Source: Phaeosaccion multiseriatum (lineage: Eukaryota; Protista; Ochrophyta, other classes). Taken from it: 64,000 bases of DNA. This document shows positions 1 to 64,000 of the stretch, in pieces. The notes under the pieces are model-generated. The model was not told where the DNA came from, did not search any database, and saw nothing but the letters and a program-made list of their open reading frames with translations. Within the stretch, counting starts at the first letter, position 1, and each line of letters begins with the position of its first letter. Both the position numbers and the translations under genes were made by a program. Where the stretch lies: NCBI GenBank assembly GCA_965112735.1, contig OZ218955.1, positions 2,604,001 through 2,668,000 on the forward strand, read 5' to 3'.

Positions 1-677
1 TTGCCACAAGGCCCTACCCTTTGCAGTAGGGCTACAGCACCATGTAGAGTGACTGTTACAGTACGGTACATGTAGAGTGGCTGTGGCATGGTGGTGGTAC
101 ACAGCCCCACAGACTCACAGACTCCTCACAATAAGCACGAGGGGCGGTGGAGGTTCGCAGCACAGAGAGGAGAGGCGCCTCCCCCACCCTCCCCCTCGCC
201 GAGGCCTCGCTGAGGGAGGTTCGAAAGAAACTCGAGTCTGGGACGCTGGATACACACTGTTGGTGGCTGTGTGGGGAGGGGGGAGGGGGGAGGGGGGAGG
301 GGGGGAGGGCGAGGTTCTAAAGAGTCAAAGACAGAGGGACGCTGCTGAAGAGCCGTGTCAGCACAGCGACCCCCCCCCCCCCATCTGGCCTTTCTTTGAA
401 TGAAGACTAATGACAAAATATATGTATATATAATATTTCGAAGTATAATTGTTTTAACATGCACCCTTTTGTCTTGTGTTGTCCATATATCAGGCGCCCT
501 TGGGGACACATCCCACCCCACACCCCACATGCCTGAAGCTTAGTTAGGTTTGGTGTGTTATGTAGTCTCTCTTGTGTTGTCTTTTGTCCTACTCAACATC
601 TAAAATGATGACAGGATGACAGATGGCAGTTCATCTAAAATCATTCCAACAAATGGCAGGCAGTCTCTGCTCAACAT

Positions 678-3600
678 CTAAAATGATGACAGGAGATGGC
701 AGTCTCTACAGCGCCACACGTGCGCCGTCTCGAGCGAGGAAAGGTTCTCCTCTTCCTTCTCCCCTGCGCAAGAGGTGTGAAACCACTTACCACACCCTGC
801 CTCCCCACCTTCTCCACCCTCCCCCCCGCATCGTATCAGCTGTGCCGTTGGCTCACGAGAGTCCCCGCACACGCTGCACGGCTGCTTCTCTGCTCCACGC
901 CCTTCTCCCTCCTCCCCCTCAGACGAGCCCTTCTCCTCTCCTTCCTCTCCTGGTGGCACCTTCGAGGACTCTTTCCCCTCTCCTGCTGGTGATGACTCTG
1001 GATGCTCCACGCTATCCAGGTCCGCAGCAGAAAGCGGAGACGTCGTGAATCCCTTACCCTTGCCCTTACCCTTCCGCTTCTTCTTCCTTCCTCCTCTCCT
1101 CCCCTTCCCGCCTCTCCCTGTTGCTCCCATTGTTACCCCCATCGTCGCTCCCATTGTTGATTCCATGCCTCCTTCCGGCTCTCCTCCTCCCTCTTCTTCT
1201 CCTCCTCCTGCTGCTGCTGCTGCTGCTGCGGTCGCGTTAGCGTCCACTGCCTGTTCAACTTCCTCCCCCTGTTTTCCCTCTTCATGCTCCTCCTTCTCTG
1301 CTGCTGCTGCTGCTGCTGCGGCGGGCGTGTTAGCTTCCACTGCCTGTTCAACTTCCTCCCCCTGTTTTCCCTCTTCAACCTCCTCCTCCTTCTCTGCTAC
1401 TGCTGCGGGCGCGTTAGCTTCCACTGCCTGTTTAACTTCCTCCTCCTGTTTTCCCTCTTCACCCTCCTCCTTGTCGCTGCCTGTTGCTGCTGCTGCTGCG
1501 GGTGTGTTACCTTTTACTGCCTGTCCTCCCCCCTGTTTCCCCTCTTCACCCTGCTCCTCCTTCTCCCCCTCCTTGTCGCTGGCTCCTGCTTCTGCGGCGG
1601 GCGTGTTAGCTTCCACTGCCTGTTCAACTTCCTCCCCCTCTTTTCCCTCTTCACCCTCCTCCTCCTTCTCTGCTGCTGCTGCGGGCGCGTTAGCTTCCAC
1701 TGCCTGTTCAACTTCCTCCCCCTGTTCTCCCTCTTCACCCTCCTCCTTGTCGCTGCCTGTTGCTGCTGCTGCTGCCGACGCGCCACCTTCCACTGCCTCT
1801 CCTTCGCCCTGTTTGCTCTCCTCCTCGTCCTCCTCCTTGTCGCTGCCGTCCCGATCAATGGACATGGACATAGAGAGGGTGCTGCCTGCCCCCTTCCCTG
1901 TGTCTGAGAAGCACGCCGCGTCATATACAGTCCTCTCCCACTCCTCATTCTCTGCCCCCCCTCCTTCTGCCTCCCCCCCTCCCTCTCCCTTCCCCTCTCC
2001 CCCTCCTCCTGCTTCCCCTGTCTCCCCTGTCTCCCCTGTCTGCCCTGCCTCGCCTCCGTCTCCCTCCCCTTCGTCTTCCTCGTCGCCGAAGATGCTTGTC
2101 ACAGTCAATGCATTCTTCTCTTCTCCGTCGTCGTTGCCGTCGTCGTTGTCGTTGTCGTCTTCGTCGTCGTTTGCGGTCTTTCCGAGAGCAAAGAAAGGGA
2201 ATAGCTCCTCGTCCCCTTCAGAGGGGAGAGAGAGGGGCCCTTCCTTGTGTGTGTCCTCCAGCTTGGTGTCCACCTTGGACACCTCGAACTTCTTCCCGCC
2301 TGTATCTGCCTCCTCGCCCTCCTTCTTACCCTCCTCTTCGGCGTCGGTCGTCTCCTCAGCTTCCTCCTTCTCCTCCTTTCCCTCGCCCTCCTTCTTACCC
2401 GCCTCTTTCAAGTCTGTATTTTCCTTCTCCTCCTCAGCTTCGTCCTTCGTCGCCTCGCCCTTCTTCACGCCTGCGTCTCCCTCGCCTTCCTTCTTGCCCC
2501 CTGCTTCCGCATCGGCCTCTGCCTGCACCTTCTCCTCCTGCTCTTCCTGCTTCTCTGCTAGCTCATCTCCCTCCACCACCGTTGGCTCCACACCATCCCC
2601 ATTACTCACATCTTTCACCACATCTTCTGATGGAGCACATGTGTAGTACAGGTTCAGATTCTCCGCACCTTCCCCCTCCCCTTGCTCCCCTTGCTCCTCC
2701 TTCTTCCCCTCTCTCTCCTTGCGCTTCGCCTCCTCCGCGTCTTTCCGTGCCCGCTCTCTAAGCGCGATGACCCACTCCCCCTTGTTGAGGTCAGCGTTCT
2801 TCTCCTTCGACGCCAACGCTGGCCCCTCCCCCCTGCCCCCAGCGGCCTTTGCGTCTCTTGACGCGTCCTTGTCCTTCCGAGGACTGCCCCCCCCAGTGCC
2901 CCTGAGCAGCGCCTGCACCCCCCCGGCCCCCTCCGCTTCCCCGTCAGCTGTGGACCCTCCCTTGCCCCCCTCGCTCTCCTCCTTCTCCTCCTTTTCGCTC
3001 TTCTCCTCAGCCGCCTTGGAAGGACTTCCGCCTCCTCCTCCGTCTCCTTCTTTTCCAGCGGCCGCCGCTGCTGCGCCCTGAGCGGCCTCTGCCAAGCTCT
3101 TTGTGGAGTCGCCGCTGCCTGCTGCTGCAGCTGCTGCTGGACTCTTGCTACTCTTGCTGCCGCTGCCGCCCCCACTCGCCCTCCTCTTGCCGTGCTTGCC
3201 CCCTCCCCCCTCCTTGCCGTCCTTGCCCGCCTCCTTTGCTAACTTGGCCTCTTTGTCAGCCCTCTCCTTCTTCTCTCTCTTCTCCTGCGCCTTGCGCTCT
3301 CTCTCCTTGGATTTCTCCTGCCTCTCCACGTGCTCTCGAGCCTGCGAATGGAGAGCCAACACAACACGCGCAGGACAGAGAGCGGGTACATACCGTACAG
3401 CTGAGTACACCTGAGCCGACCTTCCCCTCTCCAGTCGAAGCCACTTCACTCCACTCCACCCCACTCCTCCTCCTCCTCCTCCTCCTCCTCCTCCTCCTCC
3501 TCCTCCTCCTCCGCCTCCTCCTCCCCCCATCTCCTTCTCCGTCACCCCCTCCTCAAGCGAGCTCACTCACTCACTCACTCACTCACTCACCTCATCAAAG

Positions 3601-6600
3601 ACAAGAATGAACTTGTGAAGAGTGCTGAACAAGTAAGCGGGGGTGTGTTCGGGGTTCTCACCGAAGTACTCAATCACGCCCTGGGGGAGAGGGAGAGCGA
3701 GGAGGAGCAGAGGGAGGAGGAGGAGGAGGAGGAGGAGGAGGAGGAGGAGGAGGAGGAGGAGAAAGGGGAGGAGGGGGGACGGGGGGCAGGTCAGGTCTGG
3801 ACAGAAGAGCAGAGGGGTGAGAAACACTGTGCACCTCCCGTCCATATTGCAAGAGGGCACTATTCTCGGCACCAAAAGTAATAGGCCAGCAAAACACAGC
3901 CACCACCGCACCCTACTCACGCACCTTGAACCCCTCCTGCATGCCCTCAATCATCTTCTTGGACGCCTCGAGTTTGCTCTCTGCATCTCTTAAGAACAGC
4001 GCAAGCTTCACGCGCCGGTCCTTCAGCGGGTCCACAGCAGGAAGGTCCTCGGGCAGACGCATGGGGCTTTTGCTCCTACTCCTCGTGCTGCTCTTGAGCC
4101 GCCCACGGTCAAGCGGGTTCTCTTTCTCCTTCTCTTTCTCCTCCGAGGCGCCGTCGCTCACCTCGCGTCCCCCCCTCTCCCCCTCGTCCTTGCCCTTCTG
4201 CTGGCCCTTTTCGTCCCCCTTCTCCTCCTCCTCCTCCTCCTCCTCCTCCTCGCCGCTCTCCTTCTTGAGCTTGGAGCCATCCTTGGGCCCAAATCTGGAT
4301 CCAACTTTGGGGGACTTGTCTGTGGAGCCTGGTCTTGGAGATGCCCCCCCTGCACTATCAAAGTGCACCAAAACAGGGCCGCTAGGAGCTGAGAGCACAT
4401 GGGTGAGAGAGAGAGAGTGAGTGAGTATGAGGTAAGACAGACAGAGAGAAGAGGGGGAGAAAGAGAGAAAGACGATCAGAGCAGCGTCAGTGGCAGGCAG
4501 CAGCAGGTACAAAAGCACAGGCGCACTTTCAACCGAGGCAAGGAGGCAACGCAAGGGGATGAAACACACACGCACGCACTGTCACGCACGGCACGCACGA
4601 ACGGCGGCACGCAAGCACAACGAACCCCACACCTCCACACCTCGCACCTTCGTCTCCTCCTCCTCCTCCTCCTCCTCCGGTAGGGGTGAGGGCGGCGGTG
4701 CGCGGCTCAGACTTCATGGCGGCAAGGAGTCTCACCGCGCCGCTCCTCCTCGGGGTGCTGCCCGTGAGCGCAGCGCTGAGCAGCTCCGGGTCGGGCTGGA
4801 GCTCCTCGTCTTCGCTGACCATGTCCTTCAGTTTGGCGTACTCGCGTTCTAGACCCTGTTGCTCGGCCACAATGCTGTTGTAGGCATATAGGGAAAGGCG
4901 TATGGGTATGGGCAAAAGGTGTATGGGTTAGGGCAGGCATATGGGCAGGCAAGGGGGAGGCGTAGAGAATGCCTACGGTGGGCAGGAAGATGGATGGGCA
5001 GGGCAGGGCAGGGCAGGACAGGACAGGACAGGACAGGACAGGACAGGGCAAGCAAGCACAGCTCCCCTCACCCCAACAACTGGACTTGACTCACGTGGAG
5101 ATGAGGTAGCGGCTTGCTGGGAACACAAGGTCCAGGTCCTCCTTGAAACCCAGCAGCGGCTTGCTAAAGGCGCCCCCAGCCGCAGCATGCCCTCCCCCTT
5201 CCATGACGCGCCCTTCCCCCGAGGTCCCGCCACCCGGGGTCTGCACCCCCTGCACGCGGGCATCATGTCGCTTGACCAAGATGACGAGGTAGTGGAGGAT
5301 GGAGGTGCGCCCATCAAAGGCCTTGGAGGAGCTAAGGTTGAGTAGAAGGTCCAGGGTGAAGCCGTGTGTCTCCTTCTGATTGAGTTCGTTGCCCACCTTG
5401 AGGATAATGCCGAGGAGACGCTTCAGTCGGTACGAGGTGGTGACCTGCGAGGGAGTGGGTGAGTGGGAGTGGGTGGGTGGCAGTGGGTGGATGGGATGAG
5501 TGAGTGAGTGAGTGAGTGAGGGAAGGGAGGGACGTGAGTGTACGAGTGAGTGTGTGCCGTTCATGCGCTCGTTCGGAAGTGTCGGACCTGTGTGCACGCC
5601 TTGCTGATGGTGGCCGCGTCGTTGAGCATTGAGGAGAGCCTCTCTGCGAAGGCATGCCTGAACACCATAGACTTGAGCCGCACCACCCTGTTGGGCACCT
5701 TCACCATCTCCAGCATAAACCTGGGGTATAGAGGGGGAGGGGGGGGGGGTGGCAGATCAAGGGCAGGAGGAGGGACGTGAGGTACTGCTCTCTCTCTCTA
5801 TGTATATATAACTCTCTCTTTCTGAGACACACCACTTTACCACTGGATCTCTGACTTACTGGTCGGCCTTGGCAAGCAGCTTAGGGTCTCCTGTGTAGGC
5901 CTTGAGCGTGCTCTCCTCCTCCTTGTCGGGCATGAAAGCGATGAGCGATTGGCATTGCTCCACGTGCAGCTCCGAGATGTCCAGGCAGCGCACGGCCTGA
6001 GAGACGAGGGATAGGAGGAAGGGCAGGAGGAGGAGGAGGAGGAGGAGGAGGGACAGGAAGAGGAGGAGGAGGAGGAGGAGCAGGAGGAGGAGGGGGAGCA
6101 GGACGAGGAGGAGGAGCACCGGGAGGGGGAGGGCGAGACAGGGACACGCATGGTAGGAAGGAGCAAGGGGAAGGGGTGAGGGAGTGCGCGATCACTTGTT
6201 TCCTCTCCATGCATGCGTCGATGGATTGGAGCGTGTTCGAGGGAGGGTCTTGCATTCCTTGCATGACAGTACCTCGCGCATTTGCTCGTAGGTGAGTTTG
6301 ATGCGGGCAATAGCGATGCCGGTGTTCATGGCGCGTTTGCCGTCGATGAGAGAGATCTCCTTGGGTTTCTTGTCTTCCTTCTTCTCCACCTAGTTGGGTA
6401 GTAAGTCCGTGAGAGGGTGCACAGATGGATGAAAAGAACATACAGAGACATACAGAGAGGTAGGGCACACAGAGGCATATGGGCAGACAGTCAGCTCAAC
6501 ACGCTTTAAAGCTGCCTTCCCTCCTTCCTTCCCTCCCCTCTCTCTCCCCTCCTCCCTTCCTCTGTATCACCAACTCGCTCACCTTCTTCTTCTCCTTCTT

Positions 6601-9600
6601 CTGCCCGACCTTCTCCACGAAGAGCTCCTCGAACTCCTTCATGTCGATCTCCACATTGGTAAGCTCATCCTCTGCCTGTACCTGGTGTCAGTCAGACAGA
6701 CAGATAAGAGGCGTAGGGTCAGACAGCCAGTCAGTCAGTCAGTCAGTGAGTGAGTGAGTCAGTCAGCCAAACAGTCACTCAGTCCATAAGTCAGTCAAAC
6801 AGTCAGTAAGTCGTGTCAGTCAGTCGGTTGTGACAGTCAGTCAGTCAGTCCGTCCGTCATTCAGTCAGTCAGTCTTCAGTTAGTCAATCAATCAGTCAGT
6901 CAGCCCCAGCCAGTCAGTTCAGTCAGTCACTCAGACAGTACCTTGGCCCAGAGAGAGTTCTCTGACGGCTGCCGGGCCGCCACAAAGTGCAGCTTACGCC
7001 TTTTCTCCTGCGAAGGGGGTGAGAAGCACAGAGGGAAGAGGGGGGGAATAGGCAGAGGGGGCAGAGGGAGGGAGGGGAAGAAGGGGATGAAGGGGTGAGA
7101 GGCAACATAGCGTGATACGTATCACCAACACAGATACATACCTTAGGGATGACGACCTTCGCTCTTCCTGGCACAGGAGGCGGCGCCCCCCCTCCCTTCT
7201 TCCCAAAGGGCAGCCCGCCCCCTATACCACCCTTCCCCTTGAGCAAGCCTGGTGGGGGGGGCGGAATACCCTTGCCGAGTAGTCCCGGGGGCGGTGGGGG
7301 AATTCCGTTGCCAAGTAGCCCCGGTGGAGGAGGGGGGATGCCCGGCAGCGGGGTTGCTCCTGCTGTTGCTCCTGCTGCTGCTCCTGGGGCCGGTATCTGC
7401 TTGTCTGGGTCGTCCAATAATGCCGCATCGAGCTTCTCAGCCCCCATCTTCATCACCACAGCTCCTCTCGGAGTCCCCACCTTCAGCATCTTGAAAAACT
7501 TGGCATAGTCTGGATGGTCCTTTGCTGCCACAGTAGCAGGGCTTGCTGCTGCTGCTGCTGCTGCTCCCGGAGCCGGTATCTGCTTGTCTGGGTCGTCCAA
7601 TAATGCCGCATCGAGACTCTCAGCCCCCATCTTCATCACCACAGCTCCTCTCGGAGTCCCCACCTTCAGCATCTTGAAAAACTTTGCATAGTCTGGATGG
7701 TCCTTTGCTGCCACAGTAGCAGGGCCTGCTGCTGCTGCTGCTGCTCCCGGAGCCGCTATCTGCTTGTCTGGGTCGTCCAATAATGCCACATCGAGATTCT
7801 CAGCCCCCATCTTCATCACCACAGCTCCTCTCGGAGTCCCCACCTTCAGCATCTTGAAAAACTTTGCATAGTCAGGGTGGTCCTTTGCTGCCACAGTAGC
7901 AGGGCCTGCTGCTGCTGCTGCTGCTCCCGGAGCCGCTATCTGCTTGTCTGGGTCGTCCAATAATGCCACATCGAGATTCTCAGCCCCCATCTTCATCACC
8001 ACAGCTCCTCTCGGAGTCCCCACCTTCAGCATCTTGAAAAACTTGGCATAGTCAGGGTGGTCCTTTGCTGCCACAGTAGCAGGGCCTGCTGCTGCTGCTC
8101 CCGGAGCCGGTATCTGCTTGTCTGGGTCGTCAAGCAATGCCGCATCGAGATTCTCAGCCCCCATCTTCATCACCACAGCTCCTCTCGGAGTCCCCACCTT
8201 CAGCATCTTGAAAAACTTTGCATAGTCTGGATGGTCCTTTGCTGCCACGGTAGCTGGGCCGGCTGCTGCTTCTGCTACTGCCTCTCCCGCTCCTGGCGCC
8301 GGTATCTGCTTCTCGGGATCGTCAAGCAATGCCGCATCGAGATTCTCAGCCCCCATCTTCATCACCACAGCTCCTCTCGGAGTCCCCACCTTCAGCATCT
8401 TGAAAAATTTCGCATAGTCAGGGTGGTCCTTTGCCGCCACAGTAGCAGGGCCTGCTGCTGCTCCCGCTCCTGGCGCCGGTATCTGCTTGTCTGGGTCGTC
8501 CAATAATGCCGCATCGAGATTCTCAGCCCCCATCTTCATCACCACAGCTCCTCTCGGAGTCCCCACCTTCAGCATCTTGAAAAACTTCGCATAGTCAGGG
8601 TGGTCCTTTGCTGCCACAGTAGCAGGGCCTGCTGCTGCTGCTCCCGGAGCCGCTATCTGCTTGTCTGGGTCGTCCAATAATGCCTCATCGAGATTCTCAG
8701 CCCCCATCTTCAACACCACAGCTCCTCTCGGAGTCCCCACCTTCAACATCTTGAAAAACTTTGCATAGTCTGGATGGTCCTTTACTGCCACAGTACCTGG
8801 GCCGGCTGCTGCTTCTGCTGCTGCTCCCGCTCCTGGTGCCGGTATCTGCTTGTCTGGGTCGTCAAGCAATGCCGCATCGAGATTCTCAGTCCCCATCTTC
8901 AACACCACAGCTCCTCTCGGAGTCCCCACCTTCAGCATCTTGAAAAACTTTGCATAATCAGGGTGGTCCTTTGCCGCCACAGTAGCCGGGCCTCCTCCTC
9001 CTCCTGGTGCTGCTGCTCCTCCTGGTGCTGCTCCTGCTCCTGCCGCAGCTCCTGATACCAATCCTGCCGCTCCAGCCGGAATCTGCTTGTCGGGGTCGTC
9101 CAGCAAGGCAGGGTCTATATTCTCGGCCCTCATCTTATTCTCCACCACCGCCTTCGGAGCGCCCACCTTCAGTATCTTGAAGAACTTTGCCAAATCAGGA
9201 TGATCCTTCGCTGCCACCATAGGCACAGCAGCCCAAGGGGGAGGGCTGGAGGGAGGCGCGCAGCCTTCTGGGGCGGTTAGCTGAGCATCCGGCGTGTCTA
9301 AGACGGACGCATCCAGGCCTTCCGCTGCCATCTTGTGAGCTACTGCCCCCTGCGGCAGCCCCACCTTAAGCATGCGGAAGAATTTCTCGTAAGTGGGGTG
9401 ATCCTTCGCACACATCGTAGCCTGTATCACTGGTGCTGGTGCTGGTGCTGGTGCTGGTGCTGGGGACAATACAACGCCACCCAAAGCAGTAGCCCCCAGA
9501 GCAGACGACGTTGCCGCTGCGAAACCCTCCGGTGCTGGCAGTTGAGCGCTCGGATCATCCAACACGGAGGCGTCATCATCATCCTCTGACAGCAACCCCT

Positions 9601-12600
9601 CGGCCCTCATCTTGTTCACTACTGCGCCCCGTGGCGTGCCCACCTTGAGCATCTTGAAGAACCTTGCATAGTCAGGGTGGTCCTTTGCACTGATAGTCGT
9701 TGACAGGGAGGGAGGGGGCGCCTCCTCGATCGCTGCTTTCTCCGTCGGTGCTGCACCCGCGGTGCCGCCTGCTGCCATCCCAGAGCCCTCACCGCCCCTC
9801 CCTCCTCCTCCTCCTCCTCCTCCTCCTCCTCCTCCTCCTCCCCCACCGCCGCCACTCTGATTGGTCATCATCTGTATGAACTGCTCCGGCGTCAAGCCCA
9901 TCTTTCGCATGTGAGACGCGAGGGCCTGAATGTCTCCTTGGAGGGTGTTGGAAAGATCGATCTTCTTGCCGTCTCCCTCTGCCCCGCCTGCCCCCTCTCC
10001 CTCCCCTGCCCTAGCCACCTCGCCATCGGTGGAGTCTGGTTCCGGCCCCCCAAGCGCCGAACCGGGGGCTGCCAGGGTTTCCCCGAAGTCAATCTGCACG
10101 GGGCTTGCTGCTTCTGGCTTCTTCTCTGGTGACATCATCACTTCACCCGATCCCCCCGACACCCCCGCCCCTACGATGCCCACCACTGACTTGCTCCTCC
10201 CTCCTCCGCCCCGCCGCCAACCCGCTGCTGCTGCCCCCACTATTCCCATTAGGCCTCCCACGGGTCCTCCTCCTCCTCCTCCTCCTCCTCCTGCCGCTGC
10301 ACCCGCCCCTGCTGCGTTGGCTATCGATTCCTTGTCTGCCTCTGCCCTCGCTCGGCTCGCTGCTGGTGATACCCCGTCCTGCTGCTCCATGAGAGGCGCA
10401 GCAGCAAAGCCTCCGGACGTCTCGAGCTCGCGAGAGGTGCGGGTGCAGCTGAGTTCAGCACTGCCGGGGGGAAAGGGGTGAGTGAGTGAGTCAGTGAGGG
10501 AGTGGATACGTGAGTCAGTGAGGGAGTGGATACGTGAGTGAGTGGGTGGGAGAGGGAGTGAGTGAGTACGCGCGTGAATGAGAGAGTGAGTGAGCTGGGT
10601 TCAGCGCTGCTGGGGGGAAGGGGGCAACAGCCGATATCAAGCAAGTCAGAGAGGTGGTGGCAAGGAAGGAACGGCCTGCAGCAGCGTAAGTGGCGCCTTT
10701 GACTGAACTTGCACACTCATATCTCCAGGAGTAGCACTGCCACAGTGCGTCAGACAACAAGACAGAGACAGCAGACAGAGAGACGGACGGACGGAGAGAG
10801 AGTGGGGCGGATCAAACACGCACACGAACACAACACAACATGCCCACATACCCACGCACGCACCTTGAGATCGGTGAATGCGTTCCTGACGCGTTGAGGG
10901 CCTTGGTCATTGTCGCACCCAACGACTCCTGCGGAGACTTCGACCTCGAAGAAGCTCTTGGAGACCTCGACCCGGAGTCCTTCGCTTCCTTCTTCTTCTT
11001 CGCCTTGTCCGCGAGGGGTGAGTATGGCGAGTGCGGGGAGTGTGGGGAAAAGTCACGGAAGAGTCTTCCTCGGGACGGAGGGGTGGCAGCAGAGGAGGGG
11101 GAGGCTTCCGCGCCCCTCCCTCTGCTGCCATCTGCCCCAGCAGCAGCGAAGGGGCTTGGGCCCGCCCCTGTCGCCGCCTCGGGGGTGTGCCGAGGGAAGT
11201 CACGGAAAAGCACCCCCCTTGGGGAGGCCACCTTTGATGCGTCGATACGATCCGTATCTAATGCTGCTCGCGTTAGGACAGGAAGGGAGAAGAGGGAGGG
11301 AGGGAGGGATGGAGGGGGGCAGGGGTAGGTGCTAAGTCCTGCATCCAAACTGCCTTGTTACACCCAAACTGTCGCGCAAGCGGTGGCACAGTAAACAAGA
11401 CCCACCACCATTCCCCAGAGGAGAAACACCGCAGTGAAAACCCCGTCTACTCGCCGCCACCCACACCCCCCTGGGGAGGCCACCCACCTGGAGTCGTCTG
11501 CTTCTTCGCTCCACTTCGCCCTGCCACATGCCCCCTCGGGCTTACCCCAGGGCTGAGCTCCTCTGCTCCCGTGGGAAAGAAAACAGATCCTCTTCCTCCT
11601 GCCCCTGTCGAAGCTGCCGAAGACGAACGTGCGGACCCCCCCAAAGACGAGTCCCGTCCTTCTCTGACACTATCCCCGCCTCCTAACGCCGTGGCAAGGT
11701 CTGCTTCCGCCTCCTCCCTGCAGGTGGGGCAAGACCACGAAGAGAACATCTTCCGAAGATACTGCTCGTGGTGCGTCTTTTCCGCTCGAGATGTGAGCCG
11801 GAAAGGAATCCTCTTCTCGCCAACGCAAAAGGTGTGATACTGCAGTCCTCCGCAGCGCCCACTGCACGTCACCAACTGATCCTTCTGTAGGGGGTCCTCA
11901 CACTCACAAGTGGAGCTTGCGCAGCGGAAGGAAGACGAGGCACCGATGGCCTTCGAGAGGGGCCGGGAGGAAGAGGACGAGGAGGAGGAAGCGGGCGGGG
12001 GAGACGTGGCAGCAGTGGCGGCCGTCCCCGCACTGGCCGCAGGAGACACAGGAGGGGACCGGCCGCTCCTCTTTGCATGTCTGACGGAGAGACTCGGTGA
12101 CCGCTTGGGAGAGCGAGCACCACTTGATGATGGCAATGCCTCTGGTGATGCCAGGGATAGTGCCGAGGCGCCCCCACCGAAGCTCGACGCCACTCGCTGC
12201 CGCCGCCCCTTGGAGGCAGCCACGCTGTCGGTCGCCCCCCCCCCCCCCGCCAGACGTGAGGGCGGCCTTCAGGCTAGACTTGGGCAGAGCCGGGGACAGA
12301 GAGCGGACGGCTGTGGCTTCGCTGCCACTGCCGCGGCCTCCGGTCCTAGACCCCGCCCCGCCCCCGCCCCCCCAGTGATCCCTGCTGCTACTGCTGCTGC
12401 TCCCATCACCCCCTTGCTTGACAATGCCCTGTATAGAGCGGCGTTGCCGATGCCCCCCTCCGCGGCTGATGAGAAAGTCGCTGCGTCGCCCCCCCTCCAG
12501 CGGTTGCGAGGGTGAGGGTGGGGCGGACGACTGCGGCGAGCTGCTTCCACTGCCATCGGTATCCAACTCCTCGTAATCATCATCGTCGTCCTCCTCTTCC

Positions 12601-13198
12601 TCCTCATCCTCCTCTTCCTCAGAGGAGCTCTCCATCGACACGCTCATACGCCCCGGTAGGTCCGTCTCCGTCATGAGCTCAATTGCCCCGTTCACGTTAT
12701 TGTTGGTGAGCTGCAGAGCCAGGGTGGAGGCCTGGGGAGGGTAGCCAATGCCCAGCAGCTTCTCAATCTTCTGAAGAGCAGGGTTCATGTAGTGGAAGCT
12801 GCTGATGTCTGCCAGACCCATCAGACACGCCTTGGCCCCGCCTGCCACATCCTCCCCTGACACCGGGCCGCTCACCCCTCTGCCCACGCCGTCGCCATCC
12901 TCATCGTTGCACATGATGAGCTGCAGGCTGAAGTCCTCTTCGTCCACCTGACCCTTGTAAGGAGGCATGAGGTCCACTCCGCTCAGCTTCACAATCACCA
13001 CGTTGCCTGAGATGAAGCCTTTTGGAAGTCGGGCAGAAGGGGTCAGTCAGAGGTGCGAGGAGGGAGGTGAGTGGTTGAGGGGTTGGGGAGATGAGGGTGG
13101 GGGGAGGGGCTTGACGTCATGGGGTTATGAAAGAAGTGGGGCGGCGAGCGGAGTGTATGAGAGAGTACAATGATAGGTGCTACTACTACTATTTACCA

Positions 13199-13247
<49 letters not shown>

Positions 13248-14314
13248 TTACTACTACTACTACTACTGTCGCTGCTACTGCTACTTCTACTACAACTGTT
13301 GCTACTACTCCTCCTCCTACTACTACTACTACTGCAACTGTTGCTACTACTACTGCTACTACTACTGCTGCAACTGCTGCTACTACTACAACTGTTGCTA
13401 CTACTGCTACAACTACTTCTACACTTTGTGTCATCACTACCACTATTACCACAACTACTACTACCACTTCCACCACTACGAGTAAGTATTCGCTTATAGT
13501 CCGTGTGCAGTTGAAGTGTCTGAGCAGCACGTGTGGTACCAGCACGACGAGTACCACTAGCAATAACTACTACTACAAGTACCACACACACACACACCAC
13601 ACACACCAACCCCCACCACTACCACCACCACCACTACTACACCAGTAAGTAAAACAAGTGTAGCAATCACACCTGTACAGTTGCAGTATCTGAGCAGCAC
13701 GTGGTCCGTATTGTTGGGGTCGTCCTCCTCGTCTGCAGGATTGGGCGGGAAGCGCACTATGATGGTGAACTCGCCACACAGGGTCCGCTCCACCTGTGCC
13801 GGAAAGGTCAGGGGCAGGGGCAAGAGCAAGGGTAAGGGCAAGGGCAAGGGCAGGGGCAGGGGCTAGCGACATCTTCGTCCCCACATCTCTCTGTTGCTAT
13901 CTCTCTCTCTCTCTCTCTCTCTGTGCACACCATGGTGCACCATCCAATACAGACCTTGTAAAACCCCATTCCGTCCTCCGGCTCCCAGTTCATCATGCCG
14001 GGATCAGACTTCTCCGACGAATACAACACGTGCTCCGTCCCGTGCACTTCAATGATGGGGGACGCGTCCATGGGCAGCCCCGTCAGCGTGATGGCATTCA
14101 ACTTGAGCATTACGGCATGAGGGGCCCGGCCTTCGCTAATCAGAGTGTCGAAGTTTTGGAAGAAGGTGTTGAGGGAGGGGGGGAGGTTGGCAATCCACTT
14201 GTCTGTGTTGGTGGTGGAGCCGAGGCGCAGAAGCAACACCCGCTCCAGACTGTCCCGAATCGTTCTGTTTTTGTGCGGTGGGTGGGAGCGAGCGTGCGTG
14301 TGTGTGTGTGTGTG

Positions 14315-14358
<44 letters not shown>

Positions 14359-15718
14359 GAGGGCGCCACATAAGACAAAAAGCAAGCCGACAGCTGACAA
14401 TTGTGGCATGAGAGAGCGAAGGAGTGGCGGCCATGTACAGGCACAGGTGCAGAGGTCTCTCCACTTCAGAGCACGCACTCCATCCACATTGCGCTTTCCC
14501 GCCACTTCTCCCTGGCTTGCCACTGTCCTTCCTTCTGCACCCCAATACCCCCACGCGGTGCTCTCCTTTTGCTTTCTCTGTGCTCTCCCTCCCCCCCCCC
14601 TCCCCCCAATCCCCCTTCCTTCCTTCCTTCCTTCCTTCCTTCATTGCTTGCTTGCTTGCTTGCTTCCTCTCTTTCTTCATTCCCTCCCACCTCTCTTGCT
14701 CGCTGAAGCGAAGGTAGCACGACAGGAGGAGGATGGTGCGAACACGGCCATTGGCGCAGTAGATGGTGGCCACATTGTCCGCCCGCAGATTCAGCCAACC
14801 CTAAGTAGAGCAGAGTAGAGTAGATGCGTAGCGGACGAGGAAGGAGGAGGAGCGAAAGTCAGGAAGGGATGGGCGGCGCCACGGCGGGGTGACAAGATCG
14901 GATAGACCTGGGCCGAGCATATGGGAAGGCGAAAGTGCTTCTGCTTGCGAGGGGAGCACTACTTTTGTGTGCATAGCAAGGGTCGGTATCTGCCGAGAAT
15001 AGGACAATCCTGATCCGCTCCTTCCCTCCGCTCCTTCCCTTGAGAGGCAGGGCGTCACACCCCGTCCTGCTTGTTCCCCACCCACACACGAACCTTTAGG
15101 CTATAGCAGAAGCGCAGCATGGTCTCCAGGGAAGGGAAGGATGCTTTCCGCTTCTTGTTGGACCAGGGCACGTCCAGCACCTGGTTCCCAAGCTTGGAGT
15201 AGATGTCCTTCAGCTGGCGTCGCAGAGGGAGGGGGCGGGGGAGGGGAGGGAGGGGGTGAGCAGCAGAGGTGGGAAGAGTCCAGGAGAAGCCGTGAAGGCC
15301 ACAACAGACCCATGCTAGGGGCGTCGCGGCATTCGAGTCTTTCCCCCCGTGCAGACGTCTGTCCCAAGCCAGGGAATGACACCTATTTCAGTTGCCCTGC
15401 TCCTCGATGATCGTTTGTTCCCCCACCTACCTCTGCACTGTCAATAGCCTGCGCATCTGTGATGTTCCACACCAGGTACCTGCCCTTCCCGTGGGTGGTC
15501 TCGAGATACTTGACGAGCTCGTCGATGTTGTTCTTTCCCTCTTTGAGATTGGTCTCGCCGAGGGAAGGCTTTCCCATGGCAATGAGTCTCTTTCCCCCTC
15601 CTCCTGCCGAAGCCTTTTCTGCGCCTCGTCCCTCATCCTCGCTCTTCTCCGGTTGGCGGCCTGAGATGTAAGTGAGGTCCAGCTGGTCATTACGAGCCCC
15701 ACCGAAGAAGCGGAGCAT
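678..15718 (-). CDS. Giant multi-exon formin: PTEN/tensin-type phosphatase + C2 + UBA + PHD + 12x CCDC53-like repeats + FH1 + FH2 + acidic tail + PHD
   Basis: Exons read on the minus strand (approximate): 15431-15718 (DLTYIS..RLIAMGKP..NNIDELVKYLETTHGKGRYLVWNIT), 15095-15213, 14691-14800 (WLNLRADNVATIYCANGRVRT), C2 exons ~13954-14265, ~13674-13793 and ~13010 downward, UBA ~12665-12790, PHD ~11718-11925, large exon ~7142-10460 (repeats + polyproline FH1). FH2 exons: ~6942-7008 (KRRKLHF..SLW), ~6582-6682 (FEELF), ~6273-6389 (ISLIDGKRAMNTGI), ~5860-5996, ~5600-5720, ~5093-5444 (ILKVGNELN..GFTL..SILHYLV), ~4650-4877, ~3924-4385, ~3590-3680 (YFGE..LFSTLHKFILVF). Last exon 678-3341. One 1-nt frameshift is required at the C14 run 12235-12248. 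Confidence 0.85.
1210..1850 (-). repeat. ~7 degenerate acidic repeats (EKEEEGEEGKQGEEVEQAVEANTPAAAA) in the formin tail
   Basis: Seen directly in the translation of 678..3566 and in the recurring DNA 'gcgttagcttccactgcctgttcaacttcctcc'. Confidence 0.85.
3590..7345 (-). other. FH1 (three GIPPPPPG tracts) and FH2 domain, split over ~10 exons
   Basis: Lasso (LHF..SLW), FEELF, LIDGKRAMNTGI, GNELN, GF.L..L..L...K, YFGE and F..L..F motifs typical of FH2. Confidence 0.9.
7380..9700 (-). repeat. 12 tandem coding repeats (~58-64 aa) of a CCDC53/WASHC3 C-terminal-like motif
   Basis: Consensus TVAAKDHPDYAKFFKMLKVGTPRGAVVMKMGAENLDAALLDDPDKQIPAPG, counted 12 times. The 9 copies at ~7380-8990 are near-identical at DNA level (~174-192 bp period). 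Confidence 0.9.
13178..13640. repeat. Intronic (CTA/ACT)n-derived trinucleotide tract
   Basis: Long tactactac run with degenerate variants inside a formin intron. Confidence 0.9.
13674..15718 (-). other. PTEN/tensin-type phosphatase and C2 domains of the formin
   Basis: DLTYI / RLIAMG / YLVWN / WL..DNVATIYCANGRVRT..LSCYL align by eye with PTEN motifs. They are followed by beta-rich C2-type exons (LKLNAITLTGLP..PIIEV, LCGEFTIIVRF, VLLRYCNCTG). Confidence 0.8.
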
Positions 15719-15928
15719 GGTAGCACTTGGCGCCTCAGGCCACAGCAGGTAGGAGTGCCAAGGGCGGGGAAATCATCACCCACCCAACCTGGCGCCCCTC
15801 CGCCAGCTTCTTTCCCACCCTCTTCTCTTTCTCTTCCCTCTGTCCCTCCTTTGTCGCTCCTCTCGCTCCGTCGCTCTCGCTTTCTCGCCACTTCCTTCTC
15901 TCCTTCTCTTCTCCTCCTCTCTCTCTTG

Positions 15929-15959
<31 letters not shown>

Positions 15960-16765
15960 CCTCTTTCCGCTTCTTTCTTGCAGGTTGCTTTCGTCGAAAT
16001 GGGCTCTATATTCTTCGCTAGCCGGAGGTAATGCTGTATACCCTGGCTTCACAACTCAGTCTTTGGTTTCCCCCTCTCTCGACGAGAAATTGACCCACTT
16101 GGTGTCAGGACTCATAATTACGTAAGGGTAGGTGAGGGAGGTTTCATTATTTTTTTTGGGAGGAAGAGCTGCAGTAGAGCAGCAGCAGCAGCCGCAGCAG
16201 CAGCCGCAGTATCAGCAGCAGAGTTGGGTTAGAACCATACCACCCCCCTCGGAACATGCCCAGGAAACCGGCACAGAATGTGTGACCGGAAACCCTCAGG
16301 CAGGACAACCTAGCACAGTGGGGAGTTGGGACAGTTAGTAGGAGCGTCAGAGGCAACAGCAAGAATACGACGACCGCTGTCCGGGCTGTGGGAAGGAACT
16401 GGGGAGCCTTTGATGGTGGTTGGCGTCTCGAGACTTGCGCACGAGGGGACATTTTACCTGTGGCCACAACAGAGAAGTGACGAACGACAGGAGGGACGCC
16501 TTGCATGATCGGTCGGTTGGGTTCGTGACGAGTATGTCGCTGGGATGCAGGGCAAGTAGGAGAGTAGGGCCGTATGTAAGGAAGGAAAAGGATAAAGACC
16601 CCTATTTGCTGGTTGTCTGGAGAGTGGTAGGTGCCACAATGCGTGATGGTTGCCCACGATCCGGACCTCACAACTTGGTGGAAAGTCAATGTTACGGTCC
16701 AGTCTTTGTCTCTGTGTGACTTCGAACTTGGGGGGGGGGAGTTGGAATCCGGACTATCGGCCGTC

Positions 16766-19558
16766 TGTTAGCCTCCAAGCCAAGGGCAGTGACGACCCTT
16801 CCCGGAACAGCTCTCAGTAGCCTCCTAGAGGCCTACCGCTCACTCCAAGATAGACGAGATGTGCGTACTGACTGATCAAGTGGAGTGTGTGTATTTAATA
16901 GACGTTGCTAAGGTCCAATACCACGATGTGCTTGTCCTTACACTTGCCTCCATGTCCGGTATGTCCTTGTCCTTATCACTTTTGCCTCCTACACGGCCTT
17001 GTCACTTCCCTTTGCTCCCTACACGGCCTCATCCCTTTGCCCCCACACGCCCTCGTCACTGAACCGCCCCTCCCACTGTCCCGAATTTGACCGAAATAGA
17101 CCTCCTCGATGTTTTGCCCCTTCCTTACATATGGCGCCCCTCTGAAGACCCTGCTCACTCCGTTGAGCATACTGACCCATTCGCTAAGTACTTCCTGACC
17201 CCTCTGCTTTTGACCTTCTCCAACAAGACCCAAGACTCCTTCTGTGGTGAGTCCGCCCCGTACACGACTCTTGCCAAGACCACTTGCACTGTGCCACCAG
17301 CCATCCTCCGCGAAGAAAAGTAAAAGAGCCACATGCTCTCGCACCACGCCCTTTTAGCTGTATTGACCCTGCCGGTTGCCCCTTGCCCTATTGGCCGAGT
17401 TACTGTCCTTCTCGGTCTGCCCCCATTGTCCCTGTTTTGTTGTGTTGCTCCCGTTTCACCCCCTCCTGTTGTGCTGCTGCTGCTGTGCCCTTTGTTCTCC
17501 CTCGGTCTCTGCTATGCCCTCTTCTCTGCCGTCTGTCTCTGCTGTGTCCTTTGTTCTCCATCGGTCTCTGCTGTGTCCTCTTCTCTGCCATCGGTCTCTG
17601 CTATGCCCTCTTCTCTGCCGTCTGTCTCTGCTGTGTCCTCTTCTCTGCCGTCTGTCTCTGCTGTGTCCTTTGTTCTCCATCGGTCTCTGCTGTGTCCTTT
17701 GTTCTCCCTCGGTCTCTGCTATGCCCTCTTCTCTGCAGTCTGTCTCTGCTGTGTCCTCTTCTCTGCCGTCTGTCTCTGCTGTGTCCTCTTCTCTGCCATC
17801 GGTCTCTGCTGTGTCCTCTTCTCTGCCATCGGTCTCTGCTGTGTCCTCTTCTCTCATTTGTCTCTACTGCGTCCTCTTCTCCGCCCTTGGTCTCTACTCT
17901 CTTCCTGTTCTCTGCCATCTGCTCTCTGTCCTCTTTGTACTCTGCCCTCAGTCCTCTGCTCTCTGTCTTCGTTGTACTCTGCTCTCTGTCCTCTGTCCGC
18001 TGTCCTCTTTGTACTCTGCCCTCTGTCCTCTGTCCTCTGTCCTCTTTGTACTCTGCCCTCTGTCCTCTGTCCTCTTTGTACTCTGCCCTCTGTCCTCTGT
18101 CCTCTTTGTAATCTGCCCTCAGTCCTCTGTCCTCTGCTCTCTGTCTTCGTTGTACTCTGCCCTCTGTCCTCTGTCCTCTTTGTACTCTGCCCTCAATCCT
18201 CTGTCCTCTGCTCTCTGTCTTCGTTGTACTCTGCCCTCTGTCCTTTGTCCTCTTTGTACTCTGCCCTCAATCCTCTGTCCTCTGCTCTCTGTCTTCGTTG
18301 TACTCTGCCCTCTGTCCTCTGTCCTCTTTGTACTCTGCCCTCTGTCCTTTGTCCTCTTTGTACTCTGCCCTCTGTCCTCTGTCCTCTGCTCTCTGTCTTC
18401 GTTGTACTCTCCCCTCTGTCCTCTGTCCTCTTTGTACTCTGCCCTCTGTCCTTTGTCCTCTTTGTACTCTGCCCTCTGTCTCTGTCCTCTTTGTACTCTG
18501 CCCTCAGTCCTCTGTCCTCTGCTCTCTGTCTTCGTTGTACTCTGCCCTCTGTCCTCTGTCCTCTTTGTAATCTGCCCTCAGTCCTCTGTCCTCTGCTCTC
18601 TGTCTTCGTTGTACTCTGCCCTCTGTCCTCTGTCCTCTGTCTTTATCCTCTTGTCCTTCTCCCTCTCCTTGCCCTTGCCCTTGTCCTTGTCCTTGCCCTC
18701 TCCCTTGTCCTTGCCCCTGTCCTTGCCCTTGCCCTTGCCCTTGTCCTTGTCCTTCTGTCTGCAAACATCCCTTGCCCTTGTCCTTGTCCTTGTCCTTCTG
18801 TCTGCAAACGTCCCTTGCCCTAGTCCTTGTCCTTGCCCTCTCCCTTGTCCTTGTCCTTGTCCTTGCCCCTGTCCTTGTCCTTGCCCTTGTCCTTCTCTCT
18901 GCAAACATCCTTTTGTCCTGCGCTCCTAGCCTGCACTTCTGTCCTCCAAATCCCCATCACCCCCGCTTTCGCCAACGCTTCTGCCCGCTACAGCACATCC
19001 CCGTCCACGGCGCCGCTTCTGCCCGCTAGCACCACGTCACCCTCCTCATCGCCTCCTCCTCCGTCAATTGTTGCTCCTCGCCCGCCTTGCTGCCGGCCCG
19101 CGTGGCTCTCCTGCTAGTCGACATGCTGCGTCGAGACTCGCCCCCCCCCGATTGAATGAGCTCAGCGACCCTGCTGAAGCCGCCTTGCACGCGAGAGTCG
19201 AATGGATGCGTCGTTACCAAATGTTAGCCTCCGAGCCAAGGGCAGTGACAACCCTTCCCGGAACAGCTCTCAGTAGCCTCCTAGAGGCCTACCGCTCACT
19301 CGAAGATGGATGAGATGTGCGTCCTTTCATTTTGACACTCCTTGTCCTTACACTTGCCTCCATGTCCGGTGTGTCCTTGTCCATATCACTTTTGCCTTCT
19401 GCACGGCCTTGTCACTTCCCTTTGCCCCCTACACGGCCTTGTCACTTCCCTTTGCCCCCACACGGCCTCGTCACTGAACCGCCCCTCCCACTGTCCCGAA
19501 TTTGACCAAAATAGACCTCCTCGATATCCAATGTTGATGTCATGCCCATACACTTACA
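16766..19558 (+). mobile_element. Putative non-autonomous LTR-like element (TRIM/LARD-like): two ~340-360 bp direct repeats around a minisatellite-filled core
   Basis: 16766-17110 and 19222-19525 are clearly homologous and both start TGTTAGCCTCC. The alignment extends loosely to 'cttaca' at 17129 and 19558. No gag/pol ORF, no clean TSD and no PPT. Confidence 0.45.
17480..18920. repeat. Compound pyrimidine-strand minisatellite array
   Basis: ~30-bp unit (ctgtgtcctcttctctgccgtctgtctctg), then ctctgtcctctttgtactctgcc-type units, then a (ccttgt/ccttgc)n hexamer. Confidence 0.9.
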
Positions 19559-21119
19559 CATTCCGCATTTTTTTTTTTTTTTTGGGCGCTCCGTTCCATG
19601 GATGGTCCGTCGCAGGTGGTGGTCAGTGATAAGGAAAATTGAAGAACGTTAATAGAAACAACATCGAAGTATGTGCGATCCCCTAGCTGTTGGCTATCCT
19701 GTGTTGTTGGCAGCGACTCCACACATAGGGTGTGGTTCACTTGGTGTCAGGATCCCAAAACGTAGGTGATGTCAAAGCTCTCACACATATAAAACATATA
19801 GACCAGTCAGCCCCGGTCAGTAGGCTGGGTAGTGGGTCTTGACATACATTGCTTACAGCTTGGTTGCTTGGTTGTGAGTCTCAAGATTGTGTGCCACTAA
19901 AGGAAAAATCGGAAACCCGAGGCACCGTTTCAACATACTTTGTCTCGTTTCTATCCATAAAGCTTTGGCGTCTCTCTCTCCCACCAGCCAAGGGTGGGAG
20001 TAAGTAGACGAAGAGTGTGAGTCACAGTTAAGTTAGCAAAGCTTCACCTCGCTACAGCCCACACTCAAGCCCCTCGCTTTTCCTTCCTACCCCCGTCTGC
20101 GTGGTTGAAGTTGAGGGCTCGCATGTGAGCCTCCTGCCTCCTAAGATATGTGGTCAGTCCCACACACCTCAGACAACCAACAAGTTGGGGATCGTATCCT
20201 TGGTAGAGGCAGTGGCTGCGTGTATTTATTCCTCCAGCGACTACCGTTCATATGAGGCATACGTTCCCCACAACTGGCGACAATCCGGCCACACATGTCT
20301 ATACAACAGTGCATGCATACGACAGTGCCTGCTGTACTAGCTTCAAGTCTGCATGATGGGAAATCGAGGCAAGCAAAGCAAGCAGCAGCACACCTTCCAA
20401 CCCACGTACGTACCCCCCCAACTATCCTCTGGCACAACCAGACAAGTGCGACCAGGTGCCCACGGTGCCGCAGGCAGCCAGGTGCAAGAAGAACAGGACT
20501 TTGCGCACCGTCCAAATGGACGTGCCCCAAGGAAAAGGGGAGTTGAGAGCAGATGGTCGCTCGTGGTGCGTACGTGGTGGTAGCTACTACGTACCCCTGC
20601 TGCCTCATCCCTCCCCTCATGACAGGCAACAGTTTTCCTCTTTCCTGCTCTGCTGCTGGAACAGGCTTTACCGCATGCGGTGGACGTGCCCTGGGTGAGA
20701 GTCGTCAGGAGGGTGATATTTACCTCCTCTCTCTCTCTCCTCTCTTCGCTCCTCATTCTCTTCTACGGGACTTTGTTTTTCAGAAAATAATACCCGAGGG
20801 GTCACGGAATACATGACCCGATCGTACACACCCTGTCCAGAGCTCTTGGCCCTTACACACATCATAAAAAGCTGGCCCTCCCCTTGGAAGCAGTGAGAGT
20901 GCATCGATAGAGGCTACAGCAGCAGGACGCAGACGCTGTCGTGCACCTGACCGAGGGCTCTCTGCTCTCCTTTTCTCTGGTGCTGGGCTGCGGTTGTCCA
21001 TTGAGCACAACCTGTCTCAGGTCTCTTCAAAAGCCCGAAGCGTATACCAAAACTCAAAGCCCACATAGCAACGGCAAGCAGCCACTCGGGTGGAGCATTA
21101 AACAATTAAACAGCAGGAA

Positions 21120-23795
21120 ATGGCGGGCGAAGCTGTCGTGTTTGGCGGTGGGCTGAGGGGTAGCGCTGCGATCGTGTCCGGGGCAGCACCGTCGATCAAC
21201 GGGGCCAAGTCCTTGGCGGAGGCGAAAATCGTTGACGGGACCAGGGAGTCGGGAGGAGAACCTGCCGGGCTCACTGGCAGTGGCAAGATACGGGCTCAGG
21301 GCTTCGGGAGCAGCGCCCCTCGACCCTGCGTGGTTGGTGGCTCGCCCGGAGGGCCGCCAACAGGGGCGGCCGCCCGCCGTCGGTCCTCAGGAGACATCTC
21401 GGCCAGCACGCTGAAGAAGGCCTCAGGCCCGGCCAGCAGCAGCCCCAGGCCAGCGTGGGGGGCTGGAAACGGCGGAGGAAGCAGGCCTGGTAGTGGTAGG
21501 CTGGAGAGGAGGGGCAGCAGTGGAAAGGTGGAGAGGACGAACAGCGCTGGGAGCCTCCAGAGGGAGGGGAGCGGCAAAATTGGGGGCACGCAGCCGCGAC
21601 CGGCATGGGGGGGTGGGGGTGGCGGGGGAAGCAGACCCGGCAGTGGAAGGCTCGAGGTGGGTGGCAGCAATGGAAAAATGGAGAGGACCAACAGCGGAGG
21701 CATCCAGAGGGCGGGCAGTGGGAGTGGAAGTATCCCAAAGGCGGGGAGCGGCAAGCTCAGGGGCGGTATTGTCCGTGTAGGATCTCGGGGCCAGGGCTTT
21801 GGGAGCGGCTCTGCTCGCTTCCAGAGTGGCAGCGACGAGCCCAACTTGGGCGGGTCTGGCCGCTTCGGGTCGCAAAATTCGCTTTCGCGCTCCATGGAAG
21901 CCAGGAGGCGCTCTTCTGCCGACTCCACTGCCGACGCCGCCGCCGAGGCTGCTGCTGCTGCACCTGCTGGCGATGCTCCAGCAGCAGCCGAGACGGATGG
22001 ATCAGCCGACGTGGGCGCCACCGACGACCGGGAGGGGGAAGTGGCAAGAGACAGCGATGAAAATAACGTCCTTGAAACGCCAGCCCCGATTTCGACGACA
22101 CCGACACCGGCACCTGCATCTGCACCGGCTCCTACGCTGGCACCCAGCTTGGTGAACAAGCTGGTGAGGGGCTTCAGCAGCAAGAAGAAGAAGAAGGCAG
22201 CCAAGGCCGAGCAGGAAGAGCAAGCACGGCGGGAGCAGCTGGCTCAGGAGGAGGAGGAGGAGGAGGCCCGAAGGACTCAGGAGGCGTTGGAAAAGGCCAA
22301 GCAGGAGCAGGAGGAGAGGCGGCAGCAGCGACTCATTGAGCAGCAGCGGGACGAGGAGCAAGACGAGGAGGGCAAGGCCAGAGAGCAAGAGAGGTTGGAG
22401 AAGGAGGAGGAGGCTCGCGTGCGAGAGCGGCTGTTGCAGCGCCAGCAGGCCAAGAAGCAGAAACTCGAGCAGGAGAAGAAGGAGCAGGCAGACCGAGTCA
22501 AGCAGAGGCAGGAGAAGCACCGCGCCAAGCAGCAGGCCATTCTCAAGCAGCGCCAGGAGGAGGCTGCCAAGGCGATCCAGAAGCGAGAGACCACCCGCTC
22601 CAAGCTCAAGCCCAGGACGACGGCGGCAGCTCGGCAGGCGGCATTGCAGAAGCCGCTGGGCACTAAGCCCGGGACGGCGCCTGCTCGGCAGCCGCTGCAG
22701 ACCAGGCAGACTTCCAAGCTGGCCGCCAGGCAGGACAAGCCGGCGCCTGTACGACAGCGTCAGCAGAAACAACAACAACAGCACCAGCAGCAACACTTCC
22801 AGCGTGAGGAGGAGGTGAAGGAGGAGGAGGAGGAGCAGCAGGAGGGAGAGGAGGAGGAGGGAGTGCAGGAGGGCGAGGAGGACTCCTTGTTGGCCTCTGT
22901 GTCTGGCGACTCTGCCTCAGAGTCTGAGGAAGAAGAGTCCGACGACGACGAGGAGGAGGAGGAGGAGGAGGAGGAGGAGGAGGAGTACTCGGGGTCTGAG
23001 TCCGGGGAGTCTGTGGAAGAATCCGAGGGGGAGGAGGTGGAGGGAGAGGAAGTGGAAGTGGAAGAGGAGGAAGAGGAGGAGGAGGAAGAGTCAGAGGAAG
23101 AGTCGGAGGGATCGGAGTCGGAGGAGGAGGAGGGGGAGGAGGAGTCCGATGAAGAGTCTGAGCACATGGAGAGCAGCGGGGCTGGTGTTGCAGCAGAACG
23201 GTCGCAGAACGGGAATGCGGTCATGAACTTGAGTATGCCCGAGAAGTTCTCCGATCCTCCCTCCGCCGTACCCACGGCTTCGCTGGAGTCTTCCCCAGCC
23301 ACTGCCGACTCTGGGAATGGCGCTGGTGGTGTCCGCGGCAAGGGCTTTGACGTGGCCGATGCCAGCAGCTCCACCCAGCAGGCGCAGGAGCAGGCCGCGA
23401 ACAACAAGATGAGCAAGGAGGAGGAGGAGGAGGTGCTGCAGAACTTCATGGAGATGATGGTGGGCGGGGATGGCATCGTGGTGCAGAAGAAGAGAAGGAG
23501 CGACAAGAACAAGAGCGACACGCGAGTGCTCAAGTACAACCCCAACAAACAGACGCTAGTCTGGTACGGAGAGAAGCGCGCCATTCTGGGCACTAGCGTC
23601 AACGGCATCTTCCTCAGGGATGTCACCAGCGTCTATTCCAAGGCCAATGTCCTCTTCCTCAAGACTACCGGCTCGTGGGCGCAGTTCGACATGGATCGCG
23701 AGGCGGACGCATCGATGCTGGCCACTGGCCTCTCCATTATCGTGCCGCACGCCAAGAGGGATGCCGAGGCGCAGGGCAAGTCAGTCGCCAAGTGA
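21120..23795 (+). CDS. Intronless 891-aa protein: Gly/Ser-rich N-terminus, coiled coil, acidic tract, C-terminal PH-like domain (PLC/Num1-Mcp5/ISP-type)
   Basis: Single ATG-TGA ORF with strong coding bias. The C-terminal ~110 aa (GIVVQKKRR..TRVLKYNPNKQTLVWYG..IFLRDVTSV..LFLKT..QFDMDREADASMLATGLSIIV) show a PH strand pattern plus the terminal helix. Confidence 0.75.
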   Translation: MAGEAVVFGGGLRGSAAIVSGAAPSINGAKSLAEAKIVDGTRESGGEPAGLTGSGKIRAQGFGSSAPRPCVVGGSPGGPPTGAAARRRSSGDISASTLKKASGPASSSPRPAWGAGNGGGSRPGSGRLERRGSSGKVERTNSAGSLQREGSGKIGGTQPRPAWGGGGGGGSRPGSGRLEVGGSNGKMERTNSGGIQRAGSGSGSIPKAGSGKLRGGIVRVGSRGQGFGSGSARFQSGSDEPNLGGSGRFGSQNSLSRSMEARRRSSADSTADAAAEAAAAAPAGDAPAAAETDGSADVGATDDREGEVARDSDENNVLETPAPISTTPTPAPASAPAPTLAPSLVNKLVRGFSSKKKKKAAKAEQEEQARREQLAQEEEEEEARRTQEALEKAKQEQEERRQQRLIEQQRDEEQDEEGKAREQERLEKEEEARVRERLLQRQQAKKQKLEQEKKEQADRVKQRQEKHRAKQQAILKQRQEEAAKAIQKRETTRSKLKPRTTAAARQAALQKPLGTKPGTAPARQPLQTRQTSKLAARQDKPAPVRQRQQKQQQQHQQQHFQREEEVKEEEEEQQEGEEEEGVQEGEEDSLLASVSGDSASESEEEESDDDEEEEEEEEEEEEYSGSESGESVEESEGEEVEGEEVEVEEEEEEEEEESEEESEGSESEEEEGEEESDEESEHMESSGAGVAAERSQNGNAVMNLSMPEKFSDPPSAVPTASLESSPATADSGNGAGGVRGKGFDVADASSSTQQAQEQAANNKMSKEEEEEVLQNFMEMMVGGDGIVVQKKRRSDKNKSDTRVLKYNPNKQTLVWYGEKRAILGTSVNGIFLRDVTSVYSKANVLFLKTTGSWAQFDMDREADASMLATGLSIIVPHAKRDAEAQGKSVAK

Positions 23796-24926
23796 TGAGA
23801 GGCAGCCAGGGAGAGGAGGGAGAGGGAGAGGGACGGGGGGCTGACGCAGCTCAACAGCTCAGCAGCTGAGCACATTCTCTGTACCATAGACAAGTAGCTG
23901 CCCTACTGTGGAGGAGAGGAGATGGAAGAGGACTCAGGAGGGGGGAGGGGGGTAAGGGGGATTTATTTCGGGCGAGGGGTTCATTTTTGGTGCCACTCGG
24001 CCACTAACCCTAATATTGTTATTAGTAGATAAGAAGGAAGAGAAAGAGGGGAAAAAGGGGAGGAAGAAGTGGGACTGCTCTTCACGTGTGCGACAAGTCC
24101 CTTGAACAAACACAACAGGAGGACACGTTTGAGACACATTTGAAGTTGTAAGAGCGGTTCTGAAAAGTTTAATGAAGGCAAAAAGGATGGAAAGAGTGGG
24201 AGGAGGGTCGTAAACACTCTCTTCTCTGTACAAGTTAGTATACAACGAAAGTGAAAATGAAAAGACAAACTTTGCTCTCATCGTAGTCATACGCAACCCC
24301 ACCCCTTTTAACCACTCAGGGGAGCGGTCGATTCGGTCCTCGCACCAGGTCCGGGATGTGGGGACGGGGAGCCTCATTGCACTCTAATGCCTGGGATTGC
24401 CTACGCCTGGGCCATTGACACGACATTCTCACGGGGCGACTTCCTTCTGCCCCACCTCCACCAGCCATCCCACGACCTCCCACACTCGACACGGGAAAAA
24501 ACAGACCATGCACGAGTCGAATCCCACCACTCTACCTACCTATGTGCCCATCAAGAACACACACACAAAAAAGAAAAAAAAGAAAAAAAGGTATTCCTTA
24601 GCGCACTTGGGTCCCCCATTCGCCATACCCAAGGAAAAGGAACGTTACACTTCAACTGACATACTTGATCTCTGCTTTTCACACTTCTCGGCAGTGTTCT
24701 CGGAGAGCATCGAGGCTCTTGGTTCGGCTGTGCAGCTAAAGCAGCAGCGACACCTATTATACTCAGCATCTTGTGCATCTTCTTGATCTCACGAGAAAGA
24801 ACATTGGAAGGAGGGAGGGGAAGCAAACGAAGAGAAGATCTCTCTCGGCAACCACCCCCTTCGACGTCGTACATCAAATCATTCTCAGCAGCAGCAGTGC
24901 TATCCCTTGGACGGTAGGGAACTACC

Positions 24927-25933
24927 ATGCCCCCCACTTTGGCTCCCAAGCCGCCGTCACCGACCAGGAAGCGGCCTGTGGAGAAGCCTATGGGAGGTCG
25001 ACCTCCGCGCACTGTCCGCCCTTCCAGCGCCCCTTCCTCGGGCAGGCAGCAGGCCAAGCAGGCCATCCTCAGGAAGGTAACTAGGAACTGCGTGGTCAAC
25101 GCAGTCGTCAAGAACAAGGAGGTGCGTGTACGGAAAAGGAGGTGCAGAGGGGAGGAGGAGGACCGGGCTGGCTGTGAGACAGAAAGGCAAAACAAGCGAT
25201 GGTGTAGGATTTGCAGAAAAACTCTCTTTCCAAAGTCTTCTTGTTCATGATGCTCACTAACACCTTGCCGCTCAGGTCATCAAAGCGAGGAACGAGAAGA
25301 TGGGCAAGACCAAGAAGAGGAAGACGAGGAAGGAGATCTTGGCAGCCATGGATCTGCAGGAGCTGCAGGTAAGGAAAGGATCCAGGATTGCCTAATTGGC
25401 GACGCAGAGAGAGAGAGAGGATTGCTTGAGAAGCCGACTGAGGAAGGATTGCTTGGGAGGCCGAGCGAGGAGGAAGGAAGCGTGTCCTCAGGAGAAATTT
25501 CCGTGCAGCTGACGCCCCCCTCCACCTCTTCCTTCGTTCGTTTCGTCGACTGATGGGCCTTCCCTCGTACCCATGTCCTTCTCCCCTACTCGCCGTACCC
25601 CCCCTGCCCCTCCCCGGGCGTCACTCTGTGCGTGCAGATTGAGCGTATGACTATTTCACGTATGGGCTTCCTCGACAAGGTGCAAGAAATAGACGGGCTC
25701 ATCGAGAAGGAGAGGAAGCGACTGCATAGGGAGAGGGAAGAAACTGACAACAACGTGTTGAACAAGAAGCTCAATGGCCTGGACATGGCTCACACAAGGA
25801 GGCAGAACGCCCTGGCGAACACTCTCGCGGCGGACATTAATGTAAGTTTGAGTTGTTTTGTGTCGGTGTGGGTTGGCCCTTCCGGCATGCTCCAGAAGTG
25901 CTCAGGAATAGTCAAGCCGAAAGGTTGTGATCC

Positions 25934-25967
<34 letters not shown>

Positions 25968-27308
25968 GCTCCCCCTCCGCTCCTACTGCCCCCCCCCCCC
26001 GCAGGAGACAAAAGCTAAATTTAAGGAAGAGATGGATAAGCTGAAGGCCCAACAGAAGACGGAGTACTGCCTACTCATTGCCGACACCGCAACCCGCGCC
26101 ACGAGCGGTGTGTCGAGTTGCTCGTGCAAGGTGCAGTACCTTTGTCGCCACAATCGCAGCGCCTCATACAAAACACGCAAGCCCGACAAAGACGTCATTC
26201 GCCTGCGTCAGAACGGGCAGCGACTCAGGCTGTCCGGCAGAACCGAGGAGGTAAGGGACGGGCAGTCTTGGACGAATGAGGAGGAGGAGGAGGAGGAGGA
26301 GGAGGAGGAGGAGGAGGAGGAGGAAGGGTACAGAGGAGGAACTGCAGCTGCCCCTGCCCCAGCCCCTGCTCCTGCCTCTCGCCGTCGCTCCGCACTGCTG
26401 CTGACTGACCTTCCCCTCTACTCTCCGAATCGCTGATGCCAATGATACACCAACACCCTCAGGCGGAGGAGATGGAGAGCTCGGCGGCCCTAATGGAGAG
26501 CAAGGCCGAGAAGAGATGGAGGGTGACGGTGGAGAGAGGCATCATTGCGTCGGCGTGGGAGGGGGGCAAGAGCCGCCTTGAGCGCCTCGTAGAGAAGCAG
26601 ATGCGTGTCTGCGCCATGCTGGAGATTACACAGAACGAGAAGGTCAGACAAACACACATGCCTGTTGTATACATGTCGAGTCAGACAAACACACATGCCT
26701 GTTGTATACATGTCGAGTCAGACAAACACACATGCCTGTTGTATACATGTCGAGTCAGACAAACACACATGCCTGTTGTATTCATGTCGAAGCGGACTGG
26801 GTTGCAGAACTCTCTTTCTTTTCTTTCCCTCTCTCCCGCCTTCACCCCCTCCCTAAACCCCTCCCTCCCTCCCTCCCTCCCTCCCCCCCTCTCTCTCTCT
26901 GCTCTACTCTGCTCAGCTCGCCCTACTGGAGGAGCAGCACAACATTCTCCGCCGCAACTTGCTGTCGACGCTGCAGGCAGAGCGCAAGAAGGTTATTGTC
27001 TATTGCCGCAGAGAGGCCCTCAAGAGACGCACAGCTAACCTTGTCGAGGCCGCGGAAGAGAGATCTAGGTGAGGGGGCCGGGGGGGGGGCGGATGGAGGT
27101 GGATGGGGATGGGTTTAGAGGGGGGAAGGGGTGGGTGGGCAGACTCTTTCCAACTGCTTGACGGCCTCTGGTGGCTGCATGCGTCGGAAAGATGATCAAA
27201 GATGATCAGAGCGCGACAGCGTGACAGTTATGGAGTGTCTAACACATCAAGGTTCCGTCCTGCCTTCCCTCTATCCTGCCTCTGCCTTCCTCTGTCTCTA
27301 CCTCTGGG

Positions 27309-27398
<90 letters not shown>

Positions 27399-29724
27399 CC
27401 TGTCCGTTGCTGCCGCAGAATGCGCAAGACAAAGTCCGACGGAATGAACAACGTGTCCAAAAACTTCGGCAGTGATGACGGCGACAGGTAAGGAAGGAAA
27501 TGTGCAGGGCCTTTCATCCTGTGAGACAGTTTATGTGGATGACGACGAGGACGAGATAATCATGACGATTGATGAAGATATTAACGTTCCTTCGATGCTC
27601 CTCTCCTCCGCCCATACGCCTACAACCAACCACAGCGACTATGACGACGAGAAGGACGATCGCCTTGAAGGGTGGGTGGCTCCCGAGGCGTGCGGGGTGC
27701 ATAACTCGGAGGCTATTGCTTCCTTTGACCAGATTCAAACGGGCCAGATCCACGAAGACCTTGCCAGCGGGGCGGCCTTCACCAATGCAGATGGGTCCAT
27801 CAAGACGTCGGGCTCACGGGCGATGGATGCGTATCGCATGAAGCAGGGCGGGGCTACAGAGGTCTATGATCCCACCCGAGAGGTGAGGAAGTTGGTGATA
27901 CGAGAGAAGGAGGGAGGGAAGGAGGGAAGGAGGGAGGGAGGGAGGGAGGGAGGGAGGGAGGGAGGGAGGGAGGGAGAGATGGAGGGAGGGAGGGAGGGAG
28001 GGAGGGAGGGAGGGAGGGAGGGATGGAGGGAGGGAGGGAGGGAGGGTGGAAGGAGGGATGGACGGATGGATGGATGGACGGAGGGAAGGAAGGAAGGATG
28101 GATGAAGGGCGGAAGGAAGAAGGGAGGGAGGGAGGGGAAGGAGAGAAGGAGACTTGACTTGAACTGGATCTGTGATGAACTGAACAAAGCAACCCTTCCC
28201 CTGTCCCTCTCCCCTCACCCTCCGCCTCGTCTCACTCCTTGTCGTGTGTCCAATAAATAGGGAACGGCAATCAAGGGGCTGGACAAGGCTGCAACGATGC
28301 TCCAAAACAACAACTTTACCCCAGGAGCACCCCAGGGGGGAGGAGGGCCGGCTACAAACAGAAAGATTAAGTTTGATGATGACGAAGACGACGACGAGGA
28401 CGAGGACGAAGATGAAGATGACGAGGAGGAGGACGAGGACGATGAGGAAGAGGAGGACAGCGACGAAGGAGGCGGACAGAAGACACCTCCTCCATCATCA
28501 TCAGCACCGCGGCCCATGGGTGCTGTCGCCTCCTCGCCGAGCTTCGGCGCCCCCCCCGGGGCTGGAGCAATGGGTGGAGGTCCAATGGGCGCAATGAGAG
28601 GGGGTGTACCGCCGATGGGGGGGGGTATACCGCCAATGGGAGGGGGTATGCCGTCAATGGGTATGCCGTCAATGGGGGGTGCCGGACCGCCAATGGGGGG
28701 GGGTATGCCACCAATGGGGGGTGCTGGACCGCCCATGGGAGGGGGTATGTCACCAATGGGGGGTGCTGGACCGCCTATGGGAGGGGGTATGCCACCAATG
28801 GGGGGTGCTGGACCGCCTATGGGGGGGGGTATGCCACCAATGGGGGGTGCCGGACCGCCCATGGGAGGGGGTATGCCACCAATGGGGGGTGCCGGACCGC
28901 CCATGGGAGGGGGTATGCCACCAATGGGGGGTGCTGGACCGCCTATGGGAGGGGGTATGCCACCAATGGGGGGTGCTGGACCACCTATGGGGGGGGGTAT
29001 GCCACCAATGGGGGGTGCCGGACCGCCCATGGGAGGGGGGGGAATGGCAGCAGGGATGAGCATGCCTCCGGCGACTTCTGCTCAGCCTGTGACGTCACCA
29101 GCCGCTGGCAAGAGTGAGGAGGAGGAGGAGGAGGAGGAGGAGGAGGAAGAAGAGGAGGAGGAGGAGGAGGAGGAGGAGGAGGAGGAGGAGGGGGAGGAGA
29201 AGGAGGAGGAGGAAGGGGGGAAGGAGGATGACGAGGAGGAGGATGACGAGGAGGAGGGAGGAGGGGAGGGGGCGGCGGAGGAAGGGGAGAAAGAGGGGGG
29301 GAACAAGGAGGATGAGGGGGGAGATGAAGAGGAGGAGGAGGACGAGGAGGACGAGGAGGAGGAGGAAGATGATGATGATGATGATGAGGACGAGGACGAG
29401 GACGAGGAGGATAGGGAGGATATGGAGGAGGAAGCGGAGGGCGAGAAGGCGCAGCAGCTCCAGGAGGAGAAGGTGGTGGTGGTGGTGACCGAGACAGAGG
29501 GGGAGAAGGAGGATGAGGAGGAGGAGGAGGAGGAGGAGGACGACGACGACGAGGAGGAGGAGGAAGATGAGGCAAACGAGCAGCAGCTGCAAGAGGAGGT
29601 GGTGGTTATTGAGAAGGAGGAAAAGGAGGAGGAGGAACAGGAGGAGGAGGAGGAGGAGGAGGTGGTGGTGGTTATTGAGAAGGAGGAAAAGGAGGAGGAG
29701 GAGGAAGAGGAGGAGGAAGAGGAG

Positions 29725-29756
<32 letters not shown>

Positions 29757-32700
29757 GGAGGAGGAGGAGGAGGAAGAGGAGGAGGAAAAGGAGGAGGAGG
29801 AGGAGGAGGAGGAGGAGGAGGAGGAGGCAAAAGAGCAGCAGCTGCAAGAGGAGGTGGTGGTTATTGAGAAGGAGGAAAAGGAGGAGGAGCAAGAGGAGGA
29901 GGAAGAGGAGGAGGAGGAGGAGGAGGAGGAGGAGGAAGAGGAGGAGGAGGAGGAGAAGGAGGAGGAGGAGGCAAAAGAGCAGCAGCTGCAAGAGGAGGTG
30001 GTGGTTATTGAGAAGGAGGAGGAGGAGGAGGAGGAGGAGGAGGAGGAGGAGGAGGAGGAGAAGGAGGAGAAGGAGGCGGCGGCGGAGGAGGAGGAGGAGG
30101 AGGAGGAAGAGGAAGAGCAAGAGGCAGAGGAGAAAGAGGAGGAAGAGGAGGAGGACAACGAAGCGACGGAGGAGGTGGTGGTGATAGAGACGAAGGAGGA
30201 AGAAGACGAGGGGAAAGAGGAGGAGGAAATGAAGGAGGAGGAACAGGAGGAGGAGGAGGAGGAGGAGGGAGAGGGAGAGGAAGAGGCAGAGGAGAAAGAG
30301 GAGGAAGAGGAGGAGGACAATGAAGCGACGGAGGAGGAGGTGGTGGTGATAGAGACGAAGGAGGAAGAAGACGAGGGGCAAGAGGAGGAGGAAATGAAGG
30401 AGGAAGAGGAGGAGGAGGAGGAGGAGAAGGAGGAGGAGGAGGAGGAGGAGGAGGAGGAGGAGGAGAAAGAGGAGGAGGATGAGGAAAAGGAGGAGGTGGA
30501 GGTGGTGGCGATGGAGGAGAAGGAGGAGGAAGAGGCGGAGGGGGAGGAGGAGGGGGAGGAGGAGGAGGACGAGGAGGAGGAGAAGGAGGAGGACGAGGAG
30601 GAGGAGAAGGAGGAGGACGAGGAGGACGAGGAGGACGAGGAGGGGGGGGGGGAAGGACGGAGAGGAGAAGAAGAAGAAGGATGAGGTGGTGGTGATGGAG
30701 AAGAAGGAGGGAGAACAAGAAGGAGAGGAGGAGAAGAGGAGGAGGAGGAGGAGGAGGAGGAGGAGGAGGAGGAGGAGGAGGAGGAGGAGGAGGAGGAGAA
30801 GAACGAGGAGGAGGATGAGGAAAAGGAGGAGGTGGAGGTGGTGGCGATGGAGGAGAAGGAGGAGGAAGAGGCGGAGGGGGAGGAGGAGGGGGAGGAGGAG
30901 AAGGAGGAGGACGAGGAGGACGAGGAGGACGAGGAGGGGGGGGGAGAAGGACGGAGAGGAGAAGAAGAAGAAGGAGGAGGTGGTGGTGATGGAGAAGAAG
31001 GAGGGAGAACAAGAAGGAGAGGAGGAGAAAGAGGAGGAGGAGGAGGAGGAGGAGGAGGAGGAGGAGGACGAGGAGGAGGAGGAGGAGGATGAGGAAAAGG
31101 AGGAGGTGGAGGTGGTGGCGATGGAGGAGAAGGAGGAGGAAGAGGCGGAGGGGGAGGAGGAGGGGGAGGAGGAGGAGGAGGAGGAGGAGGACGAGGACGA
31201 GGAGGAGGAGAAGGAGGAGGACGAGGAGGAGGAGAAGGAGGAGGACGAGGAGGGGGGGGGGGAGAAGGACGGAGAGGAGAAGAAGAAGGAGGAGGTGGTG
31301 GTGATGGAGAAGAAGGAGGGAAAACAAGAACGAGAGGAGGAGAAAGAGGAGGAGGAGGAGGAGGAGGAGGAGGAGGAGGAGGAGGAGAGGGAGGAGGGAG
31401 ACGATGAGAAGGAGGAAGGGGAGGAGAAGGCGGCGGAGCAGGAGGATGTGGTAGTGACGGAGAGGAAGGAGGATGAAGAGGAGGAGGAAGAAGAAGAAGA
31501 TGATGATGATGATGATGAGGAGGAGGAGGAGATGGAGGAGGGAGACGATGAGAAGGAGAAGGAGAGGACGCAGCGAGAGCAGGCTGAGGCAGCACTCCGA
31601 GAGAGAAAGAGACTGGCAGCACAACGTGAGGAGGAGGAAAAGAAGGAGCGAGAACTGAAACTCCAAGAACAAGTTTTGGAGGAGGAGGAGCGACTGGCTA
31701 TGGCGGCAGCCGCTGCTGCCACACTCGAGGAGGAAGAGGCAGCGAAGGAGAAGCAGAAGGAAGAGGAAGAGGGGGAGGGGGAGGGGGAGGAGGAGGAGGA
31801 GAAGGAGCAGCAGGAGGAGGAAGAGGGGGAGGAGGAGGACGGTAAGGGGGAGGAGGAGGAGGAGGAGGAGGAGGAGGAGGAGGAGGAGGAGGTGGAGGAG
31901 GAGGAGAGGGAGCAGCAGGAGCAAAAAGGAGGTGTATGCGACTCCGACGGACCGGCATGGGCTCGAAAGCTGTCGAAGGCCAGTGCCAGTGCTATGGCAG
32001 GGGCACTGCAGCCTGTGGAAGCTGTAGACCAAGACGGTATCGCGTGGGTAAGGCGAGCGTCAGAGGGCATCACCTCCACCCCCCCCTCGACAGAAGAGGA
32101 GGAGGAGGAGGACAAGGGAGAGGAGCAACCAGGGGATGCTTGTGACTGTGGCGGACCGGGATGGGTTCGGAAGCTGTCGAAGGTCAGTGCCAGTGTTGCG
32201 CCAGTAGGAGTGTCGCCTGTGCAAGCCGCTGACCAGGACGGTCTCGCGTGGGTGAGGCGAGCATCAGAGGGAATCACCTCCACCCCACTCTCAACAAACC
32301 TCACGGGGGCAGCAGCAACTGAGGGTGGTGATGGAGCAGCGGTGCCAGTCTCAGAACCGAGAGTACCAGCAGCAGCATCAGAAGCAGTAGCACAGCCAGC
32401 AGAAGAGCCAGCAGAAGAGCCAGCAGGGGCAGCAGCAGAAGCAGAAGCGAAGGCCGCGACAGGACAGGAGGGGCCGGAGTGGGTGAGGCGGCTTTCGTCA
32501 ACAGTCGAGGCTGCAGAAAGCGCAGCAGGGGGGGGGCAATCGGACGGGGCGGAGTATGGTGATGATGATGCCAGTGGCAGTGGGCTCGGTTGGGTGCGGG
32601 CCCTCTCTCTGAACTTGTGGGAGGGCGCGCCAGTGGCCCAACCATCGGGGCTGAGCAGGAGAGGCGAAGAGGGCGAGGAGAAGGAGCAGGGCTCTGCGGC

Positions 32701-32995
32701 TGTGTTGTCAGAAGGAGGAGCAAGAAGGGGATTAGACTGGATCAGTCGAGCCTCGCAGGGAGCGAAGAAGGTGGGGGTGCCAGTACGATTAGCGGGATTC
32801 ATCGGCGCGCAGCAAGTGCAAGTAGGAGGCCTCAATGTGCATGCCAATGCGGTCGACTGGGCGACCACGACGGACTGCGGGCCGCCGGCGGGGGAGTACT
32901 TGGCGTCAGCGCCCCGCAAAGTAGCGGTAGGGCCGTCCTACGCGGGATCTTTCATTTGCTGGACGGCGAGTTTTAGTACCAGCATTCCAGCCTAG
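24927..32995 (+). CDS. Multi-exon uncharacterised coiled-coil protein with Gly/Met/Pro repeats and a very long Glu-rich region
   Basis: Exons ~24927-25121, 25276-25367, 25638-25841, 26005-26250, 26463-26642, 26917-27068, 27419-27488, 27530-27882 and 28261 onward have GT-AG boundaries and coiled-coil content. Frameshifts near 30650, 30737 and 30940, in or near homopolymer/GAG runs, separate the ORFs 28297..30684 and 30479..32995. Confidence 0.6.
26643..26790 (+). repeat. 4 x 37-bp tandem repeat starting at an intron donor
   Basis: gtcagacaaacacacatgcctgttgtatacatgtcga at 26643, 26680, 26717 and 26754. Confidence 0.95.
28672..29040 (+). repeat. 9 x 42-bp coding repeat (MGGAGPPMGGGMPP)
   Basis: 42-bp period seen directly in the DNA, 14-aa period in the translation. 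Confidence 0.9.
29115..31925 (+). repeat. (GAG)n-dominated purine tract encoding poly-Glu, containing a ~300-bp unit triplicated at ~30472/30809/31082
   Basis: Direct inspection; the unit 'gatgaggaaaaggaggaggtggaggtggtggcgatggaggagaag' recurs three times. Confidence 0.9.
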
Positions 32996-34746
32996 AATAA
33001 CGAAGGGAATGTAGTAGCTATCCACACAAAATTATATGGGCACCATCCCCTGCTGTCCTTGCCCCTTTTTCTTTTTATTTTCTTCTCACCCTCTGACCAC
33101 AGAGTCGGCCCTCTGGACAAGGTTATCTGATTACTGAGTACGGCCGGCGCAGCCAGCCTGATTACTGATTATTGGCGCCAGCCGGCCTGAAGAGCTGAAT
33201 TGCATTCATCAGTTTCATCAGTTTCATCAGTTTCATCAGTTTCCAATTTCAATTTCTCCCACCTTTCTCCACCAAACTGCCGACCTTCCATTCCACAAAT
33301 CCTGGGCTTTTGCAGGCTCTTGTTATTTCTCGATAGCTAAAGAACAATGGCGCAGAAGAGCATGTCAATGCAGAAGGAGCAGCGATGCACTTCCCTCGTA
33401 CCCCTGCCAGTGCCGTTCGGCTTCCAGCAGGTTGGCACTACCCTGCTGCCGGAAGCAGGTAGGTTAATTTTGCCTCACCGACCTCTGCCTCCCGTACTTG
33501 TCCCATGCCCTGAAACTGGGGTAGGCTCCGAGCTCCGTGTCTCCTGCTCTACTGACAGTAGTATTTGGTCTCCTCTCACTCTTGCCAGAGAAAAATTGGG
33601 AGAACGACGACAGGATTTCGGAGTGCGGTAGTACCAAGGCCAACAACAAGGATCTAACTGTAAAGAACATGGACAATGAGCTTCAAGACCTCCCCATCCT
33701 TGTGATACCGAGTTGGAGAGACTTTGGACACAATGACCGTCGAGGACAGGTTGGCTCAGGCTCCCAGGACAACGAGGCTTCGGGAGTGCACACACAGGAT
33801 GGAGGAGCAGCACACGGTGCTCTCTCCCCCCCCACCACGACCCCACCTTCACGTTCTTCAGCCAGCGCGGCCACGCTGGTGAAAACCCCAGATAATTACA
33901 ACCCCTCATCCTCTCCCCCACGCATTCTACCTAGTGCCCCTTCTAGACGCCCGCCCTCCCCGACGACTCCACCGGCTTCCGACAAGCACCGACGCACCTC
34001 TTCATCTCCACCAATCTCTCCGTCTTCTCGCTCGCCGCGGGCCGCAGACACAGTGCAACGCTTCACTTTTTGGTAGCTTGCTCTACCCTATCACCTATCA
34101 CTCTCCTCAGCGCATGTCTTTCCAGAGGAAGTGTATTTCAAGCAGTTAAAGTTTTGATGGAGGGGTGTTAAGTAGCGCTGCTGAGCAGCAGGGAGGAGGA
34201 AGCCCACACAGTCAGGTATGGATGGGACGGAGCTGTGTGGGCGAGTACGTGGGAATGAGTAAGTAAGATAGTAAAGGAGAGAGTAAGTTAAGTTAGTGTG
34301 CGAGTTTGTGCGCGAGGAAGTGAGTGCGTTAGGAGTGAGTTCAGTTCGAGTTGAGTTAAAAGACTAAAACGCACTGTATTGCAGTTTTACATCAAAAAAT
34401 GCCCAGCGTGGAAGCAGCGAAGCAGCGCCGTGGCCGTAGCTTTGGCAGGAGTGTTCGACGTGTTTGGCAGGAGTATTCGACGTGTGTAAGGCGAGCTCTT
34501 GCGCTTTCAATTGCTCTCCTTCTCCGCCGCCTTCTCTGCTGGTGGTGTACCACCAACTGCTCTGGACTTCTGCCGCTCTGGACTGCTGCTGTCCGGACAG
34601 CTGCTGTCCTTCGGAACGGCTGCCCTTCGAAACTGCGCTGCTCCGAGCTGCTGCTTGCTCTGCACTTCTGCTACTCAGAACGGTTGCTGCTGTGCGGAGC
34701 GCTGCTGCTGCTGCTGCTGCTACTCTGAATTGGTCTGGTCCCACTG

Positions 34747-35075
34747 CTGCTCTAGACGGCTGCTCGTTTTGGTCCTACAGCTGCTCTAGACTGCTGCTCG
34801 TGTTGGTCCCACAGCTGCTCTAGACTGCTGCTCGTGTTGGTCCTACAGCTGCTCTAGACTGCTGCTTGTGTTGGTCCTACAGCTGCTCTAGACTGCTGCT
34901 CGTGTTGGTCCTACAGCTGCTCTAGACTGCTGCTCGTGTTGGTCCTACAGCTGCTCTAGACTGCTGCTCGTGTTGGTCCCACAGCTGCTCTAGACTGCTG
35001 CTCGTGTTGGTCCTACAGCTGCTCTAGACTGCTGCTCGTGTTGGTCCTACAGCTGCTCTAGACTGCTGCTTGTGC
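34747..35075. repeat. ~9.6 x 34-bp minisatellite
   Basis: ctgctctagactgctgctcgtgttggtcctacag at 34747, 34781, 34815 ... 35053, with no spacers. Confidence 0.95.
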
Positions 35076-37301
35076 TGGGCCTTGGTATTCTGCGTCCCCC
35101 CAAGTGCGAGGGGTTGCGAGCCCTCCCAGCCCGGGGCAGCCGTCACCTGTAACGCGGCGGCTGCTGCTGCTGCTGCCTGCTGCTGCTGTATCACCAACTG
35201 CTGCTGCAGTTGCTGCCTGTGGCCAGGGCTACGGTGGGGCGTCCCTCTCACCAGAGTGGGCCATTTAGCGGGGCTAGGGAGGTGGTGCTGCGGCTGATGC
35301 TGCTCCAAATGGAGAGGAGGAGGGTGATGAGGATGGTGATGTACGCGGTGAAGGCCTGTTCTGTCGCTACTGCGCACCCCACCCCTGCCCCTGCTTCCGC
35401 CGCGCCCCTCCTCATCCTCCTCGACTCGGAAGCCCTCCTCCGCCTCCTCCTCGTCTTTATCGTCGTCCTGCTCTTCCTCTTCTTGCTGCTGATGGCGGCG
35501 ATGGGACCGCAAGCCTCCGTTCAGAGGAGAAGCCTCCGAAGAAGGGGTGAGCGGAGTCAGTCTATCTTGGAGGAGCTGCGGATGAGGAGGAGGAGGAGGA
35601 GGAGGAGGGAGAAGCAGGTGGTAGCAAGGGAGGGGCGGTGCAATGCAGTCGGAGTCAGCAGGAAGGCACCACATACACTATCGTACCTGGTGTCAGTCAG
35701 GGTCAGGGCCTTTTGGGGGTTTCGACACAGCAACCGCCATCAGTCAGCCTCAGTCAGCCACATCAGTCCTCAGTCATCACTCGTCAAGACGAGTCGCGCT
35801 GCTACACACACACACGCACGCACACACACACACACACACACACATACACGCACACGCACACGCACACGCACACACATACGCGCGCGTGCGAAGAACGAAC
35901 GCACCTCTTCTCCCCGCGTGGGCCTAAAAAAGGCAGGTACGTCCGTAGAATTTGCTTGGCCTCACTCGTGGGATAGAGGAAAAAGAGCTGCGCGGTGACC
36001 ACGGAATCAGTCAGCATCTGGAACAGGTTACCGAAGATGAACTGCGGGGGAGCGCCAGAAGAGACGAGGTAGGCGCCCTTGGCCACATCTCCGCCGAGCC
36101 AGGCACACACCATGGGCACCGATACGCCCTGCATACTGCGGCTCGAGAAGCCTTTCAGCATCTGTGCGTGAGGACAAGAGAGGAGAGGTGGTGGGTGGAT
36201 CAATAATGAATTGGTCGATTGGTTGGTGGGTTCTGGGGGCACTGGTGGAGTAGTGCAGGGGGGAAAGGGTTGGTCCAGTGTAAGAGAGGAGCACTACTAG
36301 AGGGGTCGGTGGGAGGGTCGCGTTAGGGTCTCGTTGTGCCAGCAGAGTTGAACCACCACTTAATAATATCTCCATCCACTGCCATCTCCTCCCGCTCCCC
36401 GTCCAGTGCGATCTTCTCCTCCCCCCTCGCATCCAACATCCACAGCCGTCCTCCCACCCACCCACCTGGGGTACAGCCAGCAGGGCCTCAACAAAGGCGG
36501 AGCAGCAGCCCAGCAGCTCGAAGAACCGCCCTGAGTGCCGCGAGTGCAGCCCCACCACCCCGAAGGCGAGCCCCCCCACAAGGGCCACGAAGAGAGAGAG
36601 GAAGCCCATGTATATTCTGAACGAGTCCCACTCCCAAAAGTCTTTGATAGGGTGAGTGCGTGGCTGCGGCGTGTGTGTGTGTGTTTTGAAAGGGGGGGGG
36701 GGAAGGGGGAGGAGATTGGGAGATATGGGGGCAAGTAGCACATGAGGCAGACAGGACGCAGGGATGGCCGGACGGACGGACGGACGGTCACACTTGACTG
36801 ACTCGCTGACTCACTGACCTCCCTGTCCTTCTTGGCCGCCGCCCGGGCCGTTACAACGGCGTGCAGGAGGCCCAGCTGCACGCAGATGGTGATGAGCGCA
36901 GAGGCCAGCAGAGTCACCGCAAAGCGCCTGCAAAGGGCAGAGAGGGTCAAGGGGGGAGGGTCGGTCCTACTGTGCAAACCCTGCAGGAAGCTCTGCCATT
37001 CAGCCACTCACTCGGACACCCAGAAGAAGATCCGCAGCACGGAGCTGACCAGAAGGATCAGCGTCACTTTTAGACTGAAGCAGGCCAGACTCTTGCCTTG
37101 CCTGTCGATGTGGTGAAGTCGTCGGGTGGGGTTGGGGTGATATTAAACCTTTTCCTTGCGTGCGACGTTGACGTTTACTCTCTCACCCTTTAAAAATCTT
37201 TCTCAACTAGCTACTCACCTAGCATTTTGCCACTGAAACAGGAAGGACAGCGAAGGTCCGACCGCGAAGGCTATTGAAACAAGGGCGGAGAGGAGAGTCA
37301 T
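35024..37301 (-). CDS. PQ-loop membrane protein, PQLC1/SLC66A2/Any1-like
   Basis: Exons 37219-37301 (MTLLSALVSIAFAVGPSLSFLFQW), ~37021-37101 (FSLKVTLILLVSSVLRIFFW), ~36818-36928, ~36465-36650 (FWEWDSF..Y..FELLG..SAFVEALLAVPQ), 35905-36161 (GVSVPMVCAWLGGD..K..Y...GAPPQF..FQMLTD). The C-terminal exon structure is uncertain. Confidence 0.8.
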
Positions 37302-37548
37302 CCTGTCAACTTTTTTCTCCCCCTTCCTCTTTGGATTTTTTCACCCGTTGGTTAGAGCGCGCGTCTATTTTACACCTTTAAGTGCCATCGATGCAAGAGC
37401 GGGGGGTCGAATACGTCCCATTGAAAGAATCACATATGGCGCCCCAACACCAAAACCCGAAAACGATGATACATAATAGCAATCTCACACCCTTCGGCAA
37501 CCTGTCTTTCTTTGACTGGCGTCGTCTTGGGATCTAGAGAGCACACTC
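37302..37548. promoter_or_regulatory. Putative bidirectional promoter (PQ-loop gene / UPF3)
   Basis: 247-bp, AT-richer, SSR-free gap between divergent ATGs. Confidence 0.5.
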
Positions 37549-40181
37549 ATGGCCGGTGAGAGGGGAGGGGCAAGGCGGGGGCGAGGCGGCGGTAGAGGTG
37601 GCGGGAAGGGAGGGAGAGGTGTGGGCCGAGGAGGAGGAGGAGGAGGAGGAGGAGGAGGAGGGGGAGGGGGAGGAGGAGGAGGAGGGGGGGGGGGAGGAGG
37701 AGGAGGGGGAGGAGGAGGCGGCGGTGGTGGGGGAGGGGCGTCTTCGGCTCCGGCGCTTAAGATTGTAGTTCGTAGCCTGAGCACCGACCTGCTCGAGACG
37801 GACTTTAAGCAGCTCATCACTGGGGTGGTGGACAGCGTGGCGGGGCTCGGACCCAGCGGGCCCGGCAAAGCGTGGGACTTTGAGTACTTCGTGCCCGGGA
37901 AGGTCAAGAGGAACGGAGAGCAGGTCAGTGTCTGATGCAGCAGGGGGGGGCACTTACGCTCTAGAGGCAGGCACAGAAAGGCTGGGAGGGAGATAGGCCG
38001 TTCGTTTGTTGGATGGATTGGAAGGCAAAAGCTGTTGGCTGTATAACTGTAGGGACTCGGTAAGAAAGAGGTAGGCGGATCATCGACACGAGGTGGACGT
38101 TGCTTTGGTTTTGATTGCTTTTCATCGGAAGTTCTTTTCTTCGCTGCTCCTCCGTTCGGCCCCTCTTCTCCCCTGAGCGAAGGAATGCCAAGGTTGTCTC
38201 TCTTCCTCTGCACACACACATACATACACACACACACCTCTCTTCTCTGTTAACACTCCCACCCACCTGCCTACCTATGCCCCCTCCCGTCGGTTGAGCA
38301 GAAGCCCGGAGTGGGCTACCTGCGACTCAATCGGGAGGGGCTGAAGAAGACCAGCGGGGGGGGTAGTGGTGGCTGGGACTTTGAAGGGGCTGTTGCGGCC
38401 ATTGCAGCTGCTGTGGCCAAGACCGACGGTTTCGAGACGCACGAGAGGGGCGACGGCTCAAAGCCTGTGGTCAAAGTGGCCCCGTACTCAAAGGTGAGGG
38501 AGGGATGGAGGGGGGGAGGGAGGGAGTGAGTGAGTGAGTGAGTTGCCCCCCTATCCTCTCCTCTGCGCCTGATCCGCTGTGCTTGCACTCTCGTCCCTTC
38601 GCTCTCTCTCCCTCTGTCTGCAGGTGCTAAAGAGCAAGCCTCGCAGGGACCATCGCACCGGCTCGCACGAGAGAGACCCCGAGTACAAGGCTTTCTTGGA
38701 GGAGCTGCAGAGGCCCATTGAGAAGGTAAGGGGTAGTATATTGACTTACGGGAATCAACCTAAGAAGTACGTAATTGTGTGTGTGTCGTGTGTGAGAGAG
38801 AGGAGGGAGGAGCAAGAGGGGGCGGGGGGGGGGTGGGTATGACGAGGGGGGGGGCTCAGAAGGTGAGACAGAGGGGACGGGAGTAGAGAAAGAGAGAGTG
38901 GAGAGATAGAGAGAGAGAGGCGGGGGGGAGGTAGAGATAGGGGAGAGAGAGAGGGATGAGGGGGGTGGAAGAGCGAGGCGGAGAGAGAAAGAGCTCTCCC
39001 CAACAACACCTCTAAACCCCACCCACACCATCCACTGCCATCCTCCTCCTCCTCCTCCTCCTCCTCGTCCTCCTCCTCCTCCTCCTCCTCCTCCTCCTCC
39101 TCCTCCTCCTCCTCCTCCGTCTCCTCCTCCTCCTCCTCCTCCTCCTCCTCCTCATCCGGCCACGCAGCTCCCGAGCGCCGACGTGCAGTACGACCAACGA
39201 GAGGCGGAGCTCAAGGCCTCTGGCGGAGAGAAGCCTCGAGAAGCCAACGCGCTGGTCACCTTCCTGAGAGAGAAGAGGGCGCAGAAGAAACAGGACCGGA
39301 CAGAAAGGGACGCCCTCAAGAAGAGGGGTGGGGGTAGCAGCAAGCAGCACTCGCAGGTGGGTGTGTGATTTGAGCAGCAGCGGCATGTTCTTTGGGGCTT
39401 TCTTTCGAATGGACGTACCTCTACACCGCCACACCCACAGTCCAGGCCTGCTTATCCTGTTGTGGCCTGTCCGATCCTTGCACCCAGTCCTCAAGAAGCC
39501 CGTTCTGGTCCGGTCTTTTCTATCCTTGGCCTGTCAATGAGGCTTACGTTAATTGTCGTTGCCCCACGGATATGCGTGAGTGTGTGTGAGTGTGAGTGAG
39601 TGAGTGAGTGTGTGGGCTTGTGTATGTGTATGTATACCGCTTCCCCCAACACGCCCCCGCCCCCTCCCACTCCTTTAAGTGGTGACTGGCCTCGTCTGCC
39701 GCCCTCTTCTTCTTTCGTTGGGCCCCGGCCGGCCACGCACGCACGCACATCTTTACAAAACACGTTCTCACTTTCGTTTGCTCTCCAGGGGGGTGAGTCG
39801 CGAGGCGGCAGCAGCGTCGGTGCCTCCAATAACGGCTCTAGCGACAATAAGAGGGGCGCTGGGGCAGGTGCAGGGACCCACCGGGGTTCGGGAGGGGGGG
39901 GTCGGAATACTCCAGGGGGGGCAGAGGGGGCCTCGGGAAGCGTAACAGCAGGATCGGGGTCTGGAAAGTCGGGCAATGGGCCGGGCAATAGCAGCAGCAA
40001 CAACAGCAACAGGAGTGGGAAGAACGGTGATGAGGCGGGGGGTGGCGGTCCGTCTTCGAAGGACGGCAAGCAGCGAGGGGGGAGGAGTGAGAGGGGTGAG
40101 AGGGAGGGGAAGGGGGCGTCCAGTGTGGACTCGAAGGGGAGACCTCGCTCTTCAAGAGCCCAGGCGGGGGGTGGCGCTGAG

Positions 40182-40215
<34 letters not shown>

Positions 40216-40667
40216 TACCACCACCGCCACCGACGAATCCTTGGAAGGTGGTGCCTCCTTCTGGCAAGAGCAGCAACAGCCAGAAGGAGGGGGCAGCGAA
40301 GGGGGAGGCGGCGGGGCCGGCAGGAAGAGAGAAACAAGATGGTGCGGGCGGAGGAGGAGGAGGCCTCCCGAGTAGGGGAAGAGGAGGGGCAGGAGGAGGA
40401 GGGGGCGGGGGCGGGGGGGGGGCGAAGGGAGCAGAAGCGACAGAAGAGCGCACACCGCAGCAGAAGAGTCAGGCGGGAGCAGGGGGGGAGGGAAGGGGGG
40501 CGAGGTCGAAGCGAGGAGACAAGGGCGCGAGGAAGGACAGGGGCGGCGGTCGGGAGGCATCGGCAAGCGCTAGTAGTGCAGCGGACAGTGGCGCAGGGGG
40601 GGGTGGAGGAGGAAAGACAGGACGACGACGAGGAGGAGGAGGCGCGGGGGGGGCTGCTGGAGGGAAG

Positions 40668-40699
<32 letters not shown>

Positions 40700-40988
40700 A
40701 GCAGCCGGACCAGGAGGAGCAGGAGGAGGAGGAGGGGGCACTGGGACCGACGGCTCGAGTAGCAGAAAAGAGAGACGGAGGGGAGGGGGAGGGAAAGGCG
40801 CGAGTGGGAAGGAGAAGTCGAGTGGCGGGGTCGGGGGGGGGGGGGGTCGTGGAGTGAGCAGCGCCCCCCCCGGGGGTGGCAGTACCCCCCCACCGGGAGG
40901 AGCGGCAACGCCTGCAGCAGGCGGCGGTTCCAATACAGCCGTGAAGATCATGTCCCGACCGGCAGGCCCTTCGCAGTCCAACAAGTGA
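37549..40988 (+). CDS. UPF3: Nonsense-mediated decay factor UPF3 (Smg-4/UPF3 RRM-like domain, RGG N-terminus, Gly-rich tail)
   Basis: LKIVVRSL..FEYFVPGKV (37549-37923), GYL..PVVKVAPYSK (38301-38493), DHRTGSHERDPEYKAFLEEL (38623-38724), NALVTFLREKR (39167-39356), last exon ~39789-40988. These match the Smg4/UPF3 motifs KVVIRRLP, YFVPGK, VEFAPYQK, D...GTIE.DPEY..FLE.L and TPLL.YL. Confidence 0.85.
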
Positions 40989-41593
40989 GCAGGGCGGAGC
41001 AGCACAGCTCAAGTGCAGTGCAGTGCAGTGCAGTGCAGTGAAGTGTGTGTCTCGCGCCTTGTCTGTTAGCAATGGTGTGGCGAAGCTCGTGTGTGTGCGG
41101 CATGTTTGTGCTGCTGTATCACCAACTGCTGGTGGTCGATGCGGCTGCTGCTGCTGCTGCTCGTGCTGCTGCCACTTTTGCACCTCCTCTGGATAGAACT
41201 CTGTGCTCTGTGCGCTGTGCTCTGTAAGCTTCAGACTCTGGTGGCACGCGGGCAGTGAGAGCGACGAGGGAAGACCACGTAGACACACCAGAGGGAGACC
41301 ACAGAGACTCACCAGAGGGAGACCACAGAGCAGCGCAAAGGCAGCGCAGAGGCGGCGCAGCGACAGTACAGAGACAGTGCAGGGGAAGCAGCAGCGGCGC
41401 CACTAGAGTAGTCCCTCTCGTTGAGCCGCGGAGGGAGGAGGAGGGAGCTCAGACGGAGGAGCAAGTAGGGGTGCGAGGCTGGCGGAACAGGGCTCGAGAC
41501 ACAACAGGACGAAACGGGCTGAACGGGCTGGCGGCAGCTCAAGAGCAGCCCAAGAAGGGAGAATGGACGTGACTCCCTATCTTTTCGACGTGC

Positions 41594-41645
<52 letters not shown>

Positions 41646-41712
41646 ACTCTTGCTATGGGCACACTTGGCTTGGGCGAGCTGCCGCGGCATTGTGTTCACA
41701 CACCCACAAAGG

Positions 41713-41743
<31 letters not shown>

Positions 41744-42430
41744 GAGGCCCGTGTTACGCCTCTTTCTTACGCAATGCTTGCTGTACCTCTTACTTACGCA
41801 ATGCTTGCTGTACCTCGCGGTCTCCTCGCCTCGTGCCGTTGATGATGGGGGGCATGGGGCAGGCATGCATGTCAGTGAGGCGGGAAGGAAGGAAGGAAGG
41901 AAGCCTTTACCTGTGCGGGTGTAGGAGTGAGAAGAGGGCTCCTCATTCGTTGCGGAGCCTTGCTTGGATAGTTCACAAGAGAGACGGGGATGGCAGCAAA
42001 TGCGGACGAAGCGGAGAGGCGCAGCAGCTGGTGTTGCTTAAGCTTGGAACATAGGAGGGAGGGTTGCGCCCGTCACCGTGGTGCCGTGTGCACTCACTCG
42101 ACTGTCTTTAGAGCAGTTGCAGGGAGTGGAGCGTGGCGGAGTTTTGTCGAAGAGTCCACTGTTAAACTATCCAGCACATTTAGGGTGTGGATGCCATCTA
42201 TGGTTGTGAGTTATAGGTTGTACACGAGAGAAGAAGCAAGCGTGTTGGTGTTCCAGGATCACCGTTGGCGCCCCCCTCCTTGTCTTCCCTTTCTCTCGCT
42301 CTTTTTGCTTGTCGTACAACACTCCTAGGCAAATACGACGTAAGCCTATAGCCCCCACTCAGCATAGCGAGGCTTACTCTTCCTCTTCTTTCCCATCAAA
42401 AGCCCCTCCCTCCCTCTGAAGGAGAGCAGA

Positions 42431-43033
42431 ATGAACCCTGACCAACCAGCCGATGAGGACCCGCACGCGGACCAGAAGTGAGTGGGATGTATAGAATGCA
42501 GAGAGCGGGGAAGAAGAAAGTTCAGAAGTGGGGGATAGGGGTGGAGGAGGAGGAGGAGAAGGGGGGTCCAGCAGGGAGCCGTAGACTGGGGGCCCATCCC
42601 TCTCACCGATCTTCCTTCGCTTTCCTGCTGCTCAATCAATTGCCGCAGAACTGCGTTCTCAGTGGAGCAGCTGGGAGTGAACATGCAGAAGATTGACAAC
42701 TGTAGAGCGGGCAGCATGGCCGTGGGAGGCATTTTCGCAGGTAAGAGGGGGGGATTCTCTCTAGGTGTGCGGCCCCATCTGAGGGGGCCGTTGGGGGCAT
42801 CATCCTTTCTCTCTAACGCTCTCATACCTCTGCCCACGCCCCCCGTGCTGTCTGCTGCTGCTGCTGCTACTGTTGCTGCTGCTGCTTCCGTACGAAGGTA
42901 TCCTGGGGTGTACGGGCTACCAGGGAGTTGTGGCGTACCTCGTGGTCTATGTTCTAGGTACGAGGGGCTGGGTTGGGGTAGGCGCAGAGGCTCAGGTAGA
43001 CTCTCCTGGATGGAGAGAATGCGCACACAATAC

Positions 43034-43065
<32 letters not shown>

Positions 43066-43536
43066 TCTTTTTTTCCTGCCTAACCCTGGCCTCGCCTTCC
43101 CCCCCTCCCCTCCCCTCCCCTCCCCTCAGCGTCGATTGGTCTGCTGGCGCGGATGGGCTTTCGCGCGTCAGACTATGTGCTCATGCGGGGACGTCCAGCG
43201 TACTCCTTCCTGTGGTCAGGTGAGTGGGGGTGAATGGGGGTGAGTGGGGTTGAGTGGGACTCGGGGGGCGCCAAATGGAAGGCCCGCGGAGAGTATCCGC
43301 TATACGTTGTAGCATCCCTACACAACCCCCGCCCTCCACCACCACTGCTCTCTCTCCCTCTCTCTGCCCCACTTCCTGTCTCTCTTCCCCTCCCTCGCCC
43401 CCACTCTCACTCTCCTCCCCTCCCTCCCTCCCTCCCTCCCTCCCTCCCTCCCTCCGCCCCCCAAGGTTGTTTTGGATACATGCTAAGTTTCGTCATGTGC
43501 TGGACACTGGCCTACTGCCTCGTGTACATTTACTAA
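42431..43536 (+). CDS. EMC6: ER membrane protein complex subunit 6 (Rab5ip/TMEM93 family), 5 exons
   Basis: Spliced product MNPDQPADEDPHADQKTAFSVEQLGVNMQKIDNCRAGSMAVGGIFAGILGCTGYQGVVAYLVVYVLASIGLL...GCFGYMLSFVMCWTLAYCLVYIY. All introns are GT-AG and phase-compatible. Confidence 0.9.
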
Positions 43537-43811
43537 AGTCAAGTCACACCGCACCTGACCAAGAGAGGAGGCAGCAGGGGCGGTCGGGCTCTTCCTCTTC
43601 CTATGGCCCTTGCCTTGAGCGCTGGGAGAGAGACGCTGCGCTGGTGTGGGTGCTACATGTAGTTGTGTTGTGTTGTGGTTCCGCCCCTGCCATGCCTGGG
43701 AGCCTAATGGCTGGGGGTTCTCAAGGCCGCGGCTGACGCTCATCCCTGGCAAGGGGGCAAGCAAGGGAAACTGCTTGCGATCGGGCCGGCTCCCTCCGGA
43801 GAGCAAAGAAA

Positions 43812-43846
<35 letters not shown>

Positions 43847-44398
43847 TAGAGAGAGAGAGAGAAAGGACTGCAGAGTAAGTGCGTGCAAGCGCTGTGCTGG
43901 ACTGTGATCCAGCGCCTTGGCTGGCCTTGTCTGTTGCCTGAGGGGCAGTTTTGCAGCGAAGGAGCGAGAGCCACAGCCACCACGCCCTGGATGGAAGGGA
44001 GAAGGGACCACTGCGCAATGTGGTGATGGGAAGCGCAGCAGCATGGAGTCACAGATGCAGTAAGTACCCCACACTCAAGTGCCCTCATTGGACCATTTGA
44101 TAGATAGGGGGACCCAACTCAACCACCACGTGGAAGCATTGGACCTTAGGACAGTGGATGACCTACCAGCGAGGCGAGGCAAGTCTAGAGGGAGGGAGCC
44201 CGTTGGGCACATCACGACACTGGCAACTCATCGACAGTACTGTACATAATACACCTTCTAATGACCTTCACCTGCTTCATTGAGGCTCGAAGCGAGAGGC
44301 GCGGTCAGCACCACTCTGAAGCTATCGCTCTGAGGCCATTGCCATTAGTCCGTGCCGCGCGACTGACTCGATGTGATCCCGGAGGAGAGTGGCCATCT

Positions 44399-44438
<40 letters not shown>

Positions 44439-45385
44439 TTCTCTTTCCACCTCTCTTTCTGTCTCTTTCACTCTCTCTCTCTCTCTCTCAAATTCCATCC
44501 CTCTCTCGCTGTCTACCTCCCTTGCCCTCGTGCCCCTCTCTAGCTATCTCTCTCTGTACTTCCGTCCGTCCATCTATCCAGCTACAGTACCTGTATATAC
44601 GAGGCTGCTGCGGCCCCTGCTGCCACGCCTTCTCTCCACACCTGTTCTCTTCTTTGTGGATATTTCCCGCCCCCTGCGGCCTCCTTCTCCACTGCAGCCT
44701 CAAAGCGCTTGGTGTCAGGCTCCCAGTGAGGTCCTGATCGAAACCCCCATTTCGACACTTCAGGCTCCTCTCGCCTTCTAGCTCAGCTCAGCTCACACTC
44801 TCCTCCCCCTCCTCACCCCCCCCTCTCAGAAGAACACTCATGTTGCTGTTGCTGCTGTATCACCAACTACTACTGCTGCTGCTGCGGCTGCTGCTGCTGC
44901 TGCTGCTATGATCGTTGTACGTAGTGGCGTGAACGATAACACACGTGCTGCTGTGATGAATAACTCATGCCTCTCTCCTCCTGCACGTCGGGCCTCATCT
45001 CACGCCACTCTCCTCATCTTGTGGGAGGGAGACATGACGAGCTTGGAGGCGGTCGAAGCGGCGGCGGCAGCCGCAGAGGATGCCTGGACAAGGCCTGACA
45101 CTGGTACTGGCACTGGCCGCGACGCTCTTCCTCCCGAGCCCCTCCCCGCCGCTGACCATGTGCTTGTGCCTCTTCCCTTGGGCCGGGCAGGGGGGCTGCT
45201 AGAAGGCCGAAGGGGCGCGGCTGCTGCTGTTGGAACGAAGGGAAGGGAAGGGAAGGAGGGAGGGAGGGAGGGAGAGAAGGAAGGAAGGAAGGGAGGGAGG
45301 GAGAAAGGAACGAAGGAAGGCAGGAAGGAAGGAAGGAAGGAATGAATGAAGGAAGGAAGGGAGGGAGATCGGCGGACATGATGAT

Positions 45386-48205
45386 CTAAGTTGTTGAAAG
45401 GGCCCTCTTGGAACTGCTGCCCCCATCCCTCCCTCTCCTTGGGACCTTCATACCTGTACCGGTGGGGAGACGGGTGGTGCCTCCGCTGCTGCTGCTGCCA
45501 GTGCTGCAGGGCCTTACGCTGCCTCCGCCCCCCCCGGAGCTTGGAGTCCCCCTCGGGGTGGAAGGAGGAGTCATCATGGACTGCTGCTGTTGCTGCGGCT
45601 GTACAGACAGACGAGAGAGAGAGACCAGCACACCAAGAGTGTGAGCCACGGCACATGGGCTGAGGCAGTGACAGTGAGCGGAGTGCGTAGCTACTGCTGG
45701 GCAGTCAACAACGCTCAGTCAGTCAGTTCGAGGATTTGAGAGGGGGACAAGTCGAGTAGAAAGTCAGGCTCGCCTGCCCACCCGCCCGCCTGCCTCGCTG
45801 TCCAGCCATGAATGCCATTCGCCGATGTCAACCAAGCTCTAGAACTTACGAACTTACGAACTTACGAACTTACGTGAGCAGGATGGGGACTCTGCGTGGG
45901 GTGCTGCGGCGGGGTCACAGGCGTCGACTGCTGTATCACAGCCTGCTGCCGTCTGGCCGCAGAGGGACGCTCTCGCTCTTCGCCCCCTCCTCCTGCTCCT
46001 CCTCCTCTGCTCACAGACGCCGTCCTCGCTCCACTCGGCTTGCTGGTGCTGCCCGACCGCCCTGCTGACTTATCCAGATGCCTACCACTCGCGGGCCTCT
46101 TGCTCTGTTTCTGCAGATAGGGGAGCTGAGGGGAACGGATCCGGGCGGGTGGGGTCGACCCCGGGGAGAGAGCGAGCAGCCGAGCAGGGGTCGTCTGTGG
46201 CCTCGCAGTGCGTCCTCTGCCACCGCCGCCACCGCCGCCTGAGCCTGCTGGTGCTGCTACTCCCCTCGCCGCGGGACTCATCATTCCGCCTCCACCTTCA
46301 CCCCTACTCCCACCCCCACTTGTCGCGCTGGCAGGGCTCCAGGGGGGTACGTGACCTTGTTGCGAAGGAGAGGGAGTGGCGGCTAAAGGAGACGGAGACG
46401 TGGAGCTGAGCCGGAGGTCGACGGTCGATGCCATCCGCTGCTGCTGCTGCTGCGGCGGCGGCTGATGCTGCTGCTGGTGCCTTTGCTGCCCGCCATGCCT
46501 TCGTCCTGCAGACGTGGTCGGTCTTCGGTGGAGCTCATGCTGCTGATGCTGCTGATGCTGGTGCTGCTGCTGGTGCTGCTGCTGGTGATGGTAGGGCTGC
46601 TGCTCCTGCTGCTGCTGAGACTTGTGGTGGTGGTGGTGCTGCTGCTGCAGCTGCTCGGGCTGAGAGTGGAACGTGGCGTTGGGGTGTCCTCCGGTGGCAG
46701 CAGACGGAGTGTTGAAGAAGGCCCGTGAACGTTGCTGCTGTGCGCTGCCCCCCTCCCCTCCGGGCCCTCCTGCCCTTTCATCCCCCCCCCCGCCGCGGCT
46801 GAAGGCAGGCATACCACTCCGTCCTCTCGAAGGTTCCCGCGGTCCCCGCCCCAGGGAAGTGGATGGGCGGAGCCCACCCCCGCTGGCACCTCTTCCTCCC
46901 CCCCCCCCTCCTCCTTCTCCTCCTCTTCGTCCTCCTGCTTGTGCATCCCGACCACCCCCACCGTCGAAGTGCTGCATATGTCCCGAGCCTGATGCGCCGC
47001 TGCTCTGCTGCTGCTGCCGAAGCTGCGCCTGGGCATGGAGCACCTGTACTTGGCTTTTGAGGCTCTGACACTGGTGCTCCGACTCACTCTTCTCCCTCAG
47101 TACTTGCTGCAGCTGGGTCGTCAGGGCCTTGCTGAGAGAGGAGGGAAGGAGGGAAGGAATGGGTGTGTGTGTGGGGGGGTGGGGGGTAGTGTTTAGACAG
47201 AAGGGAGGGGGGAGAAGGTGCGGTGAAACCGTGGCCAGGGAGCAGGTGCAGTGTGGCTGAGGGCAATAGAGAGCAACAGCACATCAGTCAGTCGGATATA
47301 GAAGCAAATCAGAGGCCCCTATTCTCGAGGCGACTTACGTGGCGTTTTTCTCCTCGAGTAGGAGGCTATTGAGGTGCTGCACCTTGCCCCTCTCAGTCTC
47401 CAGCAGCTGCGGAGAGAGGTGAGGGAGGCACGGCGACAGTCCAGAGGGGAGATGACGAGAGGGGAGAGAGGAGCGAAGAGACAAAGAAGAGGAGAGCGAG
47501 CATCAGAGGCAGCACCTTGCGTTAGCAAGCCCAAGCGCGCAGTCAGCATGCCTCGAGAGAAGGGGGAGGTAAGCAGGGCGGCATTCCCCTTCCCAGCAAG
47601 AGAGGTGGCTCTGTCTCCCGCTCTACCCCCATGCGGGCCTGGGGTCCTTGCCTGCGCAGCCTGATCGGCGATGGCATTGTAGTGCCCCATCTGGAAGTCC
47701 ATAACCTCTTTCATTTGGCCCAGTAGATGGAAGGGGTCGCAAAGGTACTGGGGGGACAATGGGCGGGGAAGAGAGGAGAGAGGGGGTCACGACCATAAAG
47801 AGCGGGGAGATGTTTTCCTTTACATGTTTCCGATCGAGTTTATAGGCCTCACCATGGTGGCATCTTCAGGTGGATTCGCCATGGACGCTTCGTTAACCTC
47901 CTGACTGCAGCTCGGGCACACCTAGGAATGAGAAAGGGGGGGGGGGATACAAGATAAGGACGCGGCTTTTCCTACTTGTAGCAGAGAGAGGTAAAAGGGT
48001 TTCGAACACTCACCCCTGGCTGCCCAGACCGGCAACAAACCGCGCACACGAAGTGCTGGCAAGAGAGCAACACGCCCATGCCGTCTTGTGGCGAAGCCCT
48101 CGTGCTGAGAGAATGAAGGCAGATGGCACATCTCGGGTCGAAGCCTTCCGTCGGGGGAAGGGCAAGGGCATCAGGAGGAGGGGCCACTCCTGGTCCTGCC
48201 GCCAT
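45386..48205 (-). CDS. RNF212/Zip3/ZHP-3-like meiotic RING E3 ligase (RING + coiled coil + long disordered Ser/Gln-rich tail)
   Basis: CAIC..LLSCQHFVCAVC (48012-48205) + VCPSC (47853-47921) form a C3HC4 RING, followed by YLCDPFHLLGQMKEVMDFQMGHY (compare the RNF212 'ILEFQEKH' motif). The 3' exons and stop are uncertain. Confidence 0.7.
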
Positions 48206-48468
48206 AGCGGATAGTGTTCCTTTGGTCTGCTTCGTTCCCCCCACAGCGTCCCTAGTCACCTGCTCCTGCTGCCATAGCGGATCAAGGATGCTCGCTCCTT
48301 TCGTCCTCTCTCCCTCCTCCGTTTTTGTCTCTTTTGTCTTGAGCCTCCGGCCTCGCTCCCGCCAAAGCACTACCCGGCGTCTCCAGCTGTGAGTCTCACA
48401 GGTGGACCACCAAACACACATAGAAAATCTCCCAACACCCCCCGCCCCTCATCCGACCCTCTCCACAA
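48206..48468. promoter_or_regulatory. Putative bidirectional promoter (RING gene / dioxygenase-SET gene)
   Basis: 263-bp gap between divergent starts. Confidence 0.4.
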
Positions 48469-51400
48469 ATGCCTTCTCCTCGCCGATGGCGCCCCCCCAA
48501 GCAGGGAACGCTAGCATTACTCTCTCTTCAGACCCTGCGGGCGACTGGCTTCTTGCACCTAGCACCGCGGAGGATGACGATGCGTGAGAGCGGGCAGCAC
48601 TACCAACAGCCGCGCCTGGAGCACCATACGGCTGATAGGAGCGGAGCTGAAGGCACGCGAGGGAAGAGGAGAAGGCTCCATAGTAGCCCATCTGCGGGCG
48701 AAGTGTTAGATGAGGACGGATGGGACTGGATGGGAGAGGGCTTCCAGATGGAGGAGGTGGCAAAAACAGGAGCAGGAAAGAGCGGGAAGGACGGGCCAGG
48801 GCCAGGAACGGAGAAGGCCACAAAAAAAGTAGGGAAAAAGGGGGAGAAGAAAAAGAAGAAGAAGAGGAAGGCGCGCGCCGGGCTGCACGCACATCTCCCC
48901 ATAGTCATAGGCTTTGGTCTGTGGCCTACAGAGCTGGCCACAGCAGGAGGCATTGTGGCAGGCATAGGAGGGTACGAAGACGTCCAAATTGCGTCTGCGA
49001 GTGACTTAGAGCTGAAGGATAGGTTTGACCAGCTATTGGCGTCGTCCTCTTCACTAAAGGAGTCCCTGGCCTCCCAGACGTCAGCAGGGTCCAGGGGGGA
49101 GGAATGGGCGGCTTTATACCCTTACCGACCGCGCATAGTTCTCGTCCTTCCACCATCAGGGGAAGGGCGAGATATAGAGGCCGAAGTGGACATGGCCCAC
49201 CTGCTGGTGGCACTGGACGAATGCCGGAACACCCGCCCCCTCGTGCTCTCGACCTTGGGCCCCGAGCAGCTTGACGCCTTGGCCTCGGTGGCGGGCGGGG
49301 AGGCGCAGGCCCGAGGTCCAAGCCCAAGCACAAGCAGTACGAGCGGTACAAGCAGCACACTCAACTGGGGCATGTCTTTGGATGAGCTGTGGCAGGAGCT
49401 CTCGGCGCGCCATCTGGCCGGCAACGAGCTCATCCAGCCCCTGCAGACGCACCCCACAGAGTGGCAGCCCTCGGACGCAAGCATCGCCCTGCAGCTCGAG
49501 ATTGACGGGGCCATGGTCACCTCGGCGAACGGAGTGGACAGGTACAGTGCCGTGCTAGGCCGTGCCGTGCCGAATGAATGGACTTTAACAACGCTCCTGT
49601 CCTTCTCCTCCTTTTCCTCCTCTCTGCATCCACGAGTTGGTAACCTTTGCATTTTCCATTTCCGTCCTCTGTCATCCCATCCCTCTCTCCCCCCCTCCTC
49701 TCCCCTCCCCTCCCACCCCCAGATGGGACACGAGCTCTGTGGTGGTGCTGGACGACTTCCTCGACGCCCCACTGCAGAAGGAGCTTTTGGCACTCATCAC
49801 GGAGGAGGGATGGGATCACTCCAAGGGCCCACCTCCCTCCAAGTGGTGAGTCAGACAGGGGGGAGGCATACCAGCTAGCCAGCCAGCCAGTCAGCCAGCC
49901 ACTCACCCACCAGGGCCGGCGGCTTGTCTTCTTTGCCCTTGATTGGGCGTCTCCGTCCCAAGTTCTTTACCCTCCAATGTGTGCCTTCCTCTCCCCCACC
50001 CCTCTCACCCCCCCCCCCCCCCCCGACTCAACTTACAGGGAAAAGGCCCTGGTGGACACGGATGGGTCCCGCCCCACCTGGGGACTCACTGAGGAGGCCT
50101 CCGAAGGCCTCTGCCAGGCCGAGAAGGAGAGCCGTGCCGTGCTGGAGGTGCAGTCCCGGCTGTGCAAGCTGTACCCCGACTGCGTGGTCAGTCGCTTGCC
50201 GGAGGCGGTGTTGGGGGAGACGGTGGCCCCGCTCGTGGCCAACGCTCCGCAGGCGGGCGACAGGTCAGCAGCAGCAGCAGTAGCAGCAGCAGCAGTTGGT
50301 GATACGGCAGCAGCACACGATGCTCCCCCCATAGGAATATCCCCCAACCCCCCCACAATTGTCCTTCGTTCTATGCAGCAGATGCACACCCCACACAGCA
50401 TTTCACGACCTTTCCTTCCTTCCTTCCTTCCTTCCTTCCTTCCTTCCTTCCTTCCTTCCTTCCTTCCTTCCTTCCTTCCTTCCTTCCTTCCTTCGTTCCT
50501 TCCTTCCTTCTTTGCTTCCTTCCTTCCTTCCTTCCTTCCTTCCTTCCTTCCTTCCTTCCTTCCTTCCTTCCTTCCTTCCTTCTTTCCGCCACCCTTTCCT
50601 TTTCCTTCCGCGTGAAATGTAATGCACTGCAAGCGTAGGTTCGATTACCACATTGACGCGGACCCCATCATGGTGCCTCCCTCCCCCTGGCGGGATGCCT
50701 TCGGAGCCTACCCCAATCGTGACCCGGGCAAGCCCCTCTTCGCGACGCTCCTGCTCTATCTCATGGATGAAACCGTCGAGACAGGCAAGTGCCAAGGGGC
50801 AAGGGGACAAGTGTCGCACGTACTGCAAGCAGCAAGAGAGAGAGTGTGTGTGTGTCGCACTAGTCTGGTCGCTGATCAGTCGGTATGCCGTGTCGCGGTG
50901 TCCGGTGTCCTTTCTTCCTTCCTGCCCTTGCTGCTGCTGCTGCTGCTGCTGCTTTTGAGTCGTACGACGCCAGCACTGACAAGGCCCTGGCGGACAATAC
51001 CCCCACACTCTCCGCTCTCTTCCCCCTCCCCCCATACCCCCCCCCCCTGTGAGCAGAGTGGCCGGCGGCATGGCAGGCGGAAACCCTCTTCGTGGACTCC
51101 CCCTCGGGCACGGGTGTGTTTGTGCAGCCTCGCCCCCTGAGGGCGGTGCTCATGGACCAAGATGTGACGCATCGCATCAATCCACCGAGTGAGCTGGCAG
51201 GGAAGCGGCCCCGCTACTCCCTCGTGTGGAAGCTCATCATGCATCCCAAGCAGCAGCCTGGGCACGGCACCAGCAGCGGCAGTAGAGAAGGTGGGAGTGC
51301 GGATGAGTCTCGCTCTTCCTCTGCTCCTGCGGCCGCTGCTACTGTATCACCAACTGCTACTGTATCGCCAACTGCTACTGCTGCTGCTGCTGGTGGTGGT

Positions 51401-52265
51401 GGTGGTGCGATGTCCATTCTCCGCAAGGATCTGTGGGGTGAGGCCACCCGCTTCGGCTCTGCAAATCGTGACGCCAAACCGTGCAAGGCCCAGCGACACA
51501 GGCAGGAGGAGCAGCAGTCAAAGGGAGAGGTGGATTTGCTCAAGGAGGGACGCGTGCGTATAGGAGACGCCGGGCCCAAGGGGGAGGGCCTCTTCAGCAC
51601 AGACTTCATCGCCGAGGGGACCTCGCTCGGTGCGTGCGTGCGTGCGTGCACAGCGCAGAGCGCACCAGGCAAAGGCATGGGGGCTTGGGTTGGGTTGGGT
51701 TGGGTTGGGTTGTGGCACATTCATGAAGTGGACTATTGACCCTTCGCCCCTTGCCCCTAGCCGTTAAGGCCTACGCCTGGCCCGACCTCTCACCCTTCGG
51801 CCTGACAACCGACCCTACTCCTCCAAACCACACATGCACACATACGTAATTCTTTGGCTGATTCCTATAAGTCAGCAAAATACCCCCCTGCCCCGCCCCT
51901 GCCCGTCTCCCTCCCTACTCCTCCCTACCCCTGCCTCTGCCCAGGCAACTACAAGGGAGAGCTGCTGGACAATGTGCAGGTGGTGGAGCGATACCCGGAC
52001 TCCACTCGCACCGAGTACATCTTCGAGGTCGATCCTTACCGGAGGCTCTTTGTCGACGCATCGCAGCCGGAGCTCAGCAACTACCTACGGTATTGTAACC
52101 ACGCGTCGACCTCTCCGGGCAGGGAGGGCGGGCAGGAGGAGGCGGCGGGGGGAGTGGTCATTGCTGCCGGGGAGGCGAATGTTCGGACGGAGGTGCTGCC
52201 CGCGGCGCAGCGAATCACGTTCCGAGCGGCGCGAGACATCCTGCCAGGTAGGTAGCATGGTTGCT

Positions 52266-52309
<44 letters not shown>

Positions 52310-52559
52310 ACGTGGATGCGTAGCGTGTAGCGGGTAGTTAGAGGTCCCCCCTCCCTCTTGCCGAAATTGGGCTCACTCCCTCCCCACACATCGATGTGAT
52401 GATGCGTGAATTGGCTTTGTTCCCCCTGTCCCGGCCTTGTTGCTGACAGGAGAAGAGCTTTGCTTTGACTATGGCGAGAACTACTGGGGGGGTGACGACG
52501 ACGGAGAGGAGGGAGAGGAGGCGGAGGAGGCAGGGGAGGGAGACGGTGTTGAAGCGTGA
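48469..52559 (+). CDS. Fusion protein: putative plastid-targeting presequence, DUF3783-like domain, 2OG-Fe(II) dioxygenase, SET-domain methyltransferase
   Basis: Exons ~48469-49541, 49723-49845, 50039-50262, 50638-50784, 51057-51629, 51945-52246 and 52450-52559. Dioxygenase motifs: VVVLDDFL, YHIDAD (HxD), TLLLYL, W..AW.AETLF, VTHR (distal His), RYS. SET motifs: KGEGLF, G.Y.GEL, YIF, DA....N..RYCNHA, ARDI.PGEELCFDYG..YW. Confidence 0.8.
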
Positions 52560-54191
52560 GCCGGACGCGAGACCAAGCTTTCCTTTAGAGTGATGGACCT
52601 AGAAGAGTCGAGACTAGAGAGTCGCCACGGACCACCGTCGGTGGGGGGGTTCGAGCGAAACAACGATTTGCCTAATAGTAAAATGTGATTCCGAGACCGT
52701 TACGTTCGAGCGGAGAGAAGCGGCCGTCTTTGGATGTCCTCGGACCCGCAAGAAGTGCTGAAGCCGCAACAAGACGGCTGCTGCTAAATAGCCTAAGGAA
52801 AGAGTATGGAGTCGTCCCGGAGCAGAGGAGCAGCGACAATGGCCCCGTTCGGACTGGACAATGGAGAAGGGAGAGAGACGACGCGGTGGGAACTCAGCAC
52901 AGCTCCGCCCAACACAAAGAGAGAGACTGGCCGGTCACGCAGCAGTAACCTGACTGGTAAGGGACTTCTTTCCCCTCTGCGTCTGCAATACCTCTAAGGC
53001 AGCCTTGCGGGTGCTGCTGTACGCTGTGCGACCTCTTCCATCATCCATCACCTACTGCTCTTTGGCATCTTCCTTTAGATACTTAGCTGTACTGCTGCTG
53101 CGCCAACTTCCGCTCCGGTCCCTTGTGCTTGCCCTCACACCATCCTCAACCCGCGTCTTCTTTCTCCTTCTCTGATCCTCTTTCCGCGCATTGTTCCTCC
53201 GTCTCTCCTCCCTCTCTCCCCCCTCGCTCCTCCTCCTCCTCTTCCTTCCAGCGAGAAGCGGTACCAGCACGGCTCGCTCAGAGCTCTCCGCTCGCACTCA
53301 TACGGCAAGGTCGACCGTGGCGGACACTGCTCGCTCCCTCCGTTCGCAGCTGGGGGGAGAGAGCTCGAGAGATACTCCCGCCTTCACGGGAAGGTATGTG
53401 TGTATCCCTTCCAAGCGTGGTACGAGCAGCTGGCGATCCCGACCCCCCCCCGTCACGCCCCTCTCTCCCTCTCCTATTCAAGTCGATTTCCTTCCGACGC
53501 TTTTCCCTTCTGCCCTCCAACACCTCATCAAGCACTCGCTTTCGCCGCGGCAGATCGGAGCGACTGCCGTTCTCTGTCACTCATCCCCCCACACACCCTA
53601 ACCCCCTCCTCTAGGTCAGTCGCCACAAGCATGATGAGCACAGGGCGTGCGACGCAGACTCTGGCGGCCTTGGCGGAGGAGCGGCGCGTGCTGGAGCGGC
53701 GCCTGGAGGTGGTTGAGCTCGAGCTGAGGCAGGAGGAGGCCAGCGCCAGGCGGAATATGCACCAGCCGCAACAGAAGAGGAAGCAGCTGGAGCAGCAGCA
53801 CAAGCAGCACAAGCAGCAGCAGCCGTGCAAAGGTCGCTCTTAACCTCTGCCCTTCTTGCCGCACCGCCGTGAAGCGAACACTTAATACTCTCGGGCCTTC
53901 CTTCTCCGGGTCGGCCGTAGTCGGATAGGGAACAAGAGCGCAGGCCGCGTTGGACACGTGTCTGGGTACTCTCCCTCTCATCGAGAGGCACTTGGTCAAC
54001 TTGCACCGCTTGAGAAAATAGACCTCAAATGTGATGAATTGCATTACTTTAAAAGGATACTGACTACAACTACGTAGTATGTACAGCTAATATACAACGA
54101 GCAGGCCCGTTTCGGCTTCCCACTCCCTCTCTCTGCTTCCCACCCTCTCTCCCTCTCTCTCTTCTCTCTTCTCTCTCTCGCCTTCTCAGCT

Positions 54192-54245
<54 letters not shown>

Positions 54246-54524
54246 TCTCTCTCTGCTTCTCTGTCTGTCTGTCTCTCTCTCCCTCCCTCTGGCACGGCCC
54301 CACCCTGGGGCTCAACGCGTCACTACTTCTCTTGTAAAGAACAGAAGGTCTTCCTAGGGGTCTTCCCCCTTCCTCCCTCCCCCTTCCTCGTCTCCCCCTT
54401 CCTCGTCTCCCCCTTCCTCGTCTCCCCCTTCCTCCCTCCCCCTTCCTCCCTCCCCCTCCCCCCCCTCTCCCTCCGTCCTGCCCCCCCCCCCCTCCCCCTT
54501 CCGCCCCCTCCGCCCCTCGCCCGC

Positions 54525-55761
54525 TCACACGGCAGCAGGGGAGGGCTTGCACAAGGGCGTCGACACGGTCTTGCCCTCAGAGGGAACGCGCTTGCTCCTC
54601 CTCCTCCTGGTGCTGCTCAAGCTGCTGCTCCCGCTGATGCTGGCCGGGGCCTGAGAAGAGGAGGGAAAAGTCCATGCGGGACGGCCCCTGAGACAGCGAC
54701 CGTCGTCCTGCATCTCGCTGATGGTGCGATCGAGAGAGCTCGGCAAGCACTCCTCGCTCTTGGCCCTGCATGGGGGAGGGGAAGGGAGGAGACGAGAGGA
54801 GAGGGGGGGAGACCAGAGGAGAGGCAGAGGAGAGACAGAGGCAGAGGAGGGCGGAGGAATGAGGGGATAAATCATCACAGCAGGGGGGGTGCCCGAGAGA
54901 GAGAGGAGCCGCCGTAGGGTGAGGGCGCTGTTGGTGTTAGCAGTTGGGGGCTCGTGACGTCACGGAGAGTGGCCCAAGCTTACCTTAGTCTGTTGAGGTG
55001 CAAGTATGCATCGGTGCCGTATCCCTCGAGGGGCCGCAGCTTGAGAGAGCCTCCGAAGTAGCGCGCGTACACCCGGGAGAGTGGCAGCCCCATACCCAGC
55101 CCCGCAAAGGCGTATCTCGCCTTCTCCGCCACCTCCTCAGCAGACGCCCCTCCATGTCCCTCTTTATGACCGTTCTGACTGTCTTGAGGCCCAGACTCGC
55201 CACCACTGCTGCTGCTCCTGCCAAACTGGTCCATCCCGAGCCCCGGTCCCAGCAAAGGGCTCCGTCCGAGCCCGACTCCGAGTTCGAGCCCCTGCCCCGC
55301 GTGGGCGCAGTCCTCCAGCGGCAGCCCCCCCAGGGGAGGAGGACTCACAGTTGCCGTGGAGGGGGAGGTGGAGTACATGTACGACCACGCCTTGTGCAGG
55401 TCGGAGCGCTTGATGCCCCCCCCTTCGTCGGCCACTTTGATGGTCACGTCTTCCCTGCCCTGCACCACCACTACTTTGATAGGGGGTAGGGCCGTGGCGG
55501 AGACTCCCTCCTGCTGTGTCGCCCCCTCCTCCTCCTGCTGCTGCTGCTGCTGCTGGTTGTGGTGCTGAGGCTGGTGGTGCTTTTTCACTGTGGCTATGCA
55601 GCTGTTCTTGAGCAGCTCGCACAGAATATAGTACAGGTGGGTGGGCACGGCTGTGAAGCTCAGATTTGGCACGCCGTAGATTTGGATCTGCTCGGGACAC
55701 GCACACACACACGCAAACAAATACACGCCGTTAGAGTAGGGGTACATCGGCGCTGCATCGC

Positions 55762-55838
<77 letters not shown>

Positions 55839-57660
55839 ACAAGAGGGCGTGGTATCTCGAGGTGCCTCGCATGAGAGAAGAGTCAGGAGAGCCATAGATG
55901 GCACTTAAGGGTGTAATAAAAGAAGAGTCAGGAGAGGGTACAGACCCGAACAGTGCCAAACTTCCAATCCACGCCGCCCCCCGGCCCTCTCCCTTGCTCA
56001 CACGTAGTTTCTTAGGATGATTCCTGTAAGTGAAAAAAACCGCCCGCTCACTCCTCTTCCTGTAAGTCAAGAAACTGCCCGCTCATTCACCCCCTCCTCA
56101 CTAACCTCTGGAGCGGTGCCCAGGTGAAGGCGCGAGAGCCTCTCTACATCCTTCGCCGCCCTTCCTGCGATCTCCACGGGCGAGCAGTTGCTGGCGATGA
56201 GGCCGGCGTAGCCAGGGCGCTTCTCCTTGGAGGCGATGTAGTGCTTAACCAGGAAGCGCATACTGTGAGGTTGGGTACGGTGAGGTGGATTGGGTTGGGT
56301 TGGGGTGGGTTGGGGTGTTCTTCCCCTCTCTCATGTCCGTTCTTTATCATCATCTGATCAGGCAAGTGCAAGTGCAAGTGCAAGTGCAAGTGCATGCCGT
56401 GCGGTGCTTCTCCCTCCTCCCTCCTCCCTCCTCCCTCCTCCCTCCTCCCTCCCTCCTCCCTCCTCCCTCCTCCCTCCTCCCTCCTCCCTCCTCCCTCCTC
56501 CCTCCTCCTTCTCGCTCTCCATTCTCCATTCTCGCTTCTCCCTTCTCCCGTCTTGTCTCTCTTGTCCGTTCTCCTTATCACACACTTGTCGCACCTGATC
56601 CTGGATGTGAAGAAGTGGTCGAGGATGTGGTCCAAACGATGCACATCGATCTGACCTGCCCCGCTTCTTGCCCCTTTTGCCCCCCCCAGATGCGCCTCTT
56701 CCCGCAGCGTGTGCAGGGCCTTGCTGAGCGCGCTGGGCACCACCTTGTTGTCCAGCAGCAGCGAGGCGAGGAAGGAGGAGAATTGTGTCTCCTCTGTGGG
56801 CGTTTGGGGGACGGGATAGGAGGCCAGCTTGGAAACCATCTCGGCGTACCTGTAGAAGGTGATTATTGTTACATTCAGAGTGGTTGCATAGGGATTGAAG
56901 AAGAATTGGGCACAGTACCCACAAGAGAGGAGAGGAGAAGAGAGTTAGGTCATCAGGGGGGGGAGGCGGTACGCGAAGATGCACCCCCCTTAATCAGTGG
57001 GGGGCGGGGAGCGACGAGGGTCAATCCACACCGCACCGTATACAACCCCTCTCCCATGCCCCCCCCCCCCACATGCCCAATCATGTCTCCACTGAACGGA
57101 ATCACTCACCAGGACGCTACCAGCAGCACCGGCTCCTTCTCAGACAGGCCGTAGGGAAGCTCCAGCAGCTCCACCACCGCCTTCGCGAAGCGGACGGAAA
57201 GCTCTTGGTGCAGGAACTGCGCCTGCTGCACCTGCTGCTGCGGCGTGCGGCTCGCGGAGCTGAGCGAGTACAAGTCTCTTAGACTCAAGGGGGTGCTTTT
57301 CTTGGAGGCAAGCTCGACTAACAGCCGCTCGTCCAGCCCCGCCAAGCCCTGGAGCGGCGCCTGCTGAGGGAGCGGTATGCTCGCTAGGTGCTCACTACTG
57401 CTCTCAGGCTCGGCGAACTTTCCCCACACTGGGAACGCGCCGCTACTGGGGGCCGGGTTGGAAGAGTGCCCCCGCCTTTGGTGAGAGCTTGCTGCTGCCG
57501 GGGCTTTGGAAGCTGCACTGCCCGCCCCTCCTCTTTCGCCTTTCCCACCACTGCTCCTGCCCTTGTGTGCCTGCCTCTGCTGCCCTTGCGTTGCTGCCCA
57601 TGGCGCCAAACTTTGAGAGCGTGGGCGCTTCAACCCTTGAAGACGCCGCACCGCCTGCAT
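54525..57660 (-). CDS. PDK: Mitochondrial pyruvate dehydrogenase kinase / BCKD kinase family (GHKL kinase)
   Basis: TPLSLRDL..QFLHQELSVRFA..LPYGLS; LDHFFTSRISMRFL; HLYYILCELLKNS (N-box); DVTIKVADEGGGI (G1); YMYST; AGLGMGLPLSRVYARYFGGSLKL..LEGYGTDAYLHL (G2/G3). Confidence 0.92.
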
Positions 57661-58306
57661 TATGATTTTCTTCCTTGAAAGATCCTTAGACCCCTCCTCT
57701 GCCCTCCCTCCTTTGCACCCTTTGTAGCGGCCCTCCTCACAATTCACACACTATTTGATGCATTTCCTTTCTTGTATTATACTTTGTGCTTTTCTTTCCA
57801 CACTCGGAAATCGTTCTTAACAAAAAATGACGCGGGCCACGTCGCCCACACGCCAACCTGTGAGTTATGCACGCACGCACTCACAGTCACTGATATACAA
57901 TGGCCGGCGGCCGATAGCGCGCGATCGAGAATGTGGGCGATAGTGTATCAGGGGATATCACAGTGCAAATTAGCGGCCAGCAGGAAGTAGCGACCCCGCC
58001 CCCCGCCTTCATTTATTTTTTTCTGCCACAGCCTAAAAAGCCAGAAGCCAGACCGTCTGGCCTGCGGCCAGATCGGCGTAAGCCTGCGGCCAGAAGCCCG
58101 AAGCCAGGAGGAGAGCTAGCTATACGTCCAGAAGCCAGGAGCCAGAGAAACCTCGCGCCTCGGGCCTGGAGCCGAACTAGATACATGGACATCAAAGAGG
58201 GAAGCTCTATATTCTATGTCTTCTTCGATGGGAAGGAGCAGCCTCGCCCATGGAGGCTTTTCCACCACTAGTGGGGCCCTCTCTTGCTCGCTCCGTCTGC
58301 TATCTG

Positions 58307-59365
58307 CTATCGCTCTGGATGGTTTGCTGGCTCGAGAACAAACCACGAAGTCAGCGTGCTTCCTTCCACCTTGCAGAGAGACTGCTCAACCCCGTATCGA
58401 GCAGGCTCGTCGAGAACGTGAGACACTCTCATTTGCATGCGCTTTGCCAAGACAACGAGGTGCTGTACAATCCCCTGTTCTTTATCCACCACATCTCGCC
58501 CCCCGCCCAGCACGCTCAAGCCAACAGCAATGGGTGTCTTTCGCGGCTCGCGTCCGTCGAGCGCTGCGTCTAGCATTTCCACAAACATTGGCGCGTACCC
58601 GCCACACCCGTCAAAGTAGTAGGCGCCAAAGTCCACCTCGCTAAATTGACCGGCACTGCTACCGGTACCGGCAGCAGACTTGTGGTGTCCGTCCTTCGTC
58701 GCCGTCTTGGCGAGCGCCAGGTGGGCCGACTGGTGAGCAACATGGTCTGGTGGCATGCCCCACTCAACGAGAGCCGCACACGATGATTTGTGGCGGTTAG
58801 CCACGTACATTTGGCTCGTTGCGAATCCAGCGGCTTGGAGCGCTGTCGCCGTACCAGCATCTGGACCATCCAAAAAGAAAATGTTTGTATCGCCGGCGTC
58901 GTCTTCGTCCTCGTCGTCTGAAGCAGGTCGGCAGAAGTTGCAGAGCGCCGCAAAGGCTCGGTTGTGCCCGTCTTTGAAATTGCGGTGAGATGCCGTGAAG
59001 TCGAGAGGTTTGTATTGCTCCTCGAATGCACTCGCCTTGGCCAAGAGACCCTCGAGCTCCTTTTCCTGAGCTGAAGAGCGGTTCGTCATGTCGCCGAGAA
59101 CAGCGAGGCGATTCTCTCTGCGAATCGACATTTGATGATCCTGTGCCGTGGCCGGCTTTGCCGTGCCGCCCTCGGCTGGGGTTGCAGTCAAACGAAGAGA
59201 CTGAAGGTTACCACTGCCATGCCGTAGTATTCCGTCGTGGTAGCTGCAGTATGGTCGGAGTCCATTGTTGAAGGCTCTACTATGGAGAAAAAATGCGCTC
59301 GTTGGTCGAGGGCACCAAGCACACAGGAGAAGGAGAAAACAGCCTCTGGTGCGTTGCGACTTCAT
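58307..59365 (-). CDS. Intronless protein with signal peptide + Phe (putative plastid bipartite targeting) and a probable class I SAM-methyltransferase-like fold
   Basis: N-terminus MKSQRTRGCFLLLLCAWCPRPTSA|FF. NIFFLDGPDAGTATAL, MYVAN and FGAYYFDGCG resemble Rossmann MTase motifs I/II/IV (inferred by eye). Confidence 0.65.
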   Translation of the reverse strand: MKSQRTRGCFLLLLCAWCPRPTSAFFLHSRAFNNGLRPYCSYHDGILRHGSGNLQSLRLTATPAEGGTAKPATAQDHQMSIRRENRLAVLGDMTNRSSAQEKELEGLLAKASAFEEQYKPLDFTASHRNFKDGHNRAFAALCNFCRPASDDEDEDDAGDTNIFFLDGPDAGTATALQAAGFATSQMYVANRHKSSCAALVEWGMPPDHVAHQSAHLALAKTATKDGHHKSAAGTGSSAGQFSEVDFGAYYFDGCGGYAPMFVEMLDAALDGREPRKTPIAVGLSVLGGGRDVVDKEQGIVQHLVVLAKRMQMRVSHVLDEPARYGVEQSLCKVEGSTLTSWFVLEPANHPER

Positions 59366-59642
59366 CGTTGAGCGCTTTCCCCTTTCCCCTTCCCACCGAT
59401 GGCTGGTTTTGCGCCCGCGACATTACTCTGCGTCACGAAAACGCCACATCAAGAGCCCGACCCGGAGAATATGCCTGCCCTTGGTTCTGATCTCCAAGGG
59501 CTGTCGATATATTAGGGATATATTCAGCTGGATATATTAACCCTGGGGGCGAGGAAGCAAGCAAGCTTGACTGTTGGCTCTCCGACTCTCACAGCTGGCC
59601 CACCCCTTTTCAAATCCTTTCTTCCCTTACTCCTACATCTCA
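59366..59642. promoter_or_regulatory. Putative bidirectional promoter with a triple GATATATT motif (~59506-59538)
   Basis: 277-bp gap between divergent intronless genes; three GATATATT copies. Confidence 0.4.
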
Positions 59643-61757
59643 ATGCCATCGCTTGAGGAGACGGGTCGGTTTGTGGAGGAGTGGTATGAGGGAACCAAGG
59701 AGTGGGAAGCGTCGGGCGGGGCCAGCAGCACGGAGCACCTCCTGCTACTTCTCAAAACCGTGTTATCCTGTGTGTCTTTGAAGCACTTCAAAGAGGAGGG
59801 CTACACTCCTCTCCATGCCCTGGCTGACATGGACAAGAGCAAGAAGACACGCTGCATGGAGGAGAAGGGCATGCATATGCGAGGGAGCATCAAGCTGCTG
59901 CAGAGTTGCGGGCTTGATATTGACACCAAGAGTTGGACCGACACGTCCTTTCCTGATCGGACACCTCTCCACCAAGCTGCAGACAGGGGTCACTTCGACT
60001 TGGTGAAGGGACTCGTGGGAGCCGGTGCAGATGTCAATGTGTTGTGTGACAATAGGTGGACCGCATTGAGCTTTGCTGCTGGAGGTGACCACCCCCTGAT
60101 TTTGAGGTACTTGATGAGGCATGGCGCCGAAGTGGAGGGCAGCGAGGCCCTACACGAGGCAGCGTATAGTGGGAATCCGGAGAGTGTGGAAGCGTTGCTG
60201 AAGGCTGGAGGGAAGCCGAATGAGACAGATGGAGATGGTCACACGGCAGTTCAGACGTGCTGCATAGGTGGTGGTGAGAAGAAGGGAGGACGGGCGGAGG
60301 CCTTGTCTCTGCTGCTGAAGGGCGGCGCCGACGTGCAAGTTAAGGATGGGGAAGATGGTAACCTCCTGCACCTCGCCGCAGAGAACGGCAATGCGCAGTG
60401 CTTTCCTCTTCTGGTCGAGAGAGGGCTGCAGCTTGATGCTAGAGATGTCTGCATGTCCACACCGCTTCATCGTGCATGCTACAACGGAAGATTGGCTTGT
60501 GTGAAGGAGCTCATGCGCCGTGGCGCCTCTCTCGACCTGGTGGATGACTTGGGCCGTACCCCCCTCTTCGATGCGGTCGTGCGGGGGCATGCGAAGATCG
60601 TGTCTGAGCTGATACAAGCTGGTGCCTCAGTCAAGGTGAAGAACACGACTGCCATAACACCTCTACACCTGGCCGCAGCTCTGGGCAACATAGAGCTGTC
60701 TTATCTGCTTGTGGAGGCTGAGGCTGAGATCGATGCTCGGACCAACACCGCCCAAAGTCCCTTGATGGCCTGCATGCATCCTGATGAACAAGCCGTGTCA
60801 CGCATGCTTGAGTTTCACGATGTTGGGCCAGGCAGCCAGGAGGCCCGCGAGAAGGTGGCTGCATTCCTGCTGAAGATGGGCGCTGCGGTCAATGGGGAGG
60901 TCATCGCTTTGGCAGGAGAGAAGGGCTTCGGTGGTGTCATTGCCTCATTCCTTAGCAAAGCCATGGAGGAGAAGAATGCTCTCTCTGACAGGTTCCAGAC
61001 GGTAGCTGAGCACTATTCCATCCTGGGCGGCAGCGGCGAAGGAGACACGCGCAGCCAAGAGGTGGTGGATGTGCGACTGGTGAACAAAGTGAGTGGGGCG
61101 AAGGGGGAGAAGCTGTACGCTTTGAGCATCCCGCTGGTGGAGCAGCTGATGGAGAAGGTCAGAGAGAGAAGAGGGGAGACAGGAGGAGAGGAAGGGACGA
61201 GGAGCGCTGGCGAGGCCTCTTCTGCAGCAGGTATTCTCCCCACCTTGCTGGACCCTGCCAAGTATGGGTACAAGAGCGGCAAGAAAGGAAAGGGGAAGGA
61301 CAAGAAGAAGGAGATTGAGCTGGAGTATGACGGAGTGAACTTCACGGAGGAGGGCTTCGAGGCCGTGGTGAAGTTCGTCACCACGGGCAGCGTGGAGGAG
61401 CTGCTGACGAGGAGGCCTGGATCGGCAGGGAAGAGGAAGCGAGGCACGAGCAGCAGTGGCAGCGGAGAAGGGAACGAGAGCAGCAGTGGTGCGGAGGGCG
61501 GCAGCAGCAGCAGCAGCAGCAGTGGTGGTGGTAGGGTGAGGAAAGAGCATGGAAAGCTGTTTGACGAGATCAGAGCGAAGCAGGCCCTGCAGGCCGCGGA
61601 GTTCTTCTGCTTGGAGGGCCTGTCGAGGGAGGTGAAGGCGTTGATGGGCGAGTACGGCTTTGCACTGCAGGAGGAGAAGGGTGGAAAAGGGTCTGATGGC
61701 GAAGGTGCTGATGAGGGAGGAGAGCCTTCGAAGAAGAGGGCGAGGGGGAATCCATGA
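59643..61757 (+). CDS. Intronless ankyrin-repeat protein (~10 repeats) with a degenerate C-terminal BTB/POZ domain
   Basis: TPLH.A, TAL..A, EALHEAA, NLLHLAA, TPLHRAC, TPLFDAV and TPLHLAA repeats. The C-terminal DVRLV..., IELEYDGVNFTEEGFEAVVKFVTTGSV and ALQAAEFFCLEGL fit the BTB pattern. Confidence 0.88.
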   Translation: MPSLEETGRFVEEWYEGTKEWEASGGASSTEHLLLLLKTVLSCVSLKHFKEEGYTPLHALADMDKSKKTRCMEEKGMHMRGSIKLLQSCGLDIDTKSWTDTSFPDRTPLHQAADRGHFDLVKGLVGAGADVNVLCDNRWTALSFAAGGDHPLILRYLMRHGAEVEGSEALHEAAYSGNPESVEALLKAGGKPNETDGDGHTAVQTCCIGGGEKKGGRAEALSLLLKGGADVQVKDGEDGNLLHLAAENGNAQCFPLLVERGLQLDARDVCMSTPLHRACYNGRLACVKELMRRGASLDLVDDLGRTPLFDAVVRGHAKIVSELIQAGASVKVKNTTAITPLHLAAALGNIELSYLLVEAEAEIDARTNTAQSPLMACMHPDEQAVSRMLEFHDVGPGSQEAREKVAAFLLKMGAAVNGEVIALAGEKGFGGVIASFLSKAMEEKNALSDRFQTVAEHYSILGGSGEGDTRSQEVVDVRLVNKVSGAKGEKLYALSIPLVEQLMEKVRERRGETGGEEGTRSAGEASSAAGILPTLLDPAKYGYKSGKKGKGKDKKKEIELEYDGVNFTEEGFEAVVKFVTTGSVEELLTRRPGSAGKRKRGTSSSGSGEGNESSSGAEGGSSSSSSSGGGRVRKEHGKLFDEIRAKQALQAAEFFCLEGLSREVKALMGEYGFALQEEKGGKGSDGEGADEGGEPSKKRARGNP

Positions 61758-61947
61758 AGAGTGCGAGTCCCGACGGAAGCTGAGAGAAGAAGGCTTCCTT
61801 ATCCTAACGACTCTCGATCTCGAAAATCGCTCTAGAAGTAAATGTGACTCCACTTCACGCCAATCTGTGAATCATCACGCACGCACTCACTCACTCACTC
61901 TCCCCCCCTCCTTTCAAGGCGATACTACTCCACAACCTAGGCTCTGG

Positions 61948-62194
61948 GTCTGCTATCTGCTATCGCTCTGGATGGTTTGCTGGCTCGAGAACAAACCACG
62001 AAGTCAGCGTGCTTCCTTCCACCTTGCAGAGAGACTGCTCAACCCCGTATCGAGCAGGCTCGTCGAGAACGTGAGACACTCTCATTTGCATGCGCTTTGC
62101 CAAGACAACGAGGTGCTGTACAATCCCCTGTTCTTTATCCACCACATCTCGCCCCCCGCCCAGCACGCTCAAGCCAACAGCAATGGGCGTCTTT
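61948..62194 (-). pseudogene. Near-identical duplicate of the last ~78 codons and stop of the 58307-59365 gene
   Basis: 61948-62194 matches 58295-58541 (offset 3653) with one visible mismatch. It encodes KTPIAVGLSVLGGG...EPANHPER* and lacks the 5' part of the gene. Confidence 0.85.
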
Positions 62195-62330
62195 TCGCTC
62201 GGGGCAAGCTTCAATCAACTGCCGTGCATGCAACCAACTCCTGATGCTGCACTGCACTGCACTGCACTGCACTGCACTGCACCACATCGCTGGCCCCCTC
62301 AGCAAAGCCGGCACCCCCCTCCCCCTCCAA

Positions 62331-62452
62331 GGGCCAAGCAGGCCTCACAACTCTGACTCTGCTTGCTCTGAGGGCCAAGCAGGCCTCACAACTCTGACTC
62401 TGCTTGCTCTGAGGGCCAAGCAGGCCTCACAACTCTGACTCTGCTTGCTCTG
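62331..62452. repeat. 3 x 41-bp tandem repeat
   Basis: gggccaagcaggcctcacaactctgactctgcttgctctga at 62331, 62372 and 62413. Confidence 0.95.
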
Positions 62453-62596
62453 CTTCTTCTTCCCTTGGGGGGGGGGCACGCCACCGAGGCGAGGCGCATA
62501 GCCATCAGTCTATCAGTCTATCAGTCTGTCAGTCTGTCAGCCCGCTCGTCAGTCCAAGGAAGGGCGTCAATCACCAGTCAGTCCGTCAGCCGCCCG

Positions 62597-63783
62597 TCAG
62601 CCCACTGGGTTCGAGGACCCCCTTCCCCACTGCTGGACGCTGACCCCTGAGGAGGCCAGCATGGCGAAGATGCCCGCTGCCATGAGCCCGACATCGAGGG
62701 CGTAGCGCCATTTGCCAAGCCGCTTCACGCCGAACAGCTGTACACACACATGGAGATGGAGAGAGGGAGGGAGAGGAGAAGACAAGAGAGAGGGAGAGAG
62801 AGGGTAGAGAGGGGGGAGAGAGGTGGATACATATGAATGAGCACACGTCCCCCTCAAGGTAGTTCCTCCTGCGAGCAGGCAGCCCCTTCCCCTATGAAGA
62901 GCATGACCTGATGGCCCACTCGCCCTCTCTCTTCCATCCCCACCCACCACCATCGACTGCCATCCCTCCACCACCCCCTTGACCCCTTTGTCTCGTCTTT
63001 CGCCTTTGACCAACCTGCAGATGGAAGGCGACAGGGAAGACGAGTGCGAGAGGCACCGCACACAACCCGCACACGAGCCCCACAAACGCGTCAAAGGATT
63101 GGCGAGCAAACACCGCCACAAGGGCCGACAGACCCACCATTACAGTGCGCAGGGCTGGGAGGAAGGGGGGGGAGGCAGGGAGGGATGGGAGGGAGGGAGG
63201 GACGGGAGGGAGGGAGGGACGGGAGGGAGGGAGGGACGGGAGGGAGGGAGCGAGGGGTCAGTGGTGGTGGTGGCCGTGTGTGTGCGTGTGTGTGTTATGT
63301 GTGTTTCGATGCCCCTCCTCACCGTTCTTCCCCCACTTGCGGCGCACACTGGGCAGCTTGCCGTGCTCCCTCCAAATGAGCCTCTCCAGCACCTTTGTAG
63401 GTGTGGCAGAGGACGAGGGAGGGGGAGGGGGGAGGAGGAGAGAGGAGAGAGGAGGGCGGACAGAGGAACGGAGCGGAGACACACCACAGCGGCTCAGGCC
63501 AGGCCATACGTCAGGTTATGCATTAGGACAGGAGAAGGGCCAGGAGAAGACATGAGGGCCGCATGAGGGAACATGCACACACGCGCACGCACGCACCCAC
63601 GCACGCACGCACCCACGCGAGAGAGACTGAAGATAGAGGGAGGGAGGGAGGCGAATCCTGACCTTGACGGCAGGGAAGAGCTGCAGGGGGAAGGTGAGGA
63701 TGACGGCTACGCAGTACGCAAGCTTGGCCACGTTGCCGAGAGCGTTCCCGGGGGGGATCTCCATGGTCACAAACTCGGCTGTC
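62597..63783 (-). CDS. Amino acid/auxin permease (Aa_trans, SLC36/AVT3-like), 3' exons only; the gene continues beyond the window
   Basis: FVTMEIP..VAKLAYCVAVILTFPLQLFPAVKVLE..WGKNALRTVMV..FDAFVGLVCGLCAVPLALVFPVAFHL..DVGLMAAGIFAM. Confidence 0.85.
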
Positions 63784-64000
63784 TGGGGATGGGATGGGGG
63801 GGGGGGGGGGATGGCAGTGGATGGATGGGGAGGGGACGGCAATGGATGGGGAGGGGAGGGGTAAGAGGAAGAGGATGCAAAGAAGAGAAGAAGGGCACAA
63901 CGCATGGGGGTTTGTCCATGTGCATTCATTCAGCCCATCCACTGCCATCCTCGCTCCGGGAGTGGGAAGGAAGGAAGGAAGGAAGGAAGGAAGGAAAAAA

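Follow-up and report, generated by a model that had tools for sequence, protein, structure and literature searches.

A probable giant PTEN-formin gene with UBA and PHD-type domains in Phaeosaccion multiseriatum, and related ochrophyte formins

The window, the whole 64,000-nucleotide stretch of Phaeosaccion multiseriatum DNA analysed here, carries on its minus strand, between positions 678 and 15718, every module listed in the initial annotation, which had described a single exon chain encoding a giant formin. In order, these modules are a PTEN-like phosphatase domain with a C2 domain, a UBA domain, a first PHD-type finger (PHD1), 12 CCDC53-like repeats, FH1, FH2, an acidic tail and a second PHD-type finger (PHD2) (Table 1). 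The gene model consists of 19 exons joined at GT-AG sites and encodes about 3,506 residues; it starts with the ATG at 15718, which lies 3' of an in-frame stop codon (15773-15775), and ends with the stop codon at 678-680. Good GT-AG junctions were found for 17 introns; exon 7 and several acceptor choices are without homologue support. The modules of the proposed chain, their order and most of the junctions were confirmed, but the step from UBA to PHD1 contains a frame break at a run of 14 G (G14). The description of the protein as a formin with a PTEN-C2 module, a UBA domain, a pair of PHD-type fingers and 12 CCDC53-like repeats is supported. The locus is likely to be one gene, encoding a formin of about 3,500 residues of the stramenopile PTEN-formin class, and to represent a conserved ochrophyte subfamily in which PTEN-C2 and the actin-assembly core are separated by a UBA domain and a PHD-type finger of atypical form.

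Table 1. Position of the modelled exons and modules in the window
Feature	Position	Strand	Remarks
Exon 1	15431-15718	-	ATG at 15718; N-terminal part of PTEN-like phosphatase domain, LDLTYI motif; donor GAG/GTAGGT at 15430
Exon 2	15094-15213	-	Phosphatase domain, region of PTEN general-acid loop; acceptor 15214 or 15208
Exon 3	14691-14800	-	P-loop YCANGRVR
Exon 4	13955-14249	-	First part of PTEN-type C2; junction AAG/GTCTGT at 13954
Exon 5	13673-13793	-	Middle of C2; followed by 654-nt intron
Exon 6	12248-13018	-	End of C2, UBA (12639-12797), then acidic Ser/Gly-rich linker; frame 2
G14 homopolymer	12234-12247	-	Frame must shift here, from frame 2 to frame 0
Ser/Ala/Pro-rich linker and PHD1	11488-12232 (PHD1 11669-11956)	-	Conserved RIPF insert; non-canonical first Cys pair
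Exon 7	10864-11266	-	Low-complexity linker; donor AAG/GTGCGT at 10863, pyrimidine-rich acceptor 10461
Twelve tandem repeats	7373-9697	-	About 48-residue C-terminal module of CCDC53/WASHC3, inside exon 8 (7142-10460)
FH1	7142-7342	-	Three GIPPPPPGLL tracts and APPPVPG, end of exon 8; donor AAG/GTATGT at 7141
FH2, nine exons	7007-6942, 6681-6583, 6389-6273, 5996-5860, 5720-5588, 5444-5095, 4874-4648, 4388-3925, 3680-3591	-	Span 3591-7007
Last exon	681-3341	-	End of FH2, acidic Glu/Gly/Ala/Lys-rich tail, basic patch RKKKRK (1071-1088), PHD2 (699-878)

The PTEN-like phosphatase and C2 domains are spread over five exons between positions 15718 and 12900. A trinucleotide microsatellite was observed in the intron that follows exon 5. 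The spliced PTEN-C2 sequence matched the family profile A1, which was built without the window protein, with an E-value of 2.7e-72 over profile positions 15-303. Among solved structures, the best match of this profile was the PTEN-like domain of auxilin/GAK (3n0a, E 7e-18), over its phosphatase-like half as well as its C2 half; PTEN (1d5r, E 4e-13) and Ci-VSP were matched as well. The homologue P0095 aligned with Pfam PTEN_C2 over its full length at 16.7 bits, below the threshold. The PTEN-like module of auxilin is catalytically inactive and, unlike that of the window, is paired with clathrin-binding and J domains and not with FH1-FH2. In the P-loop of the window the Cys and Arg of CX5R are retained and the His of HCX5R is replaced by Tyr; the C, N and G are kept in at least 90% of the members of the family alignment. 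No general-acid Asp equivalent to D92 of PTEN was seen in the exon 2 region, where VPWSNKKRKASFPS has no acidic residue (alignment by eye against the family consensus, of moderate confidence), and the consensus itself has no conserved acidic residue in the region of the general-acid loop. Because the His is substituted and no general-acid Asp is seen, phosphatase activity appears unlikely, and the phosphatase and C2 pair is probably catalytically dead. Such an inactive-looking P-loop agrees with the report on stramenopile formins by Grunt et al. (2008; PMC2386819), in which the diatom and Phytophthora proteins, like the window, keep the Arg (and Cys) and are without the His.

The UBA domain proposed earlier was borne out by the profile comparisons. 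In the window it scored 22.9 bits against Pfam PF00627 (cut-off 22.4), the homologue P0005 reached 27.8 bits with the same family and 29.1 bits with UBA_7, and the family profile, tested against the solved structures of the PDB, matched UBA domains exclusively (best 7e-7), those of USP13, USP5, UBAP1 and E2-25K among them. PHD1 of the window reached only 10.6 bits against Pfam PF00628, and that of the homologue P0093 21.3 bits. The ligands of the PHD1 family follow the pattern CxxC, CxxC, x4-H-xx-C, CxxC with a conserved RIPF insert, and the C, H, C, RIPF, W and CxxC columns are invariant in alignment A2; in the first Cys column the window has a Ser, with a Cys two positions before it and another two positions after it. 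The family profile matched only PHD fingers in the PDB (about 1e-4), and the best 50 Foldseek matches of the AF2 model of PHD1 (pLDDT 75.6) were all PHD fingers, at E-values of 0.2-1.7.

The repeats number exactly 12, as originally counted, and matched Pfam PF10152 (CCDC53) in 12 stretches with an E-value of 5e-141, each unit scoring 70-80 bits with the repeat profile. At the DNA level, nine of the units form a 180-bp tandem array with 89% matches. A single unit is predicted by AF2 to be a three-helix structure (pLDDT 85.8), and no significant neighbour of this model was found in the PDB. The repeats and FH1 share a single open frame of 1,225 codons, the shuffle maximum being 455 codons. The homology had been taken as a possible tie to the WASH/endosomal machinery, and the protein could accordingly be a WASH-complex-linked endosomal nucleator whose repeats recruit or mimic this complex. 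The homology between the repeats and the C-terminal part of the CCDC53 family is genuine; however, each repeat matches only the last 48 positions (100-147 of 147) of the profile, and its N-terminal two thirds (positions 1-99) are matched by no stretch of the window. The N-terminal region of CCDC53 is the helix that assembles it into the WASH complex, together with WASH and FAM21. In the homologues, the best CCDC53 stretches begin at profile positions 69-94. Moreover, hundreds of stramenopile formins, belonging to several classes and including Drf-type ones of oomycetes, have the same module ahead of FH1; its behaviour is therefore that of a mobile module having a partner of its own. A link to WASH is thus not implied by the repeats, and a WASH-recruiting nucleator is scarcely probable. 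In contrast to WASHC3/CCDC53 itself, the window copies stand in tandem within a formin, and the module is predicted to fold on its own.

A complete FH2 domain, with a proline-rich FH1 one intron upstream of its first exon, identifies the protein as a formin. The pieces matching Pfam FH2 (PF02181) are collinear (66-107, 100-148, 148-195 and 192-264), and one FH2 exon alone scored 57.1 bits against a cut-off of 34.8. The FH2 model aligned with the 358-residue FH2 of a homologue over positions 2-248 and 290-357; this reference in turn corresponds to Pfam positions 10-371. By eye, the NxxI and GNxxN motifs were recognised in the domain, which is interrupted by about 200 residues of low-complexity sequence and whose final helix runs on into the tail exon. 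FH1, FH2 and the tail are joined by strong frame-keeping GT-AG sites. The junction between FH2 and the tail leads from GAG/GTGAGT at 3590 to CAG at 3342, and in Ectocarpus fasciculatus an intron lies at the same protein position as this last intron of the window.

The acidic tail, previously estimated at about 900 residues, is present and comprises 886 residues within an open frame of 962 codons, the longest frame in 1,000 Markov shuffles being 394 codons. It contains tandem repeats of 84-93 bp and shares exon and frame with the last FH2 helix, its 886 codons being free of stops. PHD2, at its end and in the same frame, has all eight C4HC3 ligands, the third and fourth of which are separated by a Gly/Glu insert of 8 residues. 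It aligned over the full length of Pfam PF00628 at 21.9 bits, and its matches in the PDB were all PHD fingers, the best being Pygopus (1.3e-3), with PHF8, PHF2 and ING2 also found. The earlier assignment of two C4HC3 fingers therefore stands in part: both match PHD fingers exclusively in the PDB, but the first Cys of PHD1 is non-canonical, its Pfam score is low, and that of PHD2 stays below the cut-off of 24. None of the homologues examined has the tail or PHD2, and no relatives of either were returned by searches. Hence, the bracketing by two PHD fingers, not known from other formins according to the initial annotation, appears to be lineage-specific as far as the tail and PHD2 are concerned, while the first finger is shared by the subfamily.

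The frame break separates the UBA exon, read in frame 2, from the PHD1 exon, read in frame 0, and the switch is confined to about 36 nt containing G14. A stop codon interrupts frame 0 at 12269-12271, and frame 2 is open only as far as 11907; the PHD1 exon ends at the donor CAG/GTGGGT at 11487. No credible donor/acceptor pair for the frame change was found around G14, and the sequence as given does not permit it. The change most likely reflects a miscounted homopolymer in the assembly, such miscounts being a frequent assembly error, and this frequency also speaks against the locus being a decaying copy, in which the frameshift would be real, the protein truncated after UBA and the downstream exons drifting. 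Decay would be in line with a frameshift at a homopolymer, with the non-canonical first Cys pair of PHD1 and with the very divergent PTEN-C2. However, the two long downstream open frames are intact and far exceed their shuffle maxima, all FH2 exons stay in frame through canonical splice sites, and each of the 12 repeats retains its high score against the family profile, which makes decay very unlikely.

The break could also mark the border between two or three adjacent genes, namely a PTEN-C2-UBA gene ending in frame 2, a PHD1-repeat-FH1-FH2 formin and possibly a separate tail with PHD2. In favour of this are the position of the break, right between UBA and PHD1, the lack of any counterpart of the tail and PHD2 among the homologues, and the caution in published surveys that exotic formin architectures may be gene-prediction artefacts (PMC2386819). 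Nevertheless, frame 0 has no ATG upstream of PHD1, and the tail is continuous with the last FH2 helix. The chain of the window is broken at G14; three homologue loci support PTEN-C2 and FH2 being in the same gene. In the metagenome contig L003, PTEN-C2, UBA, PHD1 and the repeats form one uninterrupted ORF of 1,199 codons, with FH2 about 100 nt downstream, an arrangement that speaks against two genes. Contig L002, free of introns and transcript-like, has C2, UBA, a gap of 10 N, PHD1, repeats and FH2 on one strand, and at the E. fasciculatus locus (L001) PTEN-C2, PHD1, repeats and FH2 are collinear within 6 kb. These loci argue for the earlier proposal that the N-terminal part and FH2 belong to one gene, and a division into adjacent genes is unlikely.

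The N-terminal architecture is not singular and already occurs in public protein sets. At least a dozen predicted proteins of stramenopiles, those of a chrysophyte and E. fasciculatus among them, show the layout of PTEN-C2, UBA, PHD, repeats, FH1 and FH2; six representatives have PTEN-C2, UBA and PHD1 together, five more are partial, and thirty have PTEN-C2 without UBA or PHD1. A tree of PTEN-C2 sequences placed all seven rows with UBA/PHD, that of the window among them, behind one 97/98 branch. The branch of the window is very long (2.62, with at most 32% identity), and its place could therefore be artefactual, or parts of the exon model could be wrong. The same module order as in the window was seen in the ochrophyte formins P0093, P0095, P0163, P0166, P0167 (chrysophyte H1), P0005 (Pinguiococcus pyrenoidosus) and CAM9254483.1 (E. 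fasciculatus, partial), which fall within its PTEN-C2 clade; no PHD1 was detectable in Pinguiococcus. These proteins differ from the window in having 4-10 repeats instead of 12 and mostly 1,200-2,000 residues, and the formins of the three loci described above end about 80-190 residues past FH2, with neither acidic tail nor second PHD. Judged from these sequences, the PTEN-C2/UBA/PHD additions define a conserved ochrophyte subfamily that is already public but unnamed and little described.

The host is a photosynthetic stramenopile, and the gene is a real one, a variant within a known class of formins. With plant class II formins it shares the general plan of a PTEN-like module, probably inactive in the window protein, as a membrane or lipid anchor for the FH1-FH2 core, lipid anchoring by these formins being known from moss work; they differ from it in being without UBA, PHD and CCDC53 modules. 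The plant proteins also lose the P-loop Arg, which the stramenopile ones retain, and the fusion was argued to have arisen independently (Grunt et al., 2008; PMC2386819); heterokont PTEN-formins were grouped with opisthokont ones and not with plant class II (Pruyne, 2017; PMC5628938). Stramenopile PTEN-formins with a PTP-C2-FH1-FH2 layout are already published (Grunt, Zarsky and Cvrckova, 2008; Pruyne, 2017), in agreement with the initial annotation, which held that PTEN-FH2 fusions exist. They resemble the window in the N-terminal PTEN-like phosphatase and C2 before FH1-FH2; the window has in addition a UBA and a PHD-type finger between C2 and FH1, twelve CCDC53-C-terminal modules and the long acidic tail closed by a second PHD. 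UBA, PHD or CCDC53 modules in stramenopile formins are unmentioned in both papers. In the list of the 2008 survey, the sole FH2 protein with a PHD is C. elegans FOZI-1 (FH2, zinc fingers and PHD; PMC2386819), a metazoan nuclear factor listed without FH1, PTEN or UBA, the architecture of which is unrelated to that of the window.

Beyond domain identity, what the protein would do can only be inferred from its sequence. FH2 would dimerise, nucleate actin filaments and remain on the growing end, and the short FH1, with its three to four polyproline tracts, would supply it with profilin-actin. Through UBA and PHD1, ubiquitin (or a fold resembling it) and a peptide or lipid ligand would be recognised as well, so that several cues would mark the membrane site at which filaments are assembled. 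Immediately before FH1, a long beads-on-a-string segment would be formed by the 12 three-helix modules, probably a general accessory of stramenopile formins. The tail, with its basic patch and Pygopus-like PHD finger, appears to extend the last FH2 exon in this lineage only.

The initial annotation had placed a giant formin on the minus strand at 678-15718, and this first observation was essentially right: the gene is real, very large, and begins and ends exactly there. Introns are frequent in this eukaryotic region, its G+C content is ~58%, and low-complexity sequence is plentiful. Coding pieces were taken from the stop-to-stop translation of the minus strand and joined where GT-AG junctions preserve the frame, giving a model of 19 exons and ~3,506 residues, with an in-frame stop just upstream of the initial ATG. 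Ordinary donors (e.g. AAG/GTATGT, GAG/GTGAGT and CAG/GTGGGT) were found at 17 introns, and the acceptors are mostly pyrimidine-rich. A Pfam search of the open frames on the opposite strand and in the flanks of the gene returned no families. The proposed single exon chain holds at the 17 introns, all of which keep the frame, but not at the UBA-to-PHD1 step (PHD1 being the finger ahead of the repeats), where a frame shift coincides with a run of 14 G within coding sequence (G14). Frame 2 is open in the UBA exon and frame 0 in the PHD1 exon; these different open frames, together with a stop in frame 0, confine the switch to ~36 nt including G14. An intron at this position was considered by an exhaustive listing of GT-AG pairs: 155 were frame-compatible, but no donor among them resembled those of the other 17 introns. 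Therefore, the step is read as a frame break and not as an intron. The frame change is probably a homopolymer-length error of the assembly, which could affect whatever annotation is made for this gene; as given, the sequence encodes no single continuous product at this step.

Separate genes for the PTEN-UBA-PHD portion and for FH2, a possibility raised in the initial annotation, are disfavoured by collinearity at three homologous loci. In one metagenome contig (L003), PTEN-C2, UBA, PHD1 and the repeats form a single unbroken open reading frame of 1,199 codons, with FH2 ~100 nt downstream. A second contig (L002; JGI 3300016873 Ga0186505_100003) carries a 6.1-kb open frame without introns and is therefore probably a transcript assembly. 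It presents, on one strand, C2 and UBA, a 10-N scaffold gap (787-796), and then PHD1, repeats and FH2, the reading frame being open as far as the gap and onward from it. The two genes called there, C2-UBA and PHD1-repeats-FH2, are probably one open frame divided by the gap, so the architecture is fuller than the public gene calls show. At the Ectocarpus fasciculatus locus (L001), PTEN-C2, PHD1, repeats and FH2 are collinear inside 6 kb, with an intron at the matching site near the end of FH2; the annotated product is a partial one of 860 residues, although that strand also codes for PTEN-C2 further upstream. A separate gene for a dual-specificity phosphatase of 142 residues lies 2.6 kb downstream of that formin (CAXNAF020000195.1, 10985-11413). 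The window has no ATG ahead of PHD1 in the PHD1 frame, and this, together with the homologous loci, makes a single gene from PTEN through FH2 the best reading.

The initial annotation knew of no other formin with a UBA and two bracketing PHD fingers, but the architecture proved not to be one of a kind. Used as the query of an exhaustive profile search, the repeat exon retrieved 1,138 proteins, and ~40 of the best 150 have an N-terminal PTEN-C2, repeats in the middle and a C-terminal FH2; a word-index search with the same exon, swamped by low-complexity words, gave only 9 matches. Relatives occur in Pinguiococcus, Ectocarpus, a chrysophyte, a diatom, a labyrinthulid and oomycetes, and the collections searched held no self or near-identical protein (top identity 55%). 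These relatives and the matches of a kinase elsewhere in the window place the source among the stramenopiles, probably the ochrophytes, and the protein collections searched contain nothing closely related to it. Family profiles placed PTEN-C2, UBA and PHD1 before the repeats in six representatives, with five more being truncated versions of this arrangement; only the tail and the terminal finger (PHD2) appear to be lineage-specific. In the PTEN-C2 tree, from which rows with <200 profile positions were excluded, one 97/98 branch separates the seven rows that carry UBA/PHD, the window among them, from 29 PTEN-formins lacking UBA and PHD; the branch of the window copy is very long, so its placement should be read with care. 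The window formin is thus a lineage-specific elaboration of a conserved, undescribed subfamily in a known formin class. PTEN-formins with the order PTP-C2-FH1-FH2 are known from plants, heterokonts, fungi and choanoflagellates (Grunt et al., 2008, PMC2386819; Pruyne, 2017, PMC5628938), and both surveys leave UBA, PHD and CCDC53 modules unmentioned for stramenopile formins. The only FH2+PHD protein named in the earlier survey is C. elegans FOZI-1 (Grunt et al., 2008). Nothing relevant was found in full-text literature pairing CCDC53 or PF10152 with formin or FH2, and the automatic annotation of some relatives reads 'Formin Homology 2 Domain/Subunit CCDC53 of WASH complex'.

The N-terminal domain gave no Pfam match on single exons because it is split across five of them. 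A profile built from the PTEN-C2 region of 14 homologues, the window copy not among them, matched the spliced N-terminus of the window formin at E 2.7e-72. Against solved structures, the same profile found the PTEN-like domain of auxilin (E 7e-18, spanning the phosphatase and C2 halves), followed by PTEN (4e-13) and then Ci-VSP. The P-loop (YCANGRVR) retains Cys and Arg and lacks His, the same state as in diatom and Phytophthora PTEN-formins (Grunt et al., 2008), and in an alignment by eye no acidic residue occupies the general-acid position of PTEN. The UBA and the two PHD-type fingers of the initial annotation each match domains of their kind in the PDB, but in Pfam both fingers (PHD1 10.6 bits, PHD2 21.9) stay below the cut-off of 24. 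The UBA scores 22.9 bits, slightly over its Pfam cut-off of 22.4, and its family profile (five members) matched UBA domains only, USP13 at 7e-7. In the PHD1 alignment (seven members), the pattern is conserved and of C4HC3 type, with RIPF as a characteristic insert, and the profile built on it matched PHD fingers at ~1e-4. In the AF2 model of PHD1 (pLDDT 75.6), the top 50 Foldseek neighbours are PHD fingers only, none individually significant. Zinc binding by the window copy is uncertain because Ser replaces Cys in the first Cys column, with a Cys two positions away on each side.

The repeats number exactly 12, as originally counted, and each aligns to positions 100-147 only of the 147-position CCDC53 profile. 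A 180-bp tandem array in the DNA, at 7363-9011, comprises nine of the 12; its 89% matches indicate recent expansion, and the count in this array could be affected by mis-assembly. The window formin tops the range among the homologue hits (maximum 11, median 5). One further candidate, a degenerate 13th unit ahead of the first (~model residue 1130), was rejected, having no repeat-profile match even with filters off. AF2 predicts three helices for the unit (pLDDT 85.8), with a conserved Gly-x-Pro turn following helix 1, and on this model the repeats are independent three-helix units. Foldseek gave the modelled unit no neighbour below E 0.8, and a resemblance to villin headpiece was dropped for lack of Foldseek support. 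The sole match of three repeats in a phmmer search of PDB sequences was a designed helical repeat protein (E 0.03). The WASH connection suggested as possible in the initial annotation was not upheld: the matched part of CCDC53 is confined to its C-terminal module, which we take to leave out the region serving WASH-complex assembly, and the repeats sit immediately ahead of FH1 in stramenopile formins of both PTEN type and Drf type. This constant position suggests that the role of the repeats is linked to the actin-assembly core, not to the WASH complex. The locus also shows the WASHC3 C-terminal module to be mobile and present in as many as 12 copies ahead of FH1, and stramenopile formins are a good place to learn its binding partner.

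The UBA family profile makes weak partial matches in each repeat, and profile-profile comparison of repeat and UBA gave 51% probability over 29 columns. This weak similarity and the predicted three helices are a hint that each unit could be a UBA-like bundle in divergent form. With one canonical UBA and 12 UBA-like modules all ahead of FH1, the formin would then sense ubiquitin, or marks resembling it, with high multivalency, and would start actin assembly on ubiquitin-marked membranes. We regard this as improbable; if true, it would give the C-terminal domain of WASHC3 its first function.

FH1, encoded by the repeat exon, comprises three GIPPPPPGLL tracts, and FH2 is full-length and contains a low-complexity insert. 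The final FH2 helix is spliced into the tail exon, which stays open until the stop. The ~900-residue tail and terminal C4HC3 finger of the initial annotation were recovered within one open frame of 962 codons, compared with a longest of 394 in 1,000 Markov shuffles. PHD2 retains 8/8 ligands and matched only PHD fingers in the PDB, Pygopus best. An SV40-like basic patch 65 residues upstream of it is, from its sequence, a possible nuclear localisation signal. No relatives of the tail and PHD2 were found by local phmmer against the 150 hits, tblastn against the three loci, a metagenome pattern scan or a word-index search with residues 880-962, and the homologues viewed at locus level stop ~80-190 residues beyond FH2. 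Hence, the two-PHD bracketing is seen at the window locus only, where it is supported by one exon that is open throughout and by a terminal finger in the same frame. The giant size, acidic tail and PHD2 are probably a lineage-specific elaboration and carry less general weight.

Non-catalytic domains determine where in the cell a formin assembles actin. Formin architectures vary most among stramenopiles, a group with brown algae, diatoms and oomycete pathogens among its members; to our knowledge, almost nothing is known of how these formins work. The domain composition and order are observed here, and the working suggested below follows from the roles of these families elsewhere. The FH2 dimer would nucleate filaments and then ride their barbed ends, while the short FH1 would supply it with profilin-actin. 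The PTEN-like phosphatase and C2, probably inactive, would anchor the protein to phosphoinositide or membrane, and UBA and PHD1 would contribute recognition of ubiquitin and of peptide or lipid. In combination, these modules would site actin assembly on membranes bearing several marks. The conserved ochrophyte subfamily to which this locus points, uniting a PTEN-type membrane anchor, a ubiquitin-binding domain and a PHD-type reader, offers concrete, testable hypotheses of targeting in algal actin organisation.

Positions of the formin features and of other sequences in the window
Feature	Position	Strand	Remarks
Formin start codon	15718	minus	ATG
Formin intron	13019-13672	minus	holds ~370-bp trinucleotide microsatellite; poly-Thr, poly-Val or poly-Leu-like by frame
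Frame 0 stop	12269-12271	minus	
G14 run	12234-12247		
PHD1	11669-11956	minus	
CCDC53-like repeats	7373-9697	minus	
Intron within FH2 end	3590 to 3342	minus	donor GAG/GTGAGT, acceptor CAG
Basic patch	1071-1088	minus	RKKKRK, within GRRGGRKKKRKGKGKGKG
PHD2	699-878	minus	
Formin stop codon	678-680	minus	
C/T-rich tandem repeats	17284-18929	plus	~1.6 kb, degenerate; all three frames open (Cys/Leu/Ser-rich)
Low-complexity ORF	21120-23795		891 residues; final ~110 PH-type-like (by eye)
Gly/Met/Pro-repeat ORF	28297-32995	plus	795 residues (GGMPPMGGAGPPMGG), then very long poly-Glu
PDK/BCKDK-type kinase	54980-56839		exons; mitochondrial type
Ankyrin-repeat ORF	59574-61757	plus	727 residues; repeats by eye

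Elsewhere in the window, the C/T-rich tandem repeats have an extreme strand skew (GC skew -0.49, AT skew -0.77) and are probably non-coding, satellite-like sequence. Opposite the Gly/Met/Pro-repeat frame lie mirror open frames rich in Ser and Pro. The nearest proteins to the kinase are xanthophyte and brown-algal, from Heterococcus, Ectocarpus, Choristocarpus and Tribonema, at 41-46% identity.

Follow-up and report, generated by a model that had tools for sequence, protein, structure and literature searches.

The window analyzed here is a 64,000-nucleotide stretch of the Phaeosaccion multiseriatum genome. Positions 48469-52559 of its + strand hold one nuclear, intron-split eukaryotic algal gene, whose predicted protein carries an oxygenase and a SET domain in a single chain. 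Its parts are, in order, a presequence, a family-specific alpha/beta domain (the N-domain), a prolyl-hydroxylase-like oxygenase, a tail motif, a variable low-complexity linker and a minimal SET domain. The spliced model has seven exons and encodes 850 amino acids with no internal stop, and an in-frame stop read from the sequence lies upstream at 48421-48423. Five introns are of the GT-AG type and one is GC-AG, with lengths of 181-375 nt. An alternative intron 4 (50775-51058, GT-AG) yields a protein of 846 amino acids that fits the relatives slightly better.

Exon 1 (48469-49541; aa 1-357) was defined by its open reading frame and the donor cag/GTACAG; it encodes the putative presequence, a low-complexity acidic and Lys-rich spacer, the N-domain (aa ~138-300) and the start of the oxygenase hairpin. 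The N-terminal part of the oxygenase, WDTSSVVVLDDFLD ... WDHSKGPPPSK, follows in exon 2 (49723-49845), which is colinear with the fused relatives L002 and P0003 described below and is also supported by phmmer. Exon 3 (50039-50263), likewise aligned with relatives, encodes the middle of the oxygenase and ends with the residues VANAPQAGD, and exon 4 (50639-50784) encodes the HxD iron ligands (HIDAD, 50649-50663), its 3' end falling at 50784 with the GC donor or at 50774 with the GT donor. Exon 5 (51057-51629) is the fusion exon and comprises the oxygenase C-terminus, the linker, the tail motif of the family and the first SET strand. It is open in one frame only (start 51059), the other two frames containing three and five stops. 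This frame reads DVTHRI (51161-51178; distal His), RYSLVWK (51212-51232; RxS and Lys), the conserved tail motif of the oxygenase family, ILRKDLWGEATRFGSA (51416-51463), and GPKGEGLF (51572-51595; SET GxG); the linker is of low complexity and contains an 18-nt repeat. The SET core (YKGEL, RYCNHA) lies in exon 6 (51945-52247) together with a Gly/Ala/Glu-rich insert after the NH motif (52106-52171), and exon 7 (52450-52559) supplies the C-terminal GEELCFDYG, an acidic tail and the stop codon (52557-52559). If intron 5 were retained, the reading frame would stop at 51737.

Colinear alignment to relatives without introns supports the splice junctions, and the spliced model aligns without a break to many full-length relatives over aa ~300-595 (e.g., P0001, E = 2.6e-95; P0016, E = 2e-87). 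The first-pass annotation had proposed an in-frame fusion within exon 51057-51629 with no intervening stop. Our analysis confirms this claim, since motifs of both domains share the sole open frame of the exon and the relatives encode both domains in single ORFs.

Fused relatives and age of the fusion

The same architecture was found in a contig of Phaeothamnion confervicola (L002), where it occupies a single uninterrupted ORF (630-2789), and in a eukaryotic contig from the JGI metagenomes (L001; protein P0003), also as a single uninterrupted ORF. The window model and the Phaeothamnion ORF form one BLASTP alignment covering both domains (aa 268-841; 41% identity; E = 1.7e-136), which is far beyond chance, and the nearest relative of the window protein comes from this ochrophyte. 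The public annotation of the Phaeothamnion contig splits the ORF into two partial products, which implies that the architecture is under-counted in databases. Pairwise identity among the three fused proteins is only 34-46%, and the fusion is therefore, judging from these sequences, of ancient origin and has been conserved in no fewer than three divergent taxa. In the phylogenetic tree, the three proteins branch at the base of a single clade with good support; a monophyletic grouping of the three is not rejected by the AU test (P = 0.211). Orthologues that are always unfused, together with a stop near 51465-51500 in accurate reads, had been named beforehand as an outcome that would speak against the fusion; instead, the fusion recurs in both L001 and L002.

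Three fused examples were found in total, and the SET domain is absent from most members of the clade. A SET-focused search using residues 425-610 of P0003 (strict cut-off of E <= 1e-8; 583 candidates scored) returned P0003 itself as its sole match. Scanning the JGI metagenomes for SET motifs yielded 23 SET loci, none with an adjacent oxygenase, several of them on contigs too short to tell. No relatives were found in bacterial and archaeal genomes by a narrow scan with two oxygenase signature motifs. The exon-1 ORF (484 aa) had no match among 5.8 billion proteins in a search whose length range would miss an 850-aa protein, and the N-terminal 140 residues of the window protein have no detectable relatives.

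The two catalytic domains

Pfam searches of the separate window exons gave no 2OG-FeII_Oxy match, and exon 6 alone matched SET at the margin (1.8e-4; 22.3 bits against a cut-off of 22.4). The coding sequence of each domain is spread across several exons, which explains why these matches are weak or absent; homology to relatives that pass Pfam is therefore the basis of the domain calls in the window. The L002 ORF matches 2OG-FeII_Oxy_3 (6.2e-5) and SET (8.7e-20), SET scores 71.5 and 83.7 bits in the two fused relatives, and the SET region of the window model matches P0003 with an E-value of 4.2e-21. PF13640 is matched by 44/44 members of the oxygenase family at E <= 0.1 (best 1e-10), the relatives scoring 24-37 bits around a 27-bit cut-off.

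The oxygenase of the window protein presents the iron triad H478-x-D480 and H561, in columns that are invariant in the 44-member family alignment. Its binding site for the 2OG C5-carboxylate consists of R575-Y-S577 and K581; across the same 44 members the Y, S and K columns are invariant and the R column nearly so. A profile search of the PDB with the oxygenase family retrieved the prolyl 4-hydroxylase of Phytophthora capsici (6iuq; 3.6e-5). The AF2 model of the relative P0003 (rather than of the window protein) reached a pLDDT >90 over residues 30-445, and Foldseek matched this model to P3H1, PHD2 and bacterial and viral P4Hs (probability 1.00; E ~1e-6). No family member matched JmjC or AlkB; the only Pfam matches of the oxygenase were PF13640 and PF13661. 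By sequence and by the predicted structure of P0003, the oxygenase thus belongs to the prolyl-hydroxylase-like group (PF13640) and not to JmjC or AlkB, in agreement with the earlier placement of the protein outside the JmjC context. To our knowledge, the characterized members of this group are hydroxylases. The first-pass annotation had left the choice between hydroxylase and demethylase; this affiliation makes a hydroxylase the likelier option and a demethylase, or eraser, an improbable one.

The SET domain of the window protein carries G698-E-G700, Y716-K-G-E, RYCNHA with N765-H766 and E817-L-C-F-D-Y822, including the catalytic Tyr. The initial impression that the catalytic motifs are intact was thus borne out for both domains (H478-x-D480, H561, R575-x-S577, G698-x-G700, N765-H766 and ELCFDY822 are all present). 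The SET part of the P0003 model has a pLDDT <50, and the SET fold is accordingly inferred from sequence only. An insert of 21-22 Gly/Ala/Glu-rich residues (52106-52171) separates NHA from (E)AN and interrupts the knot segment NHxCxPN; no relative has an insert after the NH motif. It was ruled out as a missed intron, there being no GT...AG pair of plausible length at this place (the introns of the gene measure 181-375 nt).

This 21-residue insert in the NHxxxPN region could impair the SET domain of the window protein. The fusion might then be real while its SET domain is catalytically dead and does no more than bind lysine or substrate and thereby recruit the hydroxylase. The position of the insert, directly after N765-H766 and inside the SET-knot segment, would fit such a role, as would a GxG motif that reads G-E-G in the window and G-R-G in the relatives. 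We nevertheless consider a dead domain unlikely: the protein retains GxG, YxGE, RYxNH and ELxFDY together with the catalytic Tyr, insertions of Gly/Ala/Glu-rich loops occur frequently in this GC-rich gene, and the SET domains of the relatives are uninterrupted and score 71-84 bits.

N-terminal region, wider family and targeting

The family-specific N-terminal alpha/beta domain (aa ~138-300) aligns with 29 relatives. It had been described as DUF3783-like, a description we reject: the N-terminal regions of the window protein and nine relatives (ten in total) gave no Pfam match at E <= 10, none of the 44 sequences in alignment A2 (including two cut-outs that do not cover the N-domain) matched DUF3783 (PF12646), and Foldseek on a model of the window N-domain gave a best E-value of 0.06. 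The best of these Foldseek matches were to tautomerase-like proteins (E 0.06-0.3) and are not significant. Several unfused members of the subfamily, namely P0016 and P0171 (MMETSP), P0054 from Baffinella, P0106 from Pedinophyceae and P0152 from Monoraphidium, share the N-domain, the oxygenase and the tail motif with the window protein, but end soon after the tail motif, without SET; some of them have organellar-looking N-termini. A restriction of the oxygenase family to photosynthetic lineages is ruled out by its choanoflagellate members; these are non-photosynthetic, and the family as a whole is therefore not plastid-specific. The N-domain-bearing subfamily is exclusively algal among the names obtained so far.

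The N-terminus of the window protein resembles the import motif of red-type plastids: after a short hydrophobic stretch (aa 13-23), RATG/FLHLAP (48538-48567, + strand) places a Phe directly behind a small residue at the putative cleavage site, marked by the slash (ATG/F, aa 25-28). Matching motifs were found in L001 (QSDS/FLAP), L002 (SRS/FVQ) and P0171 (EATG/FSPAP). Both fused relatives and 15/24 complete members of the clade begin with a hydrophobic segment behind which a small residue and F/W follow, as opposed to 4/87 members elsewhere. The best 9-residue Kyte-Doolittle mean is 1.76 in the window protein, 2.79 in L002 and 2.46 in L001. In the window protein, the weak hydrophobic stretch is followed by an acidic stretch and by a lysine run, KKGEKKKKKKRK (aa 123-134; 48835-48870, + strand), which the alignment shows to be absent from the two fused relatives. 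Plastid targeting is thus supported, with reservations, by the sequences of the surrounding clade. The plastid-type N-terminus suggested by the first-pass annotation holds for the window protein as far as the small residue and Phe and the clade-wide pattern are concerned (15/24 against 4/87), but is weakened by its poor hydrophobic stretch and the lysine run behind it.

The lysine run could equally be a nuclear signal, and the protein might instead be a nuclear or cytosolic enzyme of chromatin type that methylates lysines of histones or nuclear proteins and hydroxylates proteins, its plastid motif being coincidental. The NLS-like run at aa 123-134 and the weak N-terminal hydrophobic stretch would suit such an enzyme. 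The SET domain matches solved structures with E-values of ~1e-11 to 1e-6 (EHMT2, MLL, SETD2, LegAS4 and KMT5A), and its best solved relatives, EHMT2, MLL and SETD2, are histone methyltransferases. However, this similarity is generic (~30-38% identity across many subfamilies) and no chromatin-reader domain is present. Moreover, clear signal-peptide-plus-F/W N-termini are found in both fused relatives and in the majority of the complete members of the clade, and the relatives lack the lysine run. A chromatin-type enzyme therefore appears rather improbable.

Proposed function and comparison with known systems

We favor, as the probable though by no means certain reading, a plastid-imported fused enzyme whose oxygenase hydroxylates, and whose SET domain methylates, the same client or clients. 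Import of the protein would follow the signal-peptide-plus-Phe pathway of complex plastids of the red type. Inside the plastid, the oxygenase would use O2 and 2OG to hydroxylate a side chain, most likely of proline, and the SET domain would methylate lysine with SAM. Both catalytic domains would act on the same protein substrate(s), the tether holding the two activities on one client.

It is very improbable that the two domains form a writer/eraser pair, with the oxygenase acting as a demethylase that removes the methyl groups added by SET. 2OG oxygenases of the JmjC and AlkB families do demethylate, and JmjC-SET fusions exist, the KDM4/JMJD2 clade being joined to SET in some lineages (Iyer et al. 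2010, PMC2938197); the present oxygenase, however, matches PF13640 and PF13661 only, with a structure like that of prolyl hydroxylases and no match to JmjC or AlkB. Finally, the idea that two distinct genes, or an error of assembly or annotation, were misread as one is close to refuted: two partial products are annotated separately on the Phaeothamnion contig, but L002 and L001 hold both domains in one uninterrupted ORF, the window domains share exon 5 in its sole open frame, and three independent assemblies agree.

For the favored plastid-imported enzyme, one conceivable client is the large subunit of Rubisco. In diatoms, RbcL carries 4-hydroxyproline at positions 48 and 155, hydroxylysine at 150 and 198, beta-hydroxyleucine at 174 and trimethyl-lysine at 346, and Chlamydomonas RbcL likewise has hydroxyproline at the residue corresponding to 155 (review PMC9833100). 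No enzyme responsible for these modifications is named in that review or in the literature searched. The missing machinery for the unusual modifications of the algal Rubisco large subunit could be this fused enzyme together with the oxygenase subfamily that bears the N-domain, an attractive guess that we regard as quite unlikely to be correct. If true, one Rubisco client would receive both chemistries from a plastid-imported prolyl-hydroxylase-like oxygenase linked to a lysine methyltransferase.

The two enzyme families are each well known, but their covalent pairing, a prolyl-hydroxylase-like oxygenase with SET, is described nowhere in the literature searched, consistent with the earlier statement that the architecture was not recognized. 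It represents a conserved covalent pairing outside the JmjC/chromatin setting, behind a plastid-type presequence. The fusion leads one to expect that, in algae of the red-plastid lineage, plastid proteins are hydroxylated and lysine-methylated in a coordinated manner, and it provides candidate genes for plastid protein modifications, including those of diatom Rubisco.

Compared with solved prolyl hydroxylases (PHD2/EGLN1, P3H1, algal, viral and bacterial P4Hs and 6iuq), the oxygenase has in common the double-stranded beta-helix fold (in the P0003 model), HxD...H and the RxS of the last strand. Identity is only 12-18%, and the family of the window protein adds the hairpin WDHxxGPPxxKWE, the N-terminal alpha/beta domain and the tail R-x-E-W-G...GSA; unlike the solved enzymes, the oxygenase is here fused to SET. 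With canonical SET lysine methyltransferases (PF00856), especially minimal ones such as SETD8/KMT5A that lack pre-SET and post-SET zinc clusters, the protein shares GxG, YxGE, (R)YxNH and ELxFDY. In contrast to canonical SET proteins, it lacks Cys-rich and reader domains at the flanks as well as the substrate-binding domain of Rubisco LSMT (which had no Pfam match in the window pieces or in the fused relatives), and the window copy has the 21-residue insert, the attached oxygenase and the presequence. Like the JmjC-SET fusions (PMC2938197), it unites a 2OG oxygenase and a SET domain in one polypeptide, but its oxygenase is non-JmjC, its context is not that of chromatin, and the chemistry to be expected from it is hydroxylation rather than demethylation.

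Gene structure and the exon joining the two domains

By reading the three forward frames, we built a seven-exon model of the fusion gene (window 48469-52559, + strand), which lies in GC-rich (about 61%), intron-containing eukaryotic DNA. The exons span 48469-49541, 49723-49845, 50039-50263, 50639-50784, 51057-51629, 51945-52247 and 52450-52559, and they encode 850 residues with a sole, terminal stop. Only the frame of 51059 is open through exon 5; the alternatives contain 3 and 5 stops. This open frame carries the segment with the distal iron-binding histidine of the oxygenase (DVTHRI; 51161-51178), its 2OG-binding segment (RYSLVWK; 51212-51232) and the first SET strand with its GxG (GPKGEGLF; 51572-51595), all on the + strand. 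The first-pass annotation had proposed that oxygenase C-terminal and SET N-terminal motifs share one open frame in this exon, and this in-frame fusion is borne out. The oxygenase is followed by a tail motif, ILRxxxWGxxTRFGSA (51416-51463, +), which is common to unfused family members, so part of the apparent linker is in fact oxygenase-family sequence. The linker also contains an 18-nt tandem repeat of 2.5 copies (51336-51380), encoding TVSPTA-TVSPTA.

Five of the introns are GT-AG and one is GC-AG (50785-51056, with a typical GCAAGT donor). The latter has an in-frame GT-AG alternative (50775-51058) yielding 846 residues; relative to related proteins, the GT-AG version leaves 1 extra residue and the GC-AG version 5. 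The fusion finding is unaffected by which version applies. Used alone as a phmmer query on 1.84 billion representative proteins, exon 5 returned 372 matches (top match: a Phaeothamnion confervicola protein, 7.8e-25), every one aligning to its ~70 leading residues, which form the oxygenase C-terminus. Across exons 1-5, the spliced model aligns without a break to many of these proteins (e.g., 2.6e-95 and 2e-87), confirming splice junctions 1 to 4. Both fused relatives described below have SET domains colinear with exons 6 and 7. Intron 3 opens with a CAG run (50266-50295) and holds a (TTCC)x44 microsatellite (50412-50587), an array that yields long spurious ORFs on both strands; intron 6 holds a (TG)x19 microsatellite (52268-52305).

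Neighboring ORFs encode ankyrin repeats (59574-61757, +), a HATPase_c domain (54980-55840, -) and a PHD finger (678-3566, -). A 1155-aa ORF (6923-10390, -) matched the final ~50 positions of the profile of CCDC53, a WASH complex subunit, 12 separate times (summed E = 2.3e-141), which suggests a tandem-repeat protein and not a CCDC53 orthologue. Strand asymmetry is extreme over 28000-32000 (GC skew 0.53-0.81; AT skew 0.48-0.78), where both strands hold ORFs of 800-1270 aa that overlap; a purine-rich low-complexity or repeat block is the probable explanation.

Conservation and history of the fusion

Intronless fused relatives exist in other sources. The first, P0003, is encoded on a eukaryotic contig from a JGI metagenome (L001) by a single uninterrupted ORF (4347-6260, open from 4152) and matches Pfam SET (1.3e-23) and 2OG-FeII_Oxy_3 (1.2e-5). 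The second lies on Phaeothamnion confervicola contig CAXNAC020004549.1 (L002), annotated as two partial products, a 315-aa oxygenase and a 146-aa SET protein. One uninterrupted 719-residue ORF (630-2789) spans both products and contains the family-specific N-terminal domain, the oxygenase, the linker and the SET domain. BLASTP aligned it with our model in one alignment (aa 268-841; 41% identity; E = 1.7e-136). Pairwise identity among the three fused proteins is 34-46%, and their linkers differ in length. The single-ORF relatives, the one alignment over both domains and this level of identity show that the architecture is old and conserved, and no assembly accident. The fusion gene is real and conserved. 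The fusion is also rare: P0003 was the only case among 150 representatives, and further matches yielded none (0/24 and 0/23).

Oxygenase-domain trees place the three fused proteins beside one another, at the base of a clade with strong support that also includes a cryptophyte protein and MMETSP proteins; the unfused crown above them is well supported (99/93). Constraining the three to be monophyletic costs 5 log-likelihood units and is not rejected (AU test; P = 0.211). The simplest history is a single fusion event, with either subsequent loss of SET in the crown or a fused group that is sister to the crown.

Oxygenase, SET and N-terminal domains

PF13640 was matched by all 44 aligned members of the oxygenase family. 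The family profile matched a Phytophthora capsici prolyl 4-hydroxylase (6iuq; 3.6e-5) and, weakly and not significantly, PHD2 (E = 1.3-2.3). In the AlphaFold model of P0003, residues 30-445 are predicted with very high confidence; its structural matches are P3H1, PHD2 and P4Hs of bacterial, viral and oomycete origin, and oxygenase identity to any solved structure is just 12-18%. Throughout the family, the iron ligands are invariant, as are Y, S and K in the 2OG-binding segment, whose Arg is nearly so; the window protein has all of them, in agreement with the catalytic motifs noted initially. The oxygenase belongs to the prolyl-hydroxylase-like group, whose general properties point to a protein hydroxylase more than to a demethylase. 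The first-pass annotation had allowed for either activity. Given this grouping and the absence of any JmjC or AlkB signal in the domain, we favor a predicted protein hydroxylase, whose target is probably proline, over a demethylase. The family extends beyond algae, since it has choanoflagellate members (P0008 and P0203, cluster of P0010; Salpingoeca urceolata and Acanthoeca spectabilis) on a branch lacking the N-terminal domain. One green-algal member (P0036, Tetrabaena) is itself fused to ankyrin repeats.

Judged from its sequence, the SET domain is minimal and canonical. It generically resembles many lysine methyltransferases (about 1e-11), lacks zinc clusters, reader domains and the Rubisco-LSMT substrate-binding domain, and, in the window copy, retains all four SET motifs. 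In this copy a 21-residue Gly/Ala/Glu-rich insert immediately follows N765-H766 and is absent from relatives. The SET part of the P0003 AlphaFold model is of low confidence because the alignment contained few SET sequences. The N-terminal domain (aa ~138-300), common to one subfamily, is of a predicted beta-alpha-beta type. It had been called DUF3783-like, but matched neither DUF3783 nor any other Pfam family, and had no significant fold match.

Putative localization and function

A signal-like stretch followed by a small residue and F or W is the known import pattern of red-type complex plastids. The Phaeothamnion ORF starts with a clear hydrophobic stretch and then SRS|F, an upstream in-frame Met of the L001 ORF gives MRSRSCSRFRSACLLLLLGQQSDS|FLAP, and an unfused MMETSP relative (P0171) reads ALVLEATG|FSPAP. 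A crude N-terminal scan (hydropathy ≥1.9, then a small residue, then F or W) picked out 15 of 24 complete clade proteins versus 4 of 87 outside the clade, at least three of these four being in-domain false positives. The plastid presequence initially proposed stands in part: the window protein does present ATG|F, but after a weaker hydrophobic stretch (1.76), and two features that relatives lack come next, an acidic segment and a run of lysines (aa 123-134). Plastid localization has real, though indirect, support from the N-termini of the relatives. In divergent orientation, an ORF with a RING-finger match (47972-48421, -; zf-RING_5, E = 2.5e-4) begins about 50-270 bp upstream of the ATG of the fusion gene, which leaves little space for a missed upstream exon and suggests a short common promoter region.

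The best reading is a putative bifunctional protein-modifying enzyme of the plastid, whose tethered hydroxylase and lysine methyltransferase would both act on the same client. The large subunit of Rubisco is an appealing candidate substrate. Diatom RbcL carries hydroxyprolines, hydroxylysines, a hydroxyleucine and one trimethyl-lysine, and Chlamydomonas RbcL has one hydroxyproline in common with it (PMC9833100); the literature searched named no enzymes for these hydroxylation and methylation marks. We consider this substrate improbable, in part because of the choanoflagellate proteins in the wider oxygenase family. For 2OG oxygenases paired with SET, the literature searched described JmjC-SET fusions alone, in line with the initial impression that the architecture was undescribed. 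Relative to these fusions, we regard our finding as a new architecture assembled from known kinds of enzymes.
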